Shown: positions 1 to 48,156 of the stretch, piece after piece
How positions within the stretch are numbered: the stretch's first letter is position 1
How the letters are laid out: every line of letters starts with the position of its first letter
Assembly: GCA_024763505.1 (NCBI GenBank)
Contig: JANTFI010000005.1
Coordinates: forward strand, 1-48,156
Direction of reading: 5' to 3'
Source: Gammaproteobacteria bacterium
GTDB taxonomy: Bacteria; Pseudomonadota; Gammaproteobacteria; GCA-001735895
Length of the DNA: 48,156 bases
Notes under the pieces: model-generated
Seen by the model: only the letters and a program-made list of their open reading frames with translations
Told to the model about the DNA's origin: nothing
Databases searched by the model: none
Position numbers and translations under genes: made by a program

Positions 1-729
1 GAAAACATCAAGATCGTCATGGTCGAAACCACCCATCCCGGCAATATCGGCGCGGCCGCGCGGGCGATGAAAAATATGTGCCTGTCGCAGCTGGTGCTGG
101 TCAACCCGCAATGCCCGATCGGGCAGATCGCGTATTCGCGTGGCTCCGGAGCCAACGATATTCTCGACCAGCACATCCGCGTCGAAACCCTGCCGCAAGC
201 CGTCGCCGATTGCCAGGTTGTGATCGGCACCAGCGCGCGTATGCGTTCACTTGCCTGGCCGGAATTGTCGCCCGAAATGCTAGCGCAAAAGATTGCCGGC
301 ATGGGCGAGGATGAAAGAGCCGCCATCGTGTTCGGACGAGAACATTCGGGCTTGACCAATGATGAATTGCAGCATTGCCATTACACCGTCACCATCCCCA
401 CCAATGCCGATTTCAGTTCGCTGAATGTCGCTTCGGCGATTCAAGTGATCAGTTATGAAATCTACAAGCGATTTCAGCATCTACCACAGCAAGCGCCAAG
501 CGAAAAAAAGGAAGATGCCGAAGCGGCAGCCGATAGCGCCGAGATGGAAGGTTATTTCTCGCATCTTGAACAGGTCATGGTCGCAACCGGTTTTCTCGAC
601 CCGGACAACCCGCGTCAACTGATGAAGCGGTTGCGCCGGCTGTATCAACGCGCCGAACCGAGCAAGAATGAAGTGAATATCTTGCGCGGCATTTTGAGCG
701 CGGTAGAAAAATACAAAAAGGAAACGTAA
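1..729 (+). CDS. trmJ: tRNA/rRNA 2'-O-methyltransferase, TrmJ/LasT (SPOUT) family; 5' end probably outside the window
   Basis: Motifs IVMVETTHPGNIGAAARAMKNM, VFGREHSGLTNDEL, SSLNVASA and C-terminal EVNILRGIL; the frame is open from base 1 (ENIKIVMVET). Confidence 0.92.
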   Translation, partial: ENIKIVMVETTHPGNIGAAARAMKNMCLSQLVLVNPQCPIGQIAYSRGSGANDILDQHIRVETLPQAVADCQVVIGTSARMRSLAWPELSPEMLAQKIAGMGEDERAAIVFGREHSGLTNDELQHCHYTVTIPTNADFSSLNVASAIQVISYEIYKRFQHLPQQAPSEKKEDAEAAADSAEMEGYFSHLEQVMVATGFLDPDNPRQLMKRLRRLYQRAEPSKNEVNILRGILSAVEKYKKET

Positions 730-766
730 CGGTCAGATGATTACCGAGTCGTTATCAGAAACCGGA

Positions 767-3700
767 TTAATCCGTGTCTGACTGCTCACTGGCTTGCAGG
801 ATCGCCCGGTTGTGCGGTACCTGATTTAAAAAGGCATGGCGCAGCTGGTTGTCGGTTATTTTGTCGGCGCGCTGTTGCAACAGCTGTCGGGTTTGTTGCA
901 GAAAAGGCCCGGCTCGGGCATCGCCTGCCTGTTGCAATACCTGATAGACCGTCAAACGAATCAGTATCGGTTCTTCAGTGCCATCGAGGCTACCGCCTTG
1001 TTGTAAGAAATCGAGTACTTTTACAACTTGAATGTGGGCCTCGGTGAGGTTTCCCTGTTGCAGCGATAGCCGTGCCAGTGCTGCGAAAACTTCCATCGCC
1101 AGGTGTTCACCCGAATTGGCTTCGAACAGCTCAATAGCTTGCTGCAGAGCCTCGTGCGCGGCTTCAAACTCTCCGGTTTCTGTCAGAGCCTGACCCAGCT
1201 GCAAATGGGTAGCGGCCTGCAAGTCACGAAACTCGCCCTGTATCGCAATTTTCAGCGCCTGCTGTGCCAGCTCGATTGCATTTGGAAAACGCTGTTTGAG
1301 ATTGGCTATGATCGCCAGGTTGAGCTGTACCACGCATTCTCCGATACTGTAACCTATGCTGCGCGCGATACTGATCGATTGTTCGAAACAGGCTTCGGCT
1401 CTGTCATAGTCGCCGATACGCAGGTAATTATCGCCCAAAGTATTGTAGGCATTGGATTCTCCTACCTTGTCCTGCAGGTTGAGCACAATGTCGAGGTATT
1501 TCCTGTCGAGTTGAAAACATTGAGCCAAATCACCGCTTTCCGCGCAAAGTGCGGCCAGATTGGTGATGAGGCGGCCTTCAATTTGAGGGTTGGATGCAAG
1601 ACGCGCCAACGTCAGCCCATTTTCGGCGGCTTGCCGGGCATCGGGGAAGTTACCCATCCGGCGCAAACACATGGCTTGAATTTCTTTGGCTTGCGCCGCG
1701 ATGTCTGACTGTTGACAAGCCTGTGCGCGTTGAAACGCACGAATGGCAGATTGCTCCGCTTGCTGGTAGTCACCCGCATCGCAAATGGCACTTGCTCGCC
1801 TCAGTATGGCTTCTGCAATGCGAGGCTCATCCGCTAATTGCTGGGCGGTTTCCAACAGCGCATCGAGGTCGGCTTCATGTGCTTTACGGTCATGCTGTAG
1901 CGAGAGAATCTTTTCGCGTGCTTCGAGCAGGGACCAGCGTAATTTGAGGTCTGCAGGGGTTAGATGAGGTAGCGCGCGTTGAACATAATTGAGCGTTGCA
2001 TCGCCACTGTGACGTGCGGCGGCTTGCTGGGCAGCCTGAGCATAAAACTCGACGGCTCTGGCCCAGTTGTTGGCACATTCATAGTGGTAGGCAGTTATCC
2101 CCGGAAAATCACTTCCACGCTTGTTGGCCAGGCTTTCATACCAGCCGGCGACGGCCGCATGAAAATTCTCTCGATGTGTTTTGAGCAGGCTCAGATAAGT
2201 GACCTTATGCAGAATATGATGCTGAAAACTGTATTTTTGTGCGCCTTCAAATCGACTGCCGGGTTGTTGAATGATCAATTCGCGCTGAACCAGTTCGGGT
2301 AGATATTTCAGGCTGTCAGGTTCGATTGTGGCCAGTGTATTGTCCCAGAACATGAAACCGATGACCGAGGCCAACTGCAACGTCGCGCGCTGCTGCGCAT
2401 TGAGGGCATCCAGTCTGGCCTGCAAAACGCCAGTGAGTGAGTCCGGCACCTGAATATTATCCAGTTTTTGCGGTACCAGACGCCATTGCTCGATATCGCT
2501 GATGATGGCACCATCGTCGATCATCATCTTGACCAGTTCTTCCATGTAAAAAGGGTTACCATCTGCCGAATCGGTAACGAGTTTCAATAAGTCGGATGGA
2601 ATCATATCCAGTCGCTGCAGCAATGTTGTCGCCAGTTGCTGGCTATGTTGATGGTTCAACGCCTGCAGGTCGATGCGTAAGGTATTCTGGCAGACAGGCC
2701 AGGCTGGACGATGCCGATAGAGTTCAGGCCGGGCCAGTGCCAGCAGCAGCATCGGGATATCGTTGTTGGCTTTTAGCAGGTAATCCAGAAAATTCAGCGA
2801 GTCGGTGTCGGCCCAGTGCAAGTCGTCCACGATCAATAATATGGGGTCTCCGCTTCGGTACAGCCTGCGCAGCACTTCGGCAGCGCAATGCAGTCCTCGG
2901 CGGCGAATTTTTTGCGGGTCATCGAGAAGCGCTGCCAGTTTTGGATTATGACTGAAATCCAGCCCGATCAATTGCCCGAGCATTTCTACCGAAAGCATTT
3001 CTTCGGTGCTGAACAGGGGTTGCAGCCTTGAGCAAAACTGTTCGCGTGTATGCCGGATGTCATCTCCTTCCGATAGTTGTAGACGCCAGGCCAGAATATT
3101 GTACAACAGGCCGTAGGGTTGCTGGCGAGCTGTCGGTTGGGAACGACCTTTAAACAGGTAATAACTGTACGGTTGCGTATCGGCCCAGTTTTCAAATTCA
3201 TACAGCAAGCGTGATTTTCCGATGCCGGCTTCAGCAACAATGGTCACGACACGGGGGGCAGGCGGGACCGTGTCGTCGAACAATGCCTGAAATTGCTGCT
3301 GCAAATGCCCAAGCTCAACCTGACGGCCGATCATTTGCGTTTCAACCCCGTCAATGCCGCGCTGAAGATTGTGAAAAGCGCGCGGCTTGGCGGAGTGGAC
3401 CAGATAGGTTTTGAGTGGCTCATCCAGCCCTTTGATGTCAATGGGGGGCTGTTCGGTGACATCGAAAATGCCACGGACATGACGAAAGCAATAGTGGCTG
3501 ATGCGCAAGCCACCGGGCGGCGCTTGCTGCTCCATGCGCGCGGCAATATGAACCGTCAGGCCGCGGATACTGTTATCGGCATCGACTCCGCCGCCAATCA
3601 ATACGCGGCCGGTGTTGATGCCGACCCGCAAATCAAATCCTTCCAGTCCAAATCGATGCAAAACATCGTCAGCGATTTGCCTGGAAGCTTCAAGACAGGC

Positions 3701-4090
3701 GAGCCCGGCTCGCACAGCGTTTTCCGGGTCTTCTTCATACGCATCGTCGGCACCGAAGGCGGCGAGCAGACTGTCGCCGGCATATTGCAGTACACGGCCA
3801 TGAAACCGGTCGATGATATCGCTCAGTTGCTTCAGAGCGCCATCCAGAATGCTTTGTGTTTCTTCCGGGTCAAGCTGACGCGCCATTTGTGTGGATCCGA
3901 CAATATCGGCAAACAGAACACTGACCTGTTTCAATCGTTGTTCGGCAAAATCGGCCCATCCCTGTGACCTGAACGCGTCAAGCTGAGCCTGCAACGGCGC
4001 AATGGCCAGGTTAACGACGTCATCGCCAAGCAGTTCGCGCTGATTATTCAGTGCAGCAATGGCGGATATCAAATCCTGCTGGCTACTCAT
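767..4090 (-). CDS. Class III adenylate/guanylate cyclase fused to a STAND-type AAA ATPase and TPR repeats (1107 aa)
   Basis: Cyclase motifs FADIVGST, AGDSLLAAFG, RVGINTG, TVHIAARME; Walker A AEAGIGKS; Walker B LLIVDDLHWAD; GNPFYMEE; C-terminal TPR-like helices (e.g. AYNTLGDNYLRIGDYDRAEACFEQSI). Confidence 0.9.
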   Translation of the reverse strand: MSSQQDLISAIAALNNQRELLGDDVVNLAIAPLQAQLDAFRSQGWADFAEQRLKQVSVLFADIVGSTQMARQLDPEETQSILDGALKQLSDIIDRFHGRVLQYAGDSLLAAFGADDAYEEDPENAVRAGLACLEASRQIADDVLHRFGLEGFDLRVGINTGRVLIGGGVDADNSIRGLTVHIAARMEQQAPPGGLRISHYCFRHVRGIFDVTEQPPIDIKGLDEPLKTYLVHSAKPRAFHNLQRGIDGVETQMIGRQVELGHLQQQFQALFDDTVPPAPRVVTIVAEAGIGKSRLLYEFENWADTQPYSYYLFKGRSQPTARQQPYGLLYNILAWRLQLSEGDDIRHTREQFCSRLQPLFSTEEMLSVEMLGQLIGLDFSHNPKLAALLDDPQKIRRRGLHCAAEVLRRLYRSGDPILLIVDDLHWADTDSLNFLDYLLKANNDIPMLLLALARPELYRHRPAWPVCQNTLRIDLQALNHQHSQQLATTLLQRLDMIPSDLLKLVTDSADGNPFYMEELVKMMIDDGAIISDIEQWRLVPQKLDNIQVPDSLTGVLQARLDALNAQQRATLQLASVIGFMFWDNTLATIEPDSLKYLPELVQRELIIQQPGSRFEGAQKYSFQHHILHKVTYLSLLKTHRENFHAAVAGWYESLANKRGSDFPGITAYHYECANNWARAVEFYAQAAQQAAARHSGDATLNYVQRALPHLTPADLKLRWSLLEAREKILSLQHDRKAHEADLDALLETAQQLADEPRIAEAILRRASAICDAGDYQQAEQSAIRAFQRAQACQQSDIAAQAKEIQAMCLRRMGNFPDARQAAENGLTLARLASNPQIEGRLITNLAALCAESGDLAQCFQLDRKYLDIVLNLQDKVGESNAYNTLGDNYLRIGDYDRAEACFEQSISIARSIGYSIGECVVQLNLAIIANLKQRFPNAIELAQQALKIAIQGEFRDLQAATHLQLGQALTETGEFEAAHEALQQAIELFEANSGEHLAMEVFAALARLSLQQGNLTEAHIQVVKVLDFLQQGGSLDGTEEPILIRLTVYQVLQQAGDARAGPFLQQTRQLLQQRADKITDNQLRHAFLNQVPHNRAILQASEQSDTD

Positions 4091-6903
4091 GGCTTTGCGG
4101 GTGAGTGTAGAGATGAATCAAACGATGGATTTTTTTCGTCGGGTAATGCTGACGGTTGAGCCTTGCCGTTGAATTTTTCGATCAAACCATTGCGTTCTGC
4201 CTGACGCTGAGCCTGCACCCGGTTCAAATTGAGAAAAATTCGCGCTGCGATGGATGGGTAAGCACGGCACAGACGTTCCTTATCTTCATCATCGAAACGC
4301 AGCAGGCGGGTTTCACTCACTGTATCGACACTGGCAGAGCGGCGCTGGCCGAAATAGCCGATTTCACCCACCACATCGCCCCGTTGCATGCGTGCCAGTT
4401 CGATGTGGTCATCACCAATATCCTTGAATACGGTGACTTCACCATCGATGATGACATAAATATCACCCGATTCATCCCCTTCGGTGATCAGCCGTGTGCC
4501 CGACGGTAAGGTATGCAGGTTCGCCATCAGTGCGAAGATGCGCGACTGGCGATCGCTCAGGCCACGAAACAGTGGAATGGTTTTTTGCACTTGCGCGCCG
4601 AGGTTGAGGCGCAAGGTATCCCACAAGGTAACGATGCGCAGGCCACTCATGAAGGCAGGCGTCACGAAGATATCCACTAGCCAGGTGCAGAATAATGTCA
4701 ATGCAGCGAGCCAGCCGAACAGTGCCTGCGAACTTAAATCGCCACTGAGCATGGTCAGGAATCCGGCGATCAGAATGGTTTTGGTGACGGTGACCGGGCG
4801 CAACACGGATTGCAGCGCCCGCTGGGCCGCGATGGTTTCGGATCCGGAACGCTTGGCCGCGCTGGCAAAGCGTGACAGATAATGAATGGTGTCATCAATG
4901 GCCAACCCCAGCACCAGAGTTTCGACCAGCACCGAGGTCGGGTTGAGCGAAACGCCGAGTAACCCCAACATGCCGAAATACAGCGCTGTCTGCAGTGCGG
5001 TCGGCAAGGTGGCAAGCAAGCCGATTTTAAATGACAGGAATTGCAGCGACAGGCACAGATAGATCAGCAACAGTGCCAGTGCCACGCTCATCAATTGGCC
5101 AGAGGTAGCCTTGCGCACCGATTCGGTCATGATTACTGCTCCGCCACCCAGATGGATTTCAAGGCCGCCAGGCAACTGTTTCAGACGTAGTTGCAAACGA
5201 TCGAGAAATGGTGCAATGCGGGCGGTGTCATCCACTCGCAGGCGAATCTGGATCAAGCTGGCCGAACGGTCGATATTAACCACACTGCGTTGCCATTCGC
5301 CATCTCCGACAAACAGCATCTGGCGGATCGCATCACGTGAGGCGGGAATAGCGAAACTCGCTTCTGCCGCAAGATAGCGATTGAGCAACTTGACATGGTC
5401 TGCCAGCCCAAGCACCGAACCAACTTCAGGTTGCTGGCTGACCCATTTTTCGAGCTGGTCGAGTTGCTGCAGGATATTGGGGTCGGTAAAGACATCCTCG
5501 GCACCCCCCTCAAAGGCCAGATAAACCGGGTTGACGCCACCCATTTTCTGGTTGATGGCCGCATGATCGATACGAATTCTCGAGTTTTCCGGGAATAGTC
5601 CAATCAGTTGTTCGCCGATCCGAATCTGCGCGGCATACAGTAAAGACCCTGCGAAAACAATCAGGGCGACCCACAGTATCTGTTTGCGATGCTGCTGGTC
5701 AAATTTGCTGAGAGTGTCGATGGCTTGATCGAGCATGGCTTCGCCGGCCAGCGGCTGATCGCGCCGCCGAGGTTTGCAAAAATACAGCAGAGAGGGTACC
5801 AGCAACAAGGTCAGCAGCATCAGGAAGAGGGTTCCCAGTGCTGAAAAAGCCGCAAACTCAATCATCGAGCGCTGTTCGTTCAAGGTCAACGCAAGCAGAC
5901 CGGCAATGGTCGCCAGCCCGGTCACCATCACCGGTATCGAGGTTTCCTGCAGCAGGCTGGCGATGTGCTTTTGCGCTGACAGGGCCGGTTCACGCCGATG
6001 TATTTGCTCGTATTCGGAAATCACATGAGCGCAATATGCCAGCCCCATGGTGATTATGAACGGTGGGGTCAGGGCAGTCACCAGATTGATCGGAATTGCG
6101 GCGACACTGAAACTGGCAAGTACCCAAAGCATCGCCACACAAATGGTCAGTAATGGAATTAGGACTGCGCGCAGACTGCGAAAAACCAGCGCGAGCAAGA
6201 CCGCAATCACCAGCATGATGGCCGGGATCATGGTTTTCATCTGGGAAGTCAGAGTATGGCTTATTTCACTGCGAATCAATGGTGCACCGGTGACATGGAT
6301 GCGTACACCCGGCCCAGCCTGTCGGTCGGCGGTTTGGCGAATCCGGCGAGCCAGATCACTGTGCAGAATTTCCAGCTCATCGCTGGACGCCGGGTGAACC
6401 AGAACCACGGCGGCGCTGCCATCACGCGATACCAGTTGCCCGGCGATCAAGGGATTGTCCAGCGTGCTGTGCCTGAGTTCCCGGGCGATCTGCGGATCTT
6501 GCAGACTGGTCGGGGTCAGAGGTGAATAGTTGAGATCGTTGCGTTCGATGCGCGGTAATCGGGTCAGGGTCAGTGAATCCACTGATTTGACCCCGTCGAG
6601 CTGTTGCAAATCGTGCGACAGGCGATCCAGCCGTTGCAGGTTTTTCGGCAGAAAAACATCATCCACCTGCATCATCACCATGACCGGTTCCCGGTTGCCA
6701 AACCGCAGCCGAACCAGGCTATCGAATTTACGTTCCTGCGGGGTCAGAATCGAGATGGCATCGAGCGAAGGGTCGATCGACAGGCGTAGTCTGGCGTTTT
6801 GAAAATCAAATAATTGTAGCAGAGCCAATAGCGACAGAATCAAGGTGGCCATCAGCACAGCGATGCTGTGCTCAGCGATCCAGCGATGAAACCGGTTTGG
6901 CAC
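4087..6903 (-). CDS. MMPL/RND-family transporter with a C-terminal cyclic nucleotide-binding domain (938 aa)
   Basis: Two RND repeats (TM, large periplasmic loop, five TMs; VTGAPLI, GLAIDDTIHYL); C-terminal cNMP domain LITEGDESGDIYVIIDGEV...VVGEIGYFGQRRSASV; GTG start after a GGAGG RBS; the stop overlaps the cyclase start (ATGA). Confidence 0.88.
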   Translation of the reverse strand: MPNRFHRWIAEHSIAVLMATLILSLLALLQLFDFQNARLRLSIDPSLDAISILTPQERKFDSLVRLRFGNREPVMVMMQVDDVFLPKNLQRLDRLSHDLQQLDGVKSVDSLTLTRLPRIERNDLNYSPLTPTSLQDPQIARELRHSTLDNPLIAGQLVSRDGSAAVVLVHPASSDELEILHSDLARRIRQTADRQAGPGVRIHVTGAPLIRSEISHTLTSQMKTMIPAIMLVIAVLLALVFRSLRAVLIPLLTICVAMLWVLASFSVAAIPINLVTALTPPFIITMGLAYCAHVISEYEQIHRREPALSAQKHIASLLQETSIPVMVTGLATIAGLLALTLNEQRSMIEFAAFSALGTLFLMLLTLLLVPSLLYFCKPRRRDQPLAGEAMLDQAIDTLSKFDQQHRKQILWVALIVFAGSLLYAAQIRIGEQLIGLFPENSRIRIDHAAINQKMGGVNPVYLAFEGGAEDVFTDPNILQQLDQLEKWVSQQPEVGSVLGLADHVKLLNRYLAAEASFAIPASRDAIRQMLFVGDGEWQRSVVNIDRSASLIQIRLRVDDTARIAPFLDRLQLRLKQLPGGLEIHLGGGAVIMTESVRKATSGQLMSVALALLLIYLCLSLQFLSFKIGLLATLPTALQTALYFGMLGLLGVSLNPTSVLVETLVLGLAIDDTIHYLSRFASAAKRSGSETIAAQRALQSVLRPVTVTKTILIAGFLTMLSGDLSSQALFGWLAALTLFCTWLVDIFVTPAFMSGLRIVTLWDTLRLNLGAQVQKTIPLFRGLSDRQSRIFALMANLHTLPSGTRLITEGDESGDIYVIIDGEVTVFKDIGDDHIELARMQRGDVVGEIGYFGQRRSASVDTVSETRLLRFDDEDKERLCRAYPSIAARIFLNLNRVQAQRQAERNGLIEKFNGKAQPSALPDEKNPSFDSSLHSPAKP

Positions 6904-6923
6904 TTCGACCTCCTGTCGGCAGG

Positions 6924-7733
6924 TTACTCCTGCTCGATATAAAAACCTTCCGGAGTAAACAGGGATTCAGGCAGCCGCTCATTGATGAAGATATCGCTCA
7001 ACCATAGATCGGTGCGCGTACCGGCCCGTAGATCGGACATTCGATAGCCCTGAATCAACCACCACGGATCGATTTCAAGCAGGGTCGAGATATCGGCCTT
7101 GAGCACTTTGCTCAGGGTATCATCGGCCGTGAAAAGTTCTGACTTGAGTAGCAGACAGCTTTGCTGATCGATATAACTGCGCACTTTTCGGTAAAAATGA
7201 CCGGTTCCGCTGTGGCTGGTTTCGATCAGATAGGCTGGCCGGCCTTCGATGGTCTCGTCGGGCAGACGTTTGACGACACCTTCGATCATCAACCCCTGTA
7301 ATTGCTTGATGTCAGCAATACTGAAATCGCTGCCCCATAATTTTTGACTGTCTTCTCCGCCTTGTAGCGTGCGCACCTTGCGTAATGCGGGCAGGTACAA
7401 ATACAGTTTTTCGCTGTCAAGATTCTTCACCACCAGATATGAGGTACCGCGCAGGGCTTTCGGTTCCTGTACCTGTAACGTGATGCGAATGACATCCGAA
7501 GTCTTGGATGGCTTCCAGAAAGCCTTGAACTGGATGGTTTTGGATTTGCCTTCCTTATCAGTCGATTTGATCTGGAAATCGCGTACCGCACCGCGTTCAA
7601 ACACATTGACCCGCATGCATTGTGCAATTTCCTGAATGCTTTTGTCAGCGTTGGAATCTGCCAGCGCAATTCCAGCATTGAAAAACAGACCTAGGCTGAA
7701 AAGGGTCGGGAGTAATCGGTAGTAAGGCTTCAC
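6924..7733 (-). CDS. LolA-like 'outer membrane lipoprotein-sorting' periplasmic protein
   Basis: Signal peptide (...NAGIALA); motifs P..LRGTSYL, LYLPALRKVR, WGSDFSIAD and LPESLFT, typical of the LolA-like proteins that accompany MMPL exporters; GAGGA RBS before a GTG start. Confidence 0.8.
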   Translation of the reverse strand: MKPYYRLLPTLFSLGLFFNAGIALADSNADKSIQEIAQCMRVNVFERGAVRDFQIKSTDKEGKSKTIQFKAFWKPSKTSDVIRITLQVQEPKALRGTSYLVVKNLDSEKLYLYLPALRKVRTLQGGEDSQKLWGSDFSIADIKQLQGLMIEGVVKRLPDETIEGRPAYLIETSHSGTGHFYRKVRSYIDQQSCLLLKSELFTADDTLSKVLKADISTLLEIDPWWLIQGYRMSDLRAGTRTDLWLSDIFINERLPESLFTPEGFYIEQE

Positions 7734-7772
7734 TGTGCGTCCTCTGTGAATGGATGAGTTTTATTCTGATCT

Positions 7773-7789
7773 CGAAATACGATATTTCG
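7773..7789. promoter_or_regulatory. Perfect 7-3-7 inverted repeat CGAAATA-CGA-TATTTCG upstream of the LolA-like/MMPL/cyclase operon (putative operator)
   Basis: Seen directly, ~40 bp upstream of the GTG at 7733; function is inferred. Confidence 0.35.
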
Positions 7790-7923
7790 TTATTATTCTT
7801 ACGCCGGCCTGACCGGGTGTTTAATCAAGGTGCAGCTAAGCGTCTGGCACCTCTGGTAACGTGCATGTTAATACAAAATTGATTGCAAAGCGAAACTGTT
7901 TGGACGTGTACGAATCAGGCAGG

Positions 7924-8586
7924 TTATCGGTTGTGCAGGTAACGACGGTCATCAAAAGTGGCGATCCACTGTGGTTTGTAGATGACAAAAACAGAGATGA
8001 CGCCACCGGTTATAAAGGCTTCCGGATACATGATCGGAATGAAAATCAGGATGTATTGATCCAGCGTTTCTTCAATCAACTGATTGTCCAGATGTTTGAG
8101 AATTTCATAGGAAATCAATCCGCTAGTCAAAATCGACAAACCGGCTGCCAGAAAAGCGCAGACAAAGATATAAATAAAATAATTGGCAGGTAAATAGCGT
8201 TCATTAAAACGCCAGATGAGGTAAGTAACAGTGACCGGCACGACGCCGGTAATCAGGCCGTTCATGGCAAAAGCAGCGAAATCGGCATCCGTACTGATAG
8301 TCATACCGAGCAATATCAGTGCATTGGCCAGTAAGGCTACTTGCCAGCGGAACATCAGGGTCAGAATACTGCTGCCGAGTAAATGAATCGCCAGCCCGTC
8401 ATCGACATTGACTTTCAATTGCCAGAACAGGAAAACCACCGCACAAGCCGCAAACAGGATATTACTGGAATCCTTTTGCAGCAGAATCTGCCATGGCGCA
8501 CGATACAGTGCCCACAGCAAAACAGGCCAGTACAGCGACTGCGTCCAGAGCCACAAGCCGGGTAAATGTATTGAATGGAGATCCAC
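7924..8586 (-). CDS. Solitary CbiM-like ECF-type membrane protein
   Basis: About 6 TM helices; HLLGSSILTLMF, NYFIYIF, PEAFITG and C-terminal P.WIATFDD.RYL; no cbiQ or cbiO adjacent. Confidence 0.7.
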   Translation of the reverse strand: MDLHSIHLPGLWLWTQSLYWPVLLWALYRAPWQILLQKDSSNILFAACAVVFLFWQLKVNVDDGLAIHLLGSSILTLMFRWQVALLANALILLGMTISTDADFAAFAMNGLITGVVPVTVTYLIWRFNERYLPANYFIYIFVCAFLAAGLSILTSGLISYEILKHLDNQLIEETLDQYILIFIPIMYPEAFITGGVISVFVIYKPQWIATFDDRRYLHNR

Positions 8587-8646
8587 AGAATCGACAAATA
8601 AAAACAGAGCGGAACAGAGGCTACTAGCTTAACCCCGGCTTTGGGA

Positions 8647-8660
8647 TTGATTTACATCAT
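8647..8660. promoter_or_regulatory. FNR/Anr-type box with one mismatch (TTGAT-TTAC-ATCAT)
   Basis: Near match to TTGAT-N4-ATCAA in the divergent cbiM-like/ppdK intergenic region. Confidence 0.6.
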
Positions 8661-8706
8661 CCTGATCCGGTTTTTGTCGCAGTAAAGGCGAATTTTCAGC
8701 TTTCAT

Positions 8707-8720
8707 TTGATGTGAATCAA
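8707..8720 (+). promoter_or_regulatory. Perfect FNR/Anr box (TTGAT-GTGA-ATCAA), probable class II promoter of ppdK
   Basis: Exact consensus; a -10-like GATACT/TACTGT at 8743-8750 puts the box centre near -41.5. Confidence 0.8.
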
Positions 8721-8787
8721 CACCTGGCCTAGCAGATTTCAGGATACTGTAAAAAATTCAACGGTAACTAATCGGGAGAGACCACCA

Positions 8788-11553
8788 ATGAGCCAGCAAT
8801 TCGTTTATACCTTTGAGCAGGGAGATGGCAAAAACAAGATGCTGCTCGGCGGCAAAGGAGCCAACCTGTGTGAAATGACACAAATCGGTCTCAATGTACC
8901 GCCCGGTTTTGTGATCACTACAGAAGCCTGTCTGGCACATTTGCAAGACAAGGAAAACCTGCCCGAAGGATTGATGGATCAGGTGCGCGACAACATGGCC
9001 GAGTTGGAAAAGAAAACCGGCAAAACCTTTGGTGGACGCGAAAAACCTCTGCTGGTATCAGTGCGCTCCGGCTCAGCGATGTCGATGCCAGGCATGATGG
9101 ATACCATTCTCAATCTCGGCCTCAATAGTGAAACCATTTTGGGCTTGATCGAACAAAGTGGTAACGAACGCTTCGGCTGGGATTCTTATCGTCGTTTTAT
9201 TCAACTGTTCGGCAAAGTGGCACTGGGTATTGCCGATGAAGAATTTGATGAAGAATTCGATCAGATCAAGCGTGATGTCGGTGTCACTACCGATCTGGCG
9301 CTCAGTGCCGAAGATTTGCAACGCGCCACCGAGCGCTTCCTCGAAGTAGTCAAGCGCGTGACCGGGCTACCATTTCCGGAAGATCCGATGGTTCAGCTGG
9401 AAATCGCCATCAAGGCTGTGTTCAATTCATGGGATGGCAAGCGCGCGGTCGATTACCGGCGCGAATTCAATATCACCCCGGACATGGCTAATGGTACCGC
9501 AGTGAATATCTGCACCATGGTATTTGGTAACCTCGGAAATGATTCCGCCACCGGTGTTGCGTTTACGCGTTATCCCGACACCGGCGCCAACGAGCTGTTT
9601 GGTGAGTATCTGGTCAATGCGCAGGGCGAAGATGTGGTGGCCGGCATTCGCACACCCAAGCCGATCGATGCCATGCTGGATGAAATGCCGGCGTTGTACA
9701 AACAACTCAAGCAATTGCGTGACAAGTTGGAAGGGCATTATCACGAAGTGCAGGATTTCGAATTCACCATCGAAAAAGGACAGCTCTACTGCCTGCAAAC
9801 GCGCAACGGCAAGATGAACGCGGTGGCGATGGTGCGCACCTCGGTGGATATGGTGCGCGAAGCCCTGATCGACAAGAAACAGGCGTTGATGCGCATCCAA
9901 CCCGATTTGCTCGAACAATTATTGTTTCCGCGTCTCGACAGCAACACGCGCCGCGTGCCGGTAGCGCGCGGGTTGCCGGCTTCACCGGGCGCTGCGGTCG
10001 GGCATGCTGTGTTCGATGCCGATCGCGCCGAAGAACTCGGGCGTAAGGGCGAGCGCGTAATTTTGCTGCGTGAAGAAACCAAGCCGGAAGATATCCACGG
10101 CTTTTTTGCTTCTCAAGGTATACTTACCGCACGCGGTGGTAAAACCTCGCACGCTGCTGTGGTTGCACGCGGCATGGGTAAACCCTGTGTCGCCGGGGCC
10201 GAAGGCATTCATGTCGATGTCGCGCTTCGCGTTGCTACCGTCGGTCAAAACACCATTGCCGAGGGCGATTTGATCACCATAGATGGCACCACCGGTGACG
10301 TCTATCTGGGTGAAGTCGAGATGATCGAAGCCGAGTTTTCTTCCGAACTGGATGTACTGCTGCAATGGGCCGATGAGCGCGCTCGGCTGGCTGTGATGGC
10401 CAATGCAGACACGCCGCAGGCAGCCAAACAGGCGCTCAAATACGGCGCTATGGGCATCGGCCTGTGCCGCACCGAACGTATGTTTAATGCCAAGGATCGC
10501 TTGCCGATCGTAATCGATATGATCGTGGCCGAAACTCCGGAGAAACGTCAGGAAGCGCTCGATCAGTTACTGCCGATCCAGCGTGAAGATTTCAAGGCGA
10601 TCCTGAAAATCATGACCCCCAAGCCGGTAACGATTCGTCTGCTCGACCCTCCGATCCATGAATTTCTGCCTTCCGAAAACCAACTGGTTGAAGAATTAAC
10701 GCAATTGCAACAATTACGCGATACCGTACAGGGTATGGGCGTGCTGACCGATGCGGTGGAACAGATTTACCGCAACGCCAGTGATGGAGAACCCAAACGC
10801 GTGCGTTATCTGGCCGATTCGCATCTGGTGGAAGAAGTGATCCAGAAGAAAACCAAAATCTTGCGCATGGTGCGCAACCTGTTTGAAACCAATCCGATGC
10901 TCGGTCACCGCGGCGTACGTCTGGGTATTACCTTTCCGGAAATTTACAAGATGCAGATTCAAGCCGTGCTCGAAGCGGCGGCCGAATGCACCAAGGAAGG
11001 TGACCGCGTGTGTCCCGAAATCATGGTACCGCAAGTATGTACGCTGGAAGAGCTCAACCGTGTCAAAATCTATGTCGATGAAATCCATCAGGAGGTTGAG
11101 CAGCGTTACGGCATTCAGGTCGATTTCAAATTTGGTTCGATGATCGAAGTTGTGCGCGCCTGTATGCGCGCCGACCGGTTGGCAGAAGAAGCCGAATTCT
11201 TTTCCTTTGGCACCAATGATTTATCACAGGCAACATTTTCTTTTTCTCGCGAAGATGCCGAAAACAAGTTTCTGCCGATGTATCACGAAAAGAAAATTCT
11301 GCAAGACAACCCTTTCGAAGTGCTTGATGTCAAAGGTGTTGGCAAGTTGATGGAACTGGCGATAAACTGGGGGCGGCAAACCCGACCCGACATGCGTATG
11401 GGCATCTGCGGCGAGCATGGAGGGCATCCACAATCGATTCATTTTTTCCATTGCATCGGGCTGACCTATGTGTCGTGTTCCGGTCCGCGCATACCCTCCG
11501 CGCGGCTGGCTGCGGCACAGGCAGCCCTGATGGAAGCGGAAAAATTCATGTAA
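8788..11553 (+). CDS. ppdK: Pyruvate, phosphate dikinase
   Basis: LLGGKGANL, LVSVRSGS, phospho-His motif GGKTSHAAVVAR, GLCRTE, FSFGTNDL, GICGEHGG. Confidence 0.97.
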   Translation: MSQQFVYTFEQGDGKNKMLLGGKGANLCEMTQIGLNVPPGFVITTEACLAHLQDKENLPEGLMDQVRDNMAELEKKTGKTFGGREKPLLVSVRSGSAMSMPGMMDTILNLGLNSETILGLIEQSGNERFGWDSYRRFIQLFGKVALGIADEEFDEEFDQIKRDVGVTTDLALSAEDLQRATERFLEVVKRVTGLPFPEDPMVQLEIAIKAVFNSWDGKRAVDYRREFNITPDMANGTAVNICTMVFGNLGNDSATGVAFTRYPDTGANELFGEYLVNAQGEDVVAGIRTPKPIDAMLDEMPALYKQLKQLRDKLEGHYHEVQDFEFTIEKGQLYCLQTRNGKMNAVAMVRTSVDMVREALIDKKQALMRIQPDLLEQLLFPRLDSNTRRVPVARGLPASPGAAVGHAVFDADRAEELGRKGERVILLREETKPEDIHGFFASQGILTARGGKTSHAAVVARGMGKPCVAGAEGIHVDVALRVATVGQNTIAEGDLITIDGTTGDVYLGEVEMIEAEFSSELDVLLQWADERARLAVMANADTPQAAKQALKYGAMGIGLCRTERMFNAKDRLPIVIDMIVAETPEKRQEALDQLLPIQREDFKAILKIMTPKPVTIRLLDPPIHEFLPSENQLVEELTQLQQLRDTVQGMGVLTDAVEQIYRNASDGEPKRVRYLADSHLVEEVIQKKTKILRMVRNLFETNPMLGHRGVRLGITFPEIYKMQIQAVLEAAAECTKEGDRVCPEIMVPQVCTLEELNRVKIYVDEIHQEVEQRYGIQVDFKFGSMIEVVRACMRADRLAEEAEFFSFGTNDLSQATFSFSREDAENKFLPMYHEKKILQDNPFEVLDVKGVGKLMELAINWGRQTRPDMRMGICGEHGGHPQSIHFFHCIGLTYVSCSGPRIPSARLAAAQAALMEAEKFM

Positions 11554-11579
11554 TAATTTTTTTAGCACAGGTAACGATT

Positions 11580-11780
11580 ATGAAAATGCAGGAAATCAGG
11601 GAAATCGCCAAACCTCTTGGCATTAAGACATCACGATTGAGCAAGATCAATCTGGTGCGAGCAATTCAATTGGCTGAAGGTAATTTTGCCTGCTTCGCCA
11701 CTGCGACTGCAGGCGAATGTGACCAGCTCGATTGTATCTGGCGCGGTGATTGTCTGCCACTGTCGAAAAAAGCGGCCTAG
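11580..11780 (+). CDS. Small SAP/Rho-N-like helical protein with a four-Cys C-terminal motif (66 aa)
   Basis: MKMQEIREIAK.LGI...K.NLVRAIQ.AEGN.ACF...C.Q..C.WR.DC; ATG at 11580 with CAGGT upstream. Confidence 0.75.
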   Translation: MKMQEIREIAKPLGIKTSRLSKINLVRAIQLAEGNFACFATATAGECDQLDCIWRGDCLPLSKKAA

Positions 11781-11882
11781 AAGCGGTAGTATTGCCTGTC
11801 AAGGTGCCAGAGGATGCGAACAAACATGCAATTCTCTGGCGGTTTTGGACAGTCATTATAAACTGACAAGACGGGTTTCAGA

Positions 11883-13337
11883 TCAACTGTTATCCGCGAT
11901 GGCCAACCGATACAACTCAATGTACTTCGCTGCACTGGCTTGCCAAGAGCGGTCCGGAGTCATGGCGTTGATTTGCAATTGTTTCCATCTCGGCTTGTCG
12001 CTGAAATCATCCAGCGCTCGCTGAATTGAGTGCAGCAACGCATCGGGCTTGTTTTCCGGAAGTTGATAGCCATTGGCGATGTGCTGTTCGAAATTTTCCT
12101 GATTGGCGTCTACCACACTGTCTGCCAGCCCGCCGACTTTGCTGGCAATCGGCAGGGTGCCATAGCGCAGGCTATATAACTGATTCAGCCCGCAGGGTTC
12201 AAACAAAGAGGGCATCAGATACAGGTCGGCAGAGGCCTCAATTTGATGCGACAGGCACTCATCATAACCGATGATCACCTTCAGGTTTTTCGGGTAACGT
12301 CTGGCCCATTCCTGCAGCGAGTCTTCGAAAGCCTTTTCCCCACTGCCGAGTACAACCAATTGCAACGGAAACTGCAACAGTTTTTGCATGGCTTCGAGAA
12401 GAATCGGCAAGCCTTTCTGTTCGACCAGACGGCTGATCATGCCGAGCATCGGAATCTGTCGATCGACGGGCAATTCAAGCTTTTTCTGCAACGTCTTTTT
12501 ATTGATCGATTTATCCTTGAGTGAATCAATATCATACTTTTTTGCCAGATAACGGTCAGTCGCAGGGTTCCACTCATCGGTGTTGATGCCATTGAGAATG
12601 CCAGACAGGCGACTGGCGCGATGGCGGAGTAATCCATCCAGCCCGTAACCGAATTCGGCTTGCTGGATTTCCCGGGCATAAGTCGGGCTAACCGTATTCA
12701 GTCGATCGGCAAATACCAGCCCGCCCTTGATGAAGGAAAACAGGCCGTGAAATTCGAGGCCGTGCATGCCCCACAGGCCGCCGGGTAATCCGAGCTCGAA
12801 GAAAACCCGGTCGTCGAACAAGCCCTGATAGGCGAGATTATGAATGGTGAAGAGGGTCGCCGGTCGTTGCAAAAATGTGTCCAGCAACGCGGGCACCAGA
12901 GCCGTTTGCCAGTCATTGCAATGCACCAGTCCTGGTTGCCAGTCGAGTCCGACGCGGTTCAGTGCAATATCGACGGCAACCTGGCAAAACAGTGCGAAAC
13001 GCAAGGCATTGTCCTGCCAGGGTTGACCATTGGTATCGAGATAAGGATTGCCGGGTCGACCGAACAGAGCCGGGCAATGCACCAGCAGTGTTTTCAGATC
13101 ATGGCCGGGCAGTGTGGTTTGCAGGATATCGATATCGTGATCGTAATGACGTGTGGAGGCTACCACCTGATAGTCGTCCAATTGTTCCAGCACACTTTGA
13201 TAGGCCGGTAGCAAAAGACGAATGTCGATGCCTGCTTGCTTCAGTGCCAGTGGCAGACTGCCGGCGACATCGGCCAACCCTCCGGTTTTTACTAATGGGT
13301 AGGCTTCACTACTGATGAAAAGAACTGGCTGTTTCAT
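11883..13337 (-). CDS. glgA: Glycogen synthase
   Basis: [31 protein letters not shown]; start at MKQPVLF overlaps the glgB stop. Confidence 0.96.
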
Positions 13338-15535
13338 GATTTTTTCTTTAATACGATGCCGCCTAGTGGTGGCAGTGTCAATGTCAGCGAGTGTGGCCGG
13401 TTCATCCATGGTCGGTTGTCGGTGGCAATATGTATGCCGTTGCTGATGTTGCTACCACCGTAATAAGCCGAGTCGGAATTGAGGATTTCCTGATATTCAC
13501 CAGCGTCAGGTACTCCGATGCGATAGGGCTCGCGCACCACCGGGGTAAAGTTGAGCACGATGATCAGGGTTTGCCGTGCGCCATCCGGGCTGATGTCGTG
13601 GCGCAGGTAAGATAAAACCGATTGGTCGGTATCGTTGCAATCCAGCCATTCAAACCCCTGGGGTTCAAAATCATGCCGATGCAATGCGGCTTCGCAGCGG
13701 TGCAGTCGGTTCAGGTCGCGGACCAATGTTTTGACTCCATCATGGGGTGGATATTGCAGAGACAACCAGTCCAGTGCCCGGTCATGATCCCATTCATTGC
13801 GCTGGCCGAATTCACTGCCCATGAAAATCAGTTTTTTGCCCGGATAAGTGAACTGGTAGGTGTACAGCAGGCGCAGGTTGGCGAATTGTTGCCATTCGTC
13901 TCCCGGCATCTTATGCAGCATCGATGATTTGCCATGGACCACTTCGTCGTGTGAAAACGGTAATACAAAATTCTCGCTGAACAGATACAGCAAGCCGAAA
14001 GTCAACTGGTTGTGGTGATAATGCCGGTGCACCGGGTCTCTGGTCAGATAATCGAGAGTATCGTGCATCCAGCCCATGTTCCATTTCATCGAAAAGCCCA
14101 GACCGCCGATATCGACAGGCCGGGTGACTTGCGGCCATGAGGTCGATTCTTCGGCTATTACGACACAGCCAGGGTGTTCCGCATGCACAACGCGGTTGAG
14201 TTCGCGCAAAAATTCGATCGCCTCAAGATTTTCATTGCCGCCGTGAATATTCGGCACCCAGTCACCTTGTTCGCGTGAATAATCCAGATACAGCATCGAG
14301 GCAACGGCATCGACCCGCAAACCGTCCAGATGGTATTCCTCGAGCCAGAACAGGGCGCTTGCCAGCAGAAAATTTTTGACTTCGTTACGTCCGTAATTGT
14401 AGATCAGCGTACCCCAGTCGCGGTGCTCGCCCTTGCGCGGGTCTTCATGTTCGTACAAGGCACTGCCATCGAAGCGGGCCAAGCCATGCGCGTCGCGCGG
14501 AAAATGTGCCGGCACCCAGTCGAGAAGGATTCCAATGCCCTGCCGGTGCAGATAATCGACGAAATAATGAAAATCATCGGCATTGCCAAAACGTGCAGTC
14601 GGGGCAAAATAGCCAGTGGTCTGGTAACCCCAGGAGGCATCCAGCGGGTGTTCGGTGATCGGCAACAGTTCGATGTGGGTAAATCCCAGCTCGTTCACAT
14701 AGTCGGCCAGACGGTGAGCCAGTTCACGATAATTGAGAAATCCACCCTGCTCGTCGCGTTGCCAGGAACCCAGATGGACTTCATAGATCGACATTGGTTG
14801 ATGCAGCCAGTCTCGAGTTTTGCGGCCTTGTTGCCAGTCTTCGTCTTGCCACGGGTAGCGGCTTTCATTTCGCAGCCTAGATGCGGTGTGCGGGCGGATT
14901 TCGAACTGCTGGCCGTAAGGGTCGGTTTTTTGTAGTACCTGGCCAGTGTGGGTATTACGGATTTCAAACTTGTACAGGCAATTGCGGTCGATGCCGGGGA
15001 TAAAAATTTCCCATACGCCGCTGCTGCCGCGGCTTCGCATCGGGTGGACACGGCCGTCCCAGTCATTAAAATCGCCTATAACACTGACCCGGCTGGCATT
15101 GGGTGCCCAGCAAGCAAACAGTACGCCATCGATGTCTTCGACCTGATGGCGATGCGCGCCGAGAATTCGGTAGATATGCCAGTGGCGGCCCTGCGCGAAC
15201 AGGTGCAGGTCAAATTCGGCGATCTGCGGGGCAAAGCAGTACGGGTCATAAAAACTGATGGTTTGATGCTGGCTGTCGACTTTCTGCAAAAGATAGGGGC
15301 AACTGATATCATCGTCCATGCCGTTCCACTCGAACAGATCGGTATTTTCCAAGCGGGTGAATTTCGCGCCCGAGGGCATCAGTTTGAGTGACTGGGTGTG
15401 CGGAGAAAAAACCACGATGCGTCTCTGCTTGCCATCCTGGTGCAAGCCCAGCACAGAAAAGGGGTCATGATGAGTCGCTGACAAAATTTTCAATTGACCC
15501 TCGTTCATTGTTGGCGGTTTGGCAAGCTTGGTCAT
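13334..15535 (-). CDS. glgB: 1,4-alpha-glucan branching enzyme (GH13)
   Basis: [46 protein letters not shown]. Confidence 0.97.
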
Positions 15536-15561
15536 CGATAGGATTCCTTAAACGGTCAGAA

Positions 15562-15598
15562 TTGATACAGGTCAACCCGGCAGATTGATATAGCTCAA
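15562..15598. promoter_or_regulatory. Two tandem FNR-like boxes just upstream of glgB (TTGAT-ACAG-GTCAA at 15562-15575; TTGAT-ATAG-CTCAA at 15585-15598)
   Basis: Each has one mismatch to TTGAT-N4-ATCAA; centres 23 bp apart; 27-63 bp upstream of the glgB start. Confidence 0.65.
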
Positions 15599-15884
15599 TC
15601 TTTACATATTTCTGCAGGCCGACATAGCCACTATAGTGATATGCTGGGCTGAAATAAATGACTTATATCCTTCCTCGCTTGATTCGCCACTAGCGGTTCG
15701 GTTCAACCGGCGATAAACTTCAGCAACGGGTGATTGGCAGGATAATATTGCGGCATTATTACGGTGTATCGGTTGCCGATGCATGGGCTCACCGGCAGGA
15801 AGAGAAACTTGCAGGTTTGCACGGCCAGACTGCCACCGTCGCTGGCCGGTTATCGATTTCAATCTCAAATTTGAAGGATGCTTT

Positions 15885-17156
15885 ATGACTTCACAATGTT
15901 CGTTACGTTTTGTCAGCCGTCTCACTCGCGACACATTGGCGCTGATCATGGCCGGAGGGAGAGGATCCCGCCTCAAGCAATTAACCGAGTGGCGGGCCAA
16001 GCCGGCGGTACCGTTTGGTGGTAAATTTCGCATCATCGATTTCCCGCTCTCCAACTGTGTCAACTCGGGTATTCGGCGCATCGGTGTAATCACCCAGTAC
16101 AAGGCGCATTCACTGATTACTCACACCCAGAAAGGCTGGAGTCACTTGCGTGGCGAATTTGGCGAATTTGTCGAATTATGGCCGGCACAGCAACGAGTGG
16201 ATGAAAAATCCTGGTATGCCGGTACAGCAGATTCAATTTTCCAGAATCTCGATTTGATCAACATGCATGACCCGAAATATGTATTGATTCTGGCGGGCGA
16301 CCATATTTATAAAATGGACTATGGCGCTATGATCGCAACTCATGTCGAAACCCGGGCGGATATCACGGTCGGTTGCATTCAGGTGCCACTGCAGGATGCC
16401 CGTGGCTATGGTGTGATGGAAGCAGAAGAGAATAATCGCATCCGCAGTTTTGCTGAAAAACCACAAGACCCCAAGCCGATGCCGGGCAGCGACTCGGAAG
16501 CATTGTGCTCGATGGGTATTTATATCTTCAACAAGGATTTCCTGTTCGAGCAACTCAAACGCGATCACGACAATCCTGGTTCATCGCGTGATTTTGGCAA
16601 GGATGTCATCCCCGCGGCAATTGATGAATATCAGGTTTACGCCTATCCGTTTCGGGATGTGCAAAGCGGCAAGCAATCCTACTGGCGGGATGTCGGGACG
16701 GTCGACGCTTACTGGAAAGCCAACCTGGAATTGATCGGGGTCACCCCTGACCTGAATCTGTACGACAACGAATGGCCGATCTGGACTTTTCAGGAACAGT
16801 TACCACCCGCAAAATTTATTTTCGATGATGATAAACGGCGCGGCATGGCGGTGGATTCGATGGTCTCCGGCGGTTGTATTATCTCCGGGTCACTGGTGCG
16901 ACATTCGTTATTGTTTTCCAACGTCTGCATCGATGATTTTTCACATATCGAAAACACGGTGGTGTTGCCGGATGTCATTATCGGTAAACATTGCACGATC
17001 AAAAATGCCATTATTGATAAGGGTTGCCTTATTCCTGACGGAACGAAAATCGGTGTCGACAAAACAGCCGATCGCCAGCGCTTTCATGTCTCGGAGGGCG
17101 GGGTCACACTGGTTACACCCGAAATGATGGGACAGGAATTTCATAATGTCAGCTAA
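15885..17156 (+). CDS. glgC: Glucose-1-phosphate adenylyltransferase
   Basis: [49 protein letters not shown]; GAAGGA RBS before the ATG at 15885. Confidence 0.97.
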
Positions 17157-18852
17157 GAGCCCCGTTGCACCGATCAATGTTGTACTGTACTGGCACATGC
17201 ATCAGCCTGAATACCGCGATTTACGCAGCGGCGAATACAGTCTGCCGTGGACGTATCTGCACGCGATCAAGGATTATGTCGATATGGTTGCTCACATCGA
17301 AAACGAACCGAAGGCTCGTGCGGTGGTCAATTTCGCACCAGTATTGCTGGAACAGATCGAGGACTATGCCGAGCAGCTCGAGGGTTATCTGAAACACGGC
17401 TCGGCCCTGCGTGATCCATTGTTGCGCGCGCTGGCGGATCCTGTCATCAGCAAGAATCAGCAAACGCGACTGACGTTGTTATCCGATTGCCTGCGCGCCA
17501 ATGAAAACCGGCTGATCGAGCGTTTCGATGAATATCGGCAACTGGCTGAAATCGCAAGATCGATTCAGGACAACCCGACGAGTGTCGCTTATTACGACGA
17601 ACAGTTTTTTGCCGACCTGCTGGTGTGGTATCACCTTGCATGGCTGGCAGAAACCGAGCGGCGCAAAAACAAACGCATCCAGTTGCTGATGAAAAAAGGT
17701 TGCCTGTTCTCGGTCCATGATCGCCGTTTTCTGGTGGAAATTATCCATGAAATGATCGTGCCGCTACTCGGGCGCTATCAAAAGCTGGCGCAGCAGGGTC
17801 GAATTGAACTTTCGATGACGCCTTATGCGCATCCTATCATGCCCTTACTGATCGATTTCAAGTCGGCACGCGAAGCAATGCCGGATGTGGAGTTGCCACA
17901 GGCGCCGGTCTACCCGCAGGGCGAACAACGCAGTTTATGGCATATCGTTCGCGGCTTGCAGGTTTTTCAGCGCGTATTCGGATTTACTCCTCAGGGTTGC
18001 TGGCCCTCTGAAGGCAGCGTCAGCGAAGAGGTGGTCGAATTATTGTCTGAGCAGGGCTTTAACTGGCTTGCCAGCGGCGAAACGGTTCTGCGTCATTCGC
18101 TGGCAGCTTCAGGCCTTGGCACCGATCAATGTATTCACACTGCTTATCAACTAGGCGAAAACCGGCCTGCCTGCTTTTTTCGCGATGACGGCTTGTCTGA
18201 TCTGATCGGTTTCGAATATGCCAACTGGCATGCCGATGATGCCGTAGCCAATCTGATCAGTAAAATCGAAAACATAGCCGATGCTTGTGCCGATCATCCG
18301 CAAGCGATTGTGTCGATCATCATGGATGGGGAAAACGCCTGGGAATATTACCCGGAAAATGCTTTTTATTTCCTGTCTGCGTTGTACAAGAAACTGGCCG
18401 CACATGAACGTATTCGATTGACTACCTACAGTGATTATCTGCAGCAACAACCACCGCGGCAGAATTTGAGCAAACTGGTGGCCGGAAGCTGGGTCTATGG
18501 CACTTTTTCAACCTGGATTGGCGACAAGGACAAGAACCGAGCCTGGGACATGCTGGTCGAAGCGCGTCAGGTGTACGATGAAGTGCTGGCACAAAACAAG
18601 CTCAGTGAAACTGAATTACAGCGCGCCGAACGGCAACTGGCGATCTGCGAAGGCTCGGACTGGTTCTGGTGGTTTGGTGACTATAATCCGGCCGATTCGG
18701 TGCAGGCCTTTGATGAAAAGTACCGGTTACATCTGTGCAACCTGTACAGCATCCTCGGGCGGGAACCGCCGGAATACCTGTCGCATGCCTTTTCTCAAGG
18801 CAGTGGTTCACCAGCCCGGGGTGGGGTGATGTTGCCGGGTAAACAGCTTTGA
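17146..18852 (+). CDS. Glycoside hydrolase family 57 (amylopullulanase-like)
   Basis: [21 protein letters not shown] (nucleophile Glu), IMDGENAWE (acid/base Asp), EGSDWFWW. Confidence 0.9.
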
Positions 18853-20336
18853 GTCAGATAGCATTTCTTGACCACCGGCGTGCCGGAGTATTGCTGCATC
18901 CGACCTCACTGCCCGGTGAATATGGCACCGGCGACATCGGTGCCGAGGCGTATCATTTTATCGATTTTATGGTAGCCAGCGGGCTATCGGTTTGGCAAAT
19001 GTTGCCGCTCGGGCCGACTCATAATGATGGTTCGCCGTACCAATGCCTGTCGGTTCATGCCAGTAATACGCAGTTGATCGATCTGGACTGGCTTGAACGT
19101 CAGGGCTGGCTGAAAATTTCGAAAATCGAAGCAGACCGGCAATCAACGGATTTTCGGGAACAGTGTCTCAGGCAAGCTTTTTCGGGTTTTCAAAAACAGG
19201 CGCAAAGCGACTGGCACAATCGTTTGCAACAGTGGGCCAACGAACAGTCATACTGGCTCGATGATTATGCCTTGTTTATGGCAATCAAGCAGGCACGGCA
19301 AGATGCCACCTGGAATGACTGGCCGGCACCGCTACGCCAACGCGAAGCCGGTGCGCTGGTTGCAGCCCGTCGTAAATACCGCGCTCAGATGGATTTTATT
19401 GTGTTCGGGCAATTTGTATTTCATACCCAGTGGCATGCGTTGCGTGAATATGCTCGAGCACGAAGTATATTGCTGTTTGGCGATATGCCTTTCTATGTCG
19501 CATACGACAGTGCCGATGTGTGGGCGCAACGTGAGCATTTTCTGATCGATCGGGATGGGCATTGCAGTCAGGTTGCCGGAGTGCCACCGGATGCCTTTTC
19601 CGAGCAGGGCCAACGCTGGGGTAATCCACTGTATGATTGGTCCCATCATCAACAGTCCGGTTTTCGCTGGTGGCAACAGCGCTTCGCCAGCCAGCTCGAA
19701 TACTTCGACCTGATCCGCATCGACCATTTTCGCGGACTCGAAGCCTGCTGGCATATCGACGCTGATGAGCCAACCGCGATCCATGGCCACTGGGTGAACA
19801 GCCCGGGTCAAGAACTGTTGCAATCATTGACCGATGCATTTGGTCCATTACCGTTGGTGGCGGAAGACCTTGGCTTGATCACGAACTCAGTGATCGATTT
19901 GCGTGAGCAATTCCACTTGCCTGGCATGAAAGTTTTACAATTCGCTTTTGATGGTGATGCGCGCAATCTGTATTTGCCACATAACCACCAGCGCAACGGG
20001 GTGGTTTATACCGGTACTCATGACAACAACACTACACTGGGATGGTATCGGCAACTAGATCCCGATTCTCGTCGTTTTCTGCACCATTATCTGGGGGTAA
20101 GCGAAAGTACAGAACTGGATATGCCATGGGTGATGAACCGGCTGGCGCTGTGCTCGGTGGCTGAGCTGGCGGTCCTGCCGATGCAGGATATCCTCAGTCT
20201 CGATGCCCACAGTCGGATGAATGTGCCCGGAACCACGGAAGGTAATTGGCAGTGGCGCTTCGAATGGTCGCAATTATGGCCGCAACTGGCTGCTGATTTG
20301 CGCCAATTGTCGGGCTTGTATCAGCGCCTGATATGA
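18849..20336 (+). CDS. malQ: 4-alpha-glucanotransferase (GH77)
   Basis: GVLLHPTSLP, GQRWGNPLY, RIDHFRG, AEDLG, YTGTHDNNT, RMNVPGT. Confidence 0.95.
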   Translation: MSQIAFLDHRRAGVLLHPTSLPGEYGTGDIGAEAYHFIDFMVASGLSVWQMLPLGPTHNDGSPYQCLSVHASNTQLIDLDWLERQGWLKISKIEADRQSTDFREQCLRQAFSGFQKQAQSDWHNRLQQWANEQSYWLDDYALFMAIKQARQDATWNDWPAPLRQREAGALVAARRKYRAQMDFIVFGQFVFHTQWHALREYARARSILLFGDMPFYVAYDSADVWAQREHFLIDRDGHCSQVAGVPPDAFSEQGQRWGNPLYDWSHHQQSGFRWWQQRFASQLEYFDLIRIDHFRGLEACWHIDADEPTAIHGHWVNSPGQELLQSLTDAFGPLPLVAEDLGLITNSVIDLREQFHLPGMKVLQFAFDGDARNLYLPHNHQRNGVVYTGTHDNNTTLGWYRQLDPDSRRFLHHYLGVSESTELDMPWVMNRLALCSVAELAVLPMQDILSLDAHSRMNVPGTTEGNWQWRFEWSQLWPQLAADLRQLSGLYQRLI

Positions 20337-20350
20337 ACTCAGGGCAATCT

Positions 20351-21253
20351 CTATGGGTTGTTATTGATGTCTTTTAGAATGATATTGGAGTAATTGATGG
20401 TGGTATCTTCGTAATTGAGGTGCGATTTCAATTCCTGCCAGACCGATTCCGAATTGATGATGCGGCTGTGACCCCAGCCCTTGGGGGTTATCAATTTAGT
20501 CATAGGGAAACGTTTGCAAAAGCGAACCGAGTCTGCGACCGGTGATTCGTCATCGTTCTCGTCATGAGCAATGACTGTGACATCGCTGTATTTTTCCAGT
20601 CTGCGGCTCAATTCCAGTGCAGCATATTGTTTCGGATACTCAGCGATAAACCTGGCCGCATATTTTTTCAGGATATCCGGATGCAAATTTAATTGCCCGA
20701 GCTTGCGTAGAAAAAACAACTTGTAATTGAAAATCGGCGCGATCAGAAAGATTGGCAAGCCCTCGATCAGGGTGGGTCTGGCATTACAGATTATGAGACT
20801 ACCGACATCATGCCCTACTACTGAGGCGATGCCTTCAGGATGATTTTTTTTGATCGATTGAATGATAAAATTGCTCGTCGATATCAATTGTTGCAGAGAC
20901 GCCTGCTTGTTTTCGCTGCGCTCATGGCCGAGATGATCAAATGCCAGCGCGCTAAATCCGCATTCATTCAATCCCCTCATCAATGGAAAAAACTGGTAGG
21001 CACCCCCTCCCCAACCGTGAATGAAAATCACCATTGGTCCTTTGCCGACCTGGTAGGCATTGATTTTTCCTTCGGGCGTTTTGAGCGTGCGCTGTTTAAA
21101 CCGTTTGGGTAAATTGATGTCGCGGGGTTTTTTGGTGTTATGCCAGAAAAGCTGGGAGCTAATCTTTTTTTCTGCCCAACTCGGCATCAGGCGGTTCCAG
21201 ACCAGGCTCAGCTTGCTGAGAAACGATACTTTTCCGGTTTTGATGGATGTCAT
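20351..21253 (-). CDS. Alpha/beta-fold hydrolase
   Basis: FIHGWGG, AFD..GH..S, nucleophile elbow VGHDVG, IAHDEND, GWGHSRI. Confidence 0.75.
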   Translation of the reverse strand: MTSIKTGKVSFLSKLSLVWNRLMPSWAEKKISSQLFWHNTKKPRDINLPKRFKQRTLKTPEGKINAYQVGKGPMVIFIHGWGGGAYQFFPLMRGLNECGFSALAFDHLGHERSENKQASLQQLISTSNFIIQSIKKNHPEGIASVVGHDVGSLIICNARPTLIEGLPIFLIAPIFNYKLFFLRKLGQLNLHPDILKKYAARFIAEYPKQYAALELSRRLEKYSDVTVIAHDENDDESPVADSVRFCKRFPMTKLITPKGWGHSRIINSESVWQELKSHLNYEDTTINYSNIILKDINNNP

Positions 21254-21509
21254 GGTTTGAACAATTCCCTGTCTGTCAAACGAAAGGGGCGCGATGCCTT
21301 TTTAAAACGCCCCAGTTTACTGCAATTTTCCAGTGAAAAGCATAAAACCGACAAGCGTTCTAACAGGATAGCGGTCTGTTAATACCGAATATTTTGACTC
21401 AACTCGTAATGATGGTTCACATCCTGATTTCGAGATTAAATCGTGAAATAATTGATTACCTTGCTGTTTCTTCCTTTAGTTATTGTTTCCTGCGCTTAAG
21501 TAATAGATT

Positions 21510-22015
21510 TGAGCGGGCAGGCCAAGGTAGATCCGATTGGCCGCAAAGACTAGAAACTGCAGTGCTAAAAAAAATACGAAAACAAGCGAAAGGTAAAAAA
21601 AGAAACGAAAGGATACGCCGGATAAAGTGAAAAGCGGGGTTCAGCGGGTATCCGGCAGGAAAAACCTGTTCAGGAATAGCACCAGCGGAATAAGACAATG
21701 TTAACAGGTCGGCCTTATAAACGAGGATGTTGCTCGTAATAAACCTGGAATAATGATCGGGCCGGGCAAGCTGTGGGTCAGCAAGAGCGAGCAGGTACCA
21801 AAAGCACTGGAGAAAGGTTCTGACAGGGCCCGGAAACGTGAACGCAGAATACCGTAGTGGAAATTCTGGCAAGTGCTGAATTTCATTAGCCAAACTGATA
21901 ATGACTGCGATCACGGCAACTGGCTAAACATCCAATCGCCGTTTCAGGGCTGACCCGGGTTTTCCGGCCGCCGAATCAAATATCTAAACAATCTCGACCG
22001 CGGGTGTGTCAGCCC
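21510..22015 (+). ncRNA. Candidate large structured non-coding RNA, family unknown; boundaries approximate
   Basis: No convincing ORF in the ~780 bp gap; at least eight complementary stems, several nested, joined by A-rich linkers (see findings). Confidence 0.45.
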
Positions 22016-22037
22016 AATATTTACAACCGTCTCAGTG

Positions 22038-24599
22038 TTACAGCCAAACCAGATAGCCGACTTCAAGCGGGTGTGTCAGCAATTCGTGATAGGGGTAAAT
22101 TCTGATTTTATAGAAATTCACGCCCGAATTGACCGGTTCAAGATCGAGCGAAAAAATATGGCTGTCATCTTCCTGCCCCTGATATTGCAGCACCAGACTT
22201 TTCGGTTTTTTGAAGATGGTGGCATCACTGTTGTGACGACAACTGTCGATCACACACTCGACGCGCACATCGTCGGCTGACAAACCATTCAGGTAAGCCT
22301 TGATACGAATCGGCAGGGTTTCGCCATGCATAATACTCATGTTGCAGTCATCGGCCCGCTGAATGCTGATATTTTGCCATTGCTGGTGAATCTTGGCCTT
22401 CCATCGGGCCAATTCGATTGCCGGTGCCGAGTCATTTTGCTTCATCCTTTTGTATTGCCGGGTCGCGGGTGTATACAGATTCTTGACATAATCCATCACC
22501 ATGCGCGAGGCATTGAAACGCGGGATGCAGGATTTCATCGATTCCTTGGACAGCCTTACCCAATCCTTCGAGTAGCCCTGGATACCGCGATTGTAAAAGG
22601 TCGGGATGATTTCATGCTCAAGAATATCCAGCATGTCACCGGCTTCTTCGTCATCACGAATTTGCGGTGGAGTGTCGGGCGAGTGGGGGATGATGCCCCA
22701 GCCATTATGGCCATTGAAGCCCTCACCCCACCAGCCATCGAGCACACTCAGATTTACGACACCGTTCATCGCTGCTTTCTGGCCCGATGTGCCGCTGGCC
22801 TCGAGTGGATACTCCGGATTATTGACCCAGACATCGACACCGGCGACCAGACTCCGTGCCATTGCCATGTTATAGCCCTCGAGAATTACGACCTTGCCAA
22901 GAAACTCCTGACGTTGTGAAAACTCGTGGATGTTTCGAATCAAGTCCTGACCGGGACCATCTTTCGGATGTGCCTTGCCGGCGAATATCAATAGTACCGG
23001 ACGATCCGGGATGTTGAGCAGTCGTGCCAGCCGTTCGGGGTCACGAAACAGTAACGTTGCCCTTTTATAAGTGGCGAAACGACGGGCAAAACCGAGCACC
23101 AGAATATCGGTTTCCGGCTCGATCATTTGACGGGTCATGCGCCGGGACAAGGTATCATTGCTATGGTTACGATGGCAGCGCTGTATGGTGCGTCGACGAG
23201 TGGCAACCAGCATCTGGCTTTTCAGTTCCTGACGCAGGCTCCAGAAACGGTGGTCAGGAATCTCGTCGATGCATTTCCAGTAGTCGACATCAAGCAATTT
23301 GTTGCGCCACTCGCGAAATCGCATGTCAAACAGATTAAGCCAGTCACGCGCCAGAAAGGTCGGAGCATGTACACCGTTGGTGACATAGGTAATGGCGTTT
23401 TCCTCGACCGGTATCTGTGGCCAGACGTAAGATTCCATTTCTGCCGCTACTCCTCCGTGGATACGGCTTACGCCATTGTGAAAGCGTGAACCGCGCAATG
23501 CGAAGGCAGTCATGTTGAAGCTGCCCGGCGCAGTGGGTGATTCGCCGTAAGCCATAAAGTCTTCCCACTCCAGATCAAGCCGCTTGCAGCAATTGTGAAA
23601 GTATTCGACCATTAATTGTTGAGGGAAAATATCATGTCCGGCGGGTACCGGGGTGTGAGTAGTAAAAACTGTACCGGCTGCGACTTGCTCCAGTGCTGAA
23701 CGAAAATCGAAATTTTCATTGGTCACTTCACGACAGCGTTCGATGATCGAAAAGGCGGCGTGTCCTTCGTTTATATGCCAGGTCGTGGGTTTCAAGCCCA
23801 GTTCGCGAATCAATCGCACGCCTCCAATACCGAGAACGATCTCCTGCTCGATGCGGGTTTTTTTATCTCCACCGTACAGACGGAAGGTGATTTCGCGGTC
23901 TTGATCGCTATTGCCTTCCACATTACTGTCGAGGAAATACATCTGGGTATGCCCAGCCTTGGCGTGCCAGGCTCTCAATTGCACTTCGCGACCCGCTATC
24001 TCGACCATGATGATGAGTTTTTCGCCATTACTGTCACGCACCGGGCTGATTGGTAACTCACTGAAATGGGCGGTGTTATAGGTGGCGATCTGATTGCCAT
24101 GCGCATCGATTTGCTGGTTGAAGTACCCCTGTCTATACAGCAGACCCACCGCAACGAAGGGAACGCCGAGGTCGCTGATCGCCTTGCAGTGGTCACCTGC
24201 AAGTATGCCCAGACCACCGGAATAGATCGGAAAGCTTTCATGTAAGCCGAATTCGGCGCAAAAATAGGCAATCAGGTCGTTATGGATATCGAGATATTCA
24301 TCGATTTCATGGTGGGTATTTTTATCCAGATATGAGTTGAACGATGACAATACCCGCGAATATTCTTCCATGAAGATATTGTCTTCGACAGCTTGATCGA
24401 GCAGATCTTGGGAAACACGACGTAAAAATAATTTGGGGTTGTGGTCACATTGTTCCCACAACTCGGGGTCCAGCCGGTAAAACAAGCTGCGTGCATTTCG
24501 ATCCCAGCTGTATAACAGGTTGTCTGACAGTTCCAGCAGTCCGCTTAACGCCTGTGGAATTCGTGGACGAACTTCAATCTGATAAATGGTTTCTGACAT
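22038..24599 (-). CDS. glgP: Alpha-glucan (glycogen) phosphorylase
   Basis: YSGGLGILAGDH, HINEGHAAF, FTTHTPVPAGHD, FARRFATYKR, PLP-lysine motif EASGTSGQK. Confidence 0.96.
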   Translation of the reverse strand: MSETIYQIEVRPRIPQALSGLLELSDNLLYSWDRNARSLFYRLDPELWEQCDHNPKLFLRRVSQDLLDQAVEDNIFMEEYSRVLSSFNSYLDKNTHHEIDEYLDIHNDLIAYFCAEFGLHESFPIYSGGLGILAGDHCKAISDLGVPFVAVGLLYRQGYFNQQIDAHGNQIATYNTAHFSELPISPVRDSNGEKLIIMVEIAGREVQLRAWHAKAGHTQMYFLDSNVEGNSDQDREITFRLYGGDKKTRIEQEIVLGIGGVRLIRELGLKPTTWHINEGHAAFSIIERCREVTNENFDFRSALEQVAAGTVFTTHTPVPAGHDIFPQQLMVEYFHNCCKRLDLEWEDFMAYGESPTAPGSFNMTAFALRGSRFHNGVSRIHGGVAAEMESYVWPQIPVEENAITYVTNGVHAPTFLARDWLNLFDMRFREWRNKLLDVDYWKCIDEIPDHRFWSLRQELKSQMLVATRRRTIQRCHRNHSNDTLSRRMTRQMIEPETDILVLGFARRFATYKRATLLFRDPERLARLLNIPDRPVLLIFAGKAHPKDGPGQDLIRNIHEFSQRQEFLGKVVILEGYNMAMARSLVAGVDVWVNNPEYPLEASGTSGQKAAMNGVVNLSVLDGWWGEGFNGHNGWGIIPHSPDTPPQIRDDEEAGDMLDILEHEIIPTFYNRGIQGYSKDWVRLSKESMKSCIPRFNASRMVMDYVKNLYTPATRQYKRMKQNDSAPAIELARWKAKIHQQWQNISIQRADDCNMSIMHGETLPIRIKAYLNGLSADDVRVECVIDSCRHNSDATIFKKPKSLVLQYQGQEDDSHIFSLDLEPVNSGVNFYKIRIYPYHELLTHPLEVGYLVWL

Positions 24600-24718
24600 A
24601 ATGTCGTTCCGTTTTGAGTAAATGGTTGCTGTCTTGTTCCAGACCGCTGGCGAGTACTCGCATTCTACCTGGCCGGGAGTTTGCCGGGTTTCGGCTGTTC
24701 ATTCAAAAAACTCTTGCT

Positions 24719-26362
<1,644 letters not shown>

Positions 26363-26810
26363 TCAAATAAAAAAATCATATTCTGTCATCTTCTGCCTGT
26401 AAATGATTTAAGACAATAAATTAGAAATCTGAATTTTATTCAGAATCGTCTATCATTATTCGGCGGGAAAATTTGGAATTGAACCTGAATTGTCGTACTT
26501 TGGCGTTGTTTACGGATTTCAGGCGTTGCCAGAAACTTTGTAACGCTAACTACTTGACCGGACAGACAATGGAAAAACCTGATTTTATTTTTCGCTGATC
26601 AGGCAAGAGCTCACTGACCGGCTGAATGGAAGATGGGGTGCTTTGACAAGGGGTCTGGGCGGATTTGAGCGGGGGTAATAAAAGCTCCGGGCTCCGGTTC
26701 GATGGTGCATTGATAATTATAACTACTGATCCTGTTTCTAACCGACAGAAACTCCGGGCTGCAAGGGTTTCTGTCCAATTGATAGCATCAGTCCAGAGAG
26801 GCTGAATACC

Positions 26811-27932
26811 ATGAATACACTGAAAAAAAGCCGTGGTTCCGGTTCCAATATCGAGCCATACGAAAATGCCCGTCGTCTCAATGTGACTCGACGCAAACGA
26901 CATGTCTTGATCGTTGATGATGAATCAACCGGGCGGGTTATTTTGCAAAAGGTGGTTGAAAATATAGCCAGTGATCTGGTCGTGACTGGATTTGACCATG
27001 CTGGTAGTGCACTGGAATGGATGCAAACCCATCAGGCTGATCTGATTATCAGTGACTATCGTATGCCCGATATCAACGGTGTTGAATTCATCCGTAAAAT
27101 CAGGCAAAAGCCGGGCTATGAAAGTGTGCCGGTTATGATGATCACGGTTGTCAGCGAGAAATCGGTTCGCTATGAAGCATTGGAAGCAGGAGCAACGGCA
27201 TTTCTGACCCGTCCGATTGATCAGATCGAATGCCGCACCAGCTGTCGTAACCTGCTGAAAATACAGGAACAACAATCAATTATTCAGGACAAGGCAGACT
27301 GGCTGGCGAGACAGGTTGAAGTGGCCACCATGCAAATCACTTCGCGTGAGCGTGAAACCCTGTTGCGGCTGGGCCGGGCCGGTGAATATCGTGATGAAGA
27401 TACCGGTAACCATGTAATCCGTATGGCACGTTATGCCCGGGTGATAGCCGAAGAACTCGGCTTGAGTGAAGAAGAGTGCAGTGACATCGAGTTTGCGGCA
27501 CCGATGCATGATATCGGTAAGATTGGCGTTCCGGATCGGGTTTTACTCAAACCCGGTTCTTTTGAGGATCAGGAGTGGGAAGCGATGAAGCAGCATACCG
27601 TAATGGGCTACGATATTTTGTCGGAAAGCCAGTCGCGTTATATCCAGATGGGCGCTGTAATTGCGCTGAATCATCATGAAAAGTTTGATGGTAGTGGATA
27701 TCCTTCTGGTCTTTCGGGTCAAGATATACCGCTGGTGGCCCGGATCGTTGCGGTCGCGGATGTATTCGATGCTCTGGTTTCGGAACGACCTTATAAAAAG
27801 CGATGGCCTCAGCAGCAGGCACTGGATTATATTCGGCAGCAATCCGGCTCTCACTTTGATCCGCAGTGTGTTGATGCATTTTTTCAGCGGCTGAAAGACA
27901 TCGAATTCATCCAGCAAGATTTGAGCGATTAA
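26811..27932 (+). CDS. rpfG: REC-HD-GYP cyclic di-GMP phosphodiesterase, RpfG-like
   Basis: REC domain (VLIVDD, SDYRMPD), HDIGKIG, HHEKFDGSGYP, ADVFDAL, RPYK; adjacent to rpfC and rpfF. Confidence 0.85.
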   Translation: MNTLKKSRGSGSNIEPYENARRLNVTRRKRHVLIVDDESTGRVILQKVVENIASDLVVTGFDHAGSALEWMQTHQADLIISDYRMPDINGVEFIRKIRQKPGYESVPVMMITVVSEKSVRYEALEAGATAFLTRPIDQIECRTSCRNLLKIQEQQSIIQDKADWLARQVEVATMQITSRERETLLRLGRAGEYRDEDTGNHVIRMARYARVIAEELGLSEEECSDIEFAAPMHDIGKIGVPDRVLLKPGSFEDQEWEAMKQHTVMGYDILSESQSRYIQMGAVIALNHHEKFDGSGYPSGLSGQDIPLVARIVAVADVFDALVSERPYKKRWPQQQALDYIRQQSGSHFDPQCVDAFFQRLKDIEFIQQDLSD

Positions 27933-27984
27933 TCACCAACTAACCAACATCATTTTGGCTGGCCAACAAGGATAGAAATCATTG

Positions 27985-30552
27985 ATGCCTGTTTCCGACT
28001 TACTCACAACCCTGAAAATACTCGGTAGGCGGTTGAAAAAAACCGGTGATACCGAACCCGAGCAGGCAATCAATTTGCGTTTGGTCATCGGGGTTTTGCT
28101 GGTCCTTTATTTTAGTTTCCCCTGGGCGCGTGACAGCAGTTTCGAACATACGTTTTTTTCACTACCGAGTTTGATTGCGCTGGGCTATTACGGGACGGCT
28201 TTACTGATAGCTTTAGCCATTATCATCCATCCCCGGCCATCCCCGGCAAGGCGTATTGCAGGTATAATCATCGATCTTGGAGCGCTGTCGGCGGTCATGC
28301 TGCTGGCCGGTGAATACAGTATCCCGCTGTTTGTGCTGTACCTGTGGGTTGTTCTGGGAAATGGTTTTCGTTACGGCACTCGCTATCTATATATCTCCGA
28401 AGCGATTGCTCTGTGCGGATTCATACCGGCCGTTTATTTCGGGACCTACTGGCATCAGAATCCCTCGATCACTTTCAGTCTGTTGATGATTTTGCTGGTC
28501 TTGCCGCTATATTCGGCATTTTTGTTGAACAAACTGCACGAAGCGATGGATTCTGCCCGGCAGGCCAATGCAGCGAAGTCACAGTTTTTAGCCAATATGT
28601 CCCACGAATTGCGCACTCCGCTTAACGGTGTAATCGGAATGGGAGAATTGCTGCGAGAAACCGATCTCAGCTTTGAGCAAAACGAATTGGTGAAGAGTAT
28701 GCATTCATCCGCCAACACTTTGCTGGAACTGATCGAAAATATACTGGATATATCCAAAATTGAAGCAGGCAAACTGACCGTTTCACATGAGCCTTTTGAT
28801 CTTTATGAGTTGGTCAATTCAGTTCGATATATGTTGGCACCGGGCGGAGAAAGCAAAGGACTGATGGTAAGCTGCAATATTGACCCGGACACGCCGTTTT
28901 CGGTTAAGGGGGATCCACCACATATTCGTCAGGTGCTGATCAACCTGATGTCCAATGCAATCAAATTTACCGATCAGGGCTCGGTAAGCCTGAATGTTTA
29001 CCAGCGCAGTGGCAGCATTCTGCATCCGAAGATCCGCTTTGAAGTGAGCGACACCGGTATAGGGATTTCCGATCAGGATCAACATCGAATTTTTGAGGAT
29101 TTCACCCAGGCCGATAATGGGATTGCCCGTAATTATGGCGGCACTGGTCTGGGTACCACCATCTCGCGAGATCTGGTTGACTTAATGGGGGGAGACATGG
29201 GACTCGAGAGTGAGTCGGGGCAGGGGTCTACCTTCTGGTTCGAGTTGACGCTGGAAACCCAACCGCAAGATCAGGTCGAGTTATCACAATACCGGGTTTT
29301 ACTACTGGCTTCGGAAGCTACAGCCGCTAGCGTGAGGCCCGCACTGAAGAGTTGGTCAGTTGATTTTAACTGGGTTCGATCGGAGGCCAGGGCACTCTCT
29401 ACGGTATTGTCCGCGGCCGAACAAAACAGCCATTATGAAGTCATCATCGTGGATCAATCATCGTTAAAGGATGTCAATCCGGTGCAGTTTGCCCAGATGC
29501 TTCGTGTAGAAGCAGGATTAGATCATTTGGCTATGGTTCTATTGAATTCATCCGACTCGATGGTCGAAGCCAATATCGTCAACCAGTATTACGTTTCAAC
29601 CCTGCAGGAGCCGGCAGACAAACGTCTTCTTTTCAACGCTATTCATGCCGCGCATAGCGCGCAATTTCATGATGAAAAAATAGTCACGCTGGCAGAGTTC
29701 TACGCCCGGCAGGGCGAGGTTCGTTCGTTGAATGTTCTGGTAGCGGAAGACAATCAGGTCAATCAGCAAGTATTACAGGGAATACTGGAGCATGCCGGTC
29801 ATCAGGTGATGATCGCCGATAGCGGTGAAACTGTTCTGGACCGGTTGGCTGATGGATTGGACACATTTGACCTACTGGTGCTGGATATGAATATGCCAAA
29901 AAAATCCGGCATCGAAGTGATCAAGGCGCTGCGATTTATGGAAGGGGAGAAACATTTGCCGGTGATTATGCTGACAGCGGATGCAACTCCACAAGCGCGA
30001 GAAAACTGTCTCAATGCCGGTGCTAACAGCTTTTTGACCAAGCCGGTCGATGCGCGAGTTTTACTGGAAAAAATTGCGATTTTGACTCGCAAGAACCGAC
30101 CGCGGGCCGCTTCTGGACATCATGCTTACCAACCGCATGCACGACTTCACAAACTGGCGAATGCAGAATTTGATAGCTCCGACTGGATCGATGAATATGT
30201 GCTGCAGGAATTATCAGCGCTGGGCGGAGGTATTGCTTTCATCAAAAGCCTGGTCGATGGTTTTGAACTGGACGGGCAAAAACACTTGCAAGCAATCCAC
30301 ATGCATCAGGATGATGACTACCCGGCTTATCGAGAGAGTATTCACGCGCTTAAAGGTTCCGCAACCGAACTGGGTGCGTTGCAGTTGGTCGATATCTGCC
30401 TCAAGGCCGAAAAGTTAAAACCCGCCGATATTGACAGTTCGCGAATGCGGCAAACCAATCACGAAGTAGAGAAAACCTTTTCCCGGACGGTGTCCGAATT
30501 ACGACGCTTGATCGAAGCCAAATTAAACCAGATTTCTCACAAAAAAGATTAA
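27985..30552 (+). CDS. rpfC: Hybrid sensor kinase (TM-HisKA-HATPase-pseudoREC-REC-HPt), RpfC-like
   Basis: N-terminal DTEPEQA, about 5 TMs with [16 protein letters not shown] (RpfC-type sensor), [10 protein letters not shown] boxes, REC LDMNMP, HPt HALKGSA. Confidence 0.85.
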
Positions 30553-30680
30553 AGCAAAAATTCATCCCGGTATTTCTTAAGCAGGGAGGCGTTTCTGAAC
30601 CAAGTCTTTATCGGTTTCTCGAATGTTTTTTGTACCCTGGTCTTGTAGTGTGTCATGCGTTGTGTCGCGCTAGTTGTCTT

Positions 30681-31550
30681 TTATGCTTTCAATCGCTTGT
30701 TTTGGCGGTTCACCAACCGCTGCATCATACGAATATCTCGTTCAGTCAGGTTTAGTGCGGCATCGGCCCAGACATTCGCGATGCGGGTTAATTCCTGATA
30801 GCTGATGTTGTTGCAGATATCCTTGACCTGACGCATGGCTCGGTAACTGTTGCTCGCACGGTTGGCAGTTTCAATATATTGGTATACCGCCAGTTCACCT
30901 TCTTCAGGCTCGGCCAGGATATCGACCACGCCCATCTGTTGTAATTCTTCTGCCTTATATATTTTTCCGCTGAGAATCATTTGTTCCGCCCTGGCAGGGC
31001 CCACCTTGCGTGACAGCAAAGAAAACGCCCCCATCCCTGGAAACAGGTTGAACAAGACCTCGGGCAATCCCATTTTCACCCCTCGCTCGGCGATGATGAT
31101 GTTACTGGATAACGCAGCTTCGAAACCGCCTCCAAGAGCATCTCCCTGTATCAGGGAAATCGTGGTCAGATCGGTATTATAGTGGTGCATATTCTGATAA
31201 AGAATATCGATACAGTGAATGGCGTACCCGAGTAATTGATCCCGGTTACGTTGGTGAATCAATCGGGTAAACAGATCCAGATCACCTCCCAGATTGAAAA
31301 TACCGGGTACTTCGGAGCCAACCACCAGGTAGTCGTATTGTTTGCCCCCGCTTGATTTCATCTCGGATTTTACCTGATTCAGGTAATCGGACAGATTCTC
31401 AAGCAAAGTAGGCGTAAAACACGGACGCGGCCGGGCTTTCATCAAGAACCAGCCGACCTTGAATTTTTCGTCATAATATGTGTTCAGTTGTGCGAAATTG
31501 CCTTGCTCATTGACTTGTTCATCCTTGTTAATAAAAGCAATATTATTCAT
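30681..31550 (-). CDS. rpfF: DSF synthase (crotonase family), RpfF
   Basis: RPCFTP.LL, FNLGGDL, GDALGGGFEAALS and LPEVLFNLFPGMGA (both catalytic Glu present); convergent with rpfC as in Xanthomonas; AGGAG RBS before the ATG at 31550. Confidence 0.9.
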   Translation of the reverse strand: MNNIAFINKDEQVNEQGNFAQLNTYYDEKFKVGWFLMKARPRPCFTPTLLENLSDYLNQVKSEMKSSGGKQYDYLVVGSEVPGIFNLGGDLDLFTRLIHQRNRDQLLGYAIHCIDILYQNMHHYNTDLTTISLIQGDALGGGFEAALSSNIIIAERGVKMGLPEVLFNLFPGMGAFSLLSRKVGPARAEQMILSGKIYKAEELQQMGVVDILAEPEEGELAVYQYIETANRASNSYRAMRQVKDICNNISYQELTRIANVWADAALNLTERDIRMMQRLVNRQNKRLKA

Positions 31551-31871
31551 TGTGACTGCTCCTGTAGACAGAGACACCGGTTAAAAAACGGAATTTGTAG
31601 CGTCTCCGAAGTAATTGAATCGAGACCGTCGGACAAGTTACAAATTTCGAAGTGAAAGCTTTCGCGGCACTCTAGAGTGAGTGTTGCACGTTAAGCCCGA
31701 ATATTTAAAAGCAAGCAGCGTGCCAAGTCGTTTTACAACCTGATAATTTCGAATTATCGGTAAATAAAGTCATTTTTTTGCTACTTTTGCTGTCCATAAA
31801 TCGACTAACTTGTTGTGTTGACAATTTTTTGACACTTGATATCCCGGAGGTGAAAATCGGAAAATGATCAT

Positions 31872-32405
31872 ATGGATTTGAAACAGCGATTATTTTTGGC
31901 TTTGTGGCCGGATGAAAAGACCCGTCAGAATCTGTATGTGGCGTATCAATCAACATTAGCCGGTTCATTTGAAGAAGCAGAACGCCCTCTTGGGCCAGCC
32001 TCTTATCACTTGACCTTGCATTATCTGGGGCAAACCGGTCCCGACCAAAAGGCTTGTTATATCGAACAGGCGAAACGATTGAGTTTTACCCCTTTCTCGA
32101 TGCAAATCGATACAGTCGGGCAATTCAGCCGGGCGGCGGTTAGCTGGCTGGCCCCTGGCAAAATACCGGGCGAACTACTGCAATTACATGATGACCTGCG
32201 GCGAAATCTCGCGGATTGTGGGTTTAAAGCCGAGTACAGACCATTTAAACCGCACATCACGATGGCACGAAAATTTAAGCTGCCGATACAAGAGCAGAAA
32301 ATTACACCACTGTGCTGGGATGTGGACCGATTCGTGCTGGTGCTATCGGCGCCTTCAACGCAGGGCGTGCGCTATCGAGTCATCGAGACATTTCCGGCTT
32401 GTTAG
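31872..32405 (+). CDS. thpR: RNA 2',3'-cyclic phosphodiesterase (2H family)
   Basis: RLFLALWP, two HxT motifs (YHLTLHYLG, PHITMAR), C-terminal YRVIETF. Confidence 0.88.
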   Translation: MDLKQRLFLALWPDEKTRQNLYVAYQSTLAGSFEEAERPLGPASYHLTLHYLGQTGPDQKACYIEQAKRLSFTPFSMQIDTVGQFSRAAVSWLAPGKIPGELLQLHDDLRRNLADCGFKAEYRPFKPHITMARKFKLPIQEQKITPLCWDVDRFVLVLSAPSTQGVRYRVIETFPAC

Positions 32406-32430
32406 CCACCCTTGAATACCGGATAATGAT

Positions 32431-32450
32431 CTGAATTAACCTGAATTAAT
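32431..32450 (+). repeat. 10 bp tandem repeat CTGAATTAA(C/T) x2 upstream of the soxW-like gene
   Basis: Seen directly: ctgaattaac ctgaattaat. Confidence 0.45.
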
Positions 32451-32487
32451 CGGGTCAAAACAATGTACCTGAACCAGAGGGTTTTCC

Positions 32488-33555
32488 ATGTCGATGATTG
32501 TGCGTAGCAGTTTCAAGCTTCTGATATTTTTTTCATTCTCGTTGGTATTTTCACCTTTTGCACTGGCGTCCGAAAAGCAGGGGCGTTATCTCGGCGCGCA
32601 AACCTCGGAAATACCTGGCTGGTTCAAGGAGAGCTTTCTCGAGTTCGAGGAAGATGTCCGAGAGGCAGCCAGTCAGGGTAAACGGGTGATGCTGTATTTT
32701 CATCAAGAGGGTTGCCCGTATTGCGCACGTCTGGTCGAAGAAAATTTCACCCAACCCGAGATTGTCGAATATGTAAAAAACAAATTCGATGGCATCGCGA
32801 TCAATATGTGGGGCGATCGTGAAGTTATTTCCGTAGGTGGCAAGTCTTTTACCGAAAAAACCTTTTCAGAAGCGCTCAAGGTGCAATATACGCCCACCAT
32901 ATTATTTCTGAATGAACAGGGTAAAGTGATTCTGCGGCTTAATGGTTATTATTCACCGGAAAAATTCAAACAGGCTTTGCACTTTGCCGGTGACAAGATG
33001 GAGAAAAAGATGGCCTACAGCGAATTCATGCTGGTGCAGAAAAGCGACAAGAGTGGTCGCTTGATTGATGAGGATTTCTTTGTCCGGAGTAACGACCTGT
33101 CATCTCTGATAGGGCCGGGAAAACCAATGCTGGCCGTCTATTTCGAATCGCCATCCTGTGAAGACTGCGAAACGCTGCATCAAAAGGTACTGACCGATCC
33201 GGCCACCCGCGAGCTGGTGAAAAAAATGAACAATGTCCAACTGAATGTGTATTCCGATGAACCGATCGTGGGCGTCGATGGCAAGCCAGTCAGCGCCGCT
33301 GCGCTGGCCCGACAACTCGACATCGGATATACCCCGAGTGTGGTTTTTTATGATTCACAGGGTCGGGAAGTACATCGGGTAGAAGGCTTTCTGAAAACCT
33401 TTCACTTTCAATCGGCGTTTGCCTATGTGCTCGAAAAGGCTTACCTCACACAACCCAGTTTTCAACGCTACCTGAGTTCGCGTGGCGAACAATTGCGCGA
33501 GCAGGGCTATGATACCGATATTTGGGGATATGAATCGGCGTATCCGGCTCGTTAA
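32488..33555 (+). CDS. soxW: Exported tandem thioredoxin-fold protein, SoxW family
   Basis: Signal peptide, WFKESFL, CPYC and CEDC motifs, TPT/TPS cis-Pro loops, INMWGDREV. Confidence 0.7.
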   Translation: MSMIVRSSFKLLIFFSFSLVFSPFALASEKQGRYLGAQTSEIPGWFKESFLEFEEDVREAASQGKRVMLYFHQEGCPYCARLVEENFTQPEIVEYVKNKFDGIAINMWGDREVISVGGKSFTEKTFSEALKVQYTPTILFLNEQGKVILRLNGYYSPEKFKQALHFAGDKMEKKMAYSEFMLVQKSDKSGRLIDEDFFVRSNDLSSLIGPGKPMLAVYFESPSCEDCETLHQKVLTDPATRELVKKMNNVQLNVYSDEPIVGVDGKPVSAAALARQLDIGYTPSVVFYDSQGREVHRVEGFLKTFHFQSAFAYVLEKAYLTQPSFQRYLSSRGEQLREQGYDTDIWGYESAYPAR

Positions 33556-33736
33556 GTGTTTACCAGGAAGCGGGGTTAAATTTTCCGGAAAAAACCGGTG
33601 GTCTTTCTATACTTGAACACAACACGGAACTTTATTCCGTATCTGGCAAGACTTGTGCCGCGCTGCGACCCAAAACTGACGTCGAAATAGTTCGGCCTTG
33701 TCTGTACGACAATAACAATGAGGCCATCAGAATTTC

Positions 33737-34339
33737 ATGTCTCAACATTCGGCGTATTTCAATCATACCTCGGGTCGCAAAATGCTGCTCGAGGTTACCC
33801 AGCTTGCGCTGGCTGAATCTGCCAATCTGATCGCACTACAAACGGAGCGGGATATCCAGTTCCGAGTCTCTGCGATGACAGTAAAAAAACAGCAATCCAT
33901 CCAGCAGGTTCTCTCGGCGCAGGATCACCAAGTCTTGATCATTCATCAGTCGATTCAATCGAAATGCTCTGGCAGCTTGCTGTTCATGCTACAAGAAACT
34001 TCAGCCCGACAATTGCTGGCGCATTTGTGCCATGACGCCGGTTCAATTCATGAATTGAGCGAGCTGGATGAAGAGGCGCTGGTCGAGGTGAGTAATATCC
34101 TGGTTAATCATTGTCTCAGCCATTATGTACAGGTTCTGGACGTAAATATTTCGACAGCCGTACCGAAATTGTTGCACTATCTGCCGGCGCAGCCGCTACC
34201 CGAGGCACTTGCCGATTTGCCTGAATCCAGCTTGTTTTCCGTTGAACTTGACATAAATCTAGGCAACCTGACCCAGCAAGCGGTTATGCTTTGGCTGGGT
34301 CATTTTGACCAGTTTGACATCTTGCACCCGGCTGACTGA
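33737..34339 (+). CDS. CheC-like protein, divergent
   Basis: ELSELDEEALVEVSNILVN resembles the CheC E-x-x-N motif; SGSLLF and VPKL fit the CheC fold. Confidence 0.6.
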   Translation: MSQHSAYFNHTSGRKMLLEVTQLALAESANLIALQTERDIQFRVSAMTVKKQQSIQQVLSAQDHQVLIIHQSIQSKCSGSLLFMLQETSARQLLAHLCHDAGSIHELSELDEEALVEVSNILVNHCLSHYVQVLDVNISTAVPKLLHYLPAQPLPEALADLPESSLFSVELDINLGNLTQQAVMLWLGHFDQFDILHPAD

Positions 34340-34362
34340 CCCCGACCAGATTGCGAATATCC

Positions 34363-36882
34363 ATGCCATTTTCCTGCACTGCCGAACCCATGATTTCTGA
34401 TGCCGGTCTGCTTGATGCGATCGATAACGGTTTTTTTATGCTCAACCACAAAGGCGAAATCGTGGTCTGGAATCGCTGGATGGAGCAACACAGCTTTATC
34501 GGTCGTGAACAGGCGCTTTATCAGCCGGTTTCTGTGTTGTTCAGCGATATGAGTTCTCGCCTGCAACAGGCGATCAGCGATGTCTTGTCGATGCAGTTGA
34601 GTTCGGTTATATCTGTCCGGCTCGGGATGGCACAGCTGCCGTTGTATCGTTCGCGACAAGCCTGCCAACTGGATCACCGACTTTCGCAGTCGTTCAACCT
34701 GATGCCTGTTCAATATCGAAACCAGAATGGCTGTCTGGTTCAAATCACTGATGCCGAACTGCGAGAGCGATTCGAGGTATCCTTGAAAAGGACGGCGCTC
34801 GAAATCGACACCGTGGTCAGCCTCGCCCGTGAACAGGAGTACCAGTTACAAACCATTCTTGATAATACGCTGGATGCAATCGTGATACTCAATCGGCTCG
34901 GACGGATCAGCGGATTTTATCGCTCGGCCCAAAAAATGTTCGGATACAGTGAATTTGATTTACTGGGCAAGCCGGTTTCTGTACTGTTTCCATCGCCCTA
35001 CAACCGACGCTTCGATATGGCTATCGAGAAAAGTCAGGATGACCAGACTTTCAATTTGTTCGAACAGGCTAAATCACTGAAGAAGAGTGGTGAAATCTTT
35101 CATGCCGATATTGCCATCAACAGTATCTTTGAAGGCAAGGAAATGCAATTTATCATCACCATCAAGGATATTACCGAGCGACAGATTGCTCAGGAAGCCT
35201 TGTACCGGGAAAAAGAACAGGCACAGGTCACCCTCAGCAGTATTGCCGATGGTGTGATCACCACCGACATCATCGGACAGATCAACTTCGTGAACCCGGC
35301 GGCTCTCAAGCTGACCGGTTACCAGCAAGATGAATTGCTTCATAAGCGGCTGGACCGTGTGATTACCATCCAGTCGGAAAGAAGCCAGTTGCCGGTCTTT
35401 GAATGTATTGAGCATAGCCAACAGATCGACTCGATTTCGGGAGATGTGTTGATCGCCAAAAATGGCCGGCATATCGTCATCCACCAAGTGGCTTCGCCGA
35501 TTCATAATCAGGTTGGCGACACGGTCGGTGCGGTACTAATATTTCGCGATGTCAGCAAATCGCACCGTCTGGCCAGCCGCTTGTCCTGGCAAGCCAGCCA
35601 TGATGAATTGACGCAACTGTATAACCGGCGTGAATTTGAGCGCCAGTTGGAAACGATCATCGATGCGGCACGCAACGAGCAGTCCGAACATTGCCTGTGC
35701 TTCATGGATCTGGATAAATTCAAGGTGGTGAATGATACCTGTGGCCACGCAGCCGGCGATGAATTGTTGCGCCAATTAGCGGATATCTTCCGCCTCAAGG
35801 TACGCGGTGCTGACTTGCTGGCGCGTATGGGTGGCGATGAATTTGCTATCATATTGAATCAGTGTGGCATCGCGCCTGCCGTCAATATTGCGGAAGATAT
35901 CCGCAGTGCCATCGAGGACTTTCGCTTTGGCTGGGGAGAGCAATCCTTTCAGGTCGGGGTCAGTATCGGGCTGGTCTTGATCGATGTAGACAGCCCGGAT
36001 GCCGAAGAGGTTTTCAAGGCGGGTGATTCAGCCTGTTATGCTGCCAAGGAAGCAGGGCGCAACCGGGTCCATGTCTATAGCCCGGATGACACCGAAATTT
36101 CACTGCGCCAGGGCGAGTCGCAATGGATGGTTCGAATCCAGAAAGCCCTTGATGACAACCGGTTCCAGTTGCATTACCAGCCGATCATCTCAACCGATCA
36201 GTCTGCTCTGGACTTGCATTACGAAATTCTGCTTCGCATGGTTTCCGAGCAAGGTGAGTTAATTCCACCCGGTGCTTTCATGTCTGCCGCCGAGCGCTAC
36301 CAGATGATGTCGAAGATCGATATCTGGGTGATTGAAAACCTGTTCCAGTGGCTCTCGATTCATCGTTTAGGGCAGGGGCAGGTGGAAGATATTTTTGCTA
36401 TCAATCTGTCCGGGCAATCCCTGGCGGATGAATCCCTGTTGTATCGGGTTCGCCAGTTGTTTGATCATTATTCGATCCCTGCACACAGCATTAGTTTCGA
36501 GATAACCGAGACTGCAGCAATCAGCAATCTGTCACAAGCCCAGTTATTTATTCGTGAATTGAAGCAACTCGGTTGTAAATTCGCGCTCGATGACTTTGGC
36601 AGCGGGCTGAGTTCTTTTGCCTATCTGAAATCCCTGCCGGTAGATTACCTGAAGATCGACGGCGCGTTTGTACGTGATATGGTGAATGACCCGATCGACC
36701 GCGCCATGGTTGAATCGATCCATAATATTGGCAATGTACTGCAATTGAAAACAATTGCTGAATTCGTCGAAAATGATGAAATCCTGCAAGCACTGCGAGT
36801 GGTCGGGGTAGATTTTGCACAGGGCTATGGTATAGCTCGACCGAAACAGTTACCGGAAGACGGTTCCCGTCTGTACCCCTGA
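34363..36882 (+). CDS. Multi-PAS GGDEF-EAL diguanylate cyclase/phosphodiesterase; start uncertain
   Basis: Three PAS-like segments, HDELTQLYNRR, RGAD I-site, MGGDEF, YEILLR, FEITET, DDFGSG, KIDG, AEFVE, QGY. Confidence 0.92.
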   Translation: MPFSCTAEPMISDAGLLDAIDNGFFMLNHKGEIVVWNRWMEQHSFIGREQALYQPVSVLFSDMSSRLQQAISDVLSMQLSSVISVRLGMAQLPLYRSRQACQLDHRLSQSFNLMPVQYRNQNGCLVQITDAELRERFEVSLKRTALEIDTVVSLAREQEYQLQTILDNTLDAIVILNRLGRISGFYRSAQKMFGYSEFDLLGKPVSVLFPSPYNRRFDMAIEKSQDDQTFNLFEQAKSLKKSGEIFHADIAINSIFEGKEMQFIITIKDITERQIAQEALYREKEQAQVTLSSIADGVITTDIIGQINFVNPAALKLTGYQQDELLHKRLDRVITIQSERSQLPVFECIEHSQQIDSISGDVLIAKNGRHIVIHQVASPIHNQVGDTVGAVLIFRDVSKSHRLASRLSWQASHDELTQLYNRREFERQLETIIDAARNEQSEHCLCFMDLDKFKVVNDTCGHAAGDELLRQLADIFRLKVRGADLLARMGGDEFAIILNQCGIAPAVNIAEDIRSAIEDFRFGWGEQSFQVGVSIGLVLIDVDSPDAEEVFKAGDSACYAAKEAGRNRVHVYSPDDTEISLRQGESQWMVRIQKALDDNRFQLHYQPIISTDQSALDLHYEILLRMVSEQGELIPPGAFMSAAERYQMMSKIDIWVIENLFQWLSIHRLGQGQVEDIFAINLSGQSLADESLLYRVRQLFDHYSIPAHSISFEITETAAISNLSQAQLFIRELKQLGCKFALDDFGSGLSSFAYLKSLPVDYLKIDGAFVRDMVNDPIDRAMVESIHNIGNVLQLKTIAEFVENDEILQALRVVGVDFAQGYGIARPKQLPEDGSRLYP

Positions 36883-36890
36883 ACTGGGGT

Positions 36891-37421
36891 TCAGGCTTGC
36901 GCCAGAGAGCGCCGGTTATCACTGCCTGCGCGTTCTGTATTACCGCTTTTGGTATAGCTGGCCGGGCTCGAGTCTGGAGAATGCCCTGACAGGATCCGGA
37001 TGGACTGGGTCACTCGCTGCTGACTTTTTTGCAACAGTAAAGAATTGACAAACAAGGCGTGTTGCAATTTTTTCAATTCCCGATTGAGTTGGCCAGCCAG
37101 TTTTTGCATGTCTTCGTTTTGCGGACAATGTTCGAGAAACGTTTCGAGTCCTTGCGCCGATTCATCGAACCCGGCGGCTTGCAAAAGCTGCACCTGCTGG
37201 AGTCGGGTCTGCTCGATTTCGCTGGCTTCTTCGGGTACCTTGTTCAATAACTGCTCGAGAGCCGATTGGTCATTACTGGATATAGCCTGTTTGATTTGCC
37301 CGAGATAGTTTCGGTAGGCGTTAACTTGTCGAATCTGGATTTCGAGCAAGGTTTGCATCGCCTGTTGGTCGCGGTCATCGATCATCGGAGTTTGCATGTG
37401 GAGAGAAGCAGGCTGTGTCAT
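36891..37421 (-). CDS. flgN: Flagellar export chaperone FlgN
   Basis: Helical protein downstream of flgM, with a C-terminal Y.K.G motif. Confidence 0.75.
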   Translation of the reverse strand: MTQPASLHMQTPMIDDRDQQAMQTLLEIQIRQVNAYRNYLGQIKQAISSNDQSALEQLLNKVPEEASEIEQTRLQQVQLLQAAGFDESAQGLETFLEHCPQNEDMQKLAGQLNRELKKLQHALFVNSLLLQKSQQRVTQSIRILSGHSPDSSPASYTKSGNTERAGSDNRRSLAQA

Positions 37422-37463
37422 GTGCGTAAGTATCCTCAGGGTTACCTTGTGGTCTAGACCTGA

Positions 37464-37763
37464 TCAGGGTAACAGTTTCTCGATTTCTGCAAATTTGCTG
37501 GCAATCACTTGCGGGTCTGCCTGATATTCGCCCTTGGCCAGAGCTGCCTTGATTTGATCTACCCGGCCCTGATTGACTTCCGGCACTTGCTCGACTTGTT
37601 CAAGCAGCCGCTCCGAAGAAAGGTCGACTACGGTTGAAGCTGGTGCCTTACTGGCAGATTCGGTTGCGCCTCCGGTTTTTCGGGAACCGCCTTCCGGCGC
37701 CGTTGGTTGAGTCCCCGAATTCGGCAGTTTTACGCGGTTATTGGTGTTGATTGCATCAGTCAT
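37464..37763 (-). CDS. flgM: Anti-sigma28 factor FlgM
   Basis: V.LS...PEVNQGRVDQIKAALAKGEYQADPQVIA.K; position in the locus. Confidence 0.9.
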   Translation of the reverse strand: MTDAINTNNRVKLPNSGTQPTAPEGGSRKTGGATESASKAPASTVVDLSSERLLEQVEQVPEVNQGRVDQIKAALAKGEYQADPQVIASKFAEIEKLLP

Positions 37764-37794
37764 TGGTTTCTCCAGAATCTTCTACCCGATTTGG

Positions 37795-37821
37795 ATATCG
37801 GCCAGCCTCGATAAAAGTTTA
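37795..37821 (-). promoter_or_regulatory. Sigma28 promoter of flgMN (TAAA-N15-GCCGATAT)
   Basis: Minus strand reads TAAA cttttatcgaggctg GCCGATAT. Confidence 0.85.
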
Positions 37822-37844
37822 GTCTTTTTTACCATACTGCGAAA

Positions 37845-38540
37845 TTAAAAACGAACCCGTACTTCACCGGGTCCGCTCACCGTCGCCTGAATGATTTTTT
37901 GCGATTGCAGGTTTTTCACCTTGATCACTTGCCCGAGGCTGGCCGACTGCAATGCCTTGCCACTGGATTTGATCTGTAAACCTTTGATATCCAGCAGGAT
38001 ATTGACACTCTGCCCGGAGTGCACCAGTTTTTTTTCGGCCAGATTGGCCGGGGTTAATACACGGCCTGCCGGCAGGTTGCGTCGGGCTTGCAGACGCTCG
38101 AGCGAATCTTTTGCTGTGAAGTAACCCTGGCGTAATCCGGTCACGCGGGTCTTACGAAAACCGATGTCGCGGGTTGAAATCGATTGTCCGCGCAGCAACG
38201 GGGTGCGGGTAAAGGCGGCATCGTCATACAGGTCGATGCGCACGGGCACATGAAGTTTCCAGGAAACCGGCGCGCGGCACTGAATTTTCAGCGAAGTATT
38301 TCCGCTGGTACGGTCGGCATGGGTAAAACGGATATCCAGCGCTTCCTTGCAGGGTTTCAAACGCAGACGCGAATCCATCTCAGCGATCTCGAAACTGACC
38401 GGGTAGGGAGTCTGGTATGGGTACGAAACGATAAATTCTTCCGCTTGCAAGCTTACCGATGTGAGGCTTTGGCTGGTTTGCGCTGCAGACACGTTAAAGC
38501 CCGCCAGAAGCATCAATAGGGTCACGAGTTTTACCAACAT
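37845..38540 (-). CDS. flgA: Flagellar P-ring formation chaperone FlgA
   Basis: Signal peptide, DSRLRLKPC, SAF domain, GKALQSASLGQVIKVKNLQSQKII. Confidence 0.9.
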   Translation of the reverse strand: MLVKLVTLLMLLAGFNVSAAQTSQSLTSVSLQAEEFIVSYPYQTPYPVSFEIAEMDSRLRLKPCKEALDIRFTHADRTSGNTSLKIQCRAPVSWKLHVPVRIDLYDDAAFTRTPLLRGQSISTRDIGFRKTRVTGLRQGYFTAKDSLERLQARRNLPAGRVLTPANLAEKKLVHSGQSVNILLDIKGLQIKSSGKALQSASLGQVIKVKNLQSQKIIQATVSGPGEVRVRF

Positions 38541-38660
38541 TCGTCTATACTCATAGTCATCCTGTAGTCGAGCTGCAAGCTCAAGGGCTTCCAACCGCTA
38601 CGGCGGTGGTGTCAAAAATCCAGCAGGTTTGCGACGTTTGACAGATCATGGATTGAAATA

Positions 38661-38676
38661 AGCAAGTTTAATGCCA
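38661..38676 (-). promoter_or_regulatory. Sigma54 promoter of flgA (TGGCAT-TAAAC-TTGCT)
   Basis: Near-perfect -24/-12 consensus on the minus strand. Confidence 0.85.
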
Positions 38677-38707
38677 TAAACAGGCTGAATTCCTTTCTGA
38701 TTCGACC

Positions 38708-38734
38708 TAAAGAAAATGGTAAATGAGTCGATAA
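38708..38734 (+). promoter_or_regulatory. Sigma28 promoter of cheV (TAAA-N15-GTCGATAA)
   Basis: Consensus-like elements with exact 15 bp spacing. Confidence 0.75.
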
Positions 38735-38791
38735 AATCAATCAGTGGGCGGTTCGATGGGGAACCCGCTCCAAATCAAAGAGGTTTTTTTC

Positions 38792-39721
38792 ATGTCAGGT
38801 GTCATGGCAAGTGTCGATCAGCGCACTCAACTGGCTGGTCGGAATCGGCTTGAATTATTGATGTTCCGCCTTAACGGATCGCAGTTGTACGGTATCAATG
38901 TTTTCAAGGTACGAGAAGTGTTGCAGTGCCCGCCCCTTTCCAATGTTCCGCAATCCCATCCGGTGGTGCGCGGAATTTCCAATATACGCGGTAATACCAT
39001 CAGCATTATGGATCTGAGTATGGCGATTGGTGGGCCACCGGTTGCGGATGTGGAAAACGCATTTATTATCATTTCGGAATACAACCGCAGCGTGCAAGGG
39101 TTTCTGGTCAATGAAGTCGATCGCATTGTCAATCTGAACTGGAAAGATATGCTGCCGCCGCCTGCCGGGACCGCCGGTTCGAGTTATCTGACGGCGGTTA
39201 CCTATGTCAATGATCAAATGGTCGAAGTCATTGATGTGGAAAGGGTTTTGTCAGAAGTGGTGGGCGCCAAGGAGCATGTTTCCCAGGATGTGTTGGATAA
39301 TGTCGATCACGACCGGGATCAACAAAAAAACTTGATATTGGTTTCCGATGATTCAATGGTTGCGCGTAAACAGGTTTGCAAAACGATTGAAAATGAAATG
39401 AACATGGAAACCATCACTACCAAGGACGGGAAGGAAGCGATAGACCTGCTGAAAGGTTGGGCCGATGACGGCGATGAACGACTGGAACGTCTGGCGATGG
39501 TGATATCCGATATCGAAATGCCGGAAATGGATGGATACACCTTCACCACCGAAGTGCGTTCCGATGAGCGTCTGAAGCACTTGTATATTATTTTGCATAC
39601 CTCGATGAGCGGTGTTTTCAATCAGACCATGGTCGATCGGGTGGGGGCAGATAAATTTATCGCCAAATTCGAACCCGATATTCTGGCTCAGGCGGTGATC
39701 GACGCGCTGAAGACCGTGTAA
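38792..39721 (+). CDS. cheV: Chemotaxis protein CheV (CheW-REC)
   Basis: SVDQRTQLAGRNRLELLMF, YGINVFKVREV, DDSMVAR, SDIEMPEMDG. Confidence 0.95.
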   Translation: MSGVMASVDQRTQLAGRNRLELLMFRLNGSQLYGINVFKVREVLQCPPLSNVPQSHPVVRGISNIRGNTISIMDLSMAIGGPPVADVENAFIIISEYNRSVQGFLVNEVDRIVNLNWKDMLPPPAGTAGSSYLTAVTYVNDQMVEVIDVERVLSEVVGAKEHVSQDVLDNVDHDRDQQKNLILVSDDSMVARKQVCKTIENEMNMETITTKDGKEAIDLLKGWADDGDERLERLAMVISDIEMPEMDGYTFTTEVRSDERLKHLYIILHTSMSGVFNQTMVDRVGADKFIAKFEPDILAQAVIDALKTV

Positions 39722-39742
39722 GGCCGGTTATCGCAGCCAACC

Positions 39743-39863
39743 AGGTGGCAAGGGGATGCCTGAACAGGTTGCCACCTTGCCGCTTGCACCCACTTATTCT
39801 TTTGTCTTATATCCGTAACTTGTTGTTATTCAAGAAAAATACCTGATTGGCACTTTCCCTGCT
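39743..39863 (+). promoter_or_regulatory. Sigma54 promoter region of flgB: 9 bp inverted repeat (39743-39751/39769-39777), IHF-like site (39816-39828) and -24/-12 element TTGGCAC-TTTCC-CTGCT (39847-39863)
   Basis: GG-N10-GC spacing; minus-strand TAACAACAAGTTA approximates WATCAAN4TTR; the AGGTGGCAA/TTGCCACCT repeat may be an enhancer or a cheV 3' hairpin. Confidence 0.75.
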
Positions 39864-39902
39864 GTAGCTTTGGCAAGTTTAAGATTTGTCAGGTGACAAC
39901 CG

Positions 39903-40301
39903 ATGTCGGTAATCGAAAGAGCCTTTTCCATACACGATGATGCGTTGCTGTTGCGCTCCCGCCGCAGCAGCGTGCTGGCTGCCAATATCGCCAATGCCGA
40001 TACACCGGGTTACAAGGCGCGTGACATGGATTTCTCAGCGATGCTTAAAAAGGTCCAGAGCGGACAAACCGGCGGCGTCAAGCTGGCTCGTACGGATTCT
40101 CGCCATCTGGCCAGGCAGCAACTTGCCGCTGACCCGGACATTCAATTCCGCATTCCACTCAACCCAGCGCTGGATGGCAATACGGTCGATATCCAGACCG
40201 AACAGGCCCGTTTTTCTCAAAATTCGGTGCAATATCAAACCAGCCTGACTTTCCTCAGCAGCAAGATCAATGGATTGCGGCTCGCAATCAAGGGGCAATA
40301 A
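39903..40301 (+). CDS. flgB: Flagellar basal-body rod protein FlgB
   Basis: LAANIANADTPGYKARD, DGNTVD. Confidence 0.96.
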   Translation: MSVIERAFSIHDDALLLRSRRSSVLAANIANADTPGYKARDMDFSAMLKKVQSGQTGGVKLARTDSRHLARQQLAADPDIQFRIPLNPALDGNTVDIQTEQARFSQNSVQYQTSLTFLSSKINGLRLAIKGQ

Positions 40302-40303
40302 TC

Positions 40304-40714
40304 ATGGGCTTACTGGCTAATTTTCAGATTTCCGGCAGTGCCTTGAGTGCCCAGTCCCTGCGTCTGAACACGACCGCAAGCAATATGGCCAATGCGAATA
40401 CGGTGGCCGGATCCGAGCAGGAAGCCTACCGCGCCCGCGAAACCGTGTTCCAGAGTTATCTGCTCGACAAGGCGCGTCCGGCTGAAGCGGGGGTACGCAT
40501 GCTGGCTGTTGTACACAGTGATGCACCGGTAGAACGCAAATATGACCCGGATAATCCGCTGGCCAACGAGCAAGGCTATGTGTTTGCCAGTAACGTCAAC
40601 AGCGTCGAGGAAATGGTCAATATGTTATCCTCATCGCGTTCCTATCAAAATAACGTTGAAGTCCTCAACACCTCGAAGGACTTGATGATCCGCACGCTTT
40701 CGCTGGGTCAGTAA
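40304..40714 (+). CDS. flgC: Flagellar basal-body rod protein FlgC
   Basis: SALSAQSLRLNTTASNMANA, YDPDNPLA, NVNSVEEMVNM. Confidence 0.96.
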   Translation: MGLLANFQISGSALSAQSLRLNTTASNMANANTVAGSEQEAYRARETVFQSYLLDKARPAEAGVRMLAVVHSDAPVERKYDPDNPLANEQGYVFASNVNSVEEMVNMLSSSRSYQNNVEVLNTSKDLMIRTLSLGQ

Positions 40715-40741
40715 CGATGTTGACGGTGCCGGAGAAATGTC

Positions 40742-41419
40742 ATGAGTGAAATCGATAGCAAGCAAATCTACGCCGATCTGGGTCTGAACAAGACCCAGCC
40801 AAAGAATGATGAAGGCAAGAATGAACTGGGTCAGGCCGAGTTTCTCGAACTGATGACGGCACAGCTTCGCTTTCAGGACCCGCTCAAGCCGATGGAAAAC
40901 GGTGACTTTATCGCCCAGATGGCGCAATTCGGTACCGTCAGCGGCATCGGCGATCTGAACAAGACCTTTTCCGATATGAGTGCTTCGTTCCAGTCCAATC
41001 AGGCTTTGCAAGCTTCCACCATGGTCGGACGCAATGTGCTGGTGCCGGGCGATCGGGTGCAACTGGAAGCGGACAAGGGATTGCAGATGGCGGTCGATTT
41101 GAAGACACCAGCCAGTCGCGTGCTGGTCAATATCACGGATGCCAGCGGCCAGTTGGTGCATCGTATCGATCTGGGGCGGCAGCCTGCCGGCATGATTGAC
41201 ATCGACTGGAATGGCCTTAATCGTGATGGTAACCGGCTGGCACCGGGTCGTTATCAAATTGCAGCCGAGGTCGAGCAGGGTGACCAGGTTTCGGCTGGCG
41301 ATACGCTGATTGCCGCGCAGGTCGAGTCCGTCACGCTTGGCAGTGCCGGTCAGGACTTAACACTCACCGTTTCGGGCCTGGGGGATATCAATATGAGCCA
41401 GATCCGGAAAATCATGTAA
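40742..41419 (+). CDS. flgD: Flagellar hook capping protein FlgD
   Basis: LGQAEFLELMTAQLRFQDPLKPMEN. Confidence 0.96.
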   Translation: MSEIDSKQIYADLGLNKTQPKNDEGKNELGQAEFLELMTAQLRFQDPLKPMENGDFIAQMAQFGTVSGIGDLNKTFSDMSASFQSNQALQASTMVGRNVLVPGDRVQLEADKGLQMAVDLKTPASRVLVNITDASGQLVHRIDLGRQPAGMIDIDWNGLNRDGNRLAPGRYQIAAEVEQGDQVSAGDTLIAAQVESVTLGSAGQDLTLTVSGLGDINMSQIRKIM

Positions 41420-41483
41420 ACACCGACCAACGCTTAATCGTTCAGGGTTACCTGACTACACGTTATCACAAGAGGAACTGATT

Positions 41484-42788
41484 ATGTCTTTCAACACTGC
41501 CCTTAGTGGCCTGCAGGCTGCTTCTATCGACCTGAGTACTACCAGTAACAATATCGCCAATGTGGCGACCACCGGCTTCAAATATTCGCGTGCCGAGTTT
41601 GGTGATATCTTTGCGGTGTCGCCTTTTGGAAACTCTCCGACCGCAGTCGGAAATGGTGTGCAGGTCGATAATGTCAGCCAGCAATTTTCACAAGGCAATC
41701 TGCGCTTTACCGATGCCAGTCTCGATATGGCGATCAGCGGGCAAGGTTATTTTGTGGTCAGTCAGGACCCCAATGCAACGAATCTGGTGTATTCGCGCGC
41801 CGGTGAATTCCGTGTCAATTCGGAAGGTTATATCGTCAATAACGATAGCCAGTATCTACAAACCTTTCCTGTCGACCAAAATGGGAATGTGACTTCCACC
41901 AGCCTCAACACCACGGTTCCACTGCAATTACCGGCATCCACCGGGGCGCCTCAATCGACCACCGAAATCGAAATCGGCGTTAATCTTTCGGCTAGTTCAA
42001 TTACGCTCGATCCGACTTTGTTCGATCCGGCGCAAAGCACGACTTACACCAATTCAACGTCTTCCACGGTGTATGACTCGCTCGGTGAGTCGCATGTCAT
42101 GACCTATTATTTTGTCAAGGATCAGGCCGCTGCCAACCAGTGGCAGGTTTTTACCTATCTGGATGGCAATCCGGTCGATGTCGCGGGCGGAAACTCGATT
42201 ACCCATCCCAATGGAACGCCTCCGGTGCCGACCGCGCAACTGGCTGCCCAGCTTAATTTCCAGGCGGATGGTACTTTTTCCAGCTCGACGCCAGATCCGC
42301 TGGTCAGCGCTTCGATTCCGTTGTCCAACGGCGCCAACAATCTGTTGATCACGCATGACTTTGCCAACAATACCACGACCCAGTACTCGGCCAATTTCTC
42401 GGTCAATACGCTCAACCCGAATGGCTTTGCAACCGGGCGGTTGACCGGACTGGATGTCTCGGAAGAAGGCCTGGTGCGCTCGACTTACACCAATGGTGTA
42501 TCGATTCCGCTGGGCAAGATCGCACTGGCCGATTTCCCCAACAGCCAGGGTCTGGCCAATGTCGGTAGTGCGGCCTGGACCGAAACCATTGATTCCGGCC
42601 CGGTCACCACCGGCGAAGCGGGCAGCGGCCGTTTCGGGTTGATCCAGTCCGGTGCGCTGGAAGCCTCAAATGTCGATTTGACCCAGCAACTGGTCAACCT
42701 GATTACCGCGCAGCGTAATTTTCAGGCCAACGCGCGCTCGATCGAGACCGCCAATACGCTGACCCAGACCATCATTCAGATTCGTTAG
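41484..42788 (+). CDS. flgE: Flagellar hook protein FlgE
   Basis: SFNTALSGL, NNIANVATTGFK, LEASNVDL, QRNFQANA. Confidence 0.96.
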   Translation: MSFNTALSGLQAASIDLSTTSNNIANVATTGFKYSRAEFGDIFAVSPFGNSPTAVGNGVQVDNVSQQFSQGNLRFTDASLDMAISGQGYFVVSQDPNATNLVYSRAGEFRVNSEGYIVNNDSQYLQTFPVDQNGNVTSTSLNTTVPLQLPASTGAPQSTTEIEIGVNLSASSITLDPTLFDPAQSTTYTNSTSSTVYDSLGESHVMTYYFVKDQAAANQWQVFTYLDGNPVDVAGGNSITHPNGTPPVPTAQLAAQLNFQADGTFSSSTPDPLVSASIPLSNGANNLLITHDFANNTTTQYSANFSVNTLNPNGFATGRLTGLDVSEEGLVRSTYTNGVSIPLGKIALADFPNSQGLANVGSAAWTETIDSGPVTTGEAGSGRFGLIQSGALEASNVDLTQQLVNLITAQRNFQANARSIETANTLTQTIIQIR

Positions 42789-42810
42789 GGTTCAACACAG
42801 GTAAGCGGAC

Positions 42811-43551
42811 ATGGATCGATTTCTCTACATTGCAATGAATGGTGCCAGTAATGCACTGCGCGCCCAGCAAACCAACGCCAACAATCTGTCCAACGTCAAC
42901 ACGGTCGGGTTCAAGGCTCAGATGGATCGCTTTCAGTCGCAGCCGGTGTATGGTCCGGGGCATGCCACCCGCGCCTATGCCAGCAACCGTCAAACCGGCG
43001 ATGATTTCAAGCATGGTCCGGTGATGACCACGGGCCGAGAACTGGATGTCGCGATTAATGGCGATGGCTGGTTTGCCATTCAGGCCAATGATGGAAGCAC
43101 GGCGTATTCCCGGCGTGGCGATTTTCGCACCGACCCGACCGGTTTGTTGCTCAATGGCGCCAATCAGATCGTGCAGGGCGAGGGCGGGCCGATCACGATT
43201 CCCGATTTCGAAAGCCTGGTGATCGGCCGTGATGGCACCATCAGTATCCGTGCCAAGGGACAGGCGGCCAATACGCTGGTGGTGGTGGATCGAATCAAAA
43301 TGGTTAAACCGAATGCAGCCGATTTGCAACGCGGAGAAGATGGCCTGTTCCGAATGCGCGACGGCAATGAAGCCCCACTCGATGCCAGCGTGACCCTGAC
43401 CAATGGCGCGCTCGAAGCCAGTAATGTGAATACCGTAGATGCAATGGTTAAGATGATGGAATACGCGCGCTTTTACGAAACTCAGGTCAAACTGATGAAA
43501 GTAGCGGAAGACAATGATGCTTCCAGCGCGCGATTGATGAGAATGAGTTAA
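42811..43551 (+). CDS. flgF: Flagellar basal-body rod protein FlgF
   Basis: MDRFLYIAMNGA, TGRELDVAING, LEASNVN.V.AMV.M. Confidence 0.95.
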   Translation: MDRFLYIAMNGASNALRAQQTNANNLSNVNTVGFKAQMDRFQSQPVYGPGHATRAYASNRQTGDDFKHGPVMTTGRELDVAINGDGWFAIQANDGSTAYSRRGDFRTDPTGLLLNGANQIVQGEGGPITIPDFESLVIGRDGTISIRAKGQAANTLVVVDRIKMVKPNAADLQRGEDGLFRMRDGNEAPLDASVTLTNGALEASNVNTVDAMVKMMEYARFYETQVKLMKVAEDNDASSARLMRMS

Positions 43552-43578
43552 TTCAGTCGTTCGTAACCGGGTTCCTTC

Positions 43579-43650
43579 AGACCGGGAGGGTAGCAACACA
43601 TGATTTGGCACGGGCGTACTGGATCAGCCGCTGACTTCCCGGTCTTTTTT
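43579..43650 (+). terminator. Long irregular hairpin with U-tract after flgF
   Basis: AGACCGGGAGG pairs with CTTCCCGGTCT, followed by a T run; inner pairs TAGC/GCTG and TGATTT/GGATCA. Confidence 0.55.
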
Positions 43651-43931
43651 ATTCTTGAATTGCTGGCACTCGATAATATCCAGACATCTCGACCACTTTT
43701 GGCATTATCAGATTCTCCTTTAGTTTTACATGACTGCCAGCATTGTCGTTGATTCAGATCCGGTCTTTAATTAGAGAAATTCTAAGTCTCTAGTTTTCTA
43801 CAGCCTAAAAAACCCCTGCATCCACAGATCCCGTTATGTAAATTTACCAGAGTTATGCTACCGGTGGATTACCCGCCCGGCATTGCAGAAATTGCAAGCC
43901 GGCACTGAATTTCAGAATCAAAGAAAATATT

Positions 43932-44744
43932 TCAGAAAACCGAAGCGCTTAACTCGTTGACGGCGGCCAGCATTTCGCTGTCATCGGTCAGCGCCTGGGC
44001 TATGCCGCTGGCACAGGCGCTGACCGGATCGACGCCGCTGTTGATTAATTTTCCGGCATGCACCAGCAAGCGCGTGCTGGCACCTTCGTCCAGCCCGCTG
44101 CCTTTCAAGTTGCGGGTGAGGCGGGCAAATTTGACCAGTTGGCGAGCGACATCGCTGTCCAGCCCGGCTTCGGTCTCGACGATTTTCTGCTCGATTTCCG
44201 CGTCTGGATAATCGAACTCCAGTGAGATAAAACGCTGTCGGGTACTCTGTTTCAAATCCTTCAATACTGATTGATAGCCGGGGTTATAGGAAATTGCCAT
44301 ACAAAATTCATCCGGCGCTTCGATCAGTTCACCCAGTTTTTCCATCGGCAATACTCGCCGGTCGTCTGCCAGCGGGTGGATCACCACGGTGGTGTCGCTG
44401 CGCGCTTCGACGATTTCATCGAGATAACAGATGGCCCCGGCACGCACCGCGGCGGCCAGCGGGCCATCGACCCACACGGTCTGGTTATCGGTAATCAAAT
44501 AGCGCCCGATCAAATCCGATGCGGTCAAGTCATCGTGGCAGGAAACCGTGATCAGCGGCCGTTTCAAACGCCAGGCCATGTGTTCCATGAAACGCGTTTT
44601 GCCGCAGCCGGTCGGTCCCTTCAGTGATACGCCGAGTTTGTTTCGATAAGCCGCTTCGAAGATTTCGATCTCATTGGCGACCGGTTCGTAGTACGGCTCT
44701 TCGGTGATGATGTTTTCGCTCGGTTTCAGGGTTTTGGCCTGCAT
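43932..44744 (-). CDS. CbbQ/NirQ/NorQ-family AAA+ ATPase
   Basis: [58 protein letters not shown]. Confidence 0.92.
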
Positions 44745-44890
44745 CTGGTTTCTCTTGAGTTTCGTGGGGGGTAGACGGTACAAATTTCCTGCAGTGCTTG
44801 CAAGCGGGCAGGGTGGATGAATGTTCGGGCAGTTTATTGTTATACTGATTCCGTGAAATCTAAATCACGACTATCAGCAAGGTTAAACCC

Positions 44891-45427
44891 ATGAGCGATC
44901 TGGCGTACAGCGAAAAATATACCCGCAAGGATCACCGGCAGTGGTCCGGGGATTGGGAATTGATCCACGGCGATGCCTATGCCATGTCGCCATCGCCGGC
45001 ATTTATCCACCAGTACATCAGTTTGAGAATTGCGCGCCAACTCGACGAACAACTTGAACATTTTCCACAGTGCCACGCGGTCATTGAAACCGATGTCACA
45101 CTGTCGGAAGACACAGTGGTGCGCCCCGACAGCATGGTTATCTGCTACGAGCCAGACGAAGTTCTCAACCGCGCGCCCGAGCTGGTCTTCGAAGTGGTTT
45201 CGCCAACCTCCGCGCGGCGCGATGAAATTCTCAAATTCGACCTTTATCAGACCGAAGGGGTGAAGTATTACGCGATCGTGTATCCGGACAGCCACAAGGC
45301 CAAACTGTTTGAGCTGGTAGAAGGAAAGTATCGCAAGATCGCTGATTTCTCTGATGAAACAGTGAAGTTCGGCTTATCGGCCTGCACCCTGTCATTTGAC
45401 TTCAGTTTCATCTGGCGCAGGAAGTAA
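44891..45427 (+). CDS. Uma2-family (PD-(D/E)XK) endonuclease-like protein
   Basis: WELIHG..YAMSPSP..IHQ, VRPD, PELVFEVVSPT, K..LY...GV..Y.IV.P. Confidence 0.88.
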   Translation: MSDLAYSEKYTRKDHRQWSGDWELIHGDAYAMSPSPAFIHQYISLRIARQLDEQLEHFPQCHAVIETDVTLSEDTVVRPDSMVICYEPDEVLNRAPELVFEVVSPTSARRDEILKFDLYQTEGVKYYAIVYPDSHKAKLFELVEGKYRKIADFSDETVKFGLSACTLSFDFSFIWRRK

Positions 45428-45818
45428 ATGCGGGATGACCAATCGCGGTCTATCAAGTGAGCTCTGATCAAACCGTCTGCCGTTGGCTGAAACGGTCGAA
45501 CGCTTCTAGCATGATTGGTTCGGTAAACCATGAATCGCCTGCCTCCCTCTATCCCGTAAGTGATAGATTGCCTTCCCCGGTTGTGACCGGATTATGCGCA
45601 ATTCTTGAAAAGTCTTCCAAATCAAGAGTTTGCAATTGAAAGACTAGTATTGAGCTGAACTGGTATCAAAACTATTTATACGCAATAGATATTTTTATTA
45701 ACACATAAAAAATGGTAACTGGAACTCAACGGTTATTCAGCGTATCTTTCGCAGGATTTAATTTTAAGTGGCTCATTGCGAGCCCGAAACGACTGGCGAT
45801 CCTGCCGGAGGATGCACT

Positions 45819-47111
45819 ATGACTGATGTGGTAGCTACCAACCAGACGATACTCGTGGTTGGCGCAGGTATCAGCGGAATTACCGCGGCTGTGGAAGCAG
45901 CTGAAACCGGTAAGAGCGTGGTACTTGTCGAGAAACGCCCGTATATGGGCGGTCGAATTTCCCAGCTTTATAAATACTTTCCGAAGCTTTGTTTTCCGAC
46001 CTGTGGTCTGGAGATCAACCAGCGCCGCCTCAGTGCCCAGCCCGGTATCACCGTATTGACCATGGCAGAAGTTACCAACGTGACGGGTACGGAAGGCGAT
46101 TACACCGCCAGCGTGAAAATCTCTCCTCGTTACGTCAATGAAAACTGCACCTCTTGCGGCGCTTGCTCGGATGCGGTTGAAACCGAGTTTGATAACGAAC
46201 ATAACTACGGTCTTAACAAACGCAAGGGTGCCTACCTGCCTTACAACATGGCCAAGCCATCACGCTATGTAATTGACCCGCGCATTATTGGCACTGACGA
46301 TGCCGAAAAAGCCAAGGCAGCCTGTAAATACGATGCGATCGATCTCGACATGCAGGAAGAAACCATCGATTTCAAAGCCGGTGCCATTATCTGGGCGACT
46401 GGCTGGCAGCCTTACGATGCCAACAAGATTCAGCCTTATGGCTATGATCGGTACAAGAATGTCATCACCAGCGTCGAATTCGAACGCATGATGGACAAGC
46501 TGGGTCCCACCGGCGGCAAGATTCTGCGTCCATCCGATGGCAAGGAAGCGAAAGATATCGCTTTCATCCAGTGTGCCGGTTCACGTGATCGTAATCACCT
46601 CAAGCATTGTTCACGCATCTGCTGCATGGCTTCGCTCAAGCAAAGCACCTATATCACCGAGCAATACGGTACCGATGATGAAGAGGCCAAAGGCACCATT
46701 TATTACATCGATATCCGCTCGATCGATCGTTTTGAAGACTTCTATCAAAAGGTTCAGGACGATCCGAAGATTTCCTTCATCAAATCCAAAGTGGCCAACA
46801 TCATTCAGGACAAGGAAGAAAATCCGGTCCTCAAGGGCGTGGACACCGAAGGCTATCATCGCTACGAAAACAAGCACGATCTGGTGGTGCTGGCGATTGG
46901 TATGGAACCGAGTGTCAACAAAGACACCTTCCCGGTCGAAGTGGTGGTCAATGAACATGGCTTCATCGAAGCTGACGAATCCAATGGCGGTATCTTTGCA
47001 GCCGGTTGCGCCTCGGACGCACTGGATGTAAACCGCGCAGTACAAAGTGCAACAGCAGCTGCGCTCAGAGCGATTCAGGTTGTCAACAAAGCAGCTGGAG
47101 CGGAGGCATAA
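45819..47111 (+). CDS. qmoA: HdrA-like flavoprotein QmoA
   Basis: FAD motif VVGAGISG, KYFPKLCFPTCGLE, CTSCGAC, IQCAGSRD...CSRICC; GGAGG RBS; followed by a qmoB-like gene. Confidence 0.8.
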   Translation: MTDVVATNQTILVVGAGISGITAAVEAAETGKSVVLVEKRPYMGGRISQLYKYFPKLCFPTCGLEINQRRLSAQPGITVLTMAEVTNVTGTEGDYTASVKISPRYVNENCTSCGACSDAVETEFDNEHNYGLNKRKGAYLPYNMAKPSRYVIDPRIIGTDDAEKAKAACKYDAIDLDMQEETIDFKAGAIIWATGWQPYDANKIQPYGYDRYKNVITSVEFERMMDKLGPTGGKILRPSDGKEAKDIAFIQCAGSRDRNHLKHCSRICCMASLKQSTYITEQYGTDDEEAKGTIYYIDIRSIDRFEDFYQKVQDDPKISFIKSKVANIIQDKEENPVLKGVDTEGYHRYENKHDLVVLAIGMEPSVNKDTFPVEVVVNEHGFIEADESNGGIFAAGCASDALDVNRAVQSATAAALRAIQVVNKAAGAEA

Positions 47112-47112
47112 A

Positions 47113-48156
47113 ATGGCAGATGAAATGAAAATAGGTGCTTATGTTTGCAGTGGTTGCGGCATTGGCGACCGGCTGGATGTCAGCCAACTCGAAATGACAG
47201 CGACCCGCGACGGCAAGGCCAAATTCTGTAAATCCCACGAATTCCTATGCTCCAAGGCCGGCGTGGAAATGATCCAGAAAGACATCGATGATGGCGAAGC
47301 CAATCACATCGTGATCGGCGCCTGTTCACGTCGCGCCAAGATCGAAGCCTTCCGTTTCGATAATGTGACCCTGTCTCGTGCCAATCTGCGTGAAGGCGTG
47401 ATCTGGATTCGTCCGGACAACGACGAAGCGCAGGAAACCACGCAGGAAATGGCGGACGATTACATCCGCATGGCTTGTGCCGAATCCAAGCATATGCGAA
47501 TTCCGCATGCTTCCGGTGAGCAGGAACTGAATAAAGACGTACTGGTCGTCGGTGGTGGTATTACCGGCATGACTTCGGCTCTGGAAACCGCCAAGGCCGG
47601 TTACCACGTCGAACTGGTCGAGAAATCCGGCGCGCTGGGCGGCTGGATGTCGGAATTACACAAGTGTTTGCCGACTCGTTCACCGTATGCCGAGCCGCAG
47701 GAAACCGGCATCGATGCCCTCATCGAAGAGGTGACCAACCACGATAACATCAAGGTTTATCTGAATTCCACCATCGCCAAAACCGAAGGCGCGCCGGGTC
47801 GTTTCAAGGTCGAGATTGCAACCGAGTCCGGCACCAGCAACGAAGTCGAGGTCGGTGCGATTGTGCAGGCTACCGGATACAAGGTTTATGATCCTTCTGT
47901 GTTACCGGAATTCGCTTACGAAAAAAGTGCCGACATCATCACCAACATGGAAATGGAAGCACTGGCCAGGGCCGCAGAAGGCGGACATCCGATCAAGCGT
48001 CCTTCTGACGGTAAAGAAGTTCAGTCAGTGATCTTCATCCAGAACGTCGGGCAGAATTCCACCGAAGAAAACCATCTGCCGTACCACTCCGGTATCGGCG
48101 ATATGGTGTCAATCAAGCAATCGCTGTATTTCAAGCATCACAACGGTGATGACTGT
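47113..48156 (+). CDS. qmoB: HdrA-like QmoB, 3' truncated by the window end (absent from the supplied ORF track)
   Basis: Manual translation: MADEMKIGAYVCSGCGIG...HEFLCS...GACSRR...RANLREG...VLVVGGGITGMTSALE..AGY.VELVEK...LGGW; I saw no stop before the window end. Confidence 0.8.
   Translation, partial: MADEMKIGAYVCSGCGIGDRLDVSQLEMTATRDGKAKFCKSHEFLCSKAGVEMIQKDIDDGEANHIVIGACSRRAKIEAFRFDNVTLSRANLREGVIWIRPDNDEAQETTQEMADDYIRMACAESKHMRIPHASGEQELNKDVLVVGGGITGMTSALETAKAGYHVELVEKSGALGGWMSELHKCLPTRSPYAEPQETGIDALIEEVTNHDNIKVYLNSTIAKTEGAPGRFKVEIATESGTSNEVEVGAIVQATGYKVYDPSVLPEFAYEKSADIITNMEMEALARAAEGGHPIKRPSDGKEVQSVIFIQNVGQNSTEENHLPYHSGIGDMVSIKQSLYFKHHNGDDC

What the first reader, a model, noticed from the sequence alone, without database searches (positions are those of the whole stretch)
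767..7733. Candidate cyclic-nucleotide-controlled export system: LolA-like carrier, cNMP-binding MMPL transporter and STAND/TPR cyclase in one operon
Seen: three co-oriented genes, with a 20 bp gap and a 4 bp ATGA overlap between the MMPL stop and the cyclase start. The MMPL ends in a cNMP-binding domain with an intact phosphate-binding cassette (GE...RSA, ~4328-4369). Known: MMPL plus LolA-like pairs export hydrophobic cargo and usually sit with an outer-membrane barrel gene; cNMP domains gate channels and regulate CRP; STAND-TPR proteins are ligand-triggered switches. Inference: the TPR region senses a signal, the STAND domain activates the cyclase, and the cyclic nucleotide binds the co-translated transporter to switch export. 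I know of no characterised RND/MMPL transporter controlled by its own cyclase. No barrel gene is present here.
Basis: partly seen in the sequence, partly recalled or inferred. Interest (0 to 1): 0.85.

Follow-up and report, generated by a model that had tools for sequence, protein, structure and literature searches.

The report
Lipid pump with its own cyclic-nucleotide switch
Three adjoining genes encode a periplasmic lipid carrier, an MmpL-type membrane pump ending in a cyclic-nucleotide sensor domain, and a signal-sensing cyclase, and related genomes place a cyclase beside this pump again and again, which suggests a pump switched by a second messenger.

Summary
On the minus strand lie a LolA_like gene (6924-7733), an MMPL/RND gene with a C-terminal cNMP_binding domain (4087-6903) and a class III cyclase-AAA_16-TPR gene (767-4090). 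They are separated by a 20-bp gap and a 4-bp overlap.

The LolA-like plus MMPL-cNMP pair is a widespread, conserved two-gene module. All 80 genome loci fetched are fused, and LolA sits directly upstream in 78 of 80.

A class III cyclase lies within 5 kb of the module in 36 of 80 genome loci and 20 of 80 metagenome loci. It lies near 0 of 40 non-fused MMPL loci from relatives. The cyclases occur in at least five arrangements and two architectures, STAND-TPR and CHASE2, so they were recruited repeatedly.

The window's own arrangement was found nowhere else. In the nearest congener the orthologous cyclase lies on another contig.

The binding residues of the sensor domain are invariant. The cyclase keeps its metal and arginine residues but has Gln and His at two canonical positions. 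A model supports LolA docking on the pump (0.69 against 0.01).

No biochemistry or RNA data exist. I judge this a probable new variant: an RND-type pump controlled by a cyclic nucleotide.

The parts
6924..7733 (-). LolA-like periplasmic carrier gene (P0001, 269 aa). It has an N-terminal signal-peptide-like stretch ending ALA/D and no lipobox cysteine.
   Evidence: ORF; translation; PF17131 LolA_like 7e-31, 107.7 bits against cut-off 30. C39 and C193 are invariant in 47 orthologues. Predicted to dock on the pump. The signal-peptide reading is by eye.
4087..6903 (-). MmpL/HAE3-type RND transporter gene with a C-terminal cyclic-nucleotide-binding domain (P0002, 938 aa).
   Evidence: PF03176 6e-32; PF00027 1.2e-14. 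(TIGR00921 HAE3 5.6e-60, but 203 bits is below its 351.9 cut-off). AlphaFold2 model pLDDT 88.1, pTM 0.81. Top Foldseek matches are MmpL4, MmpL5, MmpL3 and HpnN.
4648..6867 (-). Transporter body, residues 13-752: twelve long helices and two periplasmic domains (about 35-205 and 430-586). The conserved AIDDTIHY segment holds D670 and T672 (invariant) and D671 (at least 90% conserved).
   Evidence: Secondary structure of the model. D670 and T672 invariant and D671 nearly invariant in 59 sequences. The role of these Asp residues in proton coupling is recalled from MmpL3/HpnN work and was not tested.
4165..4590 (-). Cytoplasmic cyclic-nucleotide-binding domain with its C-terminal helix, residues 772-913. 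A conserved linker (RIVTLWD..LRL.LG, residues 756-769) precedes it.
   Evidence: Pfam PF00027 at 798-881. Beta-rich fold at 795-870 and helix 883-913 in the model. PKA-R, CRP and SthK CNB domains are the sequence matches in the PDB. Linker residues W761, D762, L764, L768 and G769 are at least 90% conserved.
4333..4368 (-). Phosphate-binding cassette GEIGYFGQRRSA (G846-A857).
   Evidence: G846, E847, R855 and A857 are invariant in 59 fused homologues of 22-61% identity, and also in the 15-sequence alignment.
4087..4090 (-). ATGA overlap of the pump's stop codon with the cyclase's start codon.
   Evidence: ORF coordinates. Two contigs bridge 3943-4218 in run X1.
767..4090 (-). Class III nucleotide cyclase - STAND NTPase - TPR gene (P0003, 1107 aa).
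   Evidence: (TIGR03903 3.3e-64, below its cut-off). Family of 5154 clusters at E<=1e-30.
3395..3943 (-). Cyclase catalytic domain, residues 50-232. It has D62 and D106 (metal), Q102 at the Lys position, D172, H181 at the Asn position and R185.
   Evidence: PF00211 7.6e-22, and the same span. Alignment to CyaB 3r5g and others. Column counts.
2759..3328 (-). AAA_16 (STAND) NTPase domain, residues 255-444. Walker A is GIGKS at 289 and the Walker B-like IVDD is at 420-423.
   Evidence: PF13191 5.2e-14. Motif positions. Naming them Walker motifs is my reading of the sequence.
887..1453 (-). TPR / MalT-like repeat region, residues 880-1068. This is the presumed sensor or interaction module.
   Evidence: PF13424 1.9e-24 and PF17874 5.9e-15. 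Any sensing role is inferred.
7734..7923 (-). 190-bp intergenic region upstream of the LolA-like gene, the likeliest place for the operon's promoter.
   Evidence: sequence. The consensus scan found no promoter-like site in it, and terminator-like sites in 500-8900 were at chance level (8 found, 8.4 expected). The promoter is not located.

Best explanation
The three genes form a sensor-messenger-pump unit.

Shown by sequence and models:
- P0002 is an MmpL/HAE3-type RND transporter of the inner membrane. Its last transmembrane helix runs through a short conserved linker into a cytoplasmic cyclic-nucleotide-binding (CNB) domain whose ligand-contacting residues are intact.
- P0001 is a secreted LolA-like protein, always encoded directly upstream of such pumps. 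A model places it on the pump's two periplasmic domains.
- P0003 is a cytoplasmic class III cyclase fused to a STAND NTPase and TPR repeats.

Inferred:
- A signal read by the TPR/STAND part switches the cyclase on.
- The cyclic nucleotide (cAMP is most likely, but the specificity residues are non-canonical) binds the CNB domain.
- Through the linker, this changes the activity of the proton-driven pump, which hands a hydrophobic cargo to the LolA-like carrier for passage across the periplasm.

The sign of the control (on or off), the cargo and the direction of transport are unknown. The link between cyclase and pump is supported by repeated, independent placement of cyclase genes beside this pump family in other lineages. 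It is not supported by conservation of this particular operon.
For: Parts:
- Pfam hits are above cut-offs for all domains.
- The AlphaFold2 model of P0002 has pLDDT 88.1 and pTM 0.81. It shows 12 long helices, two periplasmic domains and a C-terminal beta-rich domain.
- The best Foldseek matches are MmpL4, MmpL5, MmpL3 and HpnN, with TM-score 0.71-0.79 on the target.

CNB pocket:
- G846, E847, R855 and A857 are invariant in 59 fused proteins of 22-61% identity.
- PKA-R, CRP and SthK CNB domains are the PDB sequence matches.

Fusion family:
- 50 of the 120 listed homologues carry PF00027.
- 80 of 80 genome loci are fused.

LolA partner:
- It lies directly upstream on the same strand in 78 of 80 genome loci. 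The other two are a broken pump and a contig end.
- It does so in 50 of 56 metagenome loci with at least 800 nt of upstream flank.
- 2 of the 120 listed homologues are natural MMPL-LolA_like fusions (P0070, P0101).
- Complex model: score 0.69, best of 3 controls 0.01. This mark was reached by 58 of 80 solved complexes and 2 of 110 mismatched pairs. The runs agree in at least 85% of contacts, and partner pLDDT is at least 74. Contacts are at pump residues 63-128 and 511-547. The model supports binding but does not show it.

Cyclase link:
- A class III cyclase, or its STAND part at a contig end, lies within 5 kb of the module in 36 of 80 genome loci. Among loci with full flanks the count is 29 of 50.
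- The same holds in 20 of 80 metagenome loci, and in 10 of 17 with full flanks.
- Control: 0 of 40 non-fused MMPL loci from related genomes have a cyclase in about +/-8.7 kb. Those genomes hold 0-19 cyclase matches each.

Arrangements:
- Zinc-ribbon-cyclase-AAA_16 directly upstream of LolA in 31 loci.
- CHASE2-cyclase 93 bp downstream on the same strand in L006.
- A convergent CHASE2-cyclase 0.2-4.9 kb downstream in 12 metagenome loci, plus a divergent one upstream in L120.
- A convergent STAND-TPR cyclase 54 bp away in L104.
- Pump-FadL/TodX-cyclase in L123.
- The window itself.

Dedicated cyclase:
- Five genomes with the upstream arrangement hold 5-9 cyclases each.
- 5 of their 6 cyclases longer than 1000 aa are the module-adjacent ones (coordinates matched).

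Cyclase competence:
- D62, D106 and R185 are kept in 41, 41 and 42 of 42 neighbouring cyclases, and in 120 of 120 family members.

Operon form:
- A 20-bp gap and a 4-bp overlap.

Co-occurrence in the genus:
- Of 13 congeners, only G002 has an intact pump orthologue (61% identity), and only G002 has a P0003 orthologue (55%).
- G007 has a pump broken into two ORFs and no P0003 orthologue.
Against: The window's gene order (LolA, pump, STAND-TPR cyclase with overlap) was found in none of the 160 other loci.

In G002 the orthologous cyclase sits alone on a 10.5-kb contig and the pump on a 33.7-kb contig, so they are unlinked there.

In the window's own clade of the pump tree, only 2 of 20 rows have an adjacent cyclase: the window itself and L006.

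The genomes of L006 and L007 have no P0003-like protein at E<=1e-30.

44 of 80 genome loci show no cyclase. Of these, 23 have at least 4.3 kb of flank upstream and 3.4 kb downstream. The pump therefore does not need a neighbouring cyclase.

P0003 is 42-57% identical to many proteins, among them four that sources name from Roseateles, Rivibacter and Paucibacter isolates and one from a Rubrivivax MAG. It is 27-31% identical to the full-length cyclases upstream of LolA. It is therefore not their orthologue, and its family may serve other targets.

The genome has 5 class III cyclases and 18 CNB-domain matches, so cross-talk is likely.

P0003 has His at the transition-state Asn position (Asn in 92, His in 14 and Ser in 13 of 120 family members) and Gln at the substrate Lys position. 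Activity and product are therefore uncertain.

The related MMPL-cNMP-GGDEF paralogues have no cyclase nearby (0 of 15).

Kin are not independent: the 31 upstream cases are essentially one conserved arrangement in one order.

Nothing here measures binding, catalysis, transport or transcription.
Confidence: 0.55

Rival explanations
1. The pump's CNB domain is real, but it listens to the cell's general cAMP/cGMP pool. The cyclase next to it in this window is a recent, neutral neighbour that mainly serves other targets.
For: In congener G002 the two orthologues lie on different contigs. In the window's clade only 2 of 20 rows have an adjacent cyclase, the window included. 44 of 80 genome loci have none in the flanks. 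The genome has 5 cyclases and 18 CNB matches. P0003's family is very large and mostly closer to proteins of other orders than to the pump-linked cyclases.
Against: Cyclases of two architectures sit by the module in at least five gene orders, against 0 of 40 control loci. In five genomes, 5 of 6 long STAND-type cyclases are the module's neighbours. The 4-bp start/stop overlap is typical of coupled genes. Within the genus the P0003 orthologue was found only where an intact pump orthologue is present, though this rests on a single genome.
Confidence: 0.27
2. A Pycsar-like or other abortive-infection defence system. On phage attack a STAND-controlled cyclase makes a cyclic (pyrimidine) nucleotide, which activates a membrane effector through its CNB domain.
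For: The PADLOC scan gives domain-level hits: P0003 to PycC models (best 2.8e-13, 47.8 bits) and the CNB domain of P0002 to PycTIR (4.5e-13). STAND NTPases are common in defence systems (recalled). The specificity residues of the cyclase are non-canonical.
Against: The 'effector' is a complete 12-helix RND pump with conserved D670/D671/T672 and a conserved periplasmic partner that is predicted to bind it. The module is kept in one place next to the same neighbours across an order, for example the SDR and GreA-like genes downstream. The window's neighbours are housekeeping genes: SpoU, PPDK and glycogen genes. The PADLOC hits are weak and cover only the shared folds.
Confidence: 0.05
3. The C-terminal domain has a CNB fold but binds another ligand or none, acting as a structural or dimerisation module. 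The pump would then be independent of cyclic nucleotides.
For: CNB folds in CRP/FNR relatives bind other ligands (recalled). Paralogues in this genome carry CNB plus a degenerate GGDEF domain with no cyclase nearby.
Against: The ribose- and phosphate-contacting Gly, Glu, Arg and Ala of the cassette are invariant in 59 sequences down to 22% identity. Cyclase genes are enriched next to the module.
Confidence: 0.1

Closest known systems
MmpL3/MmpL4/MmpL5 of mycobacteria and HpnN of Burkholderia (RND lipid and siderophore exporters)
   Same: Same fold: Foldseek E 5e-26 to 1e-21, TM-score on target 0.62-0.79. Pfam MMPL hit. Conserved acidic pair in a late transmembrane helix.
   Different: 14-18% identity. 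Those proteins have no cyclic-nucleotide-binding domain. The partner here is a LolA-like periplasmic protein, not MmpS or AcpM. The NCBIfam models for HpnN, MmpL3 and HAE3 all score far below their cut-offs.
LolA-like plus MMPL pairs or fusions of Gram-negative bacteria, e.g. TOL_3187 of Thalassolituus oleivorans
   Same: The same two parts. TOL_3187 is an MMPL protein with a LolA-like domain that rose 42-fold on n-C28 alkane (PMC6304351, passages read). Two such fusions are among the homologues here. The aryl-polyene export pair appeared only in a search listing (PMC8253772; not read).
   Different: Those have no CNB domain. In 27 of 40 non-fused relatives the LolA-like gene lies immediately downstream of the pump. 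In the fused family it lies upstream.
Cyclic-nucleotide-gated membrane proteins (SthK and MloK1 channels; MFS transporters fused to CNB domains)
   Same: A C-terminal cytoplasmic CNB domain follows the last membrane helix. SthK is among the PDB matches of the domain (2.1e-06). A 2023 review notes uncharacterised MFS-CNB fusions (PMC10710835, passages read).
   Different: The membrane part here is an RND pump, not a channel or MFS carrier. In the passages read, the review lists RND regulation only by the small proteins AcrZ, YajC and WatS1.
Multidomain class III cyclases with an ATPase/STAND module, e.g. Rv0386 of Mycobacterium tuberculosis
   Same: Cyclase followed by an AAA_16-type NTPase. 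Gln at the substrate-Lys position is, as I recall, also a feature of Rv0386 (Castro et al. 2005; recalled, not seen). Rv0386 is described as an adenylyl cyclase in PMC10745434 (passage read).
   Different: P0003 ends in TPR repeats, and Pfam finds no DNA-binding domain. It has His at the Asn position.
Pycsar (PycC cyclase plus CNB-domain effector)
   Same: A cyclase gene lies next to a membrane protein with a CNB domain. There are weak PADLOC hits.
   Different: See the rival explanation: the membrane protein is a complete conserved transporter with a periplasmic partner, in a housekeeping context.

Membership tests
RND superfamily, MMPL family (PF03176) | Match to the family profile above the curated cut-off | tested here: met
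   PF03176 111.3 bits against 20.5, two stretches.
RND superfamily, MMPL family (PF03176) | Twelve membrane helices with two large periplasmic domains after helices 1 and 7 | tested here: met
   Model secondary structure. Foldseek to MmpL3/4/5 and HpnN. This is a prediction, not a solved structure.
RND superfamily, MMPL family (PF03176) | Conserved charged residues for proton coupling in the membrane domain | tested here: inconclusive
   D670 and T672 are invariant and D671 is at least 90% conserved in 59 sequences. Their equivalence to the MmpL3/HpnN relay is recalled. I did not check it by superposition.
HAE3 subfamily (TIGR00921) | Score above NCBIfam's curated cut-off | tested here: not met
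   203.2 bits against a cut-off of 351.9, although the match covers residues 22-752. It is HAE3-like but not a member by that model.
Cyclic nucleotide-binding domain (PF00027) | Profile match above cut-off | tested here: met
   54.4 bits against 27.5, residues 798-881.
Cyclic nucleotide-binding domain (PF00027) | Phosphate-binding cassette with Gly-Glu ... Arg-(Ser/Thr)-Ala | tested here: met
   GEIGYFGQRRSA. G846, E847, R855 and A857 are invariant in 59 sequences.
Cyclic nucleotide-binding domain (PF00027) | Binds a cyclic nucleotide | not testable with these tools
   Needs ITC, DRaCALA or a structure with ligand.
Class III nucleotidyl cyclase (PF00211) | Profile match above cut-off | tested here: met
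   78.2 bits against 21.9. CyaB 3r5g 5e-18.
Class III nucleotidyl cyclase (PF00211) | Two metal-binding aspartates and the transition-state arginine | tested here: met
   D62, D106 and R185. Kept in 120 of 120 family members.
Class III nucleotidyl cyclase (PF00211) | Transition-state asparagine and the Lys/Asp substrate pair of canonical adenylyl cyclases | tested here: not met
   H181 replaces Asn (family: N 92, H 14, S 13, A 1 of 120). Q102 replaces Lys (Q in 110 of 120). D172 is present. This is a non-canonical active site whose product cannot be predicted.
STAND NTPase with TPR sensor (AAA_16 + TPR_MalT) | P-loop NTPase domain with Walker A and B, followed by a repeat array | tested here: met
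   PF13191 53.5 bits against 32.6 and PF17874 55.8 against 45. GIGKS at 289 and IVDD at 420.
LolA_like (PF17131) | Profile match above cut-off and export to the periplasm | tested here: met
   107.7 bits against 30. The signal-peptide-like N-terminus is read by eye, and no signal-peptide predictor was available.
Pycsar defence system | PycC-family cyclase plus a CNB effector (TM or TIR), in a mobile or defence context | tested here: not met
   Only weak domain-level PADLOC hits, at most 47.8 bits. The neighbours are housekeeping genes. The module is syntenic across an order. The pyrimidine specificity of the cyclase is not testable here.

The most novel reading that the evidence does not exclude
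This is the first recognised family of RND-type lipid or hydrophobe transporters that a cyclic nucleotide gates allosterically through a built-in CNB domain. The family is fed by sensor cyclases (STAND-TPR or CHASE2) that different lineages have recruited next to the pump at least five separate times. If so, Gram-negative bacteria have a fast, post-translational second-messenger switch on envelope lipid or hydrocarbon traffic, working with a LolA-like periplasmic carrier and no dedicated outer-membrane barrel.
Probability: 0.4. Interest if true: 0.8.

Novelty: new variant of a known kind. Interest (0 to 1): 0.62.

Why it matters
RND and MmpL pumps move lipids, siderophores, hydrocarbons and drugs. 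Known control of their activity after synthesis is limited to small membrane proteins, according to the passages I read in a 2023 review (PMC10710835), and to phosphorylation in mycobacteria (recalled).

A pump with a built-in cyclic-nucleotide sensor and a nearby sensor cyclase would be a new mode of control for this superfamily. It would also be a new class of cAMP/cGMP effector in bacteria.

The family is common in hydrocarbon-associated Nevskiales and in marine sediment Gammaproteobacteria. It includes cultured, non-pathogenic strains such as Solimonas, Stenotrophobium, Sinimarinibacterium, Panacagrimonas and Hydrocarboniphaga. The idea is therefore directly testable by genetics, lipidomics and structure work.

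Four full-text searches found no paper linking MMPL or RND pumps with CNB domains:
- Searches returned 0 papers.
- One search returned 7 papers. I read passages of one and only the listing of the rest.
- One search found 5 papers (4 listed), of which I saw only the listing. By title they concern mycobacteria or other topics.

Tried and rejected
- Expression: the look-up of sequencing runs listed no RNA holder, so co-transcription could not be tested.
- Read laying used DNA contigs only. X2 and X3 did not cover the pump/cyclase junction in the listed pieces. The X4 piece ends 13 nt past the junction and so does not count as bridging.
- The promoter/terminator scan was uninformative: 10 promoter-like sites against 6.2 expected and 8 terminator-like sites against 8.4 expected. 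None lies in the 190-bp upstream spacer.
- A simple longest-ORF gene map failed in GC-rich loci, where antisense ORFs displaced real genes. I replaced it with homology tags plus a GC3 rule. The neighbour maps are still rough.
- Re-searching with an HMM of the cyclase domains found no cyclase that phmmer had missed.
- A control could not be completed because 178 matches were not listed. I fetched 40 control loci instead.
- The metagenome scan did not return the 68-74% identical relatives seen (P0005-P0007).
- I considered that P0003 and the cyclases upstream of LolA are orthologues moved by rearrangement. I rejected this because P0003 is 27-31% identical to the full-length ones but 42-57% identical to many other proteins.
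- I did not run a formal significance test. The loci are related, so a Fisher-type test would overstate the result.
- Supplementary files of papers were closed and were not consulted. None seemed to bear on the claims.
- The Rv0386 Gln/Asn detail could not be found in the library and is recalled.

Full report
**1. What is in the window**

One search lists three ORFs on the minus strand:
- 6924-7733 (269 aa)
- 4087-6903 (938 aa)
- 767-4090 (1107 aa)

A 20-bp spacer separates the first two. It carries AGGAGG before the second gene's GTG start. The stop codon of the second gene and the ATG of the third share 4 bases.

Pfam names the proteins as follows:
- LolA_like (7e-31)
- MMPL (6e-32) with cNMP_binding at residues 798-881 (1.2e-14)
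- Guanylate_cyc (residues 50-232), then AAA_16 (255-444), then TPR / TPR_MalT (880-1068)

NCBIfam places the pump nearest the HAE3 subfamily, but below its cut-off (203 against 351.9 bits). It places the third protein nearest 'kinase/cyclase fusion' models, also below cut-off.

The flanking genes are unrelated housekeeping genes: a SpoU methylase, a CbiM-like protein, pyruvate phosphate dikinase and a glycogen cluster.

**2. The pump and its sensor domain**

An AlphaFold2 model built on 59 homologues is confident (pLDDT 88.1, pTM 0.81). It shows:
- helix 13-31
- a periplasmic domain
- five long helices
- a cytoplasmic helix
- helix 406-424
- a second periplasmic domain
- five more long helices ending at residue 752
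- a short helix at 760-768
- a beta-rich domain (795-870) with a long C-terminal helix (883-913)
- a disordered tail (914-938)

Foldseek finds MmpL4, MmpL5, MmpL3 and HpnN first.

In 59 fused homologues of 22-61% identity, the cassette residues G846, E847, R855 and A857 are invariant, as are D670 and T672 in the segment AIDDTIHY. D671 and the linker residues W761, D762, L764, L768 and G769 are at least 90% conserved.

By sequence, the domain's relatives with solved structures are the CNB domains of PKA regulatory subunits, CRP and the SthK channel. I therefore read P0002 as a working proton-driven MmpL-type pump whose last membrane helix is tightly joined to a cytoplasmic domain able to bind a cyclic nucleotide. 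Ligand binding itself is not shown.

**3. The LolA-like partner**

The fusion is not a singleton:
- 50 of the 120 listed homologues carry PF00027.
- All 80 loci returned from one-genome-per-species contigs are fused.

These loci come mostly from Nevskiales (Solimonas, Hydrocarboniphaga, Stenotrophobium, Sinimarinibacterium, Fontimonas, Panacagrimonas, Oceanococcus). Some come from other Gammaproteobacteria, Binatia and Myxococcota.

A LolA-like gene lies directly upstream on the same strand in 78 of 80 loci. The exceptions are a pump broken in two (L024) and a contig that starts inside the pump (L083). The same holds in 50 of 56 metagenome loci with enough upstream sequence. Two homologues are natural MMPL-LolA_like fusions.

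A complex model of pump residues 5-755 with LolA residues 27-269 scored 0.69, with the best of 3 controls at 0.01. This mark was reached by 58 of 80 solved complexes and 2 of 110 mismatched pairs. The runs agree in at least 85% of contacts, and partner pLDDT is at least 74. The contacts fall on both periplasmic domains. The model supports binding but does not show it.

C39 and C193 of the LolA-like protein are invariant, which would fit a periplasmic disulfide.

**4. Is the cyclase really linked to the pump?**

In the 80 genome loci:
- A ~1100-aa cyclase-AAA_16 protein lies directly upstream of the LolA gene on the same strand in 31. Two of these are cut by a contig end, so only the NTPase part is seen.
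- A cyclase lies directly downstream in 1 (L006).
- A cyclase lies 2-4.4 kb upstream in 4.
- None was found in 44.

Within 5 kb of the module the count is 36 of 80, or 29 of 50 for loci with full flanks. In the 80 metagenome loci it is 20 of 80, or 10 of 17 with full flanks.

For a control I took 40 non-fused MMPL genes (765-832 aa) from genomes related to the window's genome. None of the 40 has a class III cyclase within about 8.7 kb on either side. The genomes of that sample show 0 to 19 cyclase matches each.

Five genomes with the upstream arrangement hold 5-9 cyclases in 2.8-4.9 Mb. A chance neighbour would therefore be expected in well under 1 locus in 20. In those five genomes, 5 of the 6 cyclases longer than 1000 aa are the ones next to the pump module (coordinates matched).

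**5. Independent recruitments**

Related loci are not independent, so the number of different arrangements matters more than the raw counts. I see at least five:
- (a) Zinc-ribbon-cyclase-AAA_16 upstream of LolA, in the large clade of the pump tree.
- (b) The window: a STAND-TPR cyclase without zinc ribbon, downstream and overlapping.
- (c) L006: a membrane CHASE2-cyclase 93 bp downstream on the same strand.
- (d) A marine-sediment clade with a convergent CHASE2-cyclase 0.2-4.9 kb downstream. Homology confirms this in 12 metagenome loci, and one more (L120) has the cyclase divergent upstream. The cyclase stays next to the module whether or not four intervening genes are present. One of those four is a 165-aa stand-alone CNB protein.
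- (e) L104, with a convergent STAND-TPR cyclase 54 bp away, and L123, with pump-FadL/TodX-cyclase.

P0003 is 27-31% identical to the full-length cyclases of arrangement (a). It is 42-57% identical to many other proteins of its own very large family (5154 clusters at E<=1e-30). The window's linkage therefore arose separately.

**6. What argues for caution**

- The window's exact operon occurs in none of the other 160 loci.
- In the pump tree the window sits in a clade of 20 rows in which only it and L006 have an adjacent cyclase.
- Among 13 congeners, only G002 has an intact pump orthologue (61%) and G007 a broken one.
- Only G002 has a P0003 orthologue (55%), and there it stands alone on another contig. 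This co-occurrence hints at a shared function, but it also shows that adjacency is not required.
- The genomes of L006 and L007 lack a P0003-like protein.
- The window's genome has 5 cyclases and 18 CNB matches.
- The MMPL-cNMP-GGDEF paralogues have no cyclase nearby (0 of 15).

**7. Is the cyclase competent?**

Aligned to CyaB and other solved cyclases, P0003 keeps both metal aspartates (D62, D106) and the transition-state arginine (R185). These are kept in 120 of 120 family members.

At the substrate-Lys position it has Gln, as do 110 of 120 family members. At the transition-state Asn position it has His (family: Asn 92, His 14, Ser 13, Ala 1). Position 172 is Asp.

The enzyme is probably active, but its rate and product (cAMP, cGMP or other) cannot be read from the sequence. 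Walker A (GIGKS, 289) and a Walker B-like IVDD (420) are present in the NTPase.

**8. Mechanism, with what is shown and what is inferred**

Shown:
- The parts and the intact motifs.
- The conserved LolA-pump pairing.
- The enrichment of cyclase genes next to the module.

Supported by a model only:
- LolA docking on the pump.

Inferred:
- The TPR/STAND part senses a cytoplasmic signal and turns on the cyclase.
- The nucleotide binds the CNB domain.
- The conserved linker passes the change to the membrane domain.
- The pump's handing of a hydrophobic cargo to the LolA-like carrier is switched.

Cargo and direction are open. Three hints exist: a FadL/TodX gene in L123, the hydrocarbon-degrading habit of many hosts (recalled), and the 42-fold induction of an MMPL-LolA fusion on n-C28 in Thalassolituus (PMC6304351, passages read).

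**9. Rivals**

- A neutral neighbour, with the CNB domain reading the global pool (0.27).
- A CNB fold that binds something else (0.10).
- A Pycsar-like defence system (0.05). PADLOC gives only weak domain-level hits, and both the context and the complete pump speak against it.

**10. Novelty and verdict**

Four full-text searches found no paper linking MMPL or RND pumps with CNB domains:
- Searches returned 0 papers.
- One search returned 7 papers. I read passages of one and only the listing of the rest.
- One search found 5 papers (4 listed), of which I saw only the listing.

In the passages I read, a 2023 review of transporter modulation lists only small-protein regulators for RND pumps and mentions uncharacterised MFS-CNB fusions (PMC10710835).

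I file this as a new variant of known kinds: an MmpL-type pump, a CNB-gated membrane protein and a STAND cyclase. It is probably a real regulatory unit and is worth experimental follow-up in cultured relatives. Interest 0.62.

Noticed in passing
Own genome, contigs C52 (L089:2-3016, minus) and C175/C158 (L090:2459-4351; L091:4550-5893): A second family of pump fusions: MMPL + cNMP_binding + GGDEF domain, about 1060 aa. They lie next to MarR or TetR regulator genes and have no LolA-like gene. In the one copy I read, the GGDEF motif is degenerate (RWGDRRF). Matches of this kind were found in 11 of 13 congeners and in one genome of another genus. None of the 15 loci fetched has a cyclase nearby. 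The junction after the last helix (VTMWDMLSLKL) resembles that of P0002.
   Followed up: partly
L174-L213 (non-fused MMPL loci of related genomes): In 27 of 40 non-fused MMPL loci a LolA-like gene lies immediately downstream of the pump on the same strand. In the CNB-fused family it lies upstream. Gene order is therefore reversed between the two families.
   Followed up: partly
L128:9132-19620 and similar loci (L126, L133, L153, L078): The marine-sediment clade has a longer cluster: LolA, pump-CNB, a 188-aa coiled-coil-like protein, an ~894-aa HEAT-repeat protein (the L078 homologue also gave a sub-threshold MFS_4 hit), a 165-aa stand-alone cNMP_binding protein and a 246-aa protein of no known family. 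A convergent CHASE2-cyclase follows. In L147 a FecR/TPR protein lies close to the cyclase.
   Followed up: partly
L030, L046, L048, L061, L072 (tandem cyclase pairs upstream of LolA): In 5 of 5 loci with two STAND-type cyclases in tandem, the distal copy keeps the transition-state Asn (VNLAARME). The copy next to LolA has Gly or His there. This would fit an asymmetric heterodimer with one degenerate site, as in mammalian cyclases (recalled).
   Followed up: no
L123:9043-10323: A FadL/TodX-family outer-membrane channel gene (PF03349, 5.3e-51) sits between the pump-CNB gene and a zinc-ribbon-cyclase-STAND gene. It is a possible 'missing barrel' and a hint at a hydrophobic cargo.
   Followed up: no
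L027:12806-13657 and L031:13741-14238, and equivalents in many loci with the upstream cyclase: A short-chain dehydrogenase (~282 aa) and a GreA/GreB-like factor (~167 aa) follow the pump on the same strand in many Nevskiales loci. This shows stable synteny. Whether the dehydrogenase belongs to the system is unknown.
   Followed up: no
window 8788-24599: A pyruvate phosphate dikinase gene and a glycogen metabolism cluster: starch/glycogen synthase, branching enzyme, ADP-glucose pyrophosphorylase-like, GH57, 4-alpha-glucanotransferase and glycogen phosphorylase-like.
   Followed up: no
window 3943-4218 and 4507-4771: Run X1 holds two versions of these stretches: one identical, and one with 24 or 20 differences at lower depth. 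A second strain with the same pump/cyclase junction therefore seems present in that sample. Runs holding the stretch are labelled hydrothermal vent metagenome.
   Followed up: no
Own genome contig C9 (L092:10162-12180, plus): A second STAND-type cyclase with an N-terminal double zinc ribbon, like the cyclases that sit upstream of LolA in other lineages. The contig end cuts it, and it lies divergent from an ABC-F ATPase gene. Its downstream neighbours are unknown.
   Followed up: partly
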